Origin: Hyphochytrium catenoides
Taxonomy: Eukaryota > Protista > Hyphochytriomycota
Reading direction: 5' to 3'
Length of the DNA stretch: 64,000 bases
NCBI GenBank assembly: GCA_900088475.1
Contig: FLMG01002637.1
Coordinates: forward strand, 1-64,000
In this document: piece after piece, positions 1-64,000 of the stretch
Position numbering within the stretch: the stretch's first letter is position 1
How the letters are laid out: each line of letters starts with the position of its first letter
Notes under the pieces: model-generated
The model's database searches: none
The model's input: only the letters and a program-made list of their open reading frames with translations
What the model was told of the DNA's origin: nothing
Translations under genes and position numbers: made by a program

Positions 1-57
1 GAGAGAGAGAGAGAGACAGAGAGAGAGAGACAGACAGAGAGAGACAGAGAGAGAGAG
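1..57. repeat. (GA)n/(GACA)n microsatellite
   Basis: Directly visible: gagagagaga...gacagacaga. A complementary CT-rich tract lies at ~208-260. Confidence 0.95.
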
Positions 58-874
58 CAGTCAGGCAGGAAGACGGCCATGATCCTGTAATAACGGCCTT
101 CCACTGGCCCTCTCTGTACTCTATGACTGCTTGTCCCACCTAACCAGCCTGACAAAGCAGGCAGTGCCCTCAGCGGAGAGTGCATCCTTCACAAGCTGTC
201 TCCTCAACTCTTCTCTCTCTCTCTCTTTCACTCTCTCTGTCTCTCTCTCCCTCTCTCCATACCGCAACTGTCCCGTCACGTTCTTCCTCTTCGCTTCTCT
301 TCTGACCTAACTCTAACCTCACTGTAGCGTCACACTGGCTCGCCTGCATCTCTGGACCAGCAACTGTCTCTTATGTGCCTGACTGTCTCTTTTCCTCTCT
401 CTCTTTTTCTTTCTCCCCTCTGTCAGTACTCTTCCTTGTTCCTGCTCCACCTTGTCCTCTCTCCGGTCTTTCTTGTCTCCTCCCCAGCCCCGGCCAATGC
501 AGACAGTGCTCCACAACCTTGACACTTCTTCCACCTTATCAGGATCTTTAGGAAAGCTTGGACGATGACAAGCACAGTTATAATGTGACTTGAAAGAAGT
601 GAAGTTCGTTGTGAGGGCAAACGGGGAGATAAGAGAGAAAGCGACTCAGAAAGAGACAAAATGTGGCAGAGGAAACAGAGGGCTTGAGGACTGAGGCTGC
701 CCTTCCTGCCGCTGAATGCGCCTCACAACCTAATTTTCCTCCCTTTGAGAATTGTTCTTCTTTGCTTCATAACCACGAAGCAGAAGACGCAGGAAGCTTT
801 GGCAAGCACAACTCTTGCCCGCCCGTTTACTTTGTTTTACTATATAGCAATCTTCTCCCATTTTCTCTATCAAG

Positions 875-1693
875 ATGAGAATCTCTCACCTCCTTCTTGC
901 GCTCTGCGCAACCATTGCCACGGTCATGGCCGATCACCCTGAGGGAGGAGACCAGTCTCTCACGACTCTGGATGTACAGATGCCGGCCGACATGCCTCAG
1001 CTCCAGTCCTTCGAAGAAGCAGATGCTCCTGCCGATCCCAACGCTGTCGATTTCGTGGAGGAAGGGGAAGTAGTAGCAGAAGGCGCAGAAGAAGGGGCCA
1101 GTCTGACTGACGAAAGCTTTCAAAATGCTGTGGATCCATCTTTGCTAGACGTCTTGGACGACCAGGACATGGTGGTGGACGACAACATGATTGAACAGTT
1201 CACTCCTACTGACTGGCAAGCTCTTGATAATGAGCTAGCAACCGCAGACCAACCTGCAGAGGAAGGTGCAGAGGCTGCCACCACCGGTGCTGACGGTAGC
1301 TCTGGGCTACCGATGCTCGCACCTATGCCAGAGGACGGTGCACCTGCTCCAGCTGCAGACGGAGCCCCAGCTGCTGAAGGAATACAGCTAAAGAGTCTCT
1401 ATCACGATGCTGGAGACGAAGAGGGCCACGACGAAGGCAATGAGCAAACAGGTCCTGCACCTGGCAACAATTTCAGAGGTACAGGTGGTGATTCCTCGTC
1501 CTCGGGAAGTTCCAACTCTACTCTCTACATCGTTATCGGGTCAGTGGCAGGCGCTGCAGGTATCGCCTTGGTTGCCGGTTTCGTGGTTTACAAGCGTCGT
1601 CAAAGGCAGCACAAGGAGCAGTCTGTCCTGGGAGGTCTTGGCACTCCTGGTGCTAATGGTGTGTCTGTCACAGGGTTCCAGTATGTACGATAA
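875..1693 (+). CDS. Type I single-pass membrane protein with acidic low-complexity ectodomain, unknown function (272 aa)
   Basis: ATG start, signal peptide (MRISHLLLALCATIATVMA), D/E/A/P-rich ectodomain, Ser-rich stalk, TM helix (LYIVIGSVAGAAGIALVAGFVVY), basic stop-transfer KRRQRQHK and short tail. An AATAAA lies at ~1837. Confidence 0.85.
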   Translation: MRISHLLLALCATIATVMADHPEGGDQSLTTLDVQMPADMPQLQSFEEADAPADPNAVDFVEEGEVVAEGAEEGASLTDESFQNAVDPSLLDVLDDQDMVVDDNMIEQFTPTDWQALDNELATADQPAEEGAEAATTGADGSSGLPMLAPMPEDGAPAPAADGAPAAEGIQLKSLYHDAGDEEGHDEGNEQTGPAPGNNFRGTGGDSSSSGSSNSTLYIVIGSVAGAAGIALVAGFVVYKRRQRQHKEQSVLGGLGTPGANGVSVTGFQYVR

Positions 1694-2329
1694 ATGTATT
1701 GAGACAGCAGCGTAAGCGCTTCGACGTGACGCCCTGCCTATATAAGTGATGGGCATTGGCGCTCTCAATCGCTCTTTGCGCCTCTTTCCACCTGTCATCC
1801 AGTTAATAATCACTCAGCTTCCCATCAATAGCAAAGAATAAAACCTTTTCCACATTGCTTTCCATAGAGAGCCCGCATCTCTGTCCTCCTCATTTGACTC
1901 CTCGCGCTTTTTAGAAGTTTCATTGCTAGGCAGCAGGAAGCTATCGTCTGTGAGATTGGAGCTAGCGGTAACTCAGGAAGCTGCTGCACCTACTCCCTAC
2001 ATGATGGAGTTGCTTAACAAGCCAACAAGGGGTGGCTTTGCGTGTAGGAGGAGACGTCTGCTGGCAGGGGTGTCGAGACCATCGGAAGAGGTCACACCTC
2101 ACTGAATATAGCTGCTTCATCGTCATGAACTCTTGTCAAAACTAGTATGCAGACTTGAAAACATTATGAGTTGCTTACCAGCTGTGTATTGAAAGGTTAT
2201 AACTAGAAGAAGCTTATGTCCTCTCTGCCGCTCTCATGTCTCTGTAGATGCCCCGGAGTCAATAGCAGTAAGAAGTGCCCTGAGGCGGACAATCTGTAGA
2301 TGTTGGTAAGCTCCTCATCAGTGTTACTT

Positions 2330-5300
2330 TTAGACATTCTCCACTCCGAGAGGCTGGAGCCCGTTCCTGGTAGGGGCTGCAGCTGGAGGAAATAACACTT
2401 GATCACCTTCTGGAGCTGCTCCAACCTTATGACTATTTCCCTTTTCCGCCGCAGAGACAGCAGCGTTCTGGGATGCCCGGATTCCCGAAGAGGCGCTGGT
2501 AGAGTTCTTGCGGTGAGTGATGAGAGAGGCTCTGTGCCCTGCTCCCGCTGGACTTGAGCTTAAGTCCATGATGCTACCTCCTCTGCTAGGGGCTGATGCA
2601 CTGGGGCGTTGTACGCTCGCCGTTGATGCTTTTTTTGTTGACGTTCTTGATTGTGGGTTCTTGTACAGGTAGAAGAGCTTTGGAGTCATTACTAGTACCA
2701 CGCAGATCAACGCCACCAGGCTGCAGGACACAGCCAAAAGGAGAACCCTGATGGTGGGTGCGGTTCTGATGCCGAGAGTCAGTAGGAGGGTCAACCCACC
2801 CATCAGAGTGGCGTTGTAGAGTCCAATGGCCAGCTGCTTGGCCTCCGAATAGTCCTCGACAATGTGCCAAGATTTTACTGCGAGGTATATACCGACGCCC
2901 AGTACAAGCCCCTTATAGCTCAGCATCAGATACAGTCCACTATTATCCCCATAGTCGCACACTTGCCTTGGAACATTCCCCAGTACTTCTAGAAACTCGA
3001 AGGACGTCGTAGAAGTCATTTTGGATCCAAACTGCCAGCAAATAAGGATGACGACATCTACCAAGATGAACATCGACGTCTCCGATGCCACCCGAAGGTT
3101 AGATACGACGGTCCGCTTTAGAGCTTTGCCGCCAAACAGTGTGTACACGCGCTTGAGCTTCATAAGGAGCGGGGCAAACAGAGTAGAGAAGCTGAGGCTG
3201 ATGACCCAGGGTCTGCGCACACAATGGACACTATCATTGGGCCCCAGCAATGCAATGGAAGAAATAGTCAGGATAACGGCTCCAATGATGAAGAGGATAG
3301 TAAAGTTGACCTGTGACGCGACCAGGGCCTTGGAGTACCGATAGTAGAAGGTGAAGCCTAGGAATGGCAACAAGACCACGAGACACATGACCACCAGAGC
3401 GATGACTCCATAGCCCACAGAAGATCGTAGAGGCACAAATTCACAGCCAACTTCAATGTCCTCAATGAGATCTTGACCGCCCAGGCAGCTTCTGTTATCT
3501 TTCCCGCCTTTCCAAGCAAACCGCGCCACCATGGACTGTTCACGACACTCTGACAGCTGATAGACCATGTCCTCTCGCCCGCACGGAGGCTGTGGGGATA
3601 GAATGGAAGTTTGACCAATTGAAATGCTATTAGCGATGGGTCTTAGCGTAGCTTGCGCCAAGTCATGAGATAGCCCTGCCAGACTGTCGCTAAGGACATT
3701 CTCCATCAGCCATTCCAAAAACTTGGCTATATATGTTGCGCTTCCCTCTGCATCAGCACTCCAAACGCGCTTAACCACTAGGTTGTACTCGATAGTCAGC
3801 GGATAACATCCTGTAGCGGTAAGATCGTCAAAGATAACGGCGTACGGTGATATCTGGCGTACTGCCTTGCCTCCCGCGGATTCAATGCAACGACTCATGG
3901 ACGAAAGGAAGGGAACGAGTTCCGTCCCATTGGTGTTAGCAAGAGCAATGATCGACAATTTTTCGATCGTTTCTTCTTCAGGTCTGGTCCACACTGCTCC
4001 AAAGGTGCCTAGGATACTCTTGACGGCTCCACGTAATGCCCGCTCCGAGGTCATTTCTATCACGTTCGTTCGGAAGGTGCGCAGGAGGTTGAGATTACTA
4101 GTTTTGGAGAAGATAGCACTGAACTCCACGCTGATTCTTGAAAGGTAGCTGCATATGCACTTTGATATCTCACTCGCGCCGACATCCACCACTATCGTAA
4201 TGTTGACGCTGGGTAGAGGACATCCTGGGTTTAGCTCTCTGAGTTTAGCGTCATCCCATCTGACGATGTTTCCTAAGTAAATATCTACCAATAGTTCTGG
4301 TGTAACAGTCAGTTTCTGCACATCTCCGCCTAAGTTGGCGATAAGGGCAATAGTTCCTACAAAAAGCGGGGTGCTTGTGATTTTTTGATCCTTGACGAGG
4401 TCCATGATGATGTCTTTGGTGGCACCAAAGGCAAATCCCTTAGTGGACACAAGCCCCATTTCTAAGTCACCAAATGAATCAGAGACAAGGAACTCCCACA
4501 TTCGTTGACTCTTTTCATCCCAGCCGTGATACGAGACCAGGTTGAAGGGTGTCAGAACACTGAAGCTGTCGGCTACGACCTGCATTGAACTCTGCACGAA
4601 ACTTGGATAGCCGATGTGAAGGTCACTATCTGCGTGAGCGTCTCTTCTTGCTGACGACAAGGAGCACCGTCGCCCTGACCCCATACAAGTACATAGGGCC
4701 GAAGGAATCCCGACACAGTTTGGGACACACATGACAGTTTCTGAGATAGAGAAGACCAGTTTGTGACGGGAGAAGTCGTTGAGCATGGCGTACCCAGAAG
4801 CTCTGGCCATCTCCACTACCTCCCGACTTTCAAATGTCCACCGTAAGAAGTCCACCAAAGCTTTGCGATGCTTGCAATCATCACGATGGGTTCTTCCTCG
4901 TACTGCTAGATAGGAAATGGAGTTGATGGGCCAACCTGCCGGAGCAATTGTGTCTACGGCAGTGACATTGTATCTGCTGTCAAATATGCCTTCAATGGCC
5001 ATCAAGGCGTTCATAATGGTCTCGACAGAAGCGCTGACTGTGGCATTCTCCTTGTTGATGAGCTTTGCGCTTGTCAAACCCCGCTCCATGGCCTCCGTGT
5101 GATACATAAACGTCAGTGAATAGGGTAGCATCGAAAGCTGCAAGAGTCCAACATAGGAGAGGTTTAGTTATCTGGTGGTGAGGCTAGTAAGGGGCGAAAG
5201 TATACGTACTGCAGCGGTTCTTCCATCTAGGCCTTCTGGGGAATAAAAGACGCGGGTATCGTTGCTTTCATGGCAGGTAATGCTTCTGTAAGGGATGCCA

Positions 5301-5971
5301 GGGGACTTGGGTGCTTTTGTGACTGTCCCTTGACACCATTTTGGGAATGCCGATCGTCCTATGCTCTCCTTAAAGCCAGTACTGAATTCACTCAAGGCGG
5401 CAGTGAAGACATCGGTGACACCGAGTGCAATTCCTGGAAGGATCAGCTTTATTGGCTCTGGAGGCAAGGTTATCATAGGATTCAAAGCGACAATGGCTGG
5501 GTCATCCCATTGCAAAATGAGACCTTGGAAGATGTCAGCCAGGACTTTTCTTGAAAATATTATTGTCTCTCCCTCTCCCAGCTCCGCAATGTTGATGATG
5601 GGAACCACAGCTGTGACCGCCAAAGGGATTAGGAACAGATCTCGATAAACCTTGAAATCTTCCAGTGGTACCATGTAGTCTAGCACAGCAAAATGGATAG
5701 TGCCGTCTACCAGCAGCTGCTTCCGTGCCAACATATCGCCATTGCTAATGAAGGCAAGCTCGACCTCTGGGAGGTCCGACGACTTCGTAGCAACGCTGCT
5801 GTACATTCGTGAGAGCCGGGGCATCAAGGAGCCTGTGAGGGTTCCGCCGGAGGCCTTCAGCTTGGACCTCTTGGTACCTGCAGCGGCAGAGAAAAATGGT
5901 CGAGAATGATTCTCGACGCCCAGAGATATGAAGGATAAGGTCAGGCACGCTATAAAGGCGGCGGGCCCCAT
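2330..5971 (-). CDS. PstS-like PBP x2 + Cys-rich module + class C (7tm_3, GABA-B-like) GPCR, copy 1; exons 5971-5210 and 5137-2330 (~1189 aa)
   Basis: A phase-0 intron 5209-5138 (GTACGT...TTGCAG) joins the 267-aa and 937-aa ORFs. PstS-like motifs: ASGGTL, HFAVLD, PLAVTAVVPIINI, VLADIFQG..WDDPAIVALNP, GWPI.S.SYL. Second PBP: PLFVGTIALIANL, DIYLGNIVRWDD, CYPL. Seven hydrophobic helices with class C motifs ASQVNF, LLMKLKRVYTLF, YSEAKQLAIGLYN, PKLF. Confidence 0.9.
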
Positions 5972-7927
5972 ACCTAACGACTCACACCACGTAGCAGCTC
6001 TACTGGTTTGATGATCAGAGTTATAACTCTAAAGAAGGTAATGTATTTGTGGCGGCTGAGCTCAAGCGTAGGTGGCTCTCTGAGTGCCGCTCCGCTTAAA
6101 TACGATTGAACATAGGTCTTAGTGGGGACCATAATCTGGAGGGCGTCCTATAATTCTTACTTCTTGTATGCCTTCTATGCTAAGAACGGAGAAGAAAGCA
6201 ACAGAGATCATGATATACCCAGTCTCAGTGGCAGGGGCCTATTTGAACTTTCAAGATCTGTGTCCTCTATCCTGATGGAGGGCCCGTGAGCAACGCAAAT
6301 TTACTTTACAGGCTTAGTGACCGAGAAAGAGATGTGGAAACTAAAAGGTCATACCTTATCTTGACCAAAAGATAGGTTACGAGGTAACAGACACTGATCC
6401 GGCTATTATCATCACGACGGGATGAGGATAGGATGGGGTTATAACGTCTACTTCTACTATGGGAGAAAGCATTGACAGGACATGATGGCGGTAAGCCTTC
6501 CAATTGGCACCAGTGATTATCTGAAAGTCATTGCTTCTTCTCCTCACATATTGAATCTGACCCATCCCATCCTATCCATGCTAGCATACCGGATGATACT
6601 ACCGTGGCTTGAATGATGGATGGGAGGGAGAAAGACGCGACCTGACGCTGCCATCCACTATTACACATCAAACAACGTCAGAACAATGTGTTCTTTCCGC
6701 AATCTTAATATTCTCCTGCGGGAAAGAGCCTAGCGGCGATAACAAGCTGCTTAAGATGAGATGTTCATCTTCTTCAATTGGAAGCAACCCGACTCGACTG
6801 ACAAGTCAAGACCTCTGCTGGTCAGTTGCGAAACGCACCGGTCTTGTCCTGTCATCCTGAAGTTTGTCGACATTTATTATCATTCTCTTTGCGGAAGAAA
6901 GAGAATATGGGGACGGGCAAAAGTACTTTGTTGAGTGCCCACATAGTCTTTCGACCAAGATAATAACTCCAGCATGAGGTTAAATGGCCTTGAAAGGTGT
7001 CATTATAACGGAGGAACGATGCATGCCTTGAAGGAAGGAAGGAGAGAGGCACACTATGGGGGAGATCGTTCAATCAGAAGATGGCACCATTCTCTAAGCT
7101 ACCTTTGTCAAGCAAGCGAGGTTGATCAGCGTTGATGATGGCACTCTAAGGCGACCCACCAGGTGACGTACCTTATGATTCAGAAGTGAGCGACAGGGAG
7201 AGGAGGAGAAAGTGTCCGAATTTGACAGGGCGATCACTAACAGGTTCGTAGTAACGGCCGATTGATCGTTTCAGAAGTAACAACGGATGGTTGAACGCTG
7301 AACACTACCGCGCGCCTCCGTATACCAATCCATGTAGAGTGGTGGTTGGAGCAAGAAGCCCATGGAACGAAGAGCTAACTAACCTGATAATAATAACCCA
7401 TAATCTTCCTTATCTATGATATCGAAGAGCCTGTCTTTGATGACTACCTTCTTCTGATGACGTTGATAAGGCGACGACACCACTGGTGCTAGGTGGAGGT
7501 ATTATCAGCTTCTGGTGGGATGAGAGAGTAAGCGGAGAATAGAGACGAGGACAGGAAACTGACTCTTATATTGTGCCCTTATTGAAGGACGACGGACTGC
7601 TGGCTACAGGTGATAGGAGAAAAGATGATCAGAAATGTTGACGAGCAGCCAAGTGTCAAGAGTGGACACCTATCCCGACAAAGACAGGGAGCACCCTATC
7701 AGTTAACCCCTCAAATAAATCTATTACGAGCACGGCATGAGGTCAAGCTTGTGCAGGTTTCGATAGTCGTAGTGGCAACTAAAGACGCAAGGCATCGTTC
7801 CAGGCCCAATTTTGATGAAGGAATTGGTTAAGGCTTACAGTACTGATTCAAAGAGAAGCCTGCCTAAACAGGGACTAGAAGGAACTGCCAACGGCTCAGC
7901 CAGCAGGCAGAACGATAAGGGGTGAGA

Positions 7928-7976
7928 GACTTTTCAGCACTCCTTTGACTTTCCAGCACTCCTTTGACTTTCCAGC
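7928..7976. repeat. 19-bp tandem duplication (~2.5 copies)
   Basis: gacttttcagcactccttt / gactttccagcactccttt / gactttccagc. Confidence 0.9.
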
Positions 7977-8356
7977 TAGAAGTGCCATCCTAGCGGGATG
8001 ATCTTCAACGAGCTGACGCTCCCTAAACCACATCGCAATCGGTGAATGAGGTCTATTAACAGGTTTCTGAATCAACGAAGTATGAAGACTAGGGAACGCT
8101 AATGGTGCCGCTTTAGCAAATGGTCCCTAATGGCCACCTACACTTTCACGATGACCACCTGAACCTTGACCATAGCGCCACTCCTCAACAGAAGGCCCGC
8201 AGGATTGTTGAGAAACGCAAGTGATACCGCCCAAGATTAGACGGAACATAGCAGTACATTTTATTAGTGCGCCCCCCTGTGCAGTGTGTTGACAGACAGA
8301 ATTCTCTGGTGAAGAGCCCTCCTAATCTGCTGTTGGCCTCCTCATTCGACTCTAGA

Positions 8357-11300
8357 TTAGGCATTCTCTTTTCCCGCTAGCGAAGAATCAGGGCCAGGTA
8401 TGTCAATAGAGTGATTTAGGGGAGCGCCAGTTACATCCTTCTTTGACGACGAGCTTTCCGCATTCTTTGAAGAGATAGTCTGTCCCTGTTGGGCTGGGTG
8501 CTCCTTCAGAGCTACAGCACCTATAGTAGCAGAGCTCTTCCGATTATGGAGTGATGATGATGATGGATTAACTGCAGAAGTGGAAGATACCTCCAGCATG
8601 CTCCCCCTAGCTCGGTTCGATCCTGTTGTTGGCCGCGGCTGGTCACCAGTAGCAGTCTTCTTTGTCGACGTTCTGGAATGTGGATTCTTATAGAGGTAGA
8701 ACAGTTTTGGAGTCATCACAAGGACCACACAGATGAAGGCAACGAGGCAACAGGATGCTGCCAAGAGAACAACCTTTGTGGTAGGGCCAGTAGTGATGCC
8801 CAGAGCTAGAAGGAGGGTTAAACCACCCATCAGAGTGACGCTATAAAGCCCAATCGCCAATTGTTTGGCTTCCGAATAGTCTTCAACGATGTGCCAAGAT
8901 TTCACGGCAAGATATACTCCTACCGCCAGGACTAGACCTTTATAAGCCAGCATCACATACAACCCTGCGTTATCACCATAGTCACAGACTTGTCTTGAGA
9001 CCTGACCCAGAACTTCGATGAACTCAAAGTCTATTGTCGAGGTCAATCTGGAGCCGAACTGCCAGCTTAGCAAAATAGTGATGTCCGCCAGAATGAAAAT
9101 AAAGGTCTCTACGGCTACTCGACCGTTGGAAACTACGACGCGCTTGATCGTTTTCTGCCCGAAGAGAGTGTATACCCGCTTAAGCTTCATGAGGAGAGGA
9201 GCAAAAAGCAATGAGAAACTGATGCTCAAGACCCAAGGACGCCGCACACAGTTAAACTCATTGTTTGGTCCCAGTAAGGAAGTCGAGGAAGTCGTTAAGA
9301 AGATAGCTCCCACGATGAAAAGGAGGGTGAAGTTGACCTGGGAAGCGATGAGAGCCTTTGAATGCCGGTAGGTTGAATGTGAAGCCAAGGAAAGGCACAA
9401 GAATCAGAAGGCAGAGGGCGACCAAAGAGAACACAACGGAAGCCACAGATGAGTCTACGGGCACGTATTCGCAGCCGATCTCAATATCTTTGTATAGGTC
9501 CTGACCACCCAGGCAGGTCTTGTTGTCTTCGGCGCCCAACCATGAAAATCGTGCCACCATCGCTTGTTCTCGACATCCTGACAAGGTGTACGCTATATGC
9601 TCGCGGTTGCAGGGCGGCTGTGGAGTTAGGACGGAAGACATTCCGAGAGAGATGCTGTTCGCAATGGGCCTCAACATCGGGTACACCGTCTCATGTGGAA
9701 GGACCGAGAGACTCTTTCGAAAGTCACTTTTGAGGACCCAGTCTACAAATTCGGCAACTTTTTGCGCCTTTGAAGCGGAGTCGGAGCCCCAAACACGCTT
9801 GACCACAAGGTTGTACTCCTTAGACAACGGGTAGCACCCCAAAGAAGAGAGATCCTGGAACATGACCACATAAGGGGATAAGGGCCATACAGCGTTGAGT
9901 CCGAGCTTATCAAGACATCCTTCCATAGACGATAGAAATGGGAGCATTTCAGTGCCGTTAGACATGAAAGTAAGTACTGGAGTTACGAAGGTTGAGGCCT
10001 CTTCGGGTCTTGTCCACACAGCACCGAACGCCCCTGTCACACTCTCAACGGCACCACGCAGACCCCGCTCCGAAGTCATCTCAAGCACGTTGGGTCTGAA
10101 GGTTCGTAGTAGATTGAGGTTATTTGTAACTGAGAAAATGTCCCTGAACTCATTGCTCACTGTCGAAAGGTAGCTGCAAATTATTCGGGATATCTCAGTA
10201 GCTCCCACGTCAACCACCAGGGTAATATTGCTGTTAGGCAAAGCTAACGAAGGGTTCATCAGCTCCTTGAGGCTCGGATCATCCCATGATACGATTCTTC
10301 CTAGGTAAATGTCAGCCAGAACCTGTGGTGTCACGCTGAGTGTTGATACCGCGTAGCCTAGTAGGTTGAATATCAGCGCGACTGTGCCAACGAAGAGCGG
10401 GGTGATGGTAAGTTTTTTATCGACAGTCAGCTGTGTTATGAGTTCCCTGATTGACGCGGTGGAGAGGTAAGTTCTCGTGGACAGAAGCCCCATAGAGAGA
10501 TCTCCATACATATCTGACGAGATAAGCTCCCACATGCGCTCATCCTTTTCGCGCCACCCGGGGTAAGGGGTGAGATGGGAAGACGTAAGCGCTCTAAAGC
10601 TGTCTAGGATAACCTCCATCGAGCTTTGAATGTAATCAGAATAGCCTAAGTGGAGGAGGTTTTCTTCTTGATCCGCCGTCGCTGCTAGAGAGCACCGTCG
10701 TCCTGAGCCCAAGCAGGTGCATTGCGCCACAGGAACTCCAAAACAATTAGGCACACAAGAGACCCGTTGTGGCAGAGATGACACGATGCTCTGACGAGAA
10801 AACTCGTTCAGAACCGCAGAGCCGGATTCTCTAGCTAACTCCACGAAGTCTTGACTTGCGAAAGTCCATCGAAAGAATTCGACCAGTGCACTGCGTTTCT
10901 TACAGTCCCCAATATGCGTCCTCCCTCGTATGGCCAAATAAGAAACAGAATTGATTGGCCAGCCTAATGGAGCGGCCGTGTCCACCACGGTAGCATTGTA
11001 CCTTGCATCGAAGATGCGCCTTCCACAACCATCAAGGCGTTGGTGATAGTGTTCACGGAAGGGCTGACGACGTTGTCGACTTTGTTGATGAGCTGGACAC
11101 TTGAGAACCCACGCTCCATAGCTTCCGTGTGATACATAAACGCCATCGAGTACGGTAACAGGGTGAGCTAGTTGTACATGTAGAGCAAGGGGGCAGGGAA
11201 CTGTTAGAGACAACAATAAGAAAACAAGCTAAAGTTTAGGGTGAAGATTACCGCTGCAGTTCTGCTGTCGAGGCCTTCAGGGATATAATAGGTGCGCGTC

Positions 11301-12053
11301 TTATTTTCCTCTGTACAGGTCACCACTGCGTAAGGTAGTCCAGGTTCCCGCGGCTCCTCTGCGGCTACTCCTTGACACCATTTGGGTTGAGTGGAGCGTC
11401 CAATTGTAGCCCTGAAACCTGCACTAAACTCGCTTAGGGCCGTTGTGAAGACTTCAGTAACACCTAACGCGAGCCGAGGCAAGATGAGTCTAATGGGTAA
11501 TGGGCTCTTGCGGCGGAAAAGCTATTGTCGGATTGAGGGCGATGATGGCTGGGTCGTCCCACTGGACAATAATGCCTTGAAAAATGTCCGCCAGGACCTT
11601 CCTTGAGAGTGAGATCATATCTCCCTCTTCCAGTTCTGCAATGCTCACAACGGGCACGACCGCTGTCACAGCTAAGGGAAACACCATGAGGTCGCGGTAG
11701 AGCTTGAAGTCTTCAGGTGGGAGCATGTGATCCAGGACTGCAAAGTCAGTGGATCCTTGAATAAGTAGCTCTTGTCTCCTCCCTGCAATTGATCCACTAC
11801 CCTCATACTCGATGTCAACTTGCGGCAGATAGGACGAATTCGTTGCGACGCTACTGTACATACGGGCTAGCCGAGGGAAGAGTGGAGCGGTCAGGGTCCC
11901 TCCAGAACCTCTTAGTTTCCATCCACTGATAGCAGAGGGACCAATAGCTACATCAGAAAGGGCAACACTATTCTTCGCCGCAAGGTAGGTAAGTGCAACA
12001 ACCAGCCAGAGGCTGGCTGTCGCAATCCTATTGTCACACAATGTACCCCTCAT
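8357..12053 (-). pseudogene. PstS-like PBP x2 + class C GPCR, copy 2, frameshifted (pseudogene or consensus errors)
   Basis: Colinear with copies 1 and 3 across ORFs 12053-11490, 11482-11204, 11146-10964, 11216-9258 and 9400-8357. Same intron position (11251-11168, GTAATC...TAG). Frameshifts: 7-bp duplication taatggg x2 at 11491-11504, extra GC at ~11016-11019, extra base at ~9371. Confidence 0.85.
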
Positions 12054-15000
12054 TTGTCTCCTCCGTCGCCGTTATCAGAAATGGTTTGATACCAGAGGAA
12101 GTACGCTTAACAGGAGAAGGCAGATGAATGCCATGCACTACTGGGTTCAGGAATTGTAGACAGCGCCCAACAGAAGAAACAATCGTGCTAAGAGCCTTTC
12201 GGGGGAAGGTTATATGGTTTCTGTCATCTGCGAAACTTGAGGGGAGGAATGTAGAAGCTTCTCTGTGGTCCGTTGCCCCAGCTCTCTACAGCCAGAGAAG
12301 AAATGATGTGACGGGAATAACGAGTGGCCTCGGGCAGATTTGAGGAATCTTCAAAACGAATCGTAATAGGCCGGAGAGCTGCACATTGGAGGCTACTATG
12401 TACGGAGCTCACTCCTTTGCCATTATTATTGCATATGTGCCTGCTGATGGCTGTCATATGATGCTATTATTAGAATAGTATGATGACTGTCAATAAAGAT
12501 CACAGAAGAAAGAACAATACGTCTTCTGTTCCATGTTAGTAGCCACGATGTGGCAGACGAGCCGCCTGGGTACTTATAAGATAACTCCCATCATACAGGC
12601 CTGCCATCTACTTACTCCCATCGCCGAAGAGGGTACATCATTAGAAAAGTAAAGAGGTTGGAGGAGATAGACGCCAGCACCTTGCGACTTCGTCTCTCAG
12701 CTTGTCAACCTACCGAGGTGACCAACATGACAGCAACTGAAGCGAGCAGATCACCCCAGATGTCGGCCAAACGCTGCATGAAGGGAGTGTCCCATCTTCG
12801 TACCTCTTCCGTCCATTAATTGTCCTGTCGCTCTTACGTAGTAATGGAGCATCATGAAGCCTACTACTAATGACCTTTGCTTCTCCTGCTGGTCGACCGA
12901 AGTCGTTTCATTGTCTCACAAAGCTGAGGAAAGGATAGATAAACACTGGAGCTTCATGGACCAGCAGCAGGTGCCGAAGAAGAGAGCAGCTGATCATCTA
13001 CTCTCCCCATCCCATCCATATCCGGAGTAAGCACATCTCCACCGCCCTGCTGTGTGTCCAGCGCCGCTGCTGCATCCTCTTGATATCCTAGCTCTCAACT
13101 GAATCTAGGTGACATTAGAGGCGGCCCCTCCTCTTCCTTCCTGCAGTCCGTTACACAACCTCCAGGTGATGCTCTCCAGGGCACTTGGGTGTGTCTATCT
13201 CTCAGGAGGTGTGAGTATGCAAGGGCATTGATGGTTCCTCCGTTTCTGGACGATGGAACCGTTGATAATCTCTTTCTCCCTCCTCTCTGAGTCTATTGCA
13301 GGATAGTGGTGGCTTCTGGTCGTCTACTTGGCTCCGTTCTTAGATGAAACGGGTATGCAGAGAGACGTAAGCCGTGCTTGGACCACGTCTTGGAGCAGAA
13401 GTACCATCATATGATATGGCCTCGTCGTTGATTACACAGATGACGGGGTTTTCTTTCGTAAAACACTTGCAGAAAGAGAATAGGAGGTAAACATGGAGAG
13501 AAGGACTGCCAGAGGAAGGATGGAAGACACAAACGCAGGGAAGGGCAACTAGTGAGGCAGTTAGTAGTGCAGCAGGCGGCTCCGCCAAGCAGGAGCAGAA
13601 GATAGACTGCAAAAGAAAAGCGCAGCAGCTACAGGAGGGTGGTGACAGTAGGGTAGCTTGCGCATTGTAGTCTGAGGAGAGAGGGAAGAAAAACGAACGA
13701 AAGAGGAGGAGCGTCTTTATTAAGACGAACCCTCCTCATACTGAAGAAATCGTCTCTCGCCGCTCTGGTCCGTGGGTGCTTCAATCATTTTGGTGTTCCG
13801 TTGTAAGTTCCTCTGTCCCTTGTTCTTCCTCCTTCCTCCATTTCTTCGCTAGCTCCACTTTCGCATACTTCTGCGCTGTCCACCTTGTTTTTCCCGTCGT
13901 CCGCAACTCTCATCCTTCACTTCCTTCGGCTACGCCGCCATTCATATCCATTTCGTGTCCGTTATTCACAAGCAGCAGACTGGTCACAGTGCTAGCACCA
14001 CTGAAAGGAGGAGGAGAAGTCACAGCCATGTGTGTTTGGCACCAATCAGATAGAGTCCACAGAGCTCTAATAAGCTCTTTCGTAGTAAATCCAGCTCTCT
14101 GTTACTACATCGTTGTCCACAGATTGAGATCTTAGCACACATGAGGAGACTAAGGACCCTTTCATCATCTTCCTCCGGAAACTCTAAGTGTATGTACTCT
14201 AAAGTACCAATGAGGCTGCTGAACTCACTATGGGTTACCACCATTGTGAAGTGTAAAAATGCAGCAGCCGCCAAACGAGTAGGGGAAAAGCAATCCGGGA
14301 TCGTTTGGTTGACAATTATCACCTATGGCTCCTGCTGCACCAAAACGGCGTTGTTTGTACTTGTGAGCCACAAGATTGACCACATCCGACTGAGTTATAC
14401 TCCTTTGACGTATGCGACAGTGCATAGAGGTGATAAGTGAGAAGCTCCGTTCCGTCGCACAGTCCATTAAGGCCTTATGCGGATCGTTGTGATGCTTTGA
14501 CATGTTCAAGTGAGATGTAGTGTCTCGTGATGAAAGACGTGTCCTCTGCATATGTCGACGGCTATGATGAAGATCGAAGCTTCAGCCCCTTCCACCACAG
14601 TGTTCGAAGTATAGTAGACAAGATCAAGCTACTACTTTAGAAGTATAACACTCTCTCTGTCCATTAGGAGAAGGGATTATGTCATCTAGCTGCTCTTCTC
14701 AGACTATTACTATGAGTTAGAGCTCTCCCGTTAGCAAGTCAACTACCCCGTCAGATGATTGGAGAGTCTCAACCACTAGGCTTTACTACTCACTCAGCAT
14801 AGAGTGTAGTAGCCCATTCTTCCAGACATCAGTATGTCCTTTCTGATTGCAGATGTGGATCAGCGGATGTCTATAAGGTCGTGTCAGCTGTTAGAACTAC
14901 GCTCTGAGATTTTATTCTTGTCTCTCGTTGTTTCACGGCTCCATGGTGGGGGCCATTAGTATCATTTGGTAACAGCGGTCTAGAAGACCGAAGTAGAGAG

Positions 15001-17858
15001 TTATAGTGACTTCATTCAGTCAGGGCTGCCAAGGGGAGATGAGTGGTGCATAGCATAGATAGGAGATGAGACCGCAAGAGAAAGAGAAGACGCAAGTAAC
15101 TACCACTCATTGCTGAACCACAGGTCTGCGGGGTTTAAGAAGGCAGTAGTGAGACAGAGAGAGGACTCGGGCAAAAAGGAAGGCTGCCAGAGATGAAAGC
15201 TTTGGTGTGCCTACAATATATATGACGATATCCATTTAGCGAAAGAGATAAGGTAGACTGGCAGGCCAGAATGATAATAGGTAAGGTGAACGAGAAAGGC
15301 ACGTCCTGCGTCAAAAGAGCAAGGGACTCATGGAAAGTTCAGCGATAGAATATGGAAAGGACGGTGGCCTCGGTTGCAGACAGACGAGACAGAGCCTGAC
15401 AGTGAAGACGAGATGGGAGCATGAAGAGAACATCTAAGCAAAGGCGAAGGACAGAAGGTAGTAATGCTTGGCATCGAGGAAGATTAAAGGACGAACGACA
15501 GACGTAAGCGAAGGCTGAAGTATAGGAGACGAAGGTGTGAAGAAGAGCAGACTGACAAAAATGAACGACGGAGACCTTAAAGAATAATGCAAGTCAGGAA
15601 AAGTGGACGAGAGAGAAGATCAAAGCGCAGAGGAAACTGGACAAGAGAGAAGATAGACCCAGCCCCGAGGAGATTGAAAATTATTGAATTGTCGAAGGGT
15701 AGGGAAAGTTGAAAGGATGTAGAAGAACAAAGGACACTGCCCACAGTCCACTTCGTGTGCTCTATTTACCGCCAGTTGCTCGGACGGAAGTAGCAGAACT
15801 AGGGTTTAACTTCTTGTGCGGAGAGGTCTTCACAAAGACAAGTTCCTTCTTGAAGTGCTGTTGACATGTATACTCGCTATATAGTACGGTACTCTCTCTC
15901 CGCTTATCTCTTGGAGCAAGTGCGACGATCAGGAGAATGGATGATCCTCCTTATGAGGCTCCCTGGATCTGAAGCTTATCAGTGTAGCTCTTACAAAGGA
16001 GGCCACTCATAGTCTCTAATCCTATGCCCTTAATCATTCTGTCTCACACTTTATTCTCCAGGAACTTACAACTTTTCTTTTTATCTCTCTCTCTGCTCGT
16101 TGACGGTGGGCTGATCTCCTTCGCCAAAACGGATACCCAGTCAATTAAAGATCAAGCGTAGAGAAGAGTCGCAGCGAAAGCGGGCCCACTAGATGAACGA
16201 AGCGAAGACCACTTAGCTTCTGGACCCCTTGGACCAGCATCACCCTAATGAGCAAGCTGCGGATGACTATCAGCCAGTCAGGACCTATTGATGATGAGAC
16301 TTCATCATAGGAGGAGGATCTGCACAGTCGATAACCGCTCTTCTTCCTCTGAAGCAAGATATTATTGAACCTATGAGGTGGGTCGCCGCCTTGTTTTTCC
16401 TCGAACTCCTATCCGTTACAAGCCCCCTCTCTCGCTCCCTACCGTTAGCGGCTCTAACGCAGAAGCTTGCCTTTTATAAAAAATAAGCACAGCGTTGTTG
16501 GCTGTCATCAGAGAGAAGAAGTGCTGAAAGACAGGCTGTCATCCCACTCTCTCACAGGCTTCTTAGTGGCAGTGGATGATGAACGGTTATTGCAATGCTT
16601 TTCTTTCCTCTTCGCTCTTCTTCGTTCGGATGATGAGAAGATGGCCAGGTAGAGCGGCGTCCGTTGTGGCCCCTCCTGTCACCTCAGGAACTAAGGCTTT
16701 ACTAGAAGGAGACGAAAGTGTACCTTATTAGTCTTTTTAGGTTAACTGATGGTGGGCCCCAGCAACCGCTTGACCTTCACACGGCTTCCATACTTTTGGC
16801 GGTGTCTGTTGATAGGCGGAAGGGAAAGTCCCGACAGTCTGCATTTGCTTCGATTCTCCTTCAAAGTGTTCCTCCTTAACACCTTGCTCATCTCGTAAGA
16901 AAGGAAACTGAACCTTCCCACCCTTTTTTTACCCCTCACACTTCCTTTCTTTCTGTGACTTGAATCTAGGAAGCGAGGATGGTCACCGAACGAACAAGGA
17001 ACCTTAAAAGTAACCACCCGTGTCACATCCTAGTCATGTTTAATATTGGTGGACCGAGAGGGACAGTCCAGGCCATCTTCTCTCCTCCCGTGGTAGTGTC
17101 TTCTGACTGCTAGTGGTGAGCCAGTGGAAATAGCAGCGGTTGTTATTTCCACCATCTACTATCTCTTCTTCTTCCAGCAAGACCCGAAGTAGCAAAGCCT
17201 GCAGCATGCACTGGATACTTCCAAGAGAACCGTCATATTGACTACTACTAAGTGCTACAATATGCTGAAAGAATCAAACGGCTGTTACTTGCAAGCGGTA
17301 CGACCATCAAACCGAGGCTAGCTCTTGACACGGTGTTTTTGCTGCTTCATCATCAAATCATAATAGGCTCTGGCATATCCACCTTGTTAAAGCGGAATCT
17401 GCAAGGATGGGACGCAAGATGGGAGGATGATTAAACGCATACATTTCGGGGCACACTAACAGCCCTTAGTATTTAGAGGTATATTGCTCATTAATAACAC
17501 TTTTCTTAGGAAGACTTTTGCAGGGCCGACTCGCCTAACCGGGGGGTGGCATTGGCCCTCGGTACATAGCCCTAACATCTCTTCCCCATAGGGACTCTGG
17601 GAAAGAATGGTCAGTCCGGTCCGACGAAGCCTGGCCCAAGACGATCGGCTTCCTTGCTTTGGATGGTGAGGGGCAGTGTTTGTCGGAGGAGGGTGAGATA
17701 ATAAACTGCAGTTTTAACCTCTTGTCGTGTGCTTCCGTATGATGGACACGATGAGGCACAGGGAGCATCTCATTTGATGAATCCCCGGCTGACAGTCCAA
17801 TACCCTGGTGGTTGAGACATCTTCAAATAGCGAATCTCCTCACCGTTTAAATACTACC

Positions 17859-20800
17859 ATGAGTTTCCCACCTCCTTGCCTGTTGTTCCACTCGTTTCTC
17901 CTCATTGCTACCGTTGTGCAATCTTATAATGCTATGGCTACCTCCCTGGCGGATATGGATCACCATGCAACGCTGAAAGGTGCTGGAGGATCGATGGGTG
18001 CCCAACTATTCTCTAGGCTTAACCGTATGTACGATAGTGCAGTACCTGATCTAGGTCTTCTCGGAGTAGATATTATTTACGAGAGTACGCAAGGGTCTGT
18101 TGCAGGGAGAGAGAAGCTGCTTGCTGAAGGTTCTATACATTTCGCTGTGGTGGATTACCAGCTGCCTCAATCAGACTTCAAATCCTACCGAGACCTCTTC
18201 GTTGTACCGTTTGTAGCCTCTGCGTTGGTCCCGGTAATCAACATCGCAGAGCTGGAGGATGGACAAAGGATCATCCTGTCGAGAGAGTTACTGGCTGGCA
18301 TATTTATGGGCACGGTCACTCGCTGGGACGATGCGGGCATTGTCTCCTTAAACCCAACAATAGTAGATCTACCACCAGAGCCCATTAGACTCCTCCTTCC
18401 CACTGGCACCCCCAAGAGTGCAGAGATCTTTGCACAAGCCTTGAGCTCTTTCAGCCCAGAGTTTGCAGGTACCGTGGGCCTGACCCTGAAACCCCGATGG
18501 TGCAATGGCGACGCTGTGTCCACAGCCGATCCTGGACTTCCATATAATACTGTCAATTGCAGCGAGGGCAATACCACCAGCAGGCTGTACTACACGGCAA
18601 CTGGCAAGGAAGGTTTAACTGCAGCCGTAAGTCCGGCCTACGCCTTGTGTGGCGTAGCTGTATTCATGCCGTCCATCGTTTTAATCAGGTCTTAGACTTC
18701 AGTTGATGACCGCAGTTGCGCCTCCTGTCGCTTTTTTTCTCAAACAGCAGTTTCGCCAATGATACTGACTTGACCTTTTCCCGTCACCACAGTTCACGAT
18801 GCTGCCCTATTCAATCACCTTCCTCTACTACAACGAGGCCATTGAACGAGACTTTGCAAGCGCCATGCTTATCAATAAGGCAAATGCTACTATTAGTGCA
18901 TCTGTGGATACTATCACCAACTCTTTACTAATGGCTGAAGGAACTTTTGACACGCGGTACAATGCCTCTGTGCTTGACACTGTCGCCCCACGCGGTTGGC
19001 CAATTGTCTCCATAGCTTACCTCACCATTCGGGGAAGGACACATTTGGGTGACTGTCAGGAACGAAGGGCCTTGGCCGAATTCTTTCGATGGGTTTTGGT
19101 TAGCCCACAATACGTTGAGCTTGCACATAGTTTAGGATACGCGGTGCTTAGCGAGCACTCCCGCAAAAGCATTGTGGCGGATATTGCCAGCCAGGTCTCC
19201 TGTGTGTCTAACTGTGTCGGTATCCCCAAAGCCCTGTGCTCCTGCATTGGGACTGGTAGGCGTTGTCGTAAGGCTGTAACACCCTCTCAAAAGGCCGAAG
19301 TGTTCTATCTAGGCTATCCTAGCTTCGTCGAGAGTTCAGTTCATGTTGTCCTGGATGGTTACAAGGGTCATAGCTCACATTCGGTAGGTAGGTATCCTGG
19401 ATGGAGAGAAGATAAAACTTTATGGAGTGCCATTGCCTCAGACCTCTATGCTGACATCAGCATGGGTTTGGTGTCGTCAAAGCAGATGTTGGCACATTTA
19501 GCGACATCACCCGAATCCTCGTCCAGCAGTCAAGATATACTTACTAACGGCGAGGTCGCCCTAACTCCTTTTTTCGTGGGGTCTGTGGGCATCGCTTTCA
19601 ACCTCAATTCCTTACGCATGGTTACTGTCACGCCCGACGTGTTGGCAGATATCTATCTGGGAAAAATAACTCTATGGAATGACCCAAGGATCCAGCAGCT
19701 GAACTCTGATGTATCTCTACCGCCCATCAACATCTCTATCGTTATCGATGCCGGGGCCCTGGAGATATCTGAAGTTCTCATCACATATTTGCGGAATGTC
19801 AGTCAAGACTTTCACGATGCCATGGATGCCAACAGTAACCTCAACCACCTGCGTACCTTTCGATCTCATGTCATTGAAATGACGTCTGAGCTGAGCTTAC
19901 GCGGGGCAGTAGCGGCCATAGAAGGAGCGATAGGTGGGGTCTGGATAAGAGAAGAAGACGAAGAAGATATCAATGTGCTGTTACTGCAGAGCGCCAGGGG
20001 CATCAAGATGGATCCGTTTCTCTCTTCCATACGGGCCTGTTTTGACGCTTTAGGCTTGCGTGCTGTCTATCCCATCAACCGCTTTGCGTCTATCTTTGAC
20101 AACGTCGCTAGAAACGATAGGGATTGTTGGCCGCTCGTTGTGGAGTATAATCTAATGGTCAAACGGGTGTGGAACGCGGACGGTGCTTCATCGACGGCCC
20201 AGGAAGTGGCAGATTTTTTACAATGGTTTATTGGGAATGATCTGCGGGAGGCCCTTGCTGTTTTAAGCCCAGACGTAGCGAGCTTCGTAATGTCCCCCAT
20301 CGCACAGACCATCTCTCTGGGTGAGGCTTCAATTCTGTCTCCTCAGCCGCCCTGTAGCCGAGAGCATATGGTCTATACGTTGTCCGCTTGCCATGAGCAG
20401 GTAATGACTGCGCGTATCAACTGGGCAAGTGGAACTGAGAGCCGAAGCTGCCTGAATGGTCAACCGTTATACGACGACATCGAAATTAGCTGTGATCATG
20501 TTCCTCTGGGCTCATCGGTGGCGTACGGGATCATCGCGCTCGTAGTCATGTCATCCGCCGTATTGGTCCCGTTCCTAGGTTTTACCTTCCATTATCGATA
20601 TTCGAAGGCCCTTGTAGTTTCCCAAGTCAACTTCACTCTTCTGTTCATCATGGGAGCTACGTTCCTGGTCATCTCCTCACTTTCATTGATAGGACCCAAC
20701 GACGAGACGAACTGCATAGTGCGTCCTTGGACACTCAGTATCAGCTTCTCCGTGCTCTTTGCTCCCCTTTTGATGAAGCTTAAAAGGGTCTACACCCTAT

Positions 20801-21582
20801 TTGGACAAAGGACTTTGAGGCGAGCCGTGGTCTCAAACCTTCGAGTGGCGGCTGAGACCTCTGTATTTGTTCTGATAGACGTTCTTATCCTACTATCCTG
20901 GCAATTTGGCTCAAAAATAAGCTCCACAACAGCTTTTGAGACTATAGAGATCCTTGGTGATGTTCCTAGGGAAGTGTGTGACTATGGGAACAATGCTGGC
21001 ATGATCGTTATGTTGACCTACAAGTGTCTGGTCCTCGGTGTTGGAGTGTACTTGGCGATCAAGTCTTGGGAAATTGTTGCTGACTATTCTGAGGCCAAGC
21101 AGCTAGCAATTGGACTGTACAACGCCACACTAATGGGCGGCCTAACGCTGCTTTTGACCATGGTGATTGATACATCCATCACCATCAGGGTGCTCCTTCT
21201 GGCTGTTTCTTGCTGTATGGTGGCACTCATCTGCGTGATACTGGTTATGACACCAAAGCTCTTTTACTTGTACAAGAATCCAAACTCTAGAACATCTACG
21301 AAGAAGGCATCAGCAGCGGGACACCACCCTAGCTTCTCCCGTCCTCCTGCTCGAGGAAGCGTCCTTGACATAAACGCTAATGTCAGACCGCAGCCCATAC
21401 TGTCAGATCCGACATCCACTACCGGCCCTGAGACTCCTGCACTTCTTTCTGACCCAGGTACCAAAGTTCAGCCCAACAAGACGGTGGTGGAAAGCGCCTC
21501 ATCTGTTGGGGAGGTAAATGATGGAGACAAAGTCTCATGCATGACAGGTCCTCGGAGGACCCTTAGCCCTGCGGTCCCTTGA
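17859..21582 (+). CDS. PstS-like PBP x2 + Cys-rich module + class C GPCR, copy 3; exons 17859-18626 and 18793-21582 (~1185 aa)
   Basis: ATG 17859 opens a signal peptide (MSFPPPCLLFHSFLLIATVVQS). Phase-0 intron 18627-18792 (GTAAGT...CACAG) at the same protein position as in copies 1 and 2. Motifs LKGAGGS, GSVAG, FAVVD, WDDAGIVSLNP, GWPI, DIYLGKITLWNDPRIQQLN, LLMKLKRVYTLF, YSEAKQLAIGLYN. Confidence 0.9.
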
Positions 21583-23286
21583 GACGGTGTTCGTCATACT
21601 AGACGGCCTTTATACTTTGGCAGTCTGACCCTCAGTACAACACCTATCAATGTTGATCTCGCACATTACTAAGCGTCGATGGTAAACGCCAGACACAGAA
21701 GGGCTCCATATGTTCAAAGATGTAGAGAAAGAGAAGAGATACTTACAGACCGATATTCTTAAATGAGTCATTTTTCCATCTGTGCTAACCTCATCCAGGG
21801 CTAGAACGAGTCTGTTCAACCGGATACCCAGTACTTCAAGCCTTGTATTAACCACGACTGGAAAGTGGTCAATCAGCTCTTGCCCTCTCACCGTCTCGGA
21901 CAAATCAGCTCCTCTACTAATGCACTTCTGGGTTATGAATCTAACGCTGGAAAGCGTTGGTCAGGAGCGTTCCGGTCCATCGCCCTATTGTTAGCCATAA
22001 CCTGATCAGTAACCATTGCATCTAAAAGAGCGAATAGCAGCACTCGTGTGACGGTGGTGACGGAACGGAAGAGCTCTGAGGAGCTGATTGTGTCGTTGCA
22101 CTATAAGGCAACAGTCTCTGCCTTCCCCCATGTATAAGATGAGGAATGCAGAGCAGTAAGAGCCTAATGGGCCAGTTACTGGCAAAAAAAAAAAAATTCT
22201 GCCCCAGAGTAATAGTTAATCTGCTGGCCATCAAAGGACCAGATGACAGGGATTATTGGCTTGGGCCTTTACACAACATGACCTGCTGAAAAGGCGGCTC
22301 GTAGAGCTCCCCGTCCTTTCTTCTTCACTGGATGTGAAGTTGTTGCCATGATGACGGACTGTGAATATCGTATGGACCAGATATCAAGAGGCGTTATTAT
22401 TGTTCTCAGTAAATATGTTATAAGATGGATGATGCTAGTTCCTAGACAACCTAGTATGGTATAGAGCTGCTGCAGGAAAAGTTATGCCACTGCCGAGCCA
22501 CCGGCTCCTCTTCTTCCCCACTTGTGCATAGTGTCCATTGGTGGGCCGCAACCGCGGCGTGGCAGCAGCTATCTCAGTCGATGAAGGGGGAAACGGACAT
22601 AAGAGGAGGCGAGATGAACCGAACTTCAGAACCAGACCACGGCCGCCGAACGTCAGATAATGAGTCAGTCCTGATCACACATTCTCCTAATAAATAATTC
22701 GCTAGCTCTCCATGACGATCTCCTTTCATCATCGTTTTCATCTGTCCAGCAACAATGCATTGTTCTCTGTCTCTTTCTTTTACTCTATCGTGAGCTCCAG
22801 ACGCCCTTCTTCACTTGCTGCTGCTGCAATTCTTCTCTGAGCTCCCAGGCGTCACCAGGCAAAAAGAAGGTGATTACAGGGTAGGGCAGTACAGCACTCA
22901 CTCGAATACTGTCAAAACAACTACACCAATTCCTCGGTCACTACGTAACACGACGATGCGGTACATCACAGGAAGTCTCACACTACTAGGGCGGAAAATG
23001 GGCCACTGCCTGGCTGCTGAGGAAGAAAGAAGTCCGCCCGGCAGAACCAGAAGATAGATCAAACACTTAGTCAAGAACTATTAGGAGATGCTGGAGGCAG
23101 AGGGGCAAAGCAAAAGTGTGCAGCAACAGGTGTAGGACAGATGCTAGGGCAGAGAAGCAAGAAGCTAGTAGCTAGGGGAGAGAACATGGGGCCAGGGATG
23201 ATGGTTTGTGTCCTGATTAATAAAAGAAAGTCATAGAAGATGCATATCTCCTCTCTCTGACATTTTCTGCCAAGAGTAACCTCTGC

Positions 23287-23967
23287 ATGATGAACAGGAT
23301 GATGGCACGAAAGTTGACGACTCTTACTGGGGTAATGAAGGACAGCCGCGACAAAGCTACGACGCCCCCCATTCTGAGTCTTCCTACTGAGCTGCCACTT
23401 ATCAGAAGCATTTGGAAGGAGAAAGCGCAAAGCAGAAACGGTCACACGTCATATGCCACGCTACCCGGTGGTGATGAGAAGGATATGCCCCGTAATGCTA
23501 TATGGCTGGAAACAATGGAGGAAGACCGAACTATTGAGCACTATGACCGCGGCTTGTTGTGGGTGAATGACTCCGTTGTTCTCTCGCCGCCCAGTCCAGT
23601 CTTCTATAGCGTGGTACAGGTGGAATTAGTAGCGCAGTCCTTGCCAGACCTTTGCCATCCGCCACCGTTAGAAGCAGTAGTGCTGAAGGATTGGTCTCAG
23701 GGCTACGTAGGCATTCGCCCCAATAAGGGACTGGTGCTGGCAAGGAACGAGAAAAAACATGACGATACCATGCCAAGAACTGCCCTCAGCAACTTCCTCT
23801 TCTTATTGTTGCCGTTATCTCTCATTGTGCTGCTTCTTATGGTCGGCCCGTGCCTCATCAACGGTAGAGGGGAACGATGGCATGCTTTTAGGGACCATCA
23901 TCACACATGCCAGGCTCATCTATTACAAAGTCCGGATAGTGACACTTCCTTGGTCAATGCCGGGTGA
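23287..23967 (+). CDS. Hypothetical protein with one C-proximal hydrophobic helix (226 aa)
   Basis: ATG-initiated ORF of complex composition with a TM-like stretch FLFLLLPLSLIVLLLMVGPCLI. No recognisable domain. Confidence 0.35.
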   Translation: MMNRMMARKLTTLTGVMKDSRDKATTPPILSLPTELPLIRSIWKEKAQSRNGHTSYATLPGGDEKDMPRNAIWLETMEEDRTIEHYDRGLLWVNDSVVLSPPSPVFYSVVQVELVAQSLPDLCHPPPLEAVVLKDWSQGYVGIRPNKGLVLARNEKKHDDTMPRTALSNFLFLLLPLSLIVLLLMVGPCLINGRGERWHAFRDHHHTCQAHLLQSPDSDTSLVNAG

Positions 23968-26769
23968 AGGACTCTTTACCTGTCCTGAAATACCTCTGCA
24001 AGAATGATGTCGTTGAAGAGGAGTCCACGGAGGTGTTAATATAAGTGATGTTTCTTACGTCCCCCTCACAGTGAGGTACTCACCATTTATGGAGAATAGA
24101 CTGAGCTGAAGGATGTTACCGAACGACTTCAAGCCCTTCCTGCGTTCCCACAGACGCTGTCAAGAACATATGTGGGGGAATGTCCACCCGGTTGGAACCC
24201 CTAACTTAAGAGGAAGACGTACTAGTCCCCTGACGTGAGCTCCTGAGAGGCCATTCTCGGTCCACTAGGAGCTACTAAAGCTAAGGACATGGCGCAGCAA
24301 GAATTTTCGTGGAACCTACCCAACAACCTGCCGCTCGGTTTCCTTCTGTGTGTAGGAGGAAGGCACTCCTGTCATACTGACATACTGACGTTTGAAGTCA
24401 CCAACACTTTCTCCATATGGTACTTCTAATAGACCTAGAATGCCGCGGTAGACAATATAATTAGCTGCAATCTAAGGGTTTTTCTAAGTGAAAACGAGAT
24501 GGAATACATCGCGCTCGTCCGCAATGACATCTGTAGCTAATGCTTCAGAGGAAGTATAGCTACGCCGAGAAGTGATGAGGTCTGCGTTGACAAGCTTCAG
24601 CCTGAGTAGCAGTTACCTCAAATATCAGGGAAAGGGAAAGAGAGGCCTTGGATATGGCTTAAGCCTCAGACTTAACGTAACGTGCACTAGAAGGAGCTCG
24701 TTTTGTTGTTGACAATTATCTCTCGTGGAGAGGATATATATTAGGGAGCGGATCGTTTCAAGGAGGAACATGCAGGGTTCTGCTAATGTGCCGTTCTCTG
24801 ATCAACAAAGCTCACCAGAAGCTTGATTGGGCCATCACCCATCCGAGAGGTACCTGGCGTCACCTGGACCCTTTATTAATAGAGTATGTGAATTAAACTA
24901 GAGCTCCTTCTAGAACTGGGTCTGGCTGACCATTTAGCAGTCAGAACTATTGCTGCATACGCAAGGGCATTTAGAAAGGATTACTGGCTCATTAGACAGA
25001 TTAAGAGTGTCATCTTCATGCAAGTAATGTCAAGATTGAACATATGCCTCTGTGGCATCTATGATTCTCTATCATTTCTCCTTGACTCCAGCGCGGCCCC
25101 CGTCGGCGCCCCATCTTAACCAAATTATGATGATCAGCCAGGCACACCGCTCATCCTTAATAGACCATTCCACTCAGAGTGCTGCTGATGTCTGCTATAG
25201 GTGATGTGCGGTTTGGTAGCTTAATGTTGAGCTAGCAGATAAGAACTGACCCGGAGTGCATCAGCACTTATCCGGGCCATCAACCCGCATGGCTCTCCCC
25301 AACTCAAGTTACCCCCTTTGCCTCTCAGCTTCAACGGACAATGAAATGCGTGCCATGATGGTGCCATCACACTGCACAAGAAGCCAGCCTTCCCGAAAAT
25401 TTCTGTCTCCTGCAAGCAATCCACCGTCAACTCTTTCGTATGGTCCCCGCCTCGCCCAATTCTGAACTTATCTAAGGTTACACAGAGTTGGTAGGTCCAC
25501 CGACAGACAGCAGAAGAGAAAGGAATCAATGACCACAATACCCTCGTGAAGAAGAGGCAGCCACAGTCTAACAGAAAGTGCGGGATGGTGGGTAAAGTTC
25601 TTGCTCGCAGCCGGAAGCACGCAATCAGGATGAGCGCCCGTCTGAGTGTTGTTACTTGTCGTAGTAGGGAAAGGAGAGAGGGAGAAGAGAGCGCCAAGCG
25701 AAGAAGAGATCATGATAAGAGCTTGTACTCACTGTGGGCTGTACACGTACAACGTGGTACGGTATATGACCATTTACAGCTACCGCTAAATATAAAAATA
25801 AGGCCTGTACTTATCATACTAACCCTATCCCTAATCCTAAGCTTCTTTCAATTCAATAGAAATGTATGAGGTGTATAAGGCCTTTAGTTGTGCTGCCTGT
25901 CAGTGCCCTTCCCCTGTGATTGGCTGGATCAGTCTTAGGCCCGCTAACACTGGTGACCAGCAATCTTAGTCTAGGATGCCATCATTGTTCTGCTTCTATG
26001 TTGTCAGTTAAAGGCTTTCCTATCACCCAGACTGTGACTACTCAGGAGCCAATCAAAACGCAGAAAACTCTTAGGCTGCGGGTCTCCTGCTCCTCCAAAG
26101 GCATGATCGTAAGCCATAGATACATTTAGGCCTAAGACGTTTATTGTTTCCTGTGTTTAACCCTGGACTGCAGTTCTAGTCTCCATTCTCCCTCTTCCTC
26201 TTGCTCTCTTGACGCAATCCCTCCATGAATAGTAACCCCTTTGTATATTATGCATGTCAATAGAGTGTGATTCCTATTGCTTATGTCAAGCGCCCGACTG
26301 TGCTGTGAGAAAGAGTGCAACAAGACGTTTCTAGGCGGGCGCGTTGGCCTGGCCCAGACTGTGGGCCGCTTAAAGCCAGCTAAACAGAAAGATACAGTGC
26401 ACCCTTGCTCGCACTTGTTCCAATCTCTTCTCCTTCTATGCTTTAGAAGCCCGCTTTTCCCTGCTCTTGCTGATCCCAAAAGGAAGGGAGAGGCACGGCT
26501 CAGTGCAAGGCTAGCACTGGTCCGGTGGCGGCAAAAGCAGGAAGGTTCCAGGCCTTCTTCAGTAATAAGCCGCGGGGGAAATACTAGATCACCGCCTGGT
26601 CACTGCAGCCACATCACAACTTCCACTCTGCAGCGAACCCACAGGCTGCCGTACTCGCAATCACTACAGCGAGTCTCTCCTATCTCTTTCTTCCTTTCCT
26701 TCGCCTGCTCAACATAGCCTAGCGATAGTTTGCCGCGTTCTCAACACACTTCACACAGTTGATAGAACG

Positions 26770-28323
26770 ATGGGCTCAATAAAATCCTTTATCAAAGCTC
26801 TCGGGGCCGCTGTGCTATTGCTCGCATCAGCAGTAGATGCTCGACCTAATGGTGCCCCACGCTGTGCCATTAACCCGGATGCAATCTCTGGAGCTCATCA
26901 GTCCCAACCAGTGGATCTTGGAGCTAAACTGGTGGCCTCCTCTGCGACGTACACTCCTGGGCAGGTTATGGAAGTTACCGTCGAGGGCCCTGCGGAGTGG
27001 AAGGGTCTTCTTTTATATGGCGCCCAGGGCGAAGCAGAAGTCGGTCCTGGCAAAGCCGATGGCCGCAAAGCTCACGTCGGAAAGTTCATGGAGATTCCGC
27101 AGAACTTCAAGGCCCAAGCTGTTGATATCTGCCAGACTGCGGGGATTACCAATGAAGCCGATGGCTCAAACCCGGTAGAAGCCTCAACTATCACTCACGC
27201 AAATGGCCAGGCTAAGGGTGGAAAGGTCGTCTTTAAGTGGCAAGCCCCTGCCAATAATGTGGGACCCGTCAGCATCGTTGGAGCAGTGGCCATGGGTGGC
27301 CCCGGTGGCAAATGGGGTGTTCTGAACCAGATTGTCCTTCAGCCTGCTGGCGGAGCAGCCAATGGTGCAGTGGGAGGTGTGGTCCAACAGACAGGAGCTA
27401 AAGTAGATGTGAATGGGCAAGCAGTCATTGACATCCTGCCTCCAGGCAGCGACTGTGGCTGTGGCTTTGGCAAGGCCACTCAGCAGCAAACTGCAGGGGC
27501 ACAGCAGCCCAACGGAGGTGTTCAGCAAACTACAATGGTCAACGGCCAACAACAGCAGCAGCAAGGCGGGGTGTCAATTCACGGAGCCTTTCAGGCTAAC
27601 ATCCAAGGTCCTTTCAATGGCTCTTTCGAGGAGTGGCTTATCCTCATGTTTGGCACTAGCGATTGGGGAGTCCTAACCCAGCAAGGCGGCGCGGTCGGCA
27701 CTACGGTCCACATTGGGAACTCCATGGGTTCGTCTTCTCAAGGTCCAATCGGCTCCAGCACAGGAATTAGCGCCGGAGGAGTGCAGTCATCTACAACGGC
27801 CGGTACTGCTGGTAATGCACCTCCACAGCAAGACTCTCCGTCCTCGGGCTCTGCCAGCACAGGTATTGCTGGTAATGCACCCTCAAAGCAAGATAGTCCC
27901 TCTTCTTCGGGTTCTTCCGGCTCGCCATCCGCATTACCGAGTGGCCCGGTTCAACAGCAAGGTGCTCCCGCAGGAGAGCCATCTCCATCGGTGAGTGTTC
28001 CAGCCATTCCTGGCGTTGGCGCTGGTGCCAGCCAACAGCAGCAGAGTGTAGAGTTGCCTACAGGAGGGGCAACCTCTGGTGCCTCAGCACCTAGCAGCAA
28101 CGCTCCTAGCAAAGCTTCTGGCGCCCCTGTTGGCTCCGGAGGGGCGTCCGCTCCCGCCGGAAACCCTATTCTTAACGCCGGTGCAGCTCAACAGGCTCCC
28201 GCAGCACCTGCCGGTGGCGCAGGCAATGTTGGAACGGTAGCTGTGAGCGACGACATGATTATCGACTCTAAAGACATCGTAGTGGAGGACACCTCGGGAG
28301 CTGGCAGGCGTCTTCGGCATTAG
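26770..28323 (+). CDS. Secreted Reeler-like domain protein with Gly/Gln/Ser/Pro-rich tail (517 aa)
   Basis: Signal peptide, then Reeler hallmarks RPNGAP-x-C...H, YTPGQ, WKGLLLY, HVGKF, STITH, FKWQAP, GPVSI. Intronless. Confidence 0.85.
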   Translation: MGSIKSFIKALGAAVLLLASAVDARPNGAPRCAINPDAISGAHQSQPVDLGAKLVASSATYTPGQVMEVTVEGPAEWKGLLLYGAQGEAEVGPGKADGRKAHVGKFMEIPQNFKAQAVDICQTAGITNEADGSNPVEASTITHANGQAKGGKVVFKWQAPANNVGPVSIVGAVAMGGPGGKWGVLNQIVLQPAGGAANGAVGGVVQQTGAKVDVNGQAVIDILPPGSDCGCGFGKATQQQTAGAQQPNGGVQQTTMVNGQQQQQQGGVSIHGAFQANIQGPFNGSFEEWLILMFGTSDWGVLTQQGGAVGTTVHIGNSMGSSSQGPIGSSTGISAGGVQSSTTAGTAGNAPPQQDSPSSGSASTGIAGNAPSKQDSPSSSGSSGSPSALPSGPVQQQGAPAGEPSPSVSVPAIPGVGAGASQQQQSVELPTGGATSGASAPSSNAPSKASGAPVGSGGASAPAGNPILNAGAAQQAPAAPAGGAGNVGTVAVSDDMIIDSKDIVVEDTSGAGRRLRH

Positions 28324-29480
28324 GAATCTGTCGTCTTCATTATTACTTTCCTTTCAAGAACGGTCATTCCCTCCTCTAAAATACAAAGTCAAACATCATT
28401 CGTCCCTCAGCTTCCGTTTCGTTCACTGTTTTGCTCATGAGCCTGTTGACGCACTCTACCTCTTTTGATAGCGAGTGATTGCAGTCAACTCCAGGCTTTA
28501 ATAAAGTGAAAAACTGTTAACTATATGCAGAGTTTCTCAATCAGTTCTCCGTTAGAAATAGCATCGTCCTTTCTATTACCTCCATGATACCCTTCGCTTG
28601 CCATCATGCCAATTTCAGTCCGTAACCCACAGCGCTATTTCTCTAAGCCTAACATCTGCGTAACCGCATTTATGATCTTCTAGCTATTTAGGAAGGTCTT
28701 ATTCTCTTCGGAGCCCAAGACCATTCCATCTCCCCTTTACCACTCCTTTCCTCTTCTCTCTCCGTTTGTTACCGAAGTGCAAAAAGAGAATGAAGATGAG
28801 AAATGGACAACCGAAAACGCTTGATTACGTGAGCTCTGAATCATCGTTTGAGAAGAGGGACAGTCCTAAGAACTGTGAGCTCAAAAACAAAATGAAGTGT
28901 TTTCGGAAGCTTACTGTTGACCATTGGAGGGATGTATAGCACCTATCTCTAGCAATCAAAGATTAAAGAAAGATCAACTCATGATAGGAGGACATACATA
29001 GTAGGTGAAGACAGGAGGAAGTACCCGAAAGCGTGAAGAAAGCATTTGGAGTGGTAGTGCAGGGCTGGCGGCAGGACATGCACTATTGCTAAAGTTGAGC
29101 TTCACAATTACATCTTGCCAAGCTATTCTGGATGTGCCACCCGCCAGAATGCGGCAGAGTGTGTCCCAGGGGTAAAGCACTTGCTATTATCGTTGAGCTG
29201 ACATTTACATCTTGCTAAAAGGCACTGTTGACACCGCTGGAGAGAGTCGCTCTTTCGACCACGCCCATAGGCCCATGCGACACATTATGTAAAGCACAGA
29301 AATGGACCATAGGAATAATCAGCAAGGAGATTGTTAACATTGTTTGACCATAGAATCGACAGAAGTAACAGTTCATATTCACCATAATATGTGTGAATGT
29401 AGTAAGTCATAGGATTCTTATTGCTAATAATAATATATAAAGGAGGAAAGGACACGATAGGCCTGCCACCCGCTTGTCTT

Positions 29481-30293
29481 CTACTTGGTCAGCTTGAATG
29501 ACTGCGGTAACACTAGACCCGTATCTTCAGCCAGTTTCATGTGATTCATTACCACGACCACTGCGGCACTGGCAAATTCTCTTACTAGCGGGTTGAGAGT
29601 GGTAGATCGTACCTTTCCAATGAGCGTAAAGACTTTCCCATGCGCGAAGCGGATGTTGTTGGCAAAGGCAACGTCAAAGTCATCACCCATTTTGCCCTGC
29701 ATTTCCGTCAGGAATGCTTGTTGTTCAGCGTTTGGCATGCTGGGCAGGAGAACTCCAAGTTTGTCTGCAAGGCAACGCACTTGCTCGTCCAGGTCGAGAT
29801 GATTCTTCTCAATAGTCTTCGCTGCTGCCTTCACGAGGGCGGAATTGCCGCGCTGCAATGCTTGCTGACTGGCAGGAGCCTCCCAAAGTCCGGCTTGTCT
29901 CACCTTCACGATAAAATCGATGTCGTCAGCGCTGAGGCCCAGAGGATTGGGCTGAAAATTGGTAAGATCTCCACTGGGTGCTGCAGCCCCCGCAGCTCCT
30001 GTGGCAGCAGCGCCGCCGGCAGTAGGCGGGAATGGGGAGAGAACTTGTCCGCTAGGAGGTGGTGGTGCAGCTTGCAGGAACCGTTGGGTGGTGACGGTAC
30101 CATCAACGCTACGTTCAGCAGGCAGAGGATGAGTGAAACCGACTGCCAAAACCACAAGAGTGACGGCGGCCAGCGCCACGCCAGCCACAGTGTAGCGCTT
30201 CGACTTCATCAGTTGTCGGAGCGGCAAGGGCTGTCGCTGTTGCTGAGAAGGTTGGTTATAAGCCAGCTCCAGATCACTGAGGTTATTACTCAT
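29481..30293 (-). CDS. Membrane-anchored DUF4142-like (ferritin-like fold) protein (270 aa)
   Basis: N-terminal TM/signal anchor, Pro/Ala/Gly linker, then DIDFIVKVRQAGLWEAPASQQA...H..LD.QVR.LA.KLGV.LP..PN.EQQ...FD..F.N..R.AHGKVF, which matches the actinobacterial-type DUF4142 pattern as I recall it. Confidence 0.75.
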   Translation of the reverse strand: MSNNLSDLELAYNQPSQQQRQPLPLRQLMKSKRYTVAGVALAAVTLVVLAVGFTHPLPAERSVDGTVTTQRFLQAAPPPPSGQVLSPFPPTAGGAAATGAAGAAAPSGDLTNFQPNPLGLSADDIDFIVKVRQAGLWEAPASQQALQRGNSALVKAAAKTIEKNHLDLDEQVRCLADKLGVLLPSMPNAEQQAFLTEMQGKMGDDFDVAFANNIRFAHGKVFTLIGKVRSTTLNPLVREFASAAVVVVMNHMKLAEDTGLVLPQSFKLTK

Positions 30294-32719
30294 TGTTTTC
30301 TGGGAATGACTGGATCTTAAGAAAGACGAAGTAGGAGGAATCCAATGCCCTTAGCTTTTGCCACGATTAGCTGCCGTGTGGAAGTGGCGAGCTGTAGATG
30401 GCTAGACAGAGAAGGCACGGCGCCAAGAGCTGTTGATTGGGCTCCGACGGAAGAAGAAGAAATGGTCTCCTCTCGTCCCATCCCTGTAGCCGCCCTAATC
30501 AAGAAGTCATGCAAGGCCCTAAGAGCCAGCCGCGGTTATCAACTAAGAACAGCGCAGGTCAAAGCTCAAGAGGAAGGAGAGGAGGCAGAAGGAAGAGACG
30601 AAAGGAGAAAATTTGTAGGGAGACATCGAAAGGCTGAAGGACGAAGAGGAAGAGACTCAGGCAAAGAGTACAGAAAGGCCACGTGCCTTAGGTCACGACA
30701 GTGAAGAGTTGAGGTGAGAAGCTGCTGCGCCTGTAATGCAGAGCACAGCAGGCATCTGTACAAAGGCAAAGAGAGGGGAGGAGGAAGGAGGCAGTAGGGC
30801 AGGACATTCTTTGCTGGTGATGAAGGTTATCCTGTCCGTTTTGTCAATCAGTCATGTAAAGAGAGGACACAGAAGGACAGGGGAGCCTGCAGCTTGATTG
30901 TGGGGTATCTTCACTTCGACGTGTGATGAATGACAAGAGCTACGGTTGGCTATGATAATGTATGGCGGCTAGGCGGCTGGAGTTTGATAGGCGAAGCCCG
31001 TGTTTGTTGAAGCTACCGCTGAAAAGCAATGGGTATTATTAGGGACTGATTTACTTAGGCTTTACTAAGAGGATAATAAGATCTTAGTCTTGGACCATTT
31101 ATTTGGGCGACGAAGCTGGTGGAGGATCAAGTGAATATAAACTTTTTAGGCGCATGGTTTTAGGCGGAACCTTTAGAAGCATCAAGGTTCTAAACCTTTG
31201 TTGCTATGCCACTATTATTAATGGGTAGAAGTACGATGAGCAACTAGGACAGAGAAGGTAATTGCTATATTACTACTTACTAGTGTTATATGATTTATTA
31301 GGCGTTTATCAGAGTGGAAGGCTGTTCTACTGTGAATTCTATTTGTAGAAATATTTGGGAAAGGCCAGGTAGGTTTGTTCCAGAAATGCATGTCACATTA
31401 CCCTGAACTACACCAGCCCTGATGTGTAACCTAGATGGCCCTATCTATTCACTTGACCGAATCTGGCCTCTTCCTCCTCGAACTAATTAGGTAATGGCCT
31501 CATACTACCAAGGTTAGGTTTAGGGCTCGTACAAATGATAAAGTCAGGGAGAACATATATTTAGAACTACTTTAGGGAAATATGACACTTATCATAGATA
31601 AGCAGATAGTGTGCACAGTCGGGTGGTTTGCCGCTTCCCTTTGACCTACCTGGAATCACAGTCGGGCCAACGGTAACCCCTTCCGTTCTGACTTCTTCCT
31701 GCCACTGTCTACCGGCCCATATTCTTCCGAATTTGTTCTGCTGGAATCTCAAATGAATACCCTTTGCCTTTGACTGAACCCATTTGGCAGTAGCTCTAAT
31801 CCTCGGCCGTACTGATCCGCAATACTGTGGAGTACCATGAACCCCTTTCGTGTAATTCCCATTGCTTAGTAAGAGTACATCTTATCTTTGGAACCTATCC
31901 TCCTATCCTAATTGCTGCTTCAACTGGCGCTTTCTGGGTCGTTCGCCGAGACTAAATTTAGGTTCTGGTGAGCTGAACCCAAAACCCTTTCCTAAACACC
32001 TGAGGCCTTCCAAAGGTCTGGCAATTACCAGCCATTATAAATGACAGTCAAACAACTTCATTGCAAAAGACGACGATGTGGCGCGACGTTTGTCGGTTCT
32101 TTCTGGCAAGGGATACTTGTACCACATACTGTTTGCCCTTCAGCTCATAGAAATTCTGTTGCCATTGTTTTCTGGCACATGTCGCCATTAGTCCGTCCGT
32201 TATCTTCTCTCTCATCCCCCACCTCCTCTCCCTTCTCTGTGCCTGACAGTGCACCCAGCCATGATGTCGCTTCTGGTTACGCCTCAGCCTGTGGGCAAAG
32301 TGTTCTGCCAAGATCCCCTAACATCCTGCAGGTAAACGTAGAGTGAGCTAGACTTTATGCTGTCATCTGATCACCACCGACTCCTCCTCCTTCATCCTCT
32401 TCATAGGTGAAGGAAAGCCCTTACTCCTGCTACCTGTAGCAGCAGCTATTTTCCAACGGAGGACAGGACAAAGGTATTTGGACCCGGACAGGCAGTCCCT
32501 GCTCACTTTACCATTTTCTGCAAGGGCGGACAGGGACAACGCCTGAACGCGATCATCATCCTTCACAGATAATCGCAGAAGCGTCGTTTACCACAGACGC
32601 TACTACAAAGCAACTGTCCAACCAACCCCTTCAAGTTTGTTCCTTTGTTGGGCAGTTCTATCTAGGTTAGTGGAAACTCAGGTTGCCGACTGTCCTGAAC
32701 CAGGTCAACGACTCTAAGT

Positions 32720-34234
32720 ATGACAATCACACGCCGTCTGCTTAGCGTTGCTGCAATCCTAGCAGTGCTTACTGCAGCTCCTGCAGCCGGAGCTCAAGAT
32801 ACCTCTTTCTTCAGAGCTCAGAGATCTTTGCAGGAAGTACGCGCACAGGGAAGAGGGGGAGGAGGAGACGGCGGGGACGGCAACACCGGAGGGAATGACG
32901 GAGGAGGAAATGGTGGAGGAGGAAACGACAACAACGGAGGCAATGGTGACAACAATGACAATGGCGGTAATACAGGTGGTGGTGGTGGAGGAGGTAGTAA
33001 TGGCTTTTGCGCGAACACGGGCCTTCAGCTAAGTGATGGAACCCAGATTCGCACTGGAGCGTGCAGTGAGACGGTTCAAGGAGCCATCCCAAGAGTAGAG
33101 AATATGGTATCAACCAGAATCATTGCGCCTGAGAGTGGTGCTGAGATTGAGGTTGGGGAGAGCTTCACGATCTCGGTGAAGACAAGGAACATGGAGCTTG
33201 GATTTTTCAGTGATCCTCAGCAGCAGTACTATGCCTCTCCTCAGAACCTTAACGCTCAAGGCATCATTCAAGGACATCAGCACGTTGTGCTAGAAGAACT
33301 CAATGGTAACGAGAATACTGACCCCACCGCCTTCAAGTTCTTTAAGGGACTTGATGGTCCGCCTCAAGGAGGGGTCTTGAGCACTGTAGTCCCTGGGCTC
33401 CAGAACACGGGACAGCACCGTATCTGTACGATGACCGGAAGTCTCACCCATCAGCCGGTCATCATGCCTGTGGCCCAGCGTGGTAGCCAGGATGATTGTA
33501 TTCGAATCAATGTCGTTGCACGCGGAACGAAGGGTCAAGGAGGCAATAGTAATAATGGGGGAGGGGGTGCTGCCGACGCCCAGCAGGGAGGTAACAATGA
33601 CGGGGGAGCTGATGGCCAACAGCAGGGAGCCAACAATGGAGGCGGACAACAACAACAAGGAGGAAATGATAACGGAGACGGAGGTGACCAGCAGCAAGGC
33701 GGCAACAACAATGACGGTGGAAATAACCTTACTGGGGGCGCCAATAATGGCAATGTGAACGTTGGCGGGCAGCAGGGTGGTCAGACTGGAAGCGGTCAAG
33801 AGGCTGGAGGACAGAATGGAGGCAATAACCAACAGGCAGGAGGTGATACATCCAGTGGCAACAATCTGCAACAAGGCGGAGAACAATCCGGCAACATCAA
33901 TACTGGAGGTCAAGAAGCTGGTGGTGGGCAAGCAGGAGGGCAACAATCAGGTGCTAATAACGGACAGCAGGCTGGAGAAGGCGCTGCAGGCAACAACGGT
34001 GGACTGCAGCAGCAGCAGGGCGGAGAAAATCCTACAGGCAATAGTGGCGGAGGATTGCAGAATGGTGGGCAGGAGCNNNNNNNNNNNNNNNNNNNNNNNN
34101 NNNNNNNNNNNNNNNNNNNNNNNNNNNNNNNNNNNNGAGCTGCTGGTGGGGCCAACAGAAACTTCTCCCGACAACGTACGGGTGGCTTCCAGCGTCAAGG
34201 CGGAGGTTTCCGTGGAGCTCGTGGAGGGCAGTAG
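32720..34234 (+). CDS. Secreted protein of an uncharacterised fungal-type family, flanked by Gly/Asn/Gln-rich regions (spans N gap)
   Basis: Signal peptide. Globular core FCANTGLQLSDGTQIRTGACS...GAIP...NMVST.I..P...YYASPQ.LN..GII.GHQHV...FKFFKG...RICTM....HQPVIMPVAQRGSQDDCIRI. I recall this family from fungi, where members are often mislabelled 'ribosomal protein S17'. Confidence 0.8.
   Translation: MTITRRLLSVAAILAVLTAAPAAGAQDTSFFRAQRSLQEVRAQGRGGGGDGGDGNTGGNDGGGNGGGGNDNNGGNGDNNDNGGNTGGGGGGGSNGFCANTGLQLSDGTQIRTGACSETVQGAIPRVENMVSTRIIAPESGAEIEVGESFTISVKTRNMELGFFSDPQQQYYASPQNLNAQGIIQGHQHVVLEELNGNENTDPTAFKFFKGLDGPPQGGVLSTVVPGLQNTGQHRICTMTGSLTHQPVIMPVAQRGSQDDCIRINVVARGTKGQGGNSNNGGGGAADAQQGGNNDGGADGQQQGANNGGGQQQQGGNDNGDGGDQQQGGNNNDGGNNLTGGANNGNVNVGGQQGGQTGSGQEAGGQNGGNNQQAGGDTSSGNNLQQGGEQSGNINTGGQEAGGGQAGGQQSGANNGQQAGEGAAGNNGGLQQQQGGENPTGNSGGGLQNGGQEXXXXXXXXXXXXXXXXXXXXXAAGGANRNFSRQRTGGFQRQGGGFRGARGGQ
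34077..34136. other. Assembly gap (60 N) inside the Gly/Gln repeat tail
   Basis: Run of N in the sequence. Confidence 0.99.
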
Positions 34235-35214
34235 CCTTGAAGAGTTTTAAAATCTCCTTTAATCTCTCTCCTTTCCTTTTCCAAGTCACTCTTACACCAG
34301 GATTAGATTGAGGTCGCCTGTCCAGTAGATTATAAAAAACATTCATTTTGATAATAGATTATGAGGAATCACACCGACTATGCCTTTTGACAAGTCTGCC
34401 TTCATTACATTGTTCATCTGGAGGTGATCGCCGGCTGCAACTCACCGTTATAGTAGGGTCCCAAGTGAGAGGCAGCTCAGAAGCTTGTAGATGGCAATTG
34501 ACCCTGCAACGGGTACAGCTATACAGTATCCCGCCGCGTGAGTATAAGAGCTCTCGTAAAACCTGACATTTAGTTCTAATGTGAGGCAGGAGGTAGTGAC
34601 GGCAAAAGTAGTGGCAGATAGCACGCTGTGCTGCCAGATGATAGTATTATTCATAGTGGCTCTCAAGCTTAATACTTATAGTGAAGCAAGACAACTATTG
34701 TAGGAAGAGTGCCTCCGTAGCTTTCGTTTGTTGGCTCACCACAGGAACACCCAGAGGTGCTAAGGCAGGACCTCCTTTTCGTCGTAATAGTAAGGAAGAG
34801 AGCAATCGTGATGCACTTTTGTCCTAGCTTATCTCCATCGATCAGCCTCTGCTGAATCTCGCCGTTTGTTGTCTTTCCGTTACGCTTGTCTCACTAATTT
34901 ATGTTTCCTTCTTGACGCAGTACAAAGGCCTCTTATAGCAGTGGGTACGATAGTCTCCTCTACAGCTAGAAGCTTCTTTTTCATAAGCAGTACAAAGGCA
35001 ATAGCACTTGTTGTTTACGGTACCTATGGGTAGAAGCCTCCAATGCACCAACAGACAGCTGCTGCTGAGGAGTGTCGTGAAGGGTAGAGGTATTCAGCTA
35101 CTAGACCATCATCAGTCACTTTTCACCACCTTCCTCACAACGATGATGCCACAGGAACTAAACAGTTTTGGACATTGCAACCCTTGATCCTCCCTTCCGC
35201 ACAACATCCGCCGA

Positions 35215-35260
35215 AGATGTCATTAACTAGGGGAGAGATGTCATTAACTAGGGGAGAGAT
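35215..35260. repeat. 21-bp perfect tandem duplication
   Basis: agatgtcattaactaggggag x2 followed by agat. Confidence 0.95.
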
Positions 35261-37545
35261 CTCTTCCCTGCGACGTCCCTTCGTATGTGGACGAAGGCGT
35301 CCTTCTTCTTCTCCGTCCTGCATAGCAGAATCACTTTTTTCTCCTCCTCTTAACCCTTTCACTAGAATCATAAAAAGGACCCCAGACGAAAGGCGCAGGT
35401 GGACCAGAAGAGAGTAGTCAAACAGCAAGACGAACATAGTAAAGATCTTGCATAGTAGTACGAGGCTGAGGAAGTCTAGCATCGTACTACTACTAAGCGT
35501 AAACCCCGTTCCTTCCTTCATTTGACCAGAACAACCAAAACCAACGGCTTCACTGCAACTCGACGTCTGGCAGACAGAAAGCGGAGCTCACAGAGACAGT
35601 CTTTCCTATGGTGATGTACTACTAGTATATCGTTGCAAGAACGATATTTTCCTTTTTTGTTGTGCTACGTCGTCGTCTTGGCCCGCCATGAGCCATGTTC
35701 GACTTGTTGGGTACCTGGAGTTGCGCAGAGTTGTTGCCTCCTAGAAGTAGATGTTCGAAGAGACATAACAACACCAACAACTGCCACTCCTCTTCAGACA
35801 ACGGACATGGCTGCCATCAAGAATGGTTAGCTTCATCAATATGCATGACGAAGCAAAGGAGTAAGAGATATAGTCTACTATGACTATAGCGGGAGGAGTG
35901 AGAAGTGGAGGCAACCTTCCCAAGCAGATAAAAAGCCAGCAAGTTCAGCCCCTTGATGTGGCTCTGGCCAGAGAAGAAAGGCACCGTCTACTCTGTTGTC
36001 TCTTCTTCATTCACCACTGCTACTGCGAACGAGTGATAATATGGACATCCGACAGACTAAAACAAAAAGATGGCCTTGTTGATTGGACTAACCATACTAG
36101 TAGAGATCGTTGCGGCTCCTCTACGTCAAAGTACCCGGCTGTGATGGGACTCATAAATAGCAGACACCTCTTCTGGTGTCAAGAAGCCCTTACTACGACG
36201 AAGACTGACGGGAGGCGATACCGCTTCTTATGCCTGTAGAAGTAGACTCTCTTCTCTCCTCCTCGGAAGCCTCTATCTATTATCCTGTAGAGGCCTGGAC
36301 CTCTATCAAGTACGGGGCTGTTCCTAGGCATATTGTCACTGCTTCTTCCCTCACAAGAGCAGTCTCCTCCTCCCATCAGTCATCATGGCTCTCTCAGCCT
36401 CTAACGATGTGAGGAGCTTGAGCCCACAAGCAAACGAAGGACTTGCACAAGAAGACGGAAGATCGACCCCTGTGTAACCTCAACCCGCGGACCCACTGCC
36501 TGCATATCAGGGGTGGGGGTGGGGGGTCAGAAGCTTTGCATGCTGCATGATATCTATAGATTTCACTTAACCCTTTGCTACTGTATAGAGCTGAACTGGG
36601 AAATATATTCTCGACAACCTTTGAAAGATTCCATCCCTACACCTCACTTCTGGTCACCCTCCCTGTCACACCCCACTCCCTCATCTCTTCTCTCCTCCCT
36701 TCCTTCCCTCCTCCTCAGGTTGCTTATAAAGACAAGGCTCTTGAAACGCCCCCACCACCACCCGAGGGAGGGAGAGCTGGCTGGCTGACTGACGGACAGC
36801 CTGACAGACGGGACGGGATGGGCTCTGGCTGACTGTAAGAGACATGACACCCGACAGCGAGAGCCTCAGTGCTTCCTCTTACACATTTCCTAGACCACTG
36901 GGACGAGCCAGAACAAAGCATTACGTAGAGCCGACTAGCCATGTCAAGCAGGTGGTCAAGCATTATGGTTTTCCTTCTTCTTCTTCCTTCTCTATCTCTG
37001 TCTGCTGTTTTCTTGTCCTCCTGCCCTCTGACCTCTCTCTCATTGCCCCTTCTAAGGTTCTTCCTCCTCTGCGTTGTTGTTCGCCTTTCTCTTCGCCCGT
37101 TGGCCTTATCTCGTACTCTATGTTGCTGTCTAGCATCTCACCATGCACCACGGGGTGCTTTCTTTCGCCATCTGGGGAACTGGCATGGCTGAGGATGGAC
37201 AGTCCCACGACTTCTGATTCCAGCAGGAAGATGTGGGAAGGAAGAACCGTGAAGGAAGCTGCCACCTACTCCGCTTACCGTTGTATCAAGGCCTGCCCTT
37301 CTGCTGCTCATGGTTCCTGAGAGGGCAAAGAAAATGAGGAGCTCGCCTCTCTCCCTCTTTTCCACTTCCATCAGCTTTCGCTCTCTGTTGATCAGAAACA
37401 ACAGACCTGGGAGGAGAGTCGTCCGATTGCAGAGAGGTCATTGTTCAATCTGCAGCCTTCCCGAGGTCTTGGTCGAAGGAGAGCTCGCACAGTTGTCACT
37501 AGACCCCGTCGAAAGCCAAGTCTACTTGGGAGATCAACCACAAAG

Positions 37546-38742
37546 ATGTTGTCTCTTGCCGCGACACAAAAGCTTCTCTCAATATGCGTCCTGGCTTTGG
37601 TCGCTTCAACATCTCCGCCTGTAGGCGCTCTTCCCACCGGCGCCCCAGCTTGCCATTATAACCCCGCAGCTATTATGAAGGGCCACGGTCCACCAGCAAC
37701 AACCCTCGAAGGCGCAAAAATCACGGTTACCCCGACAACCTACACCCCTGGACAGACATTAAAGGTTGTCATCAATGGCCCAGCTGGCTGGAAGGGTCTT
37801 CTGCTCTACGCAAGCAGTGCAGGGGCCGTTTCTTCAGGGGGTGCCTCCCCCATTGCCACCAATACTACCAGCGGCAGTACTAGCACCTCCTCCAGTGGAA
37901 AGGCCTCCTCTAGCAGCACCTCTTCATCATCGGGCACTGGGTACCGGCGGCTGCAGGTTACTGGCGGCGGGGGTGCGACGGGAGGCACTAGCGGTGGAGC
38001 CACTGGAGGTGCTACAGGAGGCACCACCGGAGGTGCTACGGGTGGTGCAGGTGGCGCCACAGGAGGTGCAGGTGGCGCCACAGGAGGTGCAGGTGGCGCC
38101 ACAGGTGGTGCAGGCGGTGCCACTGGTGGTGCTGGTGGAGCCACAGGGGGTGCTGGCGGAAGCACTGGTGGAGGAGCTACTGGAGGTACCACAGGAGGTG
38201 CAGGTGGTGCCATGGGCGGGACTAGCAGCGGTGGTGCTGCTGGGGGCAGTACTACAGGTAGTGCTCCACCAGCAGCCGGAGCAGCAGCTGGAGGCACGAA
38301 GAATCATGTCGGAAAGTTCATCAACCTTCCAGCCAAGTTCCGTCCTCAGGATCCTGCCAAATGCTCTGGGGCCAGCGTGAAGAACGAGGCCCTAAGCACA
38401 AGCGGTGCTTCGACCATCACTCATTCGGATGGATCCACTAAGGACAACACCATTACGTTCGATTGGGTTGCTCCATCTGCGGCATCAGGACCTATTACCT
38501 TCTCTGCTGTGGTCAATATGGGTGCTGTGCAGAGTAAGTGGATGCTGATGGAGGCGATGGCACAGCCCTCTGGCGGTGCGGGCGCCGGTGGTGGTGCTTC
38601 TGGAGCAAGTGATTCCACTGGTGGCACCACAGGCACCACTCCATCTACCTCTGCGGCCACTCAAGCAACCAACACCCACTGGTCTGTCTGCTTATCAGTT
38701 GCTGCAGTTGCGATCAGCGCTGTCTGTGCCGTTGTATTATAG
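37546..38742 (+). CDS. Secreted, probably GPI-anchored Reeler-like protein with internal Gly/Ser/Thr insert (~398 aa)
   Basis: ATG 37546 gives a signal peptide. LPTGAPAC..NP.AI..GH, YTPGQ and WKGLLLY, then an insert, then HVGKF, STITH, FDWVAP, GPITF. Ser/Thr stalk and hydrophobic C-terminus with no tail. Paralogue of 26770-28323. Confidence 0.85.
   Translation: MLSLAATQKLLSICVLALVASTSPPVGALPTGAPACHYNPAAIMKGHGPPATTLEGAKITVTPTTYTPGQTLKVVINGPAGWKGLLLYASSAGAVSSGGASPIATNTTSGSTSTSSSGKASSSSTSSSSGTGYRRLQVTGGGGATGGTSGGATGGATGGTTGGATGGAGGATGGAGGATGGAGGATGGAGGATGGAGGATGGAGGSTGGGATGGTTGGAGGAMGGTSSGGAAGGSTTGSAPPAAGAAAGGTKNHVGKFINLPAKFRPQDPAKCSGASVKNEALSTSGASTITHSDGSTKDNTITFDWVAPSAASGPITFSAVVNMGAVQSKWMLMEAMAQPSGGAGAGGGASGASDSTGGTTGTTPSTSAATQATNTHWSVCLSVAAVAISAVCAVVL
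38041..38160 (+). repeat. Coding 21-bp tandem repeat (GGAGGAT)n
   Basis: ggtggtgcaggtggcgccaca-like units repeated ~5-6 times. Confidence 0.9.
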
Positions 38743-39370
38743 TTCTCAGTTAGTGGACTCGAACCCTTGTATCTATTAGAGTAACTCCTTCTCAAAGGAT
38801 AATAATCGCAGTTGACAAACAACAATCTCTATCAATGAGCTGGGCCAACCACCGCGATCTGCCGCCTTGGCATGTAACTCGAATATTAAGCAAACCTAGT
38901 AGCACTCTTAGGATGACCTGCCGATATCCTCAATTGGAATAGTCGTTCAACGACCGTTGTCTCTTTGGCCTTCACTCAATGATCAATGACAACCTTAGTA
39001 CACTGTGTACACTGTGTCAAAAGCTCAGCTTTCTTCTATGTCCTCTGTTTCTCGGTTGGCGCGTCTCAAACTCTCTCTTCTGTTGAGAAATGATTGTTGA
39101 ACTTCTCCTCAACGGCGTGGCTACGACGCAGGATTCCGACCACAGTATCAATCCTTCCAGGGTGACATTCTTCACCAATATCTTGTGTCAGTCAGCATCT
39201 TCTCGTTTAGGTTTATTTCGGAGGGAGTTAGAAGGAAAGGGCGAGTATTCCGTCCGTAGAAGGGCACATGAGCAGCTCGAAGGTATAGTGAAAGGTATAG
39301 TGAGAAACCTTTTGGTACGGTCCCTTAATATGGAGCTAACGTACTAACGTAATCACTTCCGAAGGGACTA

Positions 39371-39416
39371 GCTCGGGCCCGCATCGTCTCGCTCGGGCCC
39401 GCATCGCCTCGCTCGG
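39371..39416. repeat. 20-bp tandem duplication
   Basis: gctcgggcccgcatcgtctc / gctcgggcccgcatcgcctc / gctcgg. Confidence 0.9.
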
Positions 39417-41134
39417 AGCGAGTGCACACAAGTGAGCGGCAATCTTACCACCACTGCTGACGGTATTACCCGCAGTGGCAATATGCTTCGCTCAGCAGTT
39501 TGTACTCTTTTCCCCATGCTGCTGTCAATCCGACTGTGACACGCTATGGGCAACAACACTTTTGACAATTGCCACGACAGCAGGGAATTGTTGGGCTCAC
39601 TGTATATCAATAGCTTATGAAGCCGCTGGGCAGCGGTGTTACCTGTTTGGCTCACCTAGGTCCCGCGAGAGTTCATTCAGGACCCTAAGCAGCTGAGCGC
39701 TTTGGCGGATTAATTATTTGCTGCCGACATCTCGACATCTCAGGTGTGCTGACGACGTGTGTCGGCAGTGGCGGCTTTGCGATCCCATACGAAATGGCGC
39801 CCCCCATCTTCTGGTGGGTCCACTGCTGCTACTACTATTGACCACCTGGGCCACGAATCAAGTATGGTCTTGGCTGCTATCATCAACTGTTCCCCTTCTT
39901 ATGGTGTCTCCACCAGCGGGAAGGCTGCCCGTAGGCAGCCTGCCACAGCCCGTTACTACCGTTATGTCTCTCTTCTATTGCATCTTCCTCTTAACCGGTT
40001 GTCCTCTTCTGACCACTCTTGTGGGACCACAGCTATCCCTGCTTGTTTCTTTTTTACCTCCCAACAACGAGTATTCCCCACGGCACCTTGAACATAGAGA
40101 CCTCAAGGCTTCAAACCGAAAGACATTGCAAACACCGTCGGTTGGAGGATTCTTCCGCCAAAGCGTGCACTCCGGGGAAGCAAGAACAACGACGAACTGG
40201 AGTGCGGGTGGTGGTGGCTCCACTGAAGACTCGTGAGACAGATTTCAACCATCGTCCCTATGCCGCGGTGCGCGGTGAAGTCAGACGGTATGGTACTCCG
40301 TGCAATGGCCGTGCCGCCGCCTCTGCCTTCTTTGGCATGTGAGGCAAGAGATAGGCTCTGTCGGAAAACAAATAGCTCTGCTCGTAGAGTAAGGAGAGCC
40401 TTAAAGCCTGTAGCCGTTGTCCGCTCAAAAGCGGGGATGACTTCTCTGCTCTCTTCCTAACGATTGAAGACACCTGCCGGTAAACATGAGTCAATACTAT
40501 GAAGCGCGAGTTTGTTTTTTGTTGCTGACTGTTCTAACCGCCCGGGCCACTGCCTTAGCAGTAACGACGATTACCCTTCTTCTCAGCCCTCTTTGGCACA
40601 CAGCCCGATCCTTCACTTGGCCCTGTAGCGCCTCACTGTCTTACGTGTCTCATTCTCAACAAACAGAACACCTTTGCTCTGGTGGTCATTGCCAAGTGAC
40701 CCCTTGCCAAGCCACATTCAGACGGGGGCAGAAGAAAAAGTGAAACCTCACGTCATATCGATTGATGTCCTCATATTAAATAGTAATAGCGTCTCTGAGG
40801 CAGCTACATCGTCGTCCCTCGGCGTCGAGAGCCCATGTTCCATGGGTAATAGGTTAGACTATACCAGCATCAACGGCTATTCAAGCTTAAGAGTGCAGCA
40901 CGCTATATGTTCTGTATACCGGTTCATCGTGGAGGAAGTTTATACCTGACTTGAGGCTAGAGCCTATGTGTTCCATCCTGTCTGTCATGCCAAAAGTAGG
41001 CAGGTTCTGCCCTTTCTGTTGACGATATTCATCTGTAAGAGCAAGGAATATCCTAACATCCAACCTCATCCCACCGCGTAAATCTCCAATGGAACCAGGA
41101 GGACAAAAAGCTGCGTGGTCTAGACCGTAACTGC

Positions 41135-42988
41135 TCATCGTCGACGGGCCTGCTTTTTACGGAATCTTGTGTATGGATCCAGCATCAGCTTCAGAATCTC
41201 ATTGTCGACAGGCTCCCAGAAGAACTGCTCAGCCATTTGTTCCCTAGAGGCAGAGAGAAGAGATTTTTTCATCGCATTGCTGATGTTAATCTCTAGCGGC
41301 ATACCATCCGCTATAAACGTTGCCATCATTTCCATAGAGGTCGCCAGTCGCTTATCTGCCGTCATTGATTTTTCGCGGAAAGCCATAGATTGGTCGTAAT
41401 AAATAAGCTTCTCGCAGCAGAACTCAGAGACAAGAAACGATTGAAACGTGGCTCGCGCTCCAATGGTACAAGTGTCAAGAAAGCTCTTAAGCTCTTTTGC
41501 GGAGTGCACCGGAGGAGACTCTGTCTTCTCCTCCACTTTGTTGTGGTCCCCTCCATGAATCTCCTTCCCACGTGGTTGAATATTCTTGTTGTTGCCCTTC
41601 TTCTCATTGGACGGTATGATGCTCTTCTCTGGCTTTTGTTGTTCATCTTCGGAAACGGGTAAAATTTGATGTCTTGACACCGAGGTTGAAGCGAGTCTTA
41701 GAAACCTCTCTTTCCACAAATGCCACTCATTGTTATATGAAGTGACTATCAGAGACACGCTGAAGACCCAGCTGTAGAGATGCAGGCCAAAGGCGCCGAC
41801 AATGGAGAGGAGATCCAGCAGATTGTAATAGAGCTCTGAGTCTGTCTCTTCGAGACTGGCCGGGACGAAAGAGTAGGTCGCTGTCAGTGCCATGGAAGCG
41901 GAGGCAGCGTCGAGCCGTCGGCGCATATGGAACGACTCTTTAACCTGAGGCAAGAGGACGAGCGGGCAAAGAATCCAGAGAAGCTGGTAGAAGACACAGT
42001 TGACTTGATCGAAAGAGGCCTGAGGAGGACGACAGTCAGAACCACAAAAATTTAGTACGCAAATGGAACCAGATAGAGGTTATGGAAGCCTAGAAAGACA
42101 TGTATGTAGGAGATGGTGTCGAACGGGAAAGGAAGAGCGGCAGGCAGACAAACCAATAGACCTAGAAAGAGACTTGAAGACCTTGATTGGACCGATGTGT
42201 GCACAGGCCTGGCATACCCATACAGTGAGAAGAGCAAGGGGCATTCTTCATCGACCACCTCAAACCCGCCGCAAGAAAGGAACTTATAAGTAAGACATGT
42301 CGGTCCTTACCCCTAAGCTCGTCTGCTGGCAATGCTCGAAGTCCGCATATGGTACTGTCCAGTCCTCAACCTCAAACACACTACGAATTACGCCCATCCA
42401 GCTCTCTCCCCATACAACCAACGCTAAGGGAACTAACAGCCATCTGCTCTCCAGCTTTTATCTGTGCCGCAATAGGAATGTCCGCGTGTTTCCGGCAGCC
42501 AAGTCCTGCTGGCACTTACTATCTAGATATAGCTTCACTGTGCAGTAGACCAACAGGAACGTGACTGGGAAGTAGATCGCGTCCCAGAAGAGAAAGGGGA
42601 ACCAGCAGGGCGTGCTTTCTGGCATAAAGTAATATGCCACGTAGGCCCATACCTGGAAAGGGATAGTGCATTCGATGAAGACTAACGCTCGGACATCTAG
42701 GAGGTAAAGCGGGTACGTCTTCCGCCTCCGAATGAGAAGGAGAATGCTAGGGATGGATACCAGAAACGCCGAAATACAGATAGCGAGGCAGGTTGTCGAA
42801 GCCGTGGCTGCAAGCAAAAGAGTAAACGATGAGGAAGTAACCTCTTCAGGGCTCCCGGCGGTACCGCTTGCACTGCCATATGAACTTTCACTGCTACTGC
42901 TACTCTCGCTCCCTTCACCGCCATCAGCAACAAGCACTGACGAGTCGAAGGAAAAGGAAGAAGACTCCTGCCACAGGCTGCTTATCAT
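41135..42988 (-). pseudogene. 7TM-RGS protein gene (exons 42988-42311, 42019-41135) with one in-frame TAA at 42460-42458
   Basis: The frame continues past TAA (…LLRHR*KLESRWLLVPLALVVW…) to a GTAAGG donor at 42310. CTGAC branch point and CAG acceptor at 42020 give a phase-0 join. About seven hydrophobic segments and VKESFHMR, then an RGS box FQSFLVSEFCCEKLIYY...FIADGMPLEINIS...EILKLMLDPYTRF. Confidence 0.8.
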
Positions 42989-44673
42989 TGGATGATGATG
43001 GAGGTGGAGATGATTGCAATTATCCGAACAAAGGGTCAGGAACAGTCTTGACTCCCTGGAACATTATTTATCAGCGTATCGCTTACACTCCGTCTCGAAG
43101 GCTCTGATGTCTCTTTTTCTGCTCAGGCACTTCTTGCGGGACTACTACTCGAGTACTGTTTTTATAGAGCTCCTCCACTTTGTAAGACATTGATTGTTGA
43201 GGAGTGCACAGAGGAAAAAAGACTCAAGTTCGTGCCGGAGATGGGCACATTCATGGCTTTCTGAATAATGGAGTCCTGCAGGCGGGAGGTGCAAGAGGTG
43301 GAGTATTGAGTGGAAGTAATGGAACCTAGTCAAGAGGAAGATAGTGGCCCTTCTTCTTCTGCTGTCTTGCTGCTTCATGTTGCGATCAGCAAACAAGGGG
43401 AAGGAAGGCCTGCAGAGCCACCAAGAGAAAGAATTCACTGGGCGGCGCGGCACATCCCTCCTCCTCCCCCATCAAGATGATGGGAAGCCCCTACCTAGCG
43501 TTGGATGCGAAGCCCATACAGAAGCGGGTTTAATTCTCTTTTTTCTAAAAACACTTATTTATATGATTTATCACAATAAATCCACCAGTTCGGAAGGGTA
43601 ATAAGTCGCCATACCATCGCTCTTGGAATTTTTTATCATCACTTATTAGTTTGTTACGCTTTTATTACGAGTATGAAAAGAAATATTCCACGAGCCGTTA
43701 CACTCAGCCCTGTACTACGAGCCTCGAAGCAAGGAGCTTCTCAGTAATAAGTGGCCGTGCATTGCTGCAGGCTCCAGTGTCCAGCTAAAGCTTGAGCTTT
43801 CTTCAGTAAAAGAATACGGAAGACATAATCCTGATAAAGAACAAGGAGGGCAGTTCGGCTGCACTTGCCAAGCTGTTAGTAGTTGCAGAGCTCGTGCGAT
43901 GAACATGGTCCCGTGGGCAGATCTTAGGGATTTGGAGCTGTCAGCCGCTTCTTTAGTCTGATGGGAAACTTTCCCACGAGGTCCATATGCAGGCCAATAA
44001 TTTTACTCGGGGAGCACCGCCGCAACAGGCGCCCACACGCACCATCCTCGAGCATTTATTATTACTGGTTGGATGATCCCGTCTCGCGTCCATGCTCTCA
44101 TGATCTATTGTATAAACCTTAGAAAGAATCCAGATGCATGCAATTGCAAAAAACCCTTTAGATTAGGCTCGTCTCAGCTCGCCCTGCACCTAGGTTCAAA
44201 TTGCACTCTCTTCTCAGGCTCGCCAGAACGTACTACTAGAGAGAAGGCTCTCACTGTTGCGTGGAAGATGTATCTGTCGCCCCTTTCCTCCCTTGAAAGA
44301 TAATATTCTTTAGAGGTAGCGAGAACAGACAAGTTGTGCTTAACCCGAACGGCTAATGACAATGCTTTTCATATATCTTAGCACTCCTTTCCTGAGTGCC
44401 AGAAATAAACTCACTAAGGAGAGCGGTACCTTCAAGCATGTGTGCAGGAAACAAAAAGACTTACAAAGATTATCGCTTACAGGTTAAAAGGAGGCCTTAC
44501 AGGCAGGCAATATAATAAATAAGCCCCTAAGCAGGTAAGAAGGATGCAAGGAGATCTAGATTGTTAATGACATGAGCCATCAAGCTAGGCGCGGCCGGAA
44601 AGGAAGATGAGAGAAAACCACGTAAGTAAGAGTTATAATGATGTAGGGGGAAGGTAGTAGCCTCAGCTGCGGC

Positions 44674-46058
44674 TTAGTAAGCCCCTCTGCGCGATGAGAA
44701 ACTTTGACTAGGGCCCTGTGGGCCTCTTGCGACACGGAAAGAGGTCCCTCTCTGCGACTGGAATACTTCATTGAAAGAGGAGAGTGAGGCTGAGGAGGAG
44801 ACTGTGGACACTGAAGAGAGAGAGGACGCTGACGAACTTCTACGCCGAGTCTCAGCAGGCAGTAGAGAAGAGCACGAAGGTGCCTCCCAACGCCATGGCC
44901 TGCTGTCAGCATCGCTACTGCTGCGCCAGGACCGTCCTTCTTCAGGTGGGGAGAAGAGAGCCTTCACTTTCTTAGCGGCAGATGAAGTCCGACTCCCTGA
45001 TGACAGCTGACGAGTCCTAGAGGAAGAAGAAGGTGATCCATGAGACCTCCTGCCTTGGGCGCCGTTTGCCGTGGAGTTGCGGCGCTGGAGAGATGGGTGA
45101 TGCGTAGCAGTGGAGGAGGAAGGGTCAGATTTCTTATGGCATACAGTGATGCCGTCATAATCTGGGCCGAAGGTCCGCGCAATGGACTCGTACGACATGA
45201 CCGCACACCGAGCCTCCTCGGCAGCGTCAAACTCTACTGTGGCATAGAGCTCGTTATTGACGTCATTCACCTTATCTTCTGCAGTGCAGTTACTGCGCAG
45301 ACCAGGTTGGAACACACGCGCAACTCGCACACGTCCAAAGCCAGAGAACTGCTCAGTGAGGCTGGAGATAGTGGGATTGGACTTGAGGTTGCGGATGACG
45401 ATGGTTCTAGCTGCAATTTCCTCAAGATCAACCTTAGGAAGGGGTGCAATCCTTCTGACTCTGGTGGCGTCAGCATTAAGCTGAAGTGCCTTGGAAGTCT
45501 TCAGCGCTTCAACAACGACAGACATATCCCTTGTGATGCGCTTAACCCGCTTGAATTCCGCAATATGCTTGATGCGCACTGATGATGAGAAAAAGAGGAT
45601 CAGGGGATAAGAAGTAGACGTTAGAATAACCAGGTTCAGGGATGTTCGGAGGCTCGCACTTGCTACTCACCAAAGCCATTTTCATCCATCTTGCGGGTCA
45701 GGTAGTTATCCGTAGGGAGGCTCTCGTCGCTAAAGTAGAACTCAATTTGCTTCCGAATGGCATCAAGCATGCTTTCAGGAGAAAGAAGCTGAGCGAGTGG
45801 CGGTTGATAATTGCCGTCCTGCTTGGCTAATGGTTGGTTGGGAGAAAGCTTCTTGTCGGAGGCTGCTGGTGTCCTCCATCTCTTAGGAAAACCATCTTCA
45901 CGATCATCCTCATGTTGATTGTTGCGAAGCCTCTGTAACGCTGGAAGCGCCGTGTGATCACCTTTCGTAGGGCAAAGGTTGTGTGCATTGCGAAAGAAAG
46001 AAGAAGAGTCATGCAATGGTTCCAAAGCTGGGACAACGCAAAGCTCGACCGATGCCAT
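44674..46058 (-). CDS. La-related RNA-binding protein (LARP6-like): La motif + RRM + C-terminal LSA/SUZ-C-like motif; exons 46058-45671, 45578-44674 (~430 aa)
   Basis: IRKQIEFYFSDESLPTDNYL...GFV/RIKHIAEFKRVKRIT across intron 45670-45579 (GTGAGT...CAG). RRM RTIVIRNL...FSGFGRV...YATVEF. Terminal VARGPQG..SF. Confidence 0.88.
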
Positions 46059-49000
46059 TTTGTCTAATAAGAAGATTGTGTTGTCGGTAGTTCAAAGAGG
46101 AAAGAAGAGGAGACGTAGGTTAACGCTGGGTGAAGAGAAGAGACAGAAGAAGCTCAACTTCTTGTGGGGATAGTAGAAGTTGAGTTTGTCTGCTTCTGAC
46201 CAGCTGATGAGGTCTTGTACTTTCTCTTGTGGAGAGTAGAGAAAATAAAGAAGTGAGGCGCTATTGCATCATAGGAAGCAGCACTGTTGTTGAGGATCAC
46301 CAAGCATGAAGTCCGGAAAAAAGAAGCGAGATAGTGTTTCTAAAGTCTTACACTTTATTAGGGTTAGAAGGTGGGCAAATGCTGCGTGCACTTGCTATCA
46401 TGATGAATCCCCCTCCTCCTACAGCCACTCTGGAAGTAAGCAAACTTGTCCGTATGCTTCACTTGCAAGGCGCTGTGAGGCTAGACTACGACTAGTAAGA
46501 AAAGGACTAATAAGAAGGTTTTTAAAATAATCAAACTTATGGGCAGCGAACCATTTACCACTGGCTGCATCAGTACAATGCTAGTGCGTATGACTGAGTA
46601 GTCATAGTTGGGAAAGACAAGCACAGCAGTAGTGTAGACCAAATGTAAGAACTACAGAAGCCATGTAGCAAAGTTAAGCCATACACAGCAGAGGAGATAG
46701 GGAGGACATGTGAGCTGGAGAGCTCTAGCGGTTCTATTATTATTCCAAGCACCAGAGGCGCAGTGAAAGAGTTCAGTCAGCCCCGGAAGCAGCATCCTAA
46801 GGCCCAGACATCAAAGGGACTGACTGTATGATGAGAACTGGTGACCAGATTCACTTCTCCTCCTTACAAGTAGTCTCTTGAAGCTCATCAAGCCAGTGGA
46901 TGTGTGATGCTTCTGGTGTGGCTGTGGTCCACATCCTCGTCTTCTACACGAAGACGAAGAGACTAGGTAAACCTACTTGCTGGTGGTGTCCTAGGAGCAA
47001 CAAAGACCCTACAACTATGCAGAAGATCTCGATAATGATACATCTGCGAGCGAGAGCAGAGTCAACTTGACAAGAAGTAGGCAATCTTGGCTGCGAAGGC
47101 TGTTCGCGCTTACTATATCTTAGTCCCTTACGCGGGCGATCAGCCACAGTCGTAATCCTGCGTCTCTGCCCTGCTTGATGCCCGCCTTTGCTGCCCTTCA
47201 CTGCCGGGAAAACTCAAGCATCTCTAGTCTGTTATTGGGAAAGGGATTGTTCTGTTTCCAAAGACAAAGGCAGATAGTTATATCACGAAGGATAGCTTAA
47301 GACAAAGATAGTCTATTACGAGCAGCTTCACCGACTTGAGTGAAAAGAGAAGACGAACTTGTTCACTTCTCACGAGCCAACAACACCGATGATTAACCAC
47401 CACTGCCCTTTCACCAGGACTCCGAATAGAAATGCAAGGATCTATGTCAGCTTATGTTAAAATCTTCTGAGGATAGGAGGCACCGTCCACGGCAGATCTC
47501 TACCGCCCTGGCGAAGGCATAGTTAGTTAGTAGAAGTGCCTTAAGCTTCGAAGGTGGTCGAACGATTTGTCTGGCCTCAAAAGCTACCTGACCTTATGAG
47601 AATCTCTATAAAGTGGCCTAGTCCACGTCCTTTGTCCTGTGGCACCAAAACTGCAAAGGATGTTCAGATAACAGAGGGAGTGGCGAGAAACAGTCCCCTA
47701 CTTCCACATCAGTGTACCGCAGTAGAACTGCAGCGCATCTTCCCCCATGAACCGGACTTCATGCTGTGCTTCTTATCTAGACCTCCGCCAGTTAACACTA
47801 CCGTTCTTCAAAGAAGCTGAAGCCATAGCCCTGACTAAAGGGAGAGATCTATAGACACGAAGAACTTCTTCAGTAGACACTATCTTTAGAGTGTTCAGTT
47901 GGAGACGGTGTGGAACTCCTTAATGGTAAGACAAAGAGGATCTTCAATGTCTATGATGAGACTCTCAGCCTCTTTTTGCGGTGTGGAAGATGCTATTCAC
48001 TCTCTACCAAGTCTGGTATGATTGAAGCTGTCGACCTCTTCAAAAACATACCTATCCTGATCACAAAAGGACAATCATAAGATAGTCACCCAAAACAGCC
48101 AAAGACTGATCAAAGAGAGGCTATAAGGTACAAACTTTGGGTCCAGTACTTTGTCCACCCTTTGATGGGTTGTAAGCCATCAAACGGCCCCAGGGCAATA
48201 ATGATGTGTGATGATCAGGAAACCTCCAGCAGAATCCAGAACACATTGCTTTGCTAAGCACTGAAAGGCAAGATACTTCGTAGATAGAAAGGGAAGTCCA
48301 AGGCTTGCTCTACACATGTGGTGCGATGCGATGTAGAAAGGGACGTTTGTGTGAGAGTAACGGCTGCTCCCGCTCTATTATTGGCCTCGGACTACCAAGT
48401 CATTCCCGTTGTCACCGTGATAAGCTCTCCTTCAGTTGCCGTTCCCCTGAAGGTTTCCAAAGCCTTCTCATTGCAGGCTAAGAAAAGTACACCACGAACT
48501 AAGAGTAAGAAGGAGGCTCGCAATCTTTCATATTTTATCCTTCCCCCTCAATGCAAAGTATTCTTCTGCACCGTTGTGACCAAAGGACACAGACAAACCA
48601 ATCCAGCAACGCATTTCTAATGTGGGTTCTATTTGTGGCAATCATTGCGTACGAGCTGTTCCCTGTAACACCATCTCTTGCCTGAAAGTCCGGAATGGGT
48701 GGGGCGGAGATGGTAAACTGGACTCTAAAGTTTCAAAAGCTTCATCTCCTTTCTATCTAAATCTATGGGAAATCACTTCTTGAAAGATACGAATGTACTA
48801 CAGACGCTGCAACAAACGAACGAAGGTTAGCTAAGCAGAAACTGGCTCTTGATGGTCTGCAATGGCGTGATCAGGGCTAAGCTGCTTAAGATGGGTAATA
48901 AGACTAGGCAAGGCTGAGGGCAGCCTTAGACCCTAAAGAGACAAGCGATGAGTGGCGTTTGAGCAGTGATGGTTCTTCAGTAACGCCCCCTCGGTGTGAA

Positions 49001-49787
49001 AAGGAAGGTGACAGAGAAGTGAACGGTAGAGAGACAGAGGGACAGAAAGAGACAAGCAGACGCAAACAAAGGACACCCAAATGTACCATCAAAGGGAGAG
49101 GGTAGACGGAGACAGAGCGTCGGAGGAGATGAGAAAACCTGGAGAAGAAGGGCATTCAGAGAGAGAAAGAATCAGAGGAAGGGATGTGAATGAACGTTAC
49201 TCCCTCTGCACCGGATCTCCCCTATTTTCAGCCGCAGCTGCACCAAAAACTGCAGTATCCGCCTGGTCCTCTGACTCTGCCTCTCCCTAGAGACTTTGAG
49301 CTCTTGCTTGCAAAGACTCCTTTAGCATTCTGATTCTTGTGCATGGCGTTATGATCTTCCAAGTCATTGCACAGAGGAAAGAGCCGTTGTCCACCCCTGG
49401 TGGTATTGAAAAGGCTCAGGAGCCACTTGGAGCCAGCTCTTTTCCAACCATCACTATGATAGGAAGCCTCCTCTCCGCCCACGATCTGATCTGTCCCCAA
49501 ACTCCGCTTGCGCTTGTATAATAGTTCTTATGAGTCTTCCTCTTCAATTCCCACTCACTCTTCTACTCCTCTACAAAAGACCAGCTGAGGCGTGATAAAA
49601 AGCAGTCACAAGTAATAGCGAAACCCCTCGTAGTGTGACTGTTCACCCTCACAGCCTGCTAAGTTTCACTCACAGCCGGGCTGTCAGCCGTCACTCATCA
49701 AATTTCCGCCTACTGGCCACCTCTCACCAATCTACTCTCAACCAGTGTAACAAAGAAGAAAGCACGTCGTTCTCTCAACCACAGACG

Positions 49788-50384
49788 ATGGCACTTCTCA
49801 ACAGCACTAACGCTCTTAGCCTTGGCACTAAGGCGGCAGTACCCACACCACGCCGCCGCCATCTCAACCGCCAGCGATGCATCGTTGAAGGATGTCAAAA
49901 GTTTGCTAGAGGATTGGAAGGTGTCTGCATCCGCCACGGTGGCCAGGGCAACAAACTCTGCCAGGTCCCAGGATGCATTCACCAAGTACGCAAAGGAGGC
50001 GTCTGCGTAAAGCATGGCGCTGAGAAGAGGCTCTGCAGCAAGCCCAACTGCAACAGAACTCTCTACTCTAAGGGTTTATGCTTTGGCCACCACCGTTCCC
50101 ACTTTGGCAAGAGCTCTCCTACCAACAGCCAGTCCACAGCTGTTCAGTCTGCACAAGTCCAAGCCCCTCTCGCTTTCAGATCACCTGCCGATGAACTCTT
50201 TTTCCAACTCTTCGATGTAGAAAACCATGGCCCCGCTATTGACCATGAAGCAGTTCTCTCAGCCTACGAGGGTGCACTTCTGAAGAGTACACCCGAGGTT
50301 TGCTTCTCCGTGGAGGAGTCAGTGTTCATGGACCTCACCAATATCTTCACTGCGCCCCCAAGTGATGCGGTTTTTGTTTTCTAA
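49788..50384 (+). CDS. Protein with three C-x4-C-x9/10-C-x2-H zinc-finger repeats (WRKY19-like zinc finger type)
   Basis: CIVEGCQKFARGLEGVCIRHGG, CQVPGCIHQVRKGGVCVKHGA, CSKPNCNRTLYSKGLCFGH. First ATG at 49788. Acidic/hydrophobic C-terminus. Confidence 0.85.
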   Translation: MALLNSTNALSLGTKAAVPTPRRRHLNRQRCIVEGCQKFARGLEGVCIRHGGQGNKLCQVPGCIHQVRKGGVCVKHGAEKRLCSKPNCNRTLYSKGLCFGHHRSHFGKSSPTNSQSTAVQSAQVQAPLAFRSPADELFFQLFDVENHGPAIDHEAVLSAYEGALLKSTPEVCFSVEESVFMDLTNIFTAPPSDAVFVF

Positions 50385-51650
50385 GCCACCACCCTGTCTT
50401 CAGGTCTCTCCCAAGTCTAGCGTTGTATCTGTTACTTCTTTCACACGTTCCCCATTCCCACATCAACTATCTGCCCGCGTTCATCATGCCAATGATGACA
50501 GCTAGCACTCATCCCTCGCGGGATTACAAAGCTTGCGGTCATGAGCTCACACACCACCTATAATTTATGAAGATGACTCTACAGCATGCTGGCCGCCAAT
50601 GCGCGTGTCCGTTGTATAATTCATCGCGTACCTTCTTTTTATAGAGATCAAAAGAAGAGGCTACCCTTACTATTCAAACCTTCAATGAAAAATTGTGAAC
50701 TATCAATGATATGCTCTCAGATGTGATTCTTCGGCTACCAGGCTGATAGGTTGCCACTAGGCCCTCTAAATTAAGTTCACAATCTCCCAGATAGAGGCTG
50801 ACTACTAGAAGATTTGCGATCGTGGCCGCTCTTGATGATTATGGAATACCTAGAATCTAGGGGAGACGCAAGTCATCCCTGGAAGTGCCAACTCTACTTC
50901 GCGATCCACAGTCCCTGCTGAGGTCTTTCTTATTATCACGTGAGCCACGACAGTAGTAGTTGTTGGGAAGAAAACGTCTTTCGAAGTAAGCTATTGACAG
51001 TAGTAAACCCAGATCAAGAGCCAACTGAGTGTGATTAGGATTGAAGAAATGATTCTTCTTACTCTCCTGAGCGTGATGCGGTATTCCTCATCATATGAGG
51101 AATGATAGTTAAAGTGCTCTTACCGCGACAAAATTACCTTCTAGTTCGAAGCTAACCTCCCATCCTTTCTTGTGGGAGTGATCCAGCGGCAAGAAGGAAT
51201 TAATGTCCTTTTGCTGGTGAAGGTTGCTTTCAATGTCACGACCAGAGTCGCACAAGCTTACTACTTCCTGATATAAATAAGTGAATTAGCACGAGGAGCC
51301 ATATCTTCATCCTTCTCATTCTAATGAGGGCCGGCTCCTTGAAGTCCTCTTATAGGCTGCCAACTCAAGAAGCGTTATAGATTAGCTTTAACGGCAAGCT
51401 GTGGTCGTTGCAACGTTACCACGCGAGCTAGGTGGTGTCTGTTGCCTTGTTTATTATTTATAAAAGAGAAGCATGATGTGCATCATCGCGACTGAAAAAT
51501 AGTCTTATGAATGAAATGATACACCAATGATATGTAGCCTGTATATTTTAAAGGTTATATAAAGAAGACTCTCTGGGCAATTGCGAAGACGTGCTGTTAT
51601 CTTCCATCATTGCCAATAGATCTTTCGTGACAACTAAGTGTTTCAGTGGA

Positions 51651-53300
51651 CTAATCATCTTTCTGTCCACGAAGAGAACCATGCTGCTTGTCTCCTTGAA
51701 CCATCATCATCTGTTGCTGCTGATTGTTCTTCTGTTCCCCGTTATTTTGTATGGGAGCGAGGGTATTAACGCCCTGGCCAGCTCCTCCCACCTGATTCTT
51801 CATGTTGTTGTTGCCACCGGCGGCTGGAGGTGGTGTCGTAAGCACCTGAACCGTCATAGGTGCAGCTGTGGCTCCTCCCTGTCCCTTGTTATTCTTGTTC
51901 ATGTTATCCTTATTGGCACCGTTGTTATTATTATTGGCTGGTGCCGTGGTGATGTGCTGGTTGTTATTCATGCCTCCACCTTTGCCCTTGTTGTTATTGT
52001 TGACAGGTGCAGTGGTCACTGCTGGTGCCGTCTGCTGCTGGTTCTTATTTTTGTCATTCTTGTTATTATTGGCAGGTGCTGTGGTCATTGCTGCTGCTGT
52101 CTGTTGCTGCTGCTGGTTCTTGTTATTGTTATTCTTGTTATTGTTTGCAGGCGCAGTGGTGACCGCTGGTGCTGTTTGCTGTTGCTGCTGCTGATTCTTG
52201 TTCTTGTCATTCTTGTTGTTATTGGCAGGTGCCGTGGTCGCTGCTGGTGCTGTCTGCTGCTGGTGGTTCATGTTGTTATTATTGGCAGGTGCGGTGGTGA
52301 CTACTGGTGCTGTCTGCTGCTGGTGTCCTCCCATATTGTTGTTCCCGTTGTCAGCAACTGGTGCAAGAGTTATTACAGCCGGAGCAGTGGTCTGTGCACC
52401 TCCTGCTGGAGGTGCAGTGGTTTGCGCAGCTCCTTCAGCGGGCGGCGCAGTGGTCAAGACCGCGACAGTGACGGGTGCTGTGGTTGCTCCTGCTCCTTGT
52501 TGGTTTTGATGCTTCTGCTTTTTCTCAAGCTTTTTCTTGTTGTTTTTCTGTTGTTGTTTCTGCTGCTGCTGCTGTTGGTAGATCAGAACGCAGTCCGGCA
52601 AGTTCACATTGTTATTGTTGGCCGGGGGGGCCGTAGCTGCTGGAGCAGTAGCGGTAGCCGCTGCTGGAGCGGTGGTAGTAGCTGCACCGGCCCCATTGCT
52701 GTTATTCGGCGCGGTAGTTGGTTGCTGCTTACCGTTGTTGTTGGCTCCAGCGCCTTGCTGATCATTGTTATTCTGTTGACCGGCGTTGCCTTGCTGAGGC
52801 GGCAGCTGTGCTTTTTGAGTCTTGAGGTTGTTCAGCTGGTCGGGATTGTCCTTCAAGAACTGGTCCAAGTTGCAGGCAGGATCAAACCCTTGAATGGCCC
52901 CGACAAGCTCTGGATTCTTTGGTGGTTGTGGGCAAATCTTAGAGCAAGGATTAGCGTTGGCAAAAGGGTCTACATTCTTCTCTGCCTTTCGGAAGTTGAC
53001 AGCGGCATCAATACAAGCTTGCGGGAGGTTGTTACCCTTGGCAAAGTCAATCATCTGGTCCGCCAGGTTTTGCTGGTCACATTCACCTGCGCCGCCTAGC
53101 AAAGTGGATACCGCTTGACCAGCGAAGGTTGCAAGCTTACCATTAATGTCGCCAGATACGCCAGTTGCGCAGTTTCGAATGCCATTCAGGATGCCATCTG
53201 GATTCTGCTGTCCGAAACGAGCATCTACACCGGTATGAAGCAGAGTCAAGTGGGCGGCAGAGATCGCTGCGGTGAGTCTGAGAATGACGGAGAGCTTCAT
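51651..53300 (-). CDS. Secreted protein with Cys-containing fungal-type N-terminal domain and long Asn/Gln/Thr/Ala/Pro repeat tail (~549 aa)
   Basis: ATG 53300 signal peptide MKLSVILRLTAAISAAHL... Domain ARFGQQN...LATFAGQAVSTLLG.A..C.QQ.LAD.MIDFAK...A.NFRKAEKN.DPF...C.Q.P.NPEL.G. Tail of QQQTAPAVTTAPANNNKN repeats. Confidence 0.85.
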   Translation of the reverse strand: MKLSVILRLTAAISAAHLTLLHTGVDARFGQQNPDGILNGIRNCATGVSGDINGKLATFAGQAVSTLLGGAGECDQQNLADQMIDFAKGNNLPQACIDAAVNFRKAEKNVDPFANANPCSKICPQPPKNPELVGAIQGFDPACNLDQFLKDNPDQLNNLKTQKAQLPPQQGNAGQQNNNDQQGAGANNNGKQQPTTAPNNSNGAGAATTTAPAAATATAPAATAPPANNNNVNLPDCVLIYQQQQQQKQQQKNNKKKLEKKQKHQNQQGAGATTAPVTVAVLTTAPPAEGAAQTTAPPAGGAQTTAPAVITLAPVADNGNNNMGGHQQQTAPVVTTAPANNNNMNHQQQTAPAATTAPANNNKNDKNKNQQQQQQTAPAVTTAPANNNKNNNNKNQQQQQTAAAMTTAPANNNKNDKNKNQQQTAPAVTTAPVNNNNKGKGGGMNNNQHITTAPANNNNNGANKDNMNKNNKGQGGATAAPMTVQVLTTPPPAAGGNNNMKNQVGGAGQGVNTLAPIQNNGEQKNNQQQQMMMVQGDKQHGSLRGQKDD

Positions 53301-55610
53301 GATGGAGCTGTTTCCTTGTACTATATAGTGATAGGAAAGCAGTAGAGTTCTCAAATCAGAAGATCCGCTTAAATCTATTCTCGCAGCAAAAAGCGAGGCT
53401 GGTTATTGGAGCTCGACTTTTTCTTGTTATCCGCAGCAGGTTAAGACAATCTCTCCGGCGTGGTTGATGGAAAGACTGCTCAACTGCGACTGAGCTTGAG
53501 GATGAGAAATAGAGAATGAGAAGAACAGCCTATGGCGCTGCACGCGCGGTCTACAGCCTCTGATACATTCTTCGGCCTCTACTTCGGCATCTTCCTTTGT
53601 ATTGGAGGTGGCATATAGGTCCTAAGAATGAAGAAGAACTGCTATGAGACCAGGGAGCGGATCTTTGCCATTACTTCTTAGCCCTGCTGACTAGATAGAT
53701 AGGTGTTCCCGTTGATTAAGGCACGAGGTACGAGAAGCGATGGACAAGATACAGGCAACGATGATCCGTTTTCAGCGTCGTTCTGGCTTCTTCTTTCCAA
53801 CCAGGCAGTTCTATTACTGTCCAGGGGCTAGCCATCATCATCATTCTTAAACGATCGCCACCACCAACAAAGCCGTTAATAAGGAAGGAGATGAAGGCAG
53901 TCACGAAGAAGATAAATATGATGGTGACGGTGCTATCCCTGTCATCCCTTCCTGATCCTTTGGTTGACCAGCTTCAGAGAGAGAAGGGCTATAGAGTAGG
54001 ATGACCGGTTCTGACGCTTGTCGCGCAGCACTTCTTCCTCCTGACGCTTGAAGATCCTTCATCAGCGGAAGCGGATGGTGTCTTGTTGTTTTGGCTGTTT
54101 AGTCAGACCATCCGGTCCTCTGAGTCTGATGCGAGGCCTAGGAAAGTCTGACCTGCAACATGCCATCCATGCTTCGTACTGTCGGGAAGTCAGAGCAGAG
54201 GCAATGGATGCTTTTGTATGTGGTGGTTACCGCATCCCTTCGCTCATTCGTGCTGGGATAGATCTGCTACAAGACCACAAAGTAGAGACGGGAAGTCTCA
54301 GCAAAGATCAAAGGAGCAAGATGATGATTCAATTGTCTGCCCCCATCCACTGTTTGTCTACTTGTCACACACCATTCCAGCCTTCCTCTGAACCGCTCTC
54401 CCACCCATCCTCTTTCGTGTACCCTCCTCTTTCCTTCTTATTCATCACCAGTCCAACATCAGGAAGCAGCCATCTGTTGCGTTCTTTTGTCTATTATTGT
54501 TCCCTAGTTCTATGAGCTAAGTCGCCTTGTCTGTGGGAGCCTAAGATCTCAAGCTTTCCTGCTGTTGATGCATCTCCAGTGCATAACGAGCTGAAGAGGT
54601 AGGCAGCCAGCAGCGGCAGGAGGGTGGTAAGACGAGCAAGGGAAGAAGAGTAAGACTGGGCTAACGGTAGATACTGCGTCACCCATCTAAACCTCTTGCT
54701 TACATACGGACGGACTCACTATCAGAGGAAGAAAGTCTATAAAAGGACGACTCCAATGGCTTCATTGTACCACCAGAAGATCCACCATTGAGCATCGACA
54801 CAGTCGGCTCGGGCCCGTGGTTGTATGGCGTCTTGTGTGTCTTCCACCCTCCTTCACCACCCGCCACGACATGGCAGCGATGGACGAACGAGCTGTCGTC
54901 AGAGTACGAGTAATCAACATATGAGACGGTAATTTTCCGCTACGCGGCGGGCAAGAGAGGGGCTGGTTCGGCCAGCAAGTCACGAAAGGTGGCGGCATAC
55001 AAGCAGAGAGTGTAGCACAGCTCACGTAGCTATACTCAGGGCGCCTCAAGCATGTGTAAAGCCCGAGAGGAGAGATGCCGCGTCTGGCTAGTAGCTCTTG
55101 GTGCTGCCCATCCTTGATGTTTATGGGGGAGATCAGAGGAGAGGGTGTGTCTACTTAGTTGTTGATGCTCAACCGCACACCAGTCTAGACTGGTTGTTCT
55201 GCCTTCTTGCATTTGGTGGAGGATGGAGCTGGCTCTCTCCTGGGAAGTGATGCCAGTGATGACAGCCGACACTGCCAGTCCGCAAAGTCCCTTTATACTG
55301 GTCATACTATCGTGATGTTGATACAGAACAAACTGGTAGCAGGCAAGATGCAGTTATATTTCCCCTATTATCCCCAAGCTCTGATTCCCTTGCCGACAAG
55401 AGGTCTTTCTCGGATAATCATTTTGAGCATCGGGCGGCTGATGAGACTGAACCACAGAAGTTAGACCAATACTAGTGATGATCAGTTGACTGCTGTGACG
55501 TTTGTCCGTGGCTTATGAAGACGATTGTCCTAGTCGTAGATTCATCATGCCAGTCACAGCACCGCTACTATATGATACCGGAGTGAAAGGATTGGGAGAA
55601 GGCTCATTTT

Positions 55611-56195
55611 CTTCTGCTCACCCGATGACATGACAGAGGATGCAAATGTATGATAAGCCTCGGACTGGGGGGATCAAACCGGCGCTTGACACCACTAGCC
55701 TGGGACCTCTCCTTGCCGCCTAGCTGGGTCAAACGGGATGGAGGAGGCTCTTGGTCCGTTGGTAAGAGCCGGGTCCTAGCTCTTGAACTAACTAACAAGA
55801 ACTAAGCGTAAGGTATGGACTCCTTACCGCCTAAATAATAAACACGTACAATCATCTCCTCTAACATAGGTCCGGCATAACGAAGGGCGGGCGGGCGCGA
55901 TTGTTTCTGCGTCTAGGTTCTGGACAGGCGGCAAAGGCTGAGGCTGACCGAGCATATTTGAGACTGAGGAGCGAGGTGGGACTGAAGACCGAGGTGCTTT
56001 CTAATAACCGCGCCAGGACGAAAACCTAACATCCTCCGGATATTTTACCTTTCCTTCTGCTCACCGGGATGACGTGACAGAGCATGCAATGTGTGACAAG
56101 CCTCTGGCTGGAGGATCAAACTGGTGCTTGAGATTACTAACCTGGGAGCTCTCCTTGTCGCCTAGCTGGGTCAAGCGGGAGGAGGCTCTTGATCC
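55611..56195. repeat. Diverged ~145-bp direct repeat (55611-55757 and 56054-56195)
   Basis: Both copies share cttctgctcacc..gatgac.tgacagag..atgcaa...aagcctc...ggatcaaac.gg.gcttga....acta.cctggga.ctctccttg.cgcctagctgggtcaa.cggga...ggaggctcttg.tcc. Confidence 0.9.
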
Positions 56196-56314
56196 CCAGG
56201 GAGTAGGGCGTCGTAGCAGTGCGATGTGTGCGCGATTAGCATAGCGAGTTAGCGTAGCGAGTGTTGAGGAGTGGTAGTTTGTTGGGACCTCCTGCCTGCT
56301 TGGACCCTACCATC

Positions 56315-57170
56315 CTATTCTAGCCGCCCGCCGTGTCTTTCCGTTTGGACGGGTTGATAGGCCGGGTAGCCTTGGTAAGCGTCAAAGTGCCTGCGCCCCA
56401 AGGATTTGATGGTTTGGTCGGCCGCCTGACCGTTCATTAGTGCAGTGGCGCCTCCTACCCTCAGGGAGTGCGTTGAGTACCGTTCGGGTGGATGTCCGCA
56501 CTTTGCTGCTGCAGCTTGCTTCACCAACTTGGCCACGTTCTCGGCAGTAACAGTGATTCCGGGCGGTCCTCCCGCTAACCCCTGCTCGCCTGGATGACCC
56601 CAGGCCGAGTGCACCGCCTTCAGCAGACGGCCTGCCTTGACAGGGCACAGAAGAGAGTGTCCCGAGCAACCTCCGTAAGCGACTATGAGACCCTCTCCCG
56701 ATCTGGTCGTTTTCGCCGCAGCGTAAGCGTAAATCGATACCCAAAGCCGTAGGCCATTGATTCTAAGGACGCAGGGGTGGGCCTCGGTGCCCATGAGGCA
56801 GTACTACGACCTTCTGAGGGGGAAGCAGTACGCCAGAATAGTGAGCCCCATAAGAGTTGGTGGTGTGGTGTGTACCAAGAAATAGCGTCTGAGAAGCGCA
56901 GCAGGATTGGCAAACGGTCACGGGCTGCTTCTGGGCAGTGAGAGCCGATTCGCGGCTAAGGCCCTGTCTTAGGACATGGTGCCCTCTGTGTGCCATCCTG
57001 GGCATCTCGTTGGAAACCATATGATCGGCAGTAGTAAGCAGCGAAAGGGCCACTCTGCTCAGTATCCGCTGGTTGCTCCTGGGAATGTGGCAGTCCGACG
57101 TGGTGCTCAGGCACAAGGGTGGCATTGACAAACACTTCACCTAGCCAAAAGTGCCGAGTGCTACGGCCTT
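56315..57170 (-). mobile_element. Degenerate tyrosine recombinase of a DIRS-order (YR) retrotransposon or Crypton-like element
   Basis: Across shifted frames: KQPVT, HQLLWGS, LAYCFPLRRS*Y (catalytic R; E to stop), NDQIGRG, SGHSLLCPVKA, YSTHSLRVGGATAL (H-x-x-R), IKSLGRR..DAYQGY (catalytic Y). Confidence 0.85.
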
Positions 57171-58079
57171 ACGAGGGCCGCTACAAATTGCTATAGCTGT
57201 TCAGAGAGGAACAGAGGTGGTGCCTGTTAGGGAAGCCGAGAACGTGGAAAGGACGTAGGATTATCTTAAGCAAGATAGAATAACCGACAAACATCTGTGC
57301 TGTCTTAAAAAATATCTGTAAGCACAGGATACTACTAGGTAGTAGGTGTTGGCTTGCTCTGACCCATCCAGCTACCGTGAGCCGCACCATACTACCTCAA
57401 ATGGTTTCTTAGTGGGTCGTGGGCGCTGTCGGTTTCCAGATGATGGAGCTTGCTTCTTCCCTCAGCCTCTCTCAGTTTCTCCAGGATAGAGTACCAATCA
57501 CTTAGAAGCTACAAAGCAGCATAATGTTCTCTTTCCTTCCAACTATCTGCCTTTTCACACTTCCACTCAAAAGGTACCGCCTTGACTTTGTTCGCCACTT
57601 TGAGCACGTGCTATTGAGGCCCCTTCCAATAGAGGCCTCTTACCGGGATCAGCTTAATTAATGATTCAAACTCTGCTCACATATGCATATTGTTTATTGC
57701 TTGCCTCTCTCCTCTTTTGTCTAACTTTAGGGTATCCTCTTGAGATCAGCGGTGCTAGTCCCCTTCATTGGCCTCTTGTAACTCTTTGTGATTTAGGCAC
57801 AATAAGTAGCTAGCTTGTGCTGTCCCAGTAGTTTTCACTACCAACTCCACCTCCATTCTTCCTAGGGAAGTTTGACTTCAAATCTCACCGCGGGAGCCAG
57901 CAGCAGAGCTCACTGGTGTAGGCAAGGGGATGCCCTTGCAACCCGCAATGGTCTCGAAGAAGAGACCAGAGACATAAGGTGGGGCTGTCTAGTCGCACTT
58001 ATGCTAGATGCCAAAGTTAAGGATGGACGGTGAGTCCTATATGACATCAGATGGTCCAGTAACTACCTGTCCTTTAGTG

Positions 58080-60784
58080 CTAATGAGCGTTGGAGTTCAC
58101 TTGAGAAAAGACTCTGAGGGGATGTGCCTCAGTGTTGAAAGTGTAGTCGTCGAGAGATATGTTATGGTACGGGTCCATAAGAAGGTAGGCATATTTGAAG
58201 ACTTCAGCGAAGACATAGCTTGGCTGACCATCGTTGAGTAGCCTTGCCTGAGCTGGACTATTGAGGGAAGACGATGAACGTTTCTGGCGAACATCATTGT
58301 ACTCCGCTAAACCATACTTGGCAATACAGCCATCTCGTATAGACTGTTGGGTCAAAGGAACATGATAAGTCACTTCTCCGACTAGTGTGAAGTAAGACCA
58401 CACCCAGCCGAAGGCAATGAACACGTTCAAACACTAGAGTAGCACTCGGAAAGACTTTTGCTGCAAAAAAAAAAAAGGTTGAGGATCCACGAATGGGAAA
58501 CGAGGCCTAGTGGTTGGCGACAGAAGAGGAAGTACATTCTAGGAGACGCATTATAGGCCAGAGGCGAGGTGAGAATAGCTAGATTTGATGTTACCTGAAA
58601 AATTTTCCAGCCCATTTCTCTATATATAGGGTCTCCGGTAAGCTCGTGCAGGTAGAAAAGGGACTCTAATGTCTCGGGTCTCAAATAATACGTAGGGTTT
58701 GATATATCCTGTAGCTTTCCTTTCTCCGAGAACTGGTATGTGTCCCCCGAGAGCCCTGAAGGCTGCGAGACAGTGTGAGTGCGTTTATCAGCTGGCGATA
58801 CAGATACGTGTCATCGCTGTAAACCTTGCTCCTACCGTGGAGGTAAAGAGCTTGACACACGTATTAGCGAGTTTCCCGGCCAACGCAAGCAGCTCCTTCC
58901 CTTTCTCTGACATAATAGGCTGATAAACAGATTCAGAGCCCATTGCGAAAGCGCCCAGGGCCAGGTTTCCGGGAAGATAGCATGTTAACTCTTCCATCCT
59001 CCAGTCCTACACAGCGGATACGTGGAGTTAGACAGCTGGGTGTGCTGTGGAATGGTCATTCACTCTCACCGATGATAGCTCCCCGTCGAAACTCATATAG
59101 CCTCCCGTCACAATAGGGATTTTGAGGCGCCTAAACCTCATGCCCGGTGAAAGGTCATCAACCTCCTTTAACAAATACTCTTGCATTGATGTCACTGCCT
59201 TCTGCCATGTCTCAAGTAGCCAATTCTCAGCTTTGCCTCCTTGTAGGTAAACCTAGACGTAAAATTGGAGGTATCAAGTCGCCGTGCCGTGCAATAGGAA
59301 TTTGGGCACAAGCGTTTAGAACCTTGACGGGACAGAATGACATGCATAAGGAATACCTCACCTTCAGCAGATACTCATAGAAGGAGTCTGCCAAACCGCC
59401 TACACTGATTGGAGAAACCTGAAAAGTGCCGCGTTCAACGTCATAGTGGGTGAAAAATAGGCCGCCTATTTCTGGCTTAGCCTCCCTAATGCGCTCATAG
59501 ATTGCGTTGGCCCGATCTGCATAGGAGGAATTTCCGGTAACATGGGAGAGGTAGCGCATCTCTAGTTGGTAAGTTCCCATGTCAGCTAGGGACGTTCTGG
59601 AGGACATAAGAATGATCTTAGAAAGGTCATGCCAGGGACCTGACGCCAGAACCTTAGTGAATGGGTTCGACAGCCACTTCTTTAGAGTGAGAATTTGCAT
59701 GGGACAATGAAAAAGAAGCTTATTCACGAGTCAACCACTCACACGTCGGGACCTAAGTAAAGGCCGCTGCTGGAATTGTCCTTGAGATTGAACGCCATAG
59801 GCGGCACCCCAGTCTTTGTCCCTTTGAAAGCTCTTATCATTTTGTCTGCCAGATGTCGTGCCTTGGTTAAGAAGACTGAATCCTCCGACAGGTCATATGC
59901 GCTAAGTAAACCTCCTAAGTTGCGAATGCTGGTCTCAAACAGTGAGACATAGCCGCTCTCTATTTTCTCGAAGTCCAGCGTTTTTGCGACCCATTCCCGT
60001 GCGTCTTGGAACTCTTCCTACAATGAAACAAAAGGATTGAAGAAAAGCCGATGAAAGAGGGACGACGGATGAGTACGGGGCAGAGGTCGTGACGGACAAG
60101 CTAGCACATCGAGAGGCACTAGCTTCTCAATAAGAAGGGGCTTCTCCAGGCAACAGACAGGGTTATAATAAGCAAGAGGCGGCAGACCGCATTAGTTTGG
60201 AAGACCTTGAGACCCAAAATGAGAAGGGTTGAGAGAGAGTCCAGAATAGTTGTCCCTTGTCCACCGAATGGCTGCTTTATCGCCCCACTGACTGGGGCAA
60301 GCTCGTCTGCTCCCCATGCCCTTCCATGTTAAGCGATGTATTAGTGCTGAATGATACACGCTTCCTAACGTAAGTATGATCTTATTGCACACCGTCCATA
60401 GGATTCTTACCGCTCCTTATAGTTTCTGAACATGAATTTGATGACTTCCCGGATATTCTTTCGTCTGAAGGCTAGCTCTGGGGTGTCCGTATCAGTATAT
60501 CGACCTTCACGGGCTCTCGCTCTCCGCGACGTTAAGTACGCTGCTCTTCTTGCCTCATGGTCCAATCCATTATCCTCCCATCGCTCACTGCCCCTAAAGC
60601 CTCCGAAGTGCCCAAATCGGGACGTCAGGGTGTCACCGAAGCTAGCGCTGGTCTCATCCCTACTTCCTAAGGAGTACCATAGCAGTAGCTGGCAGCTCAC
60701 AACGACGCATACAAGTATTCCAATTTTGAAGCGTGGCCGTGAAGCAGAGGTGCGCCCTCGTTGTTCCTTCCTCGCTTCTTTCAT
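58080..60784 (-). CDS. Glycoside hydrolase family 47 (class I alpha-1,2-mannosidase), type II membrane protein, multi-exon
   Basis: Exon 1 60784-60411 has an N-terminal TM. Spliced motifs AWGADEL.P, TILDSLSTL, VSLFETSIRNLGGLLSAY, SLADMGTYQLE, GGLADSFYEYLLK, LTCYLPGNLALG, LRPETLESLFYL, AEVFKYAYLL, FNTEAHPL. Not all internal exon boundaries were resolved. Confidence 0.92.
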
Positions 60785-62778
60785 CTTGATAAGGTCTAAG
60801 TCGCGGACTCAAATGTCCCGCAAGAAAGCTGACATGGAACTAGGCATTTCGACAATTACCAGCGTCCACCTCGTAATTGATTGAGAATGACAACATGCAT
60901 GCCGGCCTCCTGTTCAGAGGGAAGCCTCTGTCATCAAACCCTTATTGCGGCAAAAGCTGCTCTCGAACAAAGATACAGCTCCTCTCATCCCGCGAAGAGC
61001 AGGAGAACCCGCCGCAGGATGGAGACGGCAGTTGTTATCAGATTGCCAACAACAGCCTCTCTCTTGGACAGCACCAAGTACGAAAGCAGATGGCCAATAA
61101 AGATTTTGGAGAGATGGCCAATAGTTGTCTCACGCCGCGCAAGCATGATCTCCAAAAACAGAGACTCAATCATCGTGCCTTCAATCAGAGCCAACCCCTT
61201 GCACTTACAACAAAGAAGACGAAGAATCCACCCACCACGCGCCATCTTTTTCCTACTTCTCAGGTATCTCATGGCCCAAGGCTCATCTCATCTCCCTCCT
61301 CTCGCCTCTATGGTTGAAGTGTGTGTGCGAGTCGTTCTACAAGCCATCCTTCAAGTGTCCAGCGCAACCTAGCCCAACAGGTACGTAGGGATAACCTCTA
61401 GAGTTATAGTAGACAAGAATCAAGGTGCGCACCTAATGGTTATCGGCACAGATTCTCTAATGTCTAACCCTGTAGCAAGGTGCGCTAATCTGAGAAAAAG
61501 GTATACTGCTTATTAATTCCGCTAACGTCTATATCCATGAATCATCTGGCAGATGTGATTGAGGATGATGGGTTGCCGCAGTGCTGCAGGATGATCATGA
61601 TGCAGCTAGCTGCAGCCGACCTACTGCTGCCGCAGCCAATCTCCATTCTCTTCCTTGCTTCCCATCCTGTGCACTCCTTACCCTGTCCTCTCTTTCTTAT
61701 GAGATGACAGCCACCACGACGGTATTCTACACGTTCTCCGTTCTCATCGAAGTGGTATTATTTTGTGAGAGTCTGCCTTCTTCACATGGTGAGGGTTGAG
61801 CAGGGCACTACACCTTGGTGGTGCTAACCTCATGGTAGGTAGGAGATCTTTCAACGCATGGCATCTTACTAATCCCATGAAGAAGTATTAGGAGGCTCAC
61901 CTAACAGGAGCTACCACATGCGCTTGGCGGTAATACAGAGACGGAGCATCGTGGGGAGATCTATTATCTCCGTCCATGATGTCAATCAAACATTATCGCA
62001 TGGTGCTCAGGGTATTATAGTAGGCGAGCTCTTCATTTCTGTCTTGGTCTGCTTGCGTATGTCATCGCGTTCTTCGCTGTGGCAGCATTAAGTTACTGTC
62101 CTCCCTGCCGAAGGTGACTAGGCTACCCTATCCTTCTGGACCTTGCAGCGGATCCCCCTCTTCGATCTCACTTAACTAAAAGTCAGGGTATTAGCGCGTT
62201 TGCCCTCTAGAACTGGTTCTTCGGTGGTTCCTGTAACTGTACCCTGCGCATCGAGATCACAAGTACTTCTTGGAATCGAGTTCCAGACGTTGGTGGGCGC
62301 ACACTAGCCATGTTTATTCCTTACAGACCCCTGACCGAGAACCAGACGAAGATAGTGAACAAGGCATTGGCTTTTGTCCAGCCGCGACATAGACCACAAG
62401 ATGACGAAGTGGACACGTGACCTTCATCTTGTAGAGCTTGAACTTACTAGTCGGAAGCATGGCCCTATGGGCTTTGCTCCTAATAAGTGATCGAGGAAGA
62501 GTCGAGCCATTCTGCAGAAGGTGATACCGAAAGGAAGAGATGAGAAAGCAAAGATTTGGGCAAGCACCCGCAGTCAGTCTTTGATACACTGACAGGGGAA
62601 AAGCGAAGAGGAAGAATAAATGGAGCTTGACCTCCATGTGCAGGAGCCCTAGGAAGCCGCATCTGAGGACCATGCCAAGGAGAGAGCTTGACTCCCGTCA
62701 CTGGATCCTGAGATCGGTAAAAATAACACCTCGGCGGCTGCTTGCTTCAGTTCTTTGGACTATGAATTTATCCATGGG

Positions 62779-62802
62779 TATATAATATATATATATATAT
62801 AT
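62779..62802. repeat. (TA)n microsatellite
   Basis: tatataatatatatatatatatat. Confidence 0.9.
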
Positions 62803-64000
62803 TCTATGTCGCATATCACCCCTTTCACGCTTTTATTTTCAAAAGAACAGACAAGGATGAGACAATAGGGTCTTTAATTTTAGTTCATTAAAGGACGAAG
62901 GCGGCATTTACTGAAGTAACAACGATTGACTTCAAGGGCCGATGTCGGAAGTGGTGGTGGACTGTCTGCCAGCGTGGCAGAGACCCTGAATAAAGTCATG
63001 CTATCGCCACTCGTCGTCCACAGTCACTTGCCAACCTGGGCGACTTCTTTGAAGCGAATTTCCCCGAAGCCAAAGACGCTGTTGCTTTACACTAGTGATG
63101 AGCCATATAAATTACTGACTATTACTACTACTTATAAAAAAAAAGACATTGACACCTATGGTCGATCTGCGATAACCTCCTGCTATCGTACGGCAGCTGC
63201 CAGACTTCCATTATAGTCTGATGAAGCCTCTTCTCTACAGGCCGTACCACCAGTTTGTCTCCTGCCCATCTCCAACAACAGCCCCTTCCACAGGGAACTC
63301 AGACCCGCAAGCTTTGATCTACGCCCCGCACGGCTGCTAGGCATCCATCTGCTGACCAGAACGGGGCTTAAAGTACTTGGCGAAGTGCAAGGCTTGGATA
63401 TAACGGGGCTCTGAGTATGGTGTAGAGATGCCGCCGAAATACGCCTTTAAACCGAAGCTGAGAAGTCACTGTGGCAGTCTGACTTCTTCTTGTTCCTGGC
63501 AAAGGTCCTTCAAGGGCAATGCGGTTACAAGTGTCCTATTTGCTACTCGCTCTTCCGACTATCTCCCGCGACCGCTTAGCCATCATAGGATGAGAACAGA
63601 CTAGCACTTGGACACAGTGCTCTGATTTGAGGGAGAGCCAACAAATGGCTCTCAGCAAGAGAGTTTCTGTTCTGTTTTTCCTCTTCGCTCTTCTCTCCGC
63701 TGACGTTCTACTCTTCTCTCTCCCTCTTGTTCTCTGTTTCCCACCTCATCGGTAGTAGATTGACCTAACGGATCGGAAAGACTCTCTTCTTCTGGTCGAA
63801 AAGACTCGCATAGAGATCCGTGAAAGTCCTCCTCTAGAACTACTTACTTGTCTTCAGTTTTATTGAGTCCTGGCCAGCCAAGGTAAGTACAAAAAGATTG
63901 ACAATGGACCTCAAAGCGCTGTGTCTGTCGGTTGCTGCGAAGCTTGCGGATAAACTACGTTTTCTTCTGCTCACCTTAGAGTCCACTCCTACTCTCACAC

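Follow-up and report, generated by a model that had tools for sequence, protein, structure and literature searches.

Class C GPCR-like genes with tandem PstS-like ectodomains and remodeled phosphate pockets in Hyphochytrium catenoides

The window analyzed here, a stretch of 64,000 nucleotides from Hyphochytrium catenoides contig FLMG01002637.1, carries a cluster of three neighboring PstS-type class C receptor genes, of which g1 and g3 are intact and g2 is frameshifted. In g1 and g3 alike, a signal peptide is followed by two PstS-like domains and a 4-Cys module; a class C 7TM domain comes next, and the tail is disordered. On balance, we favor the explanation that these genes encode tandem-PstS class C receptors, that the family consists of phosphate sensors, and that the window copies have been altered. 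As part of this explanation, we think it fairly probable that the cluster consists of old paralogs, two intact and one recently and polymorphically inactivated, which belong to a widespread protist family of class C GPCR-like proteins with a tandem-PstS ectodomain.

Ectodomain, cysteines, and membrane domain

As a sequence-only reading of this DNA had proposed, the ectodomain is built from two PstS-fold type II PBP domains (Pfam clan CL0177) and not from an ANF_receptor domain. PBP_like_2 (Pfam) matched the first exon of every copy (E = 2e-9 in g1 and 8e-10 in g3). The NCBIfam PstS model TIGR00975 matched exon 1 over model positions 2 to 180 (E = 4e-25 in g1) and exon 2 in two stretches (E = 7e-28 to 1e-33); for g3, the values were 6e-22 in exon 1 and 1e-33 in exon 2. 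The presence of TIGR00975 in exon 1 and twice in exon 2 therefore confirms two tandem PstS-like domains per protein, again as proposed. Domain 2 of g1, in which exon 2 residues 254 to 482 correspond to TIGR00975 model positions 69 to 286, was missed by Pfam alone at E ≤ 0.01 and was resolved by NCBIfam. The TIGR00975 scores of 78 to 117 bits lie under the 205-bit equivalog cutoff and mark the domains as PstS related, not as equivalogs. Sequence matches of the ectodomain in the PDB were PstS without exception (E = 4e-17 for g1 exon 1 and 3e-12 for g1 domain 2), and ANF_receptor, Peripla_BP_6, and NCD3G gave no Pfam match at E ≤ 0.01 in g1, g2, or g3.

Structure prediction agreed with these profiles. 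An AF2 model of g1 domain 2 and the 7TM domain had a pLDDT of 89.6 (about 90 in domain 2), and Foldseek aligned domain 2 with the E. coli and Xanthomonas PstS/PhoX proteins at TM scores of 0.72 to 0.78 (E about 5e-13). The g1 model covers these two domains; the full-length fold, including domain 1, is represented by the relative P0009, whose model (pLDDT 82) contains a pair of PBP folds, a stalk of beta structure, and the 7TM domain. Packing between domains is uncertain in the models (pTM 0.51 to 0.63).

The cysteines expected to form disulfides are conserved across the family and are present in the window genes. C342 and C391 are kept in 16 of 16 aligned sequences, C671 in 43 of 43, and C698 in 42 of 43, and the cysteines of the 4-Cys module are conserved in 63 to 78 of 69 to 80 aligned relatives, including relatives that lack PstS domains. 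Most relatives have this module; P0028 is without it in the alignment. The "Cys linker" described earlier between the two PstS-like domains is indeed present, and C391 within it is shared with relatives; being the first cysteine, it is the only one that they share, and the remainder of the linker is mostly lineage specific. The tails of the paralogs, predicted to be disordered, part ways downstream of a common KNPxSRTSTKK motif.

By profile, model, and hallmark residues, the membrane domain is a class C GPCR 7TM domain, through which signaling is putative. Pfam 7tm_3 matched g1, g2, and g3 with E values of 3e-28 to 2.5e-30 (9e-27 for g3 exon 2) and scores of 95 to 106 bits against a cutoff of 33.5. 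The AF2 model shows seven helices at pLDDT >90, and its best structural matches were GABA-B and GPR156, with CaSR and mGlu also recovered (Foldseek, E = 5e-12 to 1e-9). Together, the 7tm_3 and structural matches uphold the GABA-B-like assignment made from sequence alone. The residues C893, K914, C981, E1019, and P1073 are present in g1 and are at least 90% conserved among 87 relatives; all the class C hallmarks are found, with one cysteine each in TM3 and ECL2, Lys in TM3, Glu in TM6, and Pro-Lys in TM7.

Gene models and the frameshifted copy

Exactly three loci in the window were matched by g1 in tblastn searches, and no fourth copy or fragment was detected in the g1-g2 spacer or the 5.8-kb g2-g3 spacer. 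Amino acid identity to g1 was 58 to 67% for g2 and 56% for g3 (tblastn). A single phase 0 GT-AG intron interrupts domain 1 and is placed identically in g1, g2, and g3 in the DNA alignment, and in the spliced products one PstS HMM domain runs over the exon junction (g1 residues 34 to 392 and g3 residues 37 to 395). Sequence logic and homology argue that the spliced models of g1 and g3 (Table 1) are correct, with putative junctions. Among the paralogs, pN was 0.23 to 0.31 versus a saturated pS of 0.77 to 0.80, at which dS is not estimable; comparison of the coding sequences shows purifying selection on the paralogs. A gene with an RGS domain lies in the same window and suggests that G-protein signaling parts are present; activation of a G protein by the receptor itself is putative.

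Table 1. Coordinates of the receptor genes and their parts in the window
Feature	Position	Strand	Description
g1	2330-5971	-	Exon 1 5971-5210, intron 5209-5138, exon 2 5137-2330; 1189 aa
g1 exon 1	5210-5971	-	Start codon, signal peptide, N-terminal 2/3 of PstS-like domain 1 (aa 34-254); from ORF and translation
g1 signal peptide	aa 1-19		Hydrophobic N-terminal segment
g1 intron	5138-5209	-	72 nt, GTACGT...CAG, phase 0, in-frame stop inside; read from sequence
g1 exon 2 start	4724-5137	-	C-terminal third of PstS-like domain 1 (aa 255-392), with C342 and C391
g1 PstS-like domain 2	3614-4633	-	aa 423-762; TIGR00975, PDB PstS, AF2, Foldseek
g1 juxtamembrane 4-Cys module	3440-3589	-	C773, C785, C805, C819; beta-rich (strands in model)
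g1 class C 7TM domain	2645-3424	-	aa 826-1085; 7tm_3 E 2.5e-30
g1 cytoplasmic tail and stop codon	2330-2644	-	Ser/Thr/Ala-rich; from translations
g2	8357-12053	-	Layout and intron position as in g1, but frameshifted; ORF fragments in three frames
g3	17859-21582	+	ATG at 17859; 1186 aa
g3 exon 1	17859-18626	+	Signal peptide and N-terminal part of PstS-like domain 1; PBP_like_2, TIGR00975, PDB PstS
g3 intron	18627-18792	+	166 nt, GTAAGT...CAG; position and phase match g1
g3 exon 2	18793-21582	+	Remaining domain 1, Cys linker, PstS-like domain 2, 4-Cys module, 7TM, tail

The three paralogs of the sequence-only reading all lie where it placed them, but the second, g2, is not intact and carries three frameshifts relative to g1 and g3. 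The +7 frameshift near position 11491 is a 7-nt tandem duplication (CCCATTA) that produces an immediate stop, and the other two are insertions, of +2 near 11016 and of +1 near 9371. Each frameshift is missing from at least one of the contigs that came from three DNA runs (X1 to X3) of this species, and the +2 insertion is heterozygous in the likely source DNA run. Because the frameshifts vary among DNA runs of the species, we regard g2 as a pseudogene allele in this assembly. Assembly error was rejected as their origin: contigs of the likely source run contain the frameshifts as well, and other alleles differ at exactly these sites. The copy appears to have been caught in mid-loss, with alleles lacking each frameshift still segregating. 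With three copies, one of them a pseudogene allele, the term "expanded family" used earlier is an overstatement.

Family, evolution, and phosphate pocket

An exhaustive HMMER search returned 3906 matches at E ≤ 1e-3, and among the 150 best-scoring cluster representatives, about 45 combined one or more PstS-like domains with a 7TM domain. Word-indexed protein searches gave one relative each, the family being too divergent for the word filter. Proteins from Plasmodiophora and Mallomonas are among these relatives, as is a complete transcript ORF; automatically named ESM Atlas clusters with this architecture come from Chlorophyta, Discosea, and Chytridiomycota, and the family spans stramenopiles, Rhizaria, chytrids, amoebae, and green algae. 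The window genes share only 26 to 31% identity with any relative, the closest found being P0157, aligned to g1 residues 37 to 1087 (E = 1e-112), and the exact products of the window ORFs are absent from a collection of 15 billion proteins.

The architecture is already cataloged in several protists, and the window genes are further members of this family. The combination of 7tm_3 and PBP_like_2 was described in Spizellomyces (SPPG_06488; Krishnan et al. 2012, PMC3251606), in Plasmodiophora brassicae as "7tm3 + PBP" proteins termed "phosphate transporters," such as CEO97692, which is P0028 (Rolfe et al. 2016, PMC4815078), and in a 2023 survey of amoebozoan GPCRs (PMC10445921). These reports, together with the ESM Atlas clusters, remove the novelty that had been implied for the architecture. 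The literature yielded no functional study of tandem-PstS class C receptors, in line with the earlier statement on this point.

In a tree of the binding domains, domain 1 together with free PstS split from domain 2 (SH-aLRT 97), and the window domain 1 pair sat on a long stem branch of length 1.05. Judged from the domain sequences, the pair arose by an old tandem duplication; a single recruitment and a later internal duplication, before the family radiated, account for it better than the two recruitments suggested previously. In the 7TM tree, the PstS-bearing receptors clustered but did not form one clade, and some domain shuffling has therefore occurred.

Pocket positions were numbered after E. 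coli PstS by sequence alignment, namely, T10, F11, S38, D56, R135, (D137), S139, G140, and T141. In E. coli PstS, R135 and the S139-G140-T141 loop give most of the hydrogen bonds. In most relatives, including P0157, domain 1 keeps all nine phosphate-ligating positions, and the canonical pattern [ST][FL]SDR[DG]SGT was found in domain 1 of P0009, P0012, P0017, P0019, P0028, P0030, P0044, P0045, P0080, and P0157. Domain 2 is always remodeled. In the window copies, the canonical phosphate site is gone from both domains of all three. Their domain 1 pocket reads TLDDPILGV or SMSDPGPKS: R135 is replaced by P, the SGT loop by LGV or PKS, and the only survivors are T/S10 and D56, plus S38 in g2 and g3. 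The domain 2 pocket reads SFSADGSEI, SFLEDGLEI, or DYMADGTEI, in which positions 10, 11, 38, and 56 are aligned less securely (D56 is K or A, phmmer versus HMM); here R135 is replaced by D, G140 by E, and T141 by I, and this acidic version is conserved among the paralogs. Sublineages represented by P0020, P0043, P0066, P0090, and others are likewise without the canonical domain 1 site.

Canonical phosphate binding has most likely been lost from the window receptors, because the arginine and the Ser-Gly-Thr loop are replaced in domain 1 and domain 2 has an acidic version. The phosphate or nutrient ligand envisaged at first is thus doubtful for these copies, with phosphate-ligating residues replaced in both domains. 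A pocket remodeled in this way could still accommodate phosphate, or an ester of it, in an altered geometry; it is likely that the window copies have a different ligand or function as ligand-blind partners.

Mechanism, alternatives, and comparison with known systems

As judged from pocket sequences, the family at large is probably an external phosphate sensor. We hypothesize that family members work like Venus-flytrap class C receptors: domain 1 would close on extracellular orthophosphate, domain 2 and then the Cys stalk would relay this closure to the 7TM domain, and the 7TM domain would activate a heterotrimeric G protein. The window copies would sense a different small ligand or would be ligand-blind partners of a phosphate-binding paralog, comparable to GABA-B2 for GABA-B1. 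GABA-B2 is the precedent for a ligand-blind subunit. A bolder version, which we advance tentatively, is that the family is the plasma-membrane phosphate receptor of protists and that the window copies were rebuilt for another, cationic or metal, ligand or as obligate ligand-blind heteromer subunits; a cationic or metal ligand is suggested by the pair of acidic residues conserved in the pocket of domain 2. If true, either version would mean that the GABA-B1/B2 division of labor was reinvented independently, outside metazoans, on a type II binding-protein scaffold.

That the window receptors are themselves ordinary extracellular phosphate sensors, with at least one PstS-like domain still binding orthophosphate or a phosphate ester, would fit the retained PstS fold and many framework motifs, the T10/S10 and D56 kept in domain 1, and the canonical site that is the family norm. 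We nevertheless consider it unlikely, given that all three copies have R135 and S139-G140-T141 replaced in domain 1 as well as in domain 2, that two acidic residues were gained at domain 2 pocket positions, and that a long stem branch (1.05) underlies the window domain 1 pair.

Two other readings concern what the genes are. Exon 1 (as a secreted PstS-like fragment) and exon 2 might be separate genes, or all copies might be decaying pseudogenes, as g2 clearly is frameshifted; this is very improbable in view of an exon 1 that alone would stop two-thirds through the PBP fold, a single HMM domain that crosses the junction, GT-AG ends with intron phase and position kept in three paralogs despite saturated synonymous sites, relatives that are single ORFs in transcriptomes, and the long open frames of g1 and g3 with pN well under pS. 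Least probable of all is a solute transporter in which a bacterial substrate-binding domain feeds phosphate to a seven-helix permease. Such a function is implied by the name "phosphate transporters" given to Plasmodiophora relatives (PMC4815078) and by the automatic JGI name [quoted passage not shown] but a bona fide 7tm_3 fold with the TM3-ECL2 cysteines, the Lys/Glu lock positions, and the PK motif, best structural matches to GABA-B, GPR156, and CaSR, and the detection of neither a transporter fold nor an ABC component all argue against it.

For diatoms, it is unknown whether a plasma-membrane phosphate sensor exists (2024 review, PMC11448323). A class C family with all PstS phosphate ligands in domain 1 is a concrete, testable phosphate-sensor candidate in unicellular eukaryotes. 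The locus alone is one more member of a cataloged architecture; the window copies provide a natural contrast set, with the same scaffold and both pockets remodeled, for studying the determinants of ligand choice and for asking whether ligand-blind subunits occur outside animals.

Like the window genes, other eukaryotic 7tm_3 plus PBP_like_2 receptors have tandem PstS-like domains, conserved disulfides within the domains, and a 7TM domain of class C; unlike most of them, the window genes are without the canonical domain 1 phosphate site, and they have four additional cysteines in the inter-domain linker. With GABA-B and GPR156 they share the TM3 K, the TM6 E, and the PK motif, and an NCD3G-type nine-Cys domain is present in neither, whereas GABA-B and GPR156 have one type I (LIVBP/ANF_receptor) Venus flytrap per chain in place of two type II PstS folds and a 4-Cys stalk. 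The likeness to bacterial PstS/PhoX (1IXH, 8ODS, and 5I84) lies in the fold and in framework motifs, among them the L-x-DI(Y/F)-x-G-x-I-x-x-W-(D/N)D loop; in contrast to these, the window proteins are fused to a GPCR, have no PstCAB partner, and have R135, D137, S139, G140, and T141 replaced. Other class C receptors without a flytrap are Dictyostelium Grl with a BMP domain, Allomyces receptors with OpuAC, SBP_bac_1, or LysR_substrate domains, and diatom GPCRs with sugar-ABC-like PBP, Cache, or 5'-nucleotidase domains (PMC3251606 and PMC3727952). These use other binding-protein families, with no tandem PstS pair among those described, but they share with the window genes the theme of a class C 7TM domain that takes on varied bacterial solute-binding ectodomains.

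Gene models and domain architecture of the receptor locus

Searching the window with the g1 protein by tblastn identified three paralogous loci (g1, g2, and g3), with no fourth copy or fragments in the region. Genes g2 and g3 lie head to head, and no recognizable content was found in the 5.8-kb spacer between them. The predicted spliced products of g1 and g3 comprise 1189 and 1186 amino acids. As read from the sequence, the main support for these putative gene models is that a single PstS HMM domain bridges the exon junction in the spliced proteins (residues 34-392 in g1 and 37-395 in g3), together with the conserved position and phase of the intron.

Features of the window; receptor exons are from sequence reading
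Feature	Position	Strand	Details
g1 exon 1	5971-5210	-	
g1 intron	5209-5138	-	72 nt, phase 0, GTACGT...CAG
g1 exon 2	5137-2330	-	
g2	12053-8357	-	layout and intron position as g1 and g3; frame broken three times
g3 exon 1	17859 (ATG)-18626	+	
g3 intron	18627-18792	+	166 nt, GTAAGT...CAG
g3 exon 2	18793-21582	+	
Reeler-domain ORF	26770-28323	+	Pfam E 1e-6
DUF4142 ORF	29481-30293	-	E 2e-21
Reeler-domain ORF	37441-38742	+	Pfam E 2e-7
RGS-domain ORF	41135-41953 (gene region 41135-42988)	-	Pfam E 1e-8; hydrophobic segments encoded upstream
La-domain gene	44674-46058	-	La motif divided over ORFs 45663-46058 and 44674-45579
ORF, two WRKY19-type zinc fingers	49635-50384	+	E 6e-15
Glycosyl hydrolase family 47 gene fragment	59227-59727	-	E 3e-19

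Pfam placed PBP_like_2 in the first exon of g1, g2, and g3, and none of the three copies matched ANF_receptor, Peripla_BP_6, or NCD3G. The NCBIfam PstS model TIGR00975 matched exon 1 (E 4e-25, model positions 2-180) and matched exon 2 twice, covering the rest of domain 1 (distal) and a second, membrane-proximal domain (domain 2; model positions 69-286). PDB sequence searches with both domains returned PstS proteins only. An AF2 model of g1 domain 2, the Cys module, and the 7TM, built from 87 aligned sequences, had a mean pLDDT of 89.6. In Foldseek, its first half matched PstS/PhoX of E. coli, Xanthomonas, Burkholderia, and Mycobacterium (TM 0.70-0.78, E ~1e-12), and its second half matched GABA-B, GPR156, CaSR, and mGlu receptors. 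The 7tm_3 domain scored 95-106 bits in the three copies against a cutoff of 33.5. The TM3 and ECL2 cysteines (C893 and C981; g1 numbering throughout), K914 at the end of TM3, E1019 in TM6, and a Pro-Lys motif in TM7 are all present, and these class C hallmarks of the 7TM show conservation of 90% or more among the aligned sequences. These results uphold two proposals of the sequence-only reading, namely, that the ectodomain is of the PstS type rather than ANF_receptor and that it is joined to a GABA-B-like class C 7TM. The three paralogues described there were likewise confirmed, but the second copy is not intact. We are highly confident in the architecture and the family assignment.

The N terminus carries a signal-like segment by hydropathy, and the ectodomain contains six or seven N-glycosylation sequons. 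A cysteine pair in each PstS-like domain (C342/C391 and C671/C698) is conserved family-wide. The proposed interdomain Cys linker does contain cysteines, but its four further cysteines occur in the window paralogues only. Ahead of TM1 is a beta-rich four-cysteine module (C773, C785, C805, and C819), found also in relatives that have the same 7TM type without PstS domains.

The RGS-domain gene, approximately 20 kb from the receptor cluster, implies heterotrimeric G-protein signaling in this organism. Elsewhere in the window, DUF4142, a domain known mainly from bacteria, occurs in a eukaryotic context, and the division of the La motif over two ORFs implies an intron inside the domain.

Relatives of the receptors and origin of the tandem domains

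When 1.84 billion cluster representatives were searched exhaustively with HMMER, 3906 matched at E<=1e-3, the best of them with only 31% identity. The closest relative found, P0157, is 27% identical over g1 residues 37-1087 (E 1e-112). Domain mapping showed that about 45 of the 150 best relatives have a 7TM preceded by one or two PstS-like domains. Named members include Plasmodiophora brassicae CEO97692, a protein of Mallomonas annulata, and one complete ORF from a transcriptome. Many relatives are metagenomic, some being auto-named [quoted passage not shown]; one lies unclustered on an 80-kb eukaryotic metagenome contig beside kinase, kinesin, and SNF2 genes. The full-length model of the relative P0009 (pLDDT 82, pTM 0.51) shows a pair of PBP folds, then a beta stalk and the 7TM, with unreliable interdomain packing. 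The Plasmodiophora proteins carry a "transporter" label (Rolfe et al., PMC4815078), a function that is unlikely because the membrane domain has a GPCR fold.

Other arrangements were observed. P0001 (metagenome, 830 aa) has this type of 7TM but carries a 5'-nucleotidase C-terminal domain (PF02872) in place of PstS, so that the scaffold again bears an ectodomain related to phosphorus; a diatom GPCR has been drawn with this domain (Port et al. 2013, PMC3727952). P0056, P0039, P0112, P0062, P0063, P0089, P0119, and P0120 contain between two and four PstS-like domains in tandem, and no 7TM was detected in them; in some, several of the repeats have canonical sites, and P0063 has a lone hydrophobic helix at its end. 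Such proteins could be truncated predictions, or relatives that are soluble or cross the membrane once. In P0003, P0005, P0010, P0013, P0017, P0031, and P0037, an insertion of ~200-400 residues splits domain 1 after its N-terminal lobe.

Among 81 PstS-like domains placed on one tree, including those of free and multicopy PstS proteins, all membrane-proximal domains fell on one side of a branch (SH-aLRT 97) and all distal domains fell on the other with the free or multicopy proteins. Therefore, the tandem duplication is older than the family radiation, and the domain was more likely recruited once and then duplicated internally than recruited twice, as had been supposed. On the 7TM tree, the receptors that bear PstS domains cluster strongly (14 changes versus 32 expected) and do not form one single clade; the window pair groups with P0002 and P0157 (SH-aLRT 98).

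Nor is the architecture new, as the sequence-only reading had implied. Krishnan et al. 2012 (PMC3251606) reported PBP_like_2 on a Spizellomyces Glutamate-family receptor and remarked that its Pfam clan (CL0177) differs from that of the usual ANF_receptor (CL0144). It is also listed for Plasmodiophora and, among family 3 architectures, in an amoebozoan GPCR survey (PMC10445921). In diatoms, Port et al. 2013 described class C receptors whose ectodomains are of other bacterial types, none of them PstS-type. Literature searches joining PstS, GPCR, and class C yielded no functional study of the combination, in agreement with the earlier claim. Thus, the architecture is known yet uncharacterized, and the locus adds a new, divergent member. 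The locus itself is real and well defined, and its biology is suggestive.

Recent decay of g2

Relative to g1 and g3, the g2 frame is broken by a CCCATTA 7-nt tandem duplication near 11491, creating an immediate stop, a +2 insertion near 11016, and a +1 insertion near 9371. We compared positions 8300-12100 with contigs from three DNA runs bearing the same species label (X1, the likely source of the assembly, X2, and X3). One X1 contig matched the window exactly across g2, and a second lacked the +2 insertion (depth 225 versus 277), so the source is heterozygous there. The X2 contig (depth 25) differed by a single gap, exactly the 7-nt duplication, and a low-depth X3 contig differed by a single gap, exactly the +1 site. 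Since the differences fall exactly at the frameshift sites, the g2 frameshifts are real, recent, and polymorphic. The +7 and +1 changes appear fixed in X1, and g2 is therefore nonfunctional in the assembled strain.

Other g2 variation includes AGT added behind 8788 in X2 and X3, a deletion of 3 nt at 10359, for which X1 and X2 are heterozygous (both indels are in frame), and dense SNPs among runs. The organism appears to be diploid and heterozygous. Among the three copies, pS is saturated (0.77-0.80) and pN is lower (0.23-0.31), with the same pattern in g2; the paralogues are therefore old and were held under purifying selection until the recent decay of g2.

Phosphate pockets and proposed signaling

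Nine pocket positions of E. coli PstS (T10, F11, S38, D56, R135, D137, S139, G140, and T141), whose roles as phosphate ligands are established by structural work, were scored using numbering from PDB alignments. A canonical PstS protein among the matches reads SFSDRDSGT. Most receptor relatives have [ST][FL]SDR[DG]SGT in domain 1 (P0009, P0012, P0017, P0019, P0028 [CEO97692], P0030, P0044, P0045, P0080, and P0157), and domain 2 is remodeled in all members, often to R-D-S-D-T. The domain 1 pockets of the window copies read TLDDPILGV (g1), SMSDPGPKS (g3), and, in pieces, TLSD..GV (g2): the arginine is replaced by proline, and the copies no longer have the Ser-Gly-Thr loop, whose replacement varies between paralogues. 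By these residue comparisons, loss of the domain 1 pocket would belong to the window lineage and not to the family. The same three changes, R135 to D, G140 to E, and T141 to I, occur in the domain 2 pocket of every window copy (SFSADGSEI, SFLEDGLEI, and DYMADGTEI), suggesting a new site under constraint that contains two acidic residues. Canonical phosphate binding by the window copies is probably absent.

The external phosphate receptor is an open question (PMC11448323), for which this receptor family is a good candidate; a phosphate-sensing role is somewhat favored. The window copies offer a natural pocket-remodeled contrast and a segregating pseudogene. The parts seen are a secreted-type N terminus, a pair of clamshell folds, a stalk rich in disulfides, and a class C 7TM whose activation motifs are intact. 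If the family works like Venus-flytrap receptors, domain 1 would close on extracellular phosphate, and domain 2 and the stalk would pass this movement on to the 7TM and thence to a G protein. The window copies, having putatively lost canonical phosphate binding, may be either detectors of other ligands or ligand-blind partners of a phosphate-binding paralogue, for which GABA-B2 provides a precedent.

Follow-up and report, generated by a model that had tools for sequence, protein, structure and literature searches.

Predicted replacement of the lobe-II phosphate clamp in the outer PstS domain of three class C receptor paralogues from Hyphochytrium catenoides

Cell-surface sensing of external phosphate and other nutrients is poorly understood in eukaryotic microbes, and the most obvious candidates for a phosphate sensor are class C receptors that carry tandem PstS domains. 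A cluster of such genes in Hyphochytrium catenoides raises the question of whether its products still recognize phosphate. The window analyzed (64,000 nucleotides, positions 1 to 64,000 of contig FLMG01002637.1) contains three neighboring, tandemly clustered paralogous receptor genes, here copies 1 to 3, which share one layout: a signal peptide, an outer PstS domain (PBP1), a Cys-rich linker, an inner PstS domain (PBP2), a Cys-containing stalk, and a 7tm_3 core. A first-pass annotation of this DNA had proposed that the canonical phosphate-binding motif is lost in every PBP domain, and that the receptors probably sense something other than orthophosphate.

Copy 3 lies on the forward strand. Its exon 1 (17859..18626), which encodes the signal peptide and the first two thirds of PBP1 (PstS positions 1 to ~190), was defined by its open reading frame, a GT donor at 18627, a PF12849 score of 39.3 bits, and a phmmer match to solved PstS (E 7e-13). 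After a phase 0 GT..AG intron of 166 nt (18627..18792), exon 2 (18793..21582) encodes the last third of PBP1 (18793 to 19206), the linker, PBP2 (19321-20319), the stalk, the 7TM region (20512-21264), and a C-terminal tail. Copy 1, on the reverse strand, consists of exon 1 (5210..5971), an intron of 72 nt (5138-5209), and exon 2 (2330..5137). Copy 2 (8357..12053, reverse strand; intron 11168-11251) has the same architecture and carries three frameshifts. The intron interrupts the PBP1 coding sequence in all three genes, at an identical codon position, and splicing of copy 3 gives back an unbroken PstS alignment. In copies 1 and 3, the frame is unbroken for ~1,190 codons and the splice sites are conserved. 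No RNA runs containing the receptor locus were found.

To assign the domains, the PBP1 exons were searched separately, and the spliced joins were used only for alignment and trees. PBP1 passed the PF12849 (PBP_like_2) cut-off of 27 bits in the three copies (39.3, 38.0, and 30.2 bits, the first being copy 3), and the core passed the PF00003 (7tm_3) cut-off of 33.5 bits with 94.7 (copy 3), 106.4 (copy 1), and 99.5 bits, covering nearly the whole profile, which identifies it as a class C GPCR core. Both ectodomains aligned to solved PstS (phmmer E 1e-10 to 1e-13). PBP2 received no Pfam call at E<0.01; it matched solved PstS in phmmer (E 2.7e-12) and in hhalign (probability 100, E 4e-52, 314 columns), and its AF2 model (pLDDT 90) had PstS structures as top Foldseek matches (TM 0.72-0.78). 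Thus, both ectodomains share the fold and the sequence family of bacterial PstS (E. coli, PDB 1IXH/2ABH), from which the receptors differ in having this domain doubled in tandem and fused to a 7TM core.

We compared the ligand positions of PBP1 with those of E. coli PstS (T10, F11, S38, D56, R135, D137, S139, G140, and T141), whose numbering was verified on the pstS gene; the lobe-II stretches aligned without gaps to E. coli VVRRADGSGT (phmmer against solved PstS) and to family relatives. At these nine positions, copy 1 reads T L D D P I L G V, copy 2 reads T L S D P L L G V, and copy 3 reads S M S D P G P K S. Therefore, PBP1 retains the lobe-I equivalents T/S10 and D56 in all copies and S38 in copies 2 and 3 (Asp in copy 1), whereas lobe II has lost R135 (Pro in all copies), D137, S139 (Leu or Pro), and T141 (Val in copies 1 and 2, Ser in copy 3). 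In copy 3, the loop LLLPTGTPKSA (18390-18422, forward strand) takes the place of the clamp R135-x-D137-x-S139-G140-T141, with Pro for R135, Gly for D137, Pro for S139, Lys for G140, and Ser for T141, and the lobe-I sites span 17979..18161 of the same strand (S10 in GAGGSMG, 17979-17999; S38 in TQGSVAG, 18087-18107; D56 in FAVVDYQ, 18141-18161). Exon 1 of copy 1 holds, on the reverse strand, the loop LILPGIALGVT (5414-5446), the S38 to Asp change in SNGDMLA (5726-5746), and the D56 (5672-5692) and T10 (5834-5854) sites. The corresponding loop of copy 2, LILPRLALGVT (11456-11488, reverse strand), is readable only by stepping past a 7-bp duplication. The residues beside D56 have changed from Gly-Ser to hydrophobic Val-Leu/Val. 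The motifs quoted in the first-pass annotation were all found where it had placed them, including GDMLA in copy 1 and the copy 3 loop within 18385-18435. Its statement that the pockets differ between paralogues holds for copies 1 and 2 against copy 3; however, the loops are identical at 8/11 positions between copies 1 and 2 and at 2-3/11 between copy 3 and either of them, which gives two pocket types and not three.

The change at position 135 does not by itself prove a loss of phosphate binding, because the solved structure of SphX has Pro at the canonical Arg position and this protein still binds phosphate, for which it relies on Arg231 and Asp89 from other parts of the chain (PMC13614923). 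Pro in place of the canonical lobe-II Arg is common to copies 1 to 3 and the S-type binders Synechocystis SphX and C. perfringens PBP-1 (PMC13614923). By this precedent, copies 1 to 3 might still sense phosphate or another oxyanion with low affinity or altered selectivity, through a site reassembled from backbone amides, the triad of lobe I, Ser141 plus Lys140 in copy 3, or a recruited Arg as in S-type proteins. Candidate elements exist: copy 3 has S10, S38, and D56 together with Ser141 and a Lys gained at 140, an Arg occupies position 136 of copy 2, and a scan for basic substitutes of R135 identified invariant Arg residues specific to copies 1 to 3 at PstS positions 21, 67, 236, and 263 (sequence positions). 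However, SphX keeps Ser-Gly-Thr at 139-141, lacks an equivalent of Asp56, and uses an Asp-Arg-Thr triad, whereas copies 1 to 3 retain Asp56 without the Ser and Thr, having Leu-Gly-Val in copies 1 and 2 and Pro139 in copy 3. With Asp at 56 and neither Ser139 nor Thr141, PBP1 falls outside the S-type (SphX-like) group. Its retained D56 is instead a D-type feature, and in D-type phosphate-binding proteins R135 is the only cationic ligand; moreover, the hydrophobic changes by D56 and in the loop disfavor a site for a dehydrated anion. We consider a persisting phosphate or oxyanion site of this kind quite unlikely.

In PBP2, the positions from T10 to T141 read S F (R/E) S D G (S/T/L) E I in all copies, so that nearly all PstS ligand residues are missing, the Ser at position 10 being the one kept, and the site is acidic at 135 and 140. 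The former Arg motif of copy 3, VIDAGALEIS (19741-19770, forward strand), in which R135 is replaced by Asp and G140 by Glu, was identified in the PDB alignment and by hhalign (probability 100), and the AF2 secondary structure places it at the strand-to-helix turn. Its counterparts on the reverse strand are VVDVGASEIS in exon 2 of copy 1 (4163-4192) and VVDVGATEIS in copy 2 (10188-10217). A global hhalign register that put the PBP2 counterparts of S38 and D56 in an insert specific to copy 3 was rejected, and the register given by the AF2 secondary structure was preferred. In the model, PBP2 has the entire PstS fold, and its site is acidic and non-canonical. Judged by alignment, the eight-residue D-type ligand set (T10, the F11 amide, S38, D56, R135, S139, G140, and T141) is incomplete in PBP1 and PBP2 of every copy. 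Hence, the canonical pocket is intact in none of the six domains, although the lobe-I half that remains in PBP1 makes "lost in every PBP domain" too broad a description.

A word-index protein search with the copy 3 ectodomain gave no match at E<=1e-3, and the best match in an exhaustive search of protein representatives was only 32% identical. Relatives were drawn from metagenome and transcriptome sources (JGI, TARA, EukProt, and Logan); PstS-like domains were present in 57 of the 150 best, most of them in tandem ahead of the 7TM region. Atlas clusters combining 7tm_3 with PBP_like_2 came from green algae and amoebozoans. Spizellomyces SPPG_06488 is a PBP_like_2 + 7tm_3 receptor (PMC3251606), and Plasmodiophora brassicae has "7tm3 + PBP" proteins (PMC4815078). 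The domain order of copies 1 to 3 is common to these receptors and to the relatives P0151, P0017, P0029, and P0037, and the copies nest inside this group; the protist, algal, and early-fungal tandem-PstS/7tm_3 family had been catalogued before, and copies 1 to 3 are divergent members of it. We found no functional test of any PBP_like_2 + 7tm_3 receptor in the literature searched. Unlike copies 1 to 3, many members retain the whole PBP1 pocket: the full set T/S-x-S-D-R-D/G-S-G-T occurs in at least 16 relatives, including P0151, the nearest relative found, which belongs to the cluster of the best match. In all of these, PBP2 is degenerate, which makes its degeneration a family-wide trait and not one specific to this locus. 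In a tree of PBP2 and the 7TM region, copies 1 and 3 paired with an SH-aLRT of 100 and P0151 was their sister at 99. Since this sister and many other relatives keep the full pocket, the loss in copies 1 to 3 is derived, and the comparison establishes a complete bacterial PstS phosphate pocket as the predicted ancestral state of PBP1 in the family, where PBP2 was a degenerate, probably ligand-blind relay domain. The tree requires at least three changes of pocket state, and on it the clamp loss of copies 1 to 3 is one of at least three independent losses. Replacement of the lobe-II clamp is older than the local duplications, because Leu-Pro at 134-135 is common to the copies; its timing is only loosely bracketed, because the nearest relative is only ~32% identical.

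Between copies, the 7TM cores were 71-75% identical, PBP1 50-65%, and PBP2 43-56%, so that the cores, which had been described as very similar, are so only in relative terms. The dN values followed as 0.16-0.21, 0.25-0.42, and 0.34-0.53, respectively. The per-domain dN/dS comparison suggested in the first-pass annotation was run; since dS was saturated between all copies, it is uninformative and selection on the pocket is unmeasurable by it, and we used dN, identity, and a comparison of loops with scaffold in its place. Where dS was unsaturated, dN/dS was 0.05-0.17. This range and the intact frames of copies 1 and 3 indicate that the genes are still constrained. Among canonical relatives, pairwise identity was 58% (0.58) in the pocket loops and 32% (0.32) in the rest of the domain, whereas between copies 1 and 3 it was 0.31 in the loops and 0.50 in the rest; the extra conservation of the loops seen in canonical relatives is gone. 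The change in the pocket of copies 1 to 3 is thus no chance pattern, given that canonical relatives conserve these loops above the rest of the domain. Taken together, these comparisons of genes establish a predicted replacement of the PBP1 lobe-II clamp (R135, D137, S139, T141) with retention of lobe-I residues under continued purifying selection.

That conservation of the former pocket loops does not exceed that of the scaffold fits a receptor with no ligand at all and one with a new ligand equally. In the former case, copies 1 to 3 could be ligand-blind co-receptor subunits that dimerize with a paralogue bearing a phosphate pocket and supply G-protein coupling or trafficking. Class C receptors function as dimers, and GABA-B2 and T1R3 pair with ligand-binding partners; like these and the tandem-flytrap sensor BvgS, copies 1 to 3 keep a binding-protein fold without the canonical ligand site, which in those systems serves as a partner or relay. 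Those flytraps, however, are of type I (ANF/LIVBP-like) or another type and not of the PstS type. Besides the loops, this possibility draws on the 7TM region being the best-conserved part and on a pocketless PstS fold, PBP2, being maintained across the family; the retention of the lobe-I triad T/S10, S38, and D56 in copies 2 and 3 would be unexpected for an idle cleft, and we regard a co-receptor role as rather unlikely.

The allele of copy 2 in the sequenced haplotype is broken. Its three frameshifts in this assembly (reverse strand) are the 7-bp tandem duplication of CCCATTA just upstream of the lobe-II loop (11491-11504), a gain of 2 nt at ~11016-11017, and a gain of 1 nt at ~9371. These shifts, together with haplotype differences in copy 2 (18 synonymous and 20 non-synonymous; pN/pS roughly 0.35) that indicate weaker constraint than between paralogues, could mean that the cluster is decaying and that the pocket was lost through relaxed constraint on the way to pseudogenes. 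However, in-frame stops are absent from copy 2 once the three shifts are set aside, and for each shift at least one contig of a same-species run lacks it, so an intact allele may exist. Furthermore, copies 1 and 3 have kept their frames and splice sites despite saturated dS, and the dN/dS values given above speak against relaxation; we judge decay of the cluster to be highly improbable.

We favor the reading, with a probability of roughly 0.55, that the PBP1 domains of copies 1 to 3 are clamp-less flytraps of two pocket types that do not act as high-affinity phosphate sensors and close on a different small ligand. The parts of this reading differ in strength: high-affinity phosphate sensing has probably been lost, and a different ligand is plausible. 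The ligand would be gripped between the retained lobe-I hydroxyl/carboxylate triad and a new lobe-II wall, hydrophobic in copies 1 and 2 and made of Pro, Lys, and Ser in copy 3, and Venus-flytrap closure would reach the 7TM core, and then a G protein, by way of PBP2 and the stalk. The earlier proposal of a ligand other than orthophosphate is partly supported by the lost canonical pocket, the derived state of the loss, and the constraint on the genes, with the reservation raised by SphX; its extension to a different ligand for each copy is not supported, given the nearly identical loops of copies 1 and 2 and the frameshifts of copy 2 in this assembly. More tentatively, and somewhat doubtfully, this cluster may show a phosphate sensor turned into a general chemoreceptor scaffold, in a lineage that shed the clamp and is now diversifying its cleft (copies 1 and 2 against copy 3) for new non-phosphate ligands, a shift that would have occurred at least three times independently in the family. 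Such a history would be a counterpart, built on another binding fold, to the radiation of class C taste and pheromone receptors in animals. The coexistence of canonical and pocketless members in one family, with a derived and recurrent loss, constitutes a natural experiment which predicts that canonical P0151-like members bind phosphate and that copies 1 to 3 do not. It also cautions against labeling every "PstS-GPCR" a phosphate sensor. Until a ligand is identified, these findings are of modest practical value.

An open reading frame with an RGS domain lies ~20 kb from the receptor cluster, at 41135-41953. It provides context for the putative coupling of copies 1 to 3 to heterotrimeric G proteins.

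The DNA of the window is eukaryotic, with GT..AG introns and approximately 50% G+C, and the three receptor paralogues share a two-exon structure. Copy 1 is encoded on the minus strand (exon 1 5971-5210, intron of 72 nt at 5138-5209, exon 2 5137-2330; 1,189 codons), as is copy 2 (12053-8357, intron of 84 nt at 11251-11168), and copy 3 is on the plus strand (exon 1 17859-18626, beginning with the ATG, intron of 166 nt at 18627-18792, exon 2 18793-21582; 1,185 codons). The single intron falls at an identical phase-0 codon within the outer PstS-type domain (PBP1) of all three. Using Pfam, PBP_like_2 (PF12849) was detected in each exon 1 (39.3, 38.0 and 30.2 bits, cut-off 27) and the seven-helix core 7tm_3 (PF00003; hereafter 7TM) in each exon 2 (94.7, 106.4 and 99.5 bits, cut-off 33.5).

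Both PBP1 and the inner domain, PBP2, have the PstS fold. Copy 3 exon 1 matched a solved PstS with an E value of 7e-13 (8ODS) and E. coli PstS with about 2e-10; the short segment of PBP1 that lies in exon 2 gave a weak alignment to the C-terminal third of PstS. PBP2 of copy 3 matched Yersinia PstS (2.7e-12) and E. coli PstS (about 4e-9), and in hhalign the family PBP2 profile aligned end to end, over 314 columns, with one made from E. coli PstS and canonical PBP1 domains (those with a full PstS pocket; probability 100, E 4e-52). An AlphaFold2 model of this PBP2, built from a 45-sequence family alignment, reached a mean pLDDT of 90.0 and a pTM of 0.88; each of its top 20 PDB matches in Foldseek was a phosphate binder of the PstS or PhoX type, and the TM values against E. 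coli PstS were 0.72 (query) and 0.78 (target).

PstS holds phosphate through T10, F11, S38, D56, R135, D137, S139, G140 and T141, a mature numbering that we confirmed on the K-12 sequence of E. coli pstS. The same ligand set has been restated for the homologous Synechocystis PstS1 (PMC13614923). At these nine positions, in order, PBP1 carries T, L, D, D, P, I, L, G and V in copy 1; T, L, S, D, P, L, L, G and V in copy 2; and S, M, S, D, P, G, P, K and S in copy 3. The alignment of the lobe-II loop to PstS is gapless, and its flanks are conserved. Every peptide quoted in the first-pass annotation was found in the window, and its claim that the canonical motif is lost in every PBP domain holds in that none has an intact site; in PBP1, however, the loss is limited to the lobe-II half. 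The proposed divergence of PBP2 was confirmed but understated, since its loop, which aligns to PstS as D-x-G-x-(S/T/L)-E-I, is acidic. In the secondary-structure register of the AlphaFold2 model, PBP2 has Ser at position 10, Arg or Glu at the position of S38, and Ser at that of D56.

Searched exhaustively, exon 2 of copy 3 gave 3,710 matches at E<=1e-3, mostly through the 7TM core, and the best was only 32% identical. PstS-like domains were present in 57 of the best 150 of these matches, nearly always as a tandem pair ahead of the 7TM. When the nine pocket positions were scored in each PstS-like domain of the relatives, at least 16 had a complete PBP1 pocket (T/S-x-S-D-R-D/G-S-G-T). The nearest relative found, P0151, the full-length member of the best-match cluster, has this complete pocket. 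On its metagenome contig it is encoded without interruption, in one ORF (L002:1370-4471), whereas in the window copies the intron splits PBP1; either a gain in the window lineage or a loss in that of P0151 would explain the difference. A Cys-bracketed insert (W-C ... P-Y ... C) near PstS position 175 (e.g. window 18480-18600) was observed in PBP1 of the window copies and in the relatives P0151, P0029 and P0066, but most other relatives, like E. coli PstS, lack it; on lobe II it probably forms an additional loop stapled by a disulfide.

Each of the at least 16 relatives with a complete PBP1 pocket has a degenerate PBP2, which often reads R-x-S-D-T, with Asp for Gly140. In the family alignment (A1), this form, in which Arg135 is kept, is frequent in P0003-P0042 and others, and the Asp at the phosphate location could make the domain "self-liganded" and permanently closed. 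In PBP2 of the window copies and P0151, by contrast, position 135 is Asp and position 140 is Glu or Asp.

In an unrooted maximum-likelihood tree of PBP2 and 7TM only (45 rows, 746 columns), copies 1 and 3 paired with an SH-aLRT of 100, and P0151 was their sister at 99. The other pocket-less proteins occurred in two distinct parts of the tree: P0026 and P0039 next to the canonical P0029, and an 11-member clade. At least three changes of pocket state are required. Although the tree is unrooted, the canonical state matches bacterial PstS residue for residue; it must therefore be ancestral, and the window state a loss. Leu-Pro at 134-135 is common to copies 1-3, which places this loss before the local duplications. 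A derived loss of the canonical PstS site is thus demonstrated in PBP1 of the window copies.

The dN/dS comparison proposed in the first-pass annotation has little power because synonymous sites are saturated between all copies. Between copies, identity was 71-75% in the 7TM (dN 0.16-0.21), 50-65% in PBP1 (dN 0.25-0.42), 43-56% in PBP2 (dN 0.34-0.53) and 31-39% in the C-terminal tail (dN 0.71-0.86). Where dS was finite, dN/dS was 0.05-0.17 in the domains and 0.41 in the tail (copies 1-2). Pairwise identity among canonical relatives was 58% in the four pocket loops versus 32% elsewhere. The corresponding values were 0.69 versus 0.63 for copies 1 and 2, 0.31 versus 0.50 for copies 1 and 3 (Fisher p 0.07), and 0.38 versus 0.54 for copies 2 and 3. 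Copies 1 and 2 share 8 of 11 lobe-II loop residues and only 2-3 of 11 with copy 3; therefore, the suggestion that pockets differ between paralogues applies to copy 3 versus copies 1 and 2, but not to copy 1 versus copy 2. Relaxed constraint and diversification fit this loop pattern equally.

We favor, with a probability of roughly 55%, the view that the window copies are derived tandem-PstS class C receptors that have lost high-affinity orthophosphate recognition in PBP1, which closes on another ligand instead. PBP1 would remain a constrained flytrap, most likely closing around that other ligand, and PBP2 would act as a ligand-blind relay throughout the family. That the copies are instead ligand-blind co-receptors seems to us unlikely. 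Even less probable is a residual low-affinity binding of phosphate, although the solved S-type SphX binds phosphate despite a Pro exactly at the canonical Arg position, copy 3 retains four hydroxyl/carboxylate ligands plus a Lys at 140, and an invariant, window-specific Arg, possibly facing the cleft, occurs at each of PstS positions 21, 67, 236 and 263. SphX relies on its retained Ser-Gly-Thr, on water and on an Arg recruited from elsewhere (PMC13614923); the window copies share the Pro but not the Ser-Gly-Thr, and their loss, which includes Ser139 and Thr141, exceeds that of SphX.

Comparison of copy 1 with the copy 2 region by tblastn revealed three frame changes, which DNA alignment attributed to a 7-bp tandem duplication (CCCATTA, 11491-11504) directly upstream of the lobe-II loop quoted in the annotation, a 2-nt insertion at about 11016 and a 1-nt insertion at about 9371. 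When copy 2 was translated with X at these breaks, no further stop was found. Haplotypes were examined in contigs from three public DNA runs (X1-X3) of this species, some of low depth and hence indicative only. The duplication is missing from the X2 contig but occurs in X3 and in X1, which is the probable source. X1 and X2 are heterozygous for the 2-nt insertion (paired contigs of 120 and 122 nt), and an X3 contig lacks the 1-nt insertion. Since X2 and X3 derive from one sample, that sample holds two haplotypes. Among 40 haplotype differences listed in the region, 38 are coding (18 synonymous, 20 non-synonymous), an indicative ratio showing constraint weaker than between the paralogues, yet not neutral. 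Copy 2 therefore seems less an old pseudogene than a broken allele that segregates in a heterozygous diploid.

A 2012 paper listed the combination of PBP_like_2 with 7tm_3 for Spizellomyces punctatus (PMC3251606), and one of 2016 described it in Plasmodiophora brassicae, interpreting it as a transporter (PMC4815078); further fusions of binding proteins with 7tm_3 have been noted across eukaryotes (PMC3971589), and Atlas clusters with both domains derive from green algae and amoebozoans. Our literature search found no paper testing such a receptor or sorting the family by pocket state. This kind of receptor is therefore known but uncharacterised.

Other ORFs of the window include one with an RGS domain (PF00615, E 1e-8) at 41135-41953 on the minus strand, about 20 kb from the receptor cluster, with an ORF at 42458-42988 upstream of it. 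Two plus-strand ORFs (26770-28323 and 37441-38742) contain Reeler domains (PF02014, E about 1e-6 to 1e-7) and probably encode secreted proteins, and another (49635-50384, plus strand) contains a WRKY19-type zinc finger (PF24906, E 5.6e-15, two stretches).
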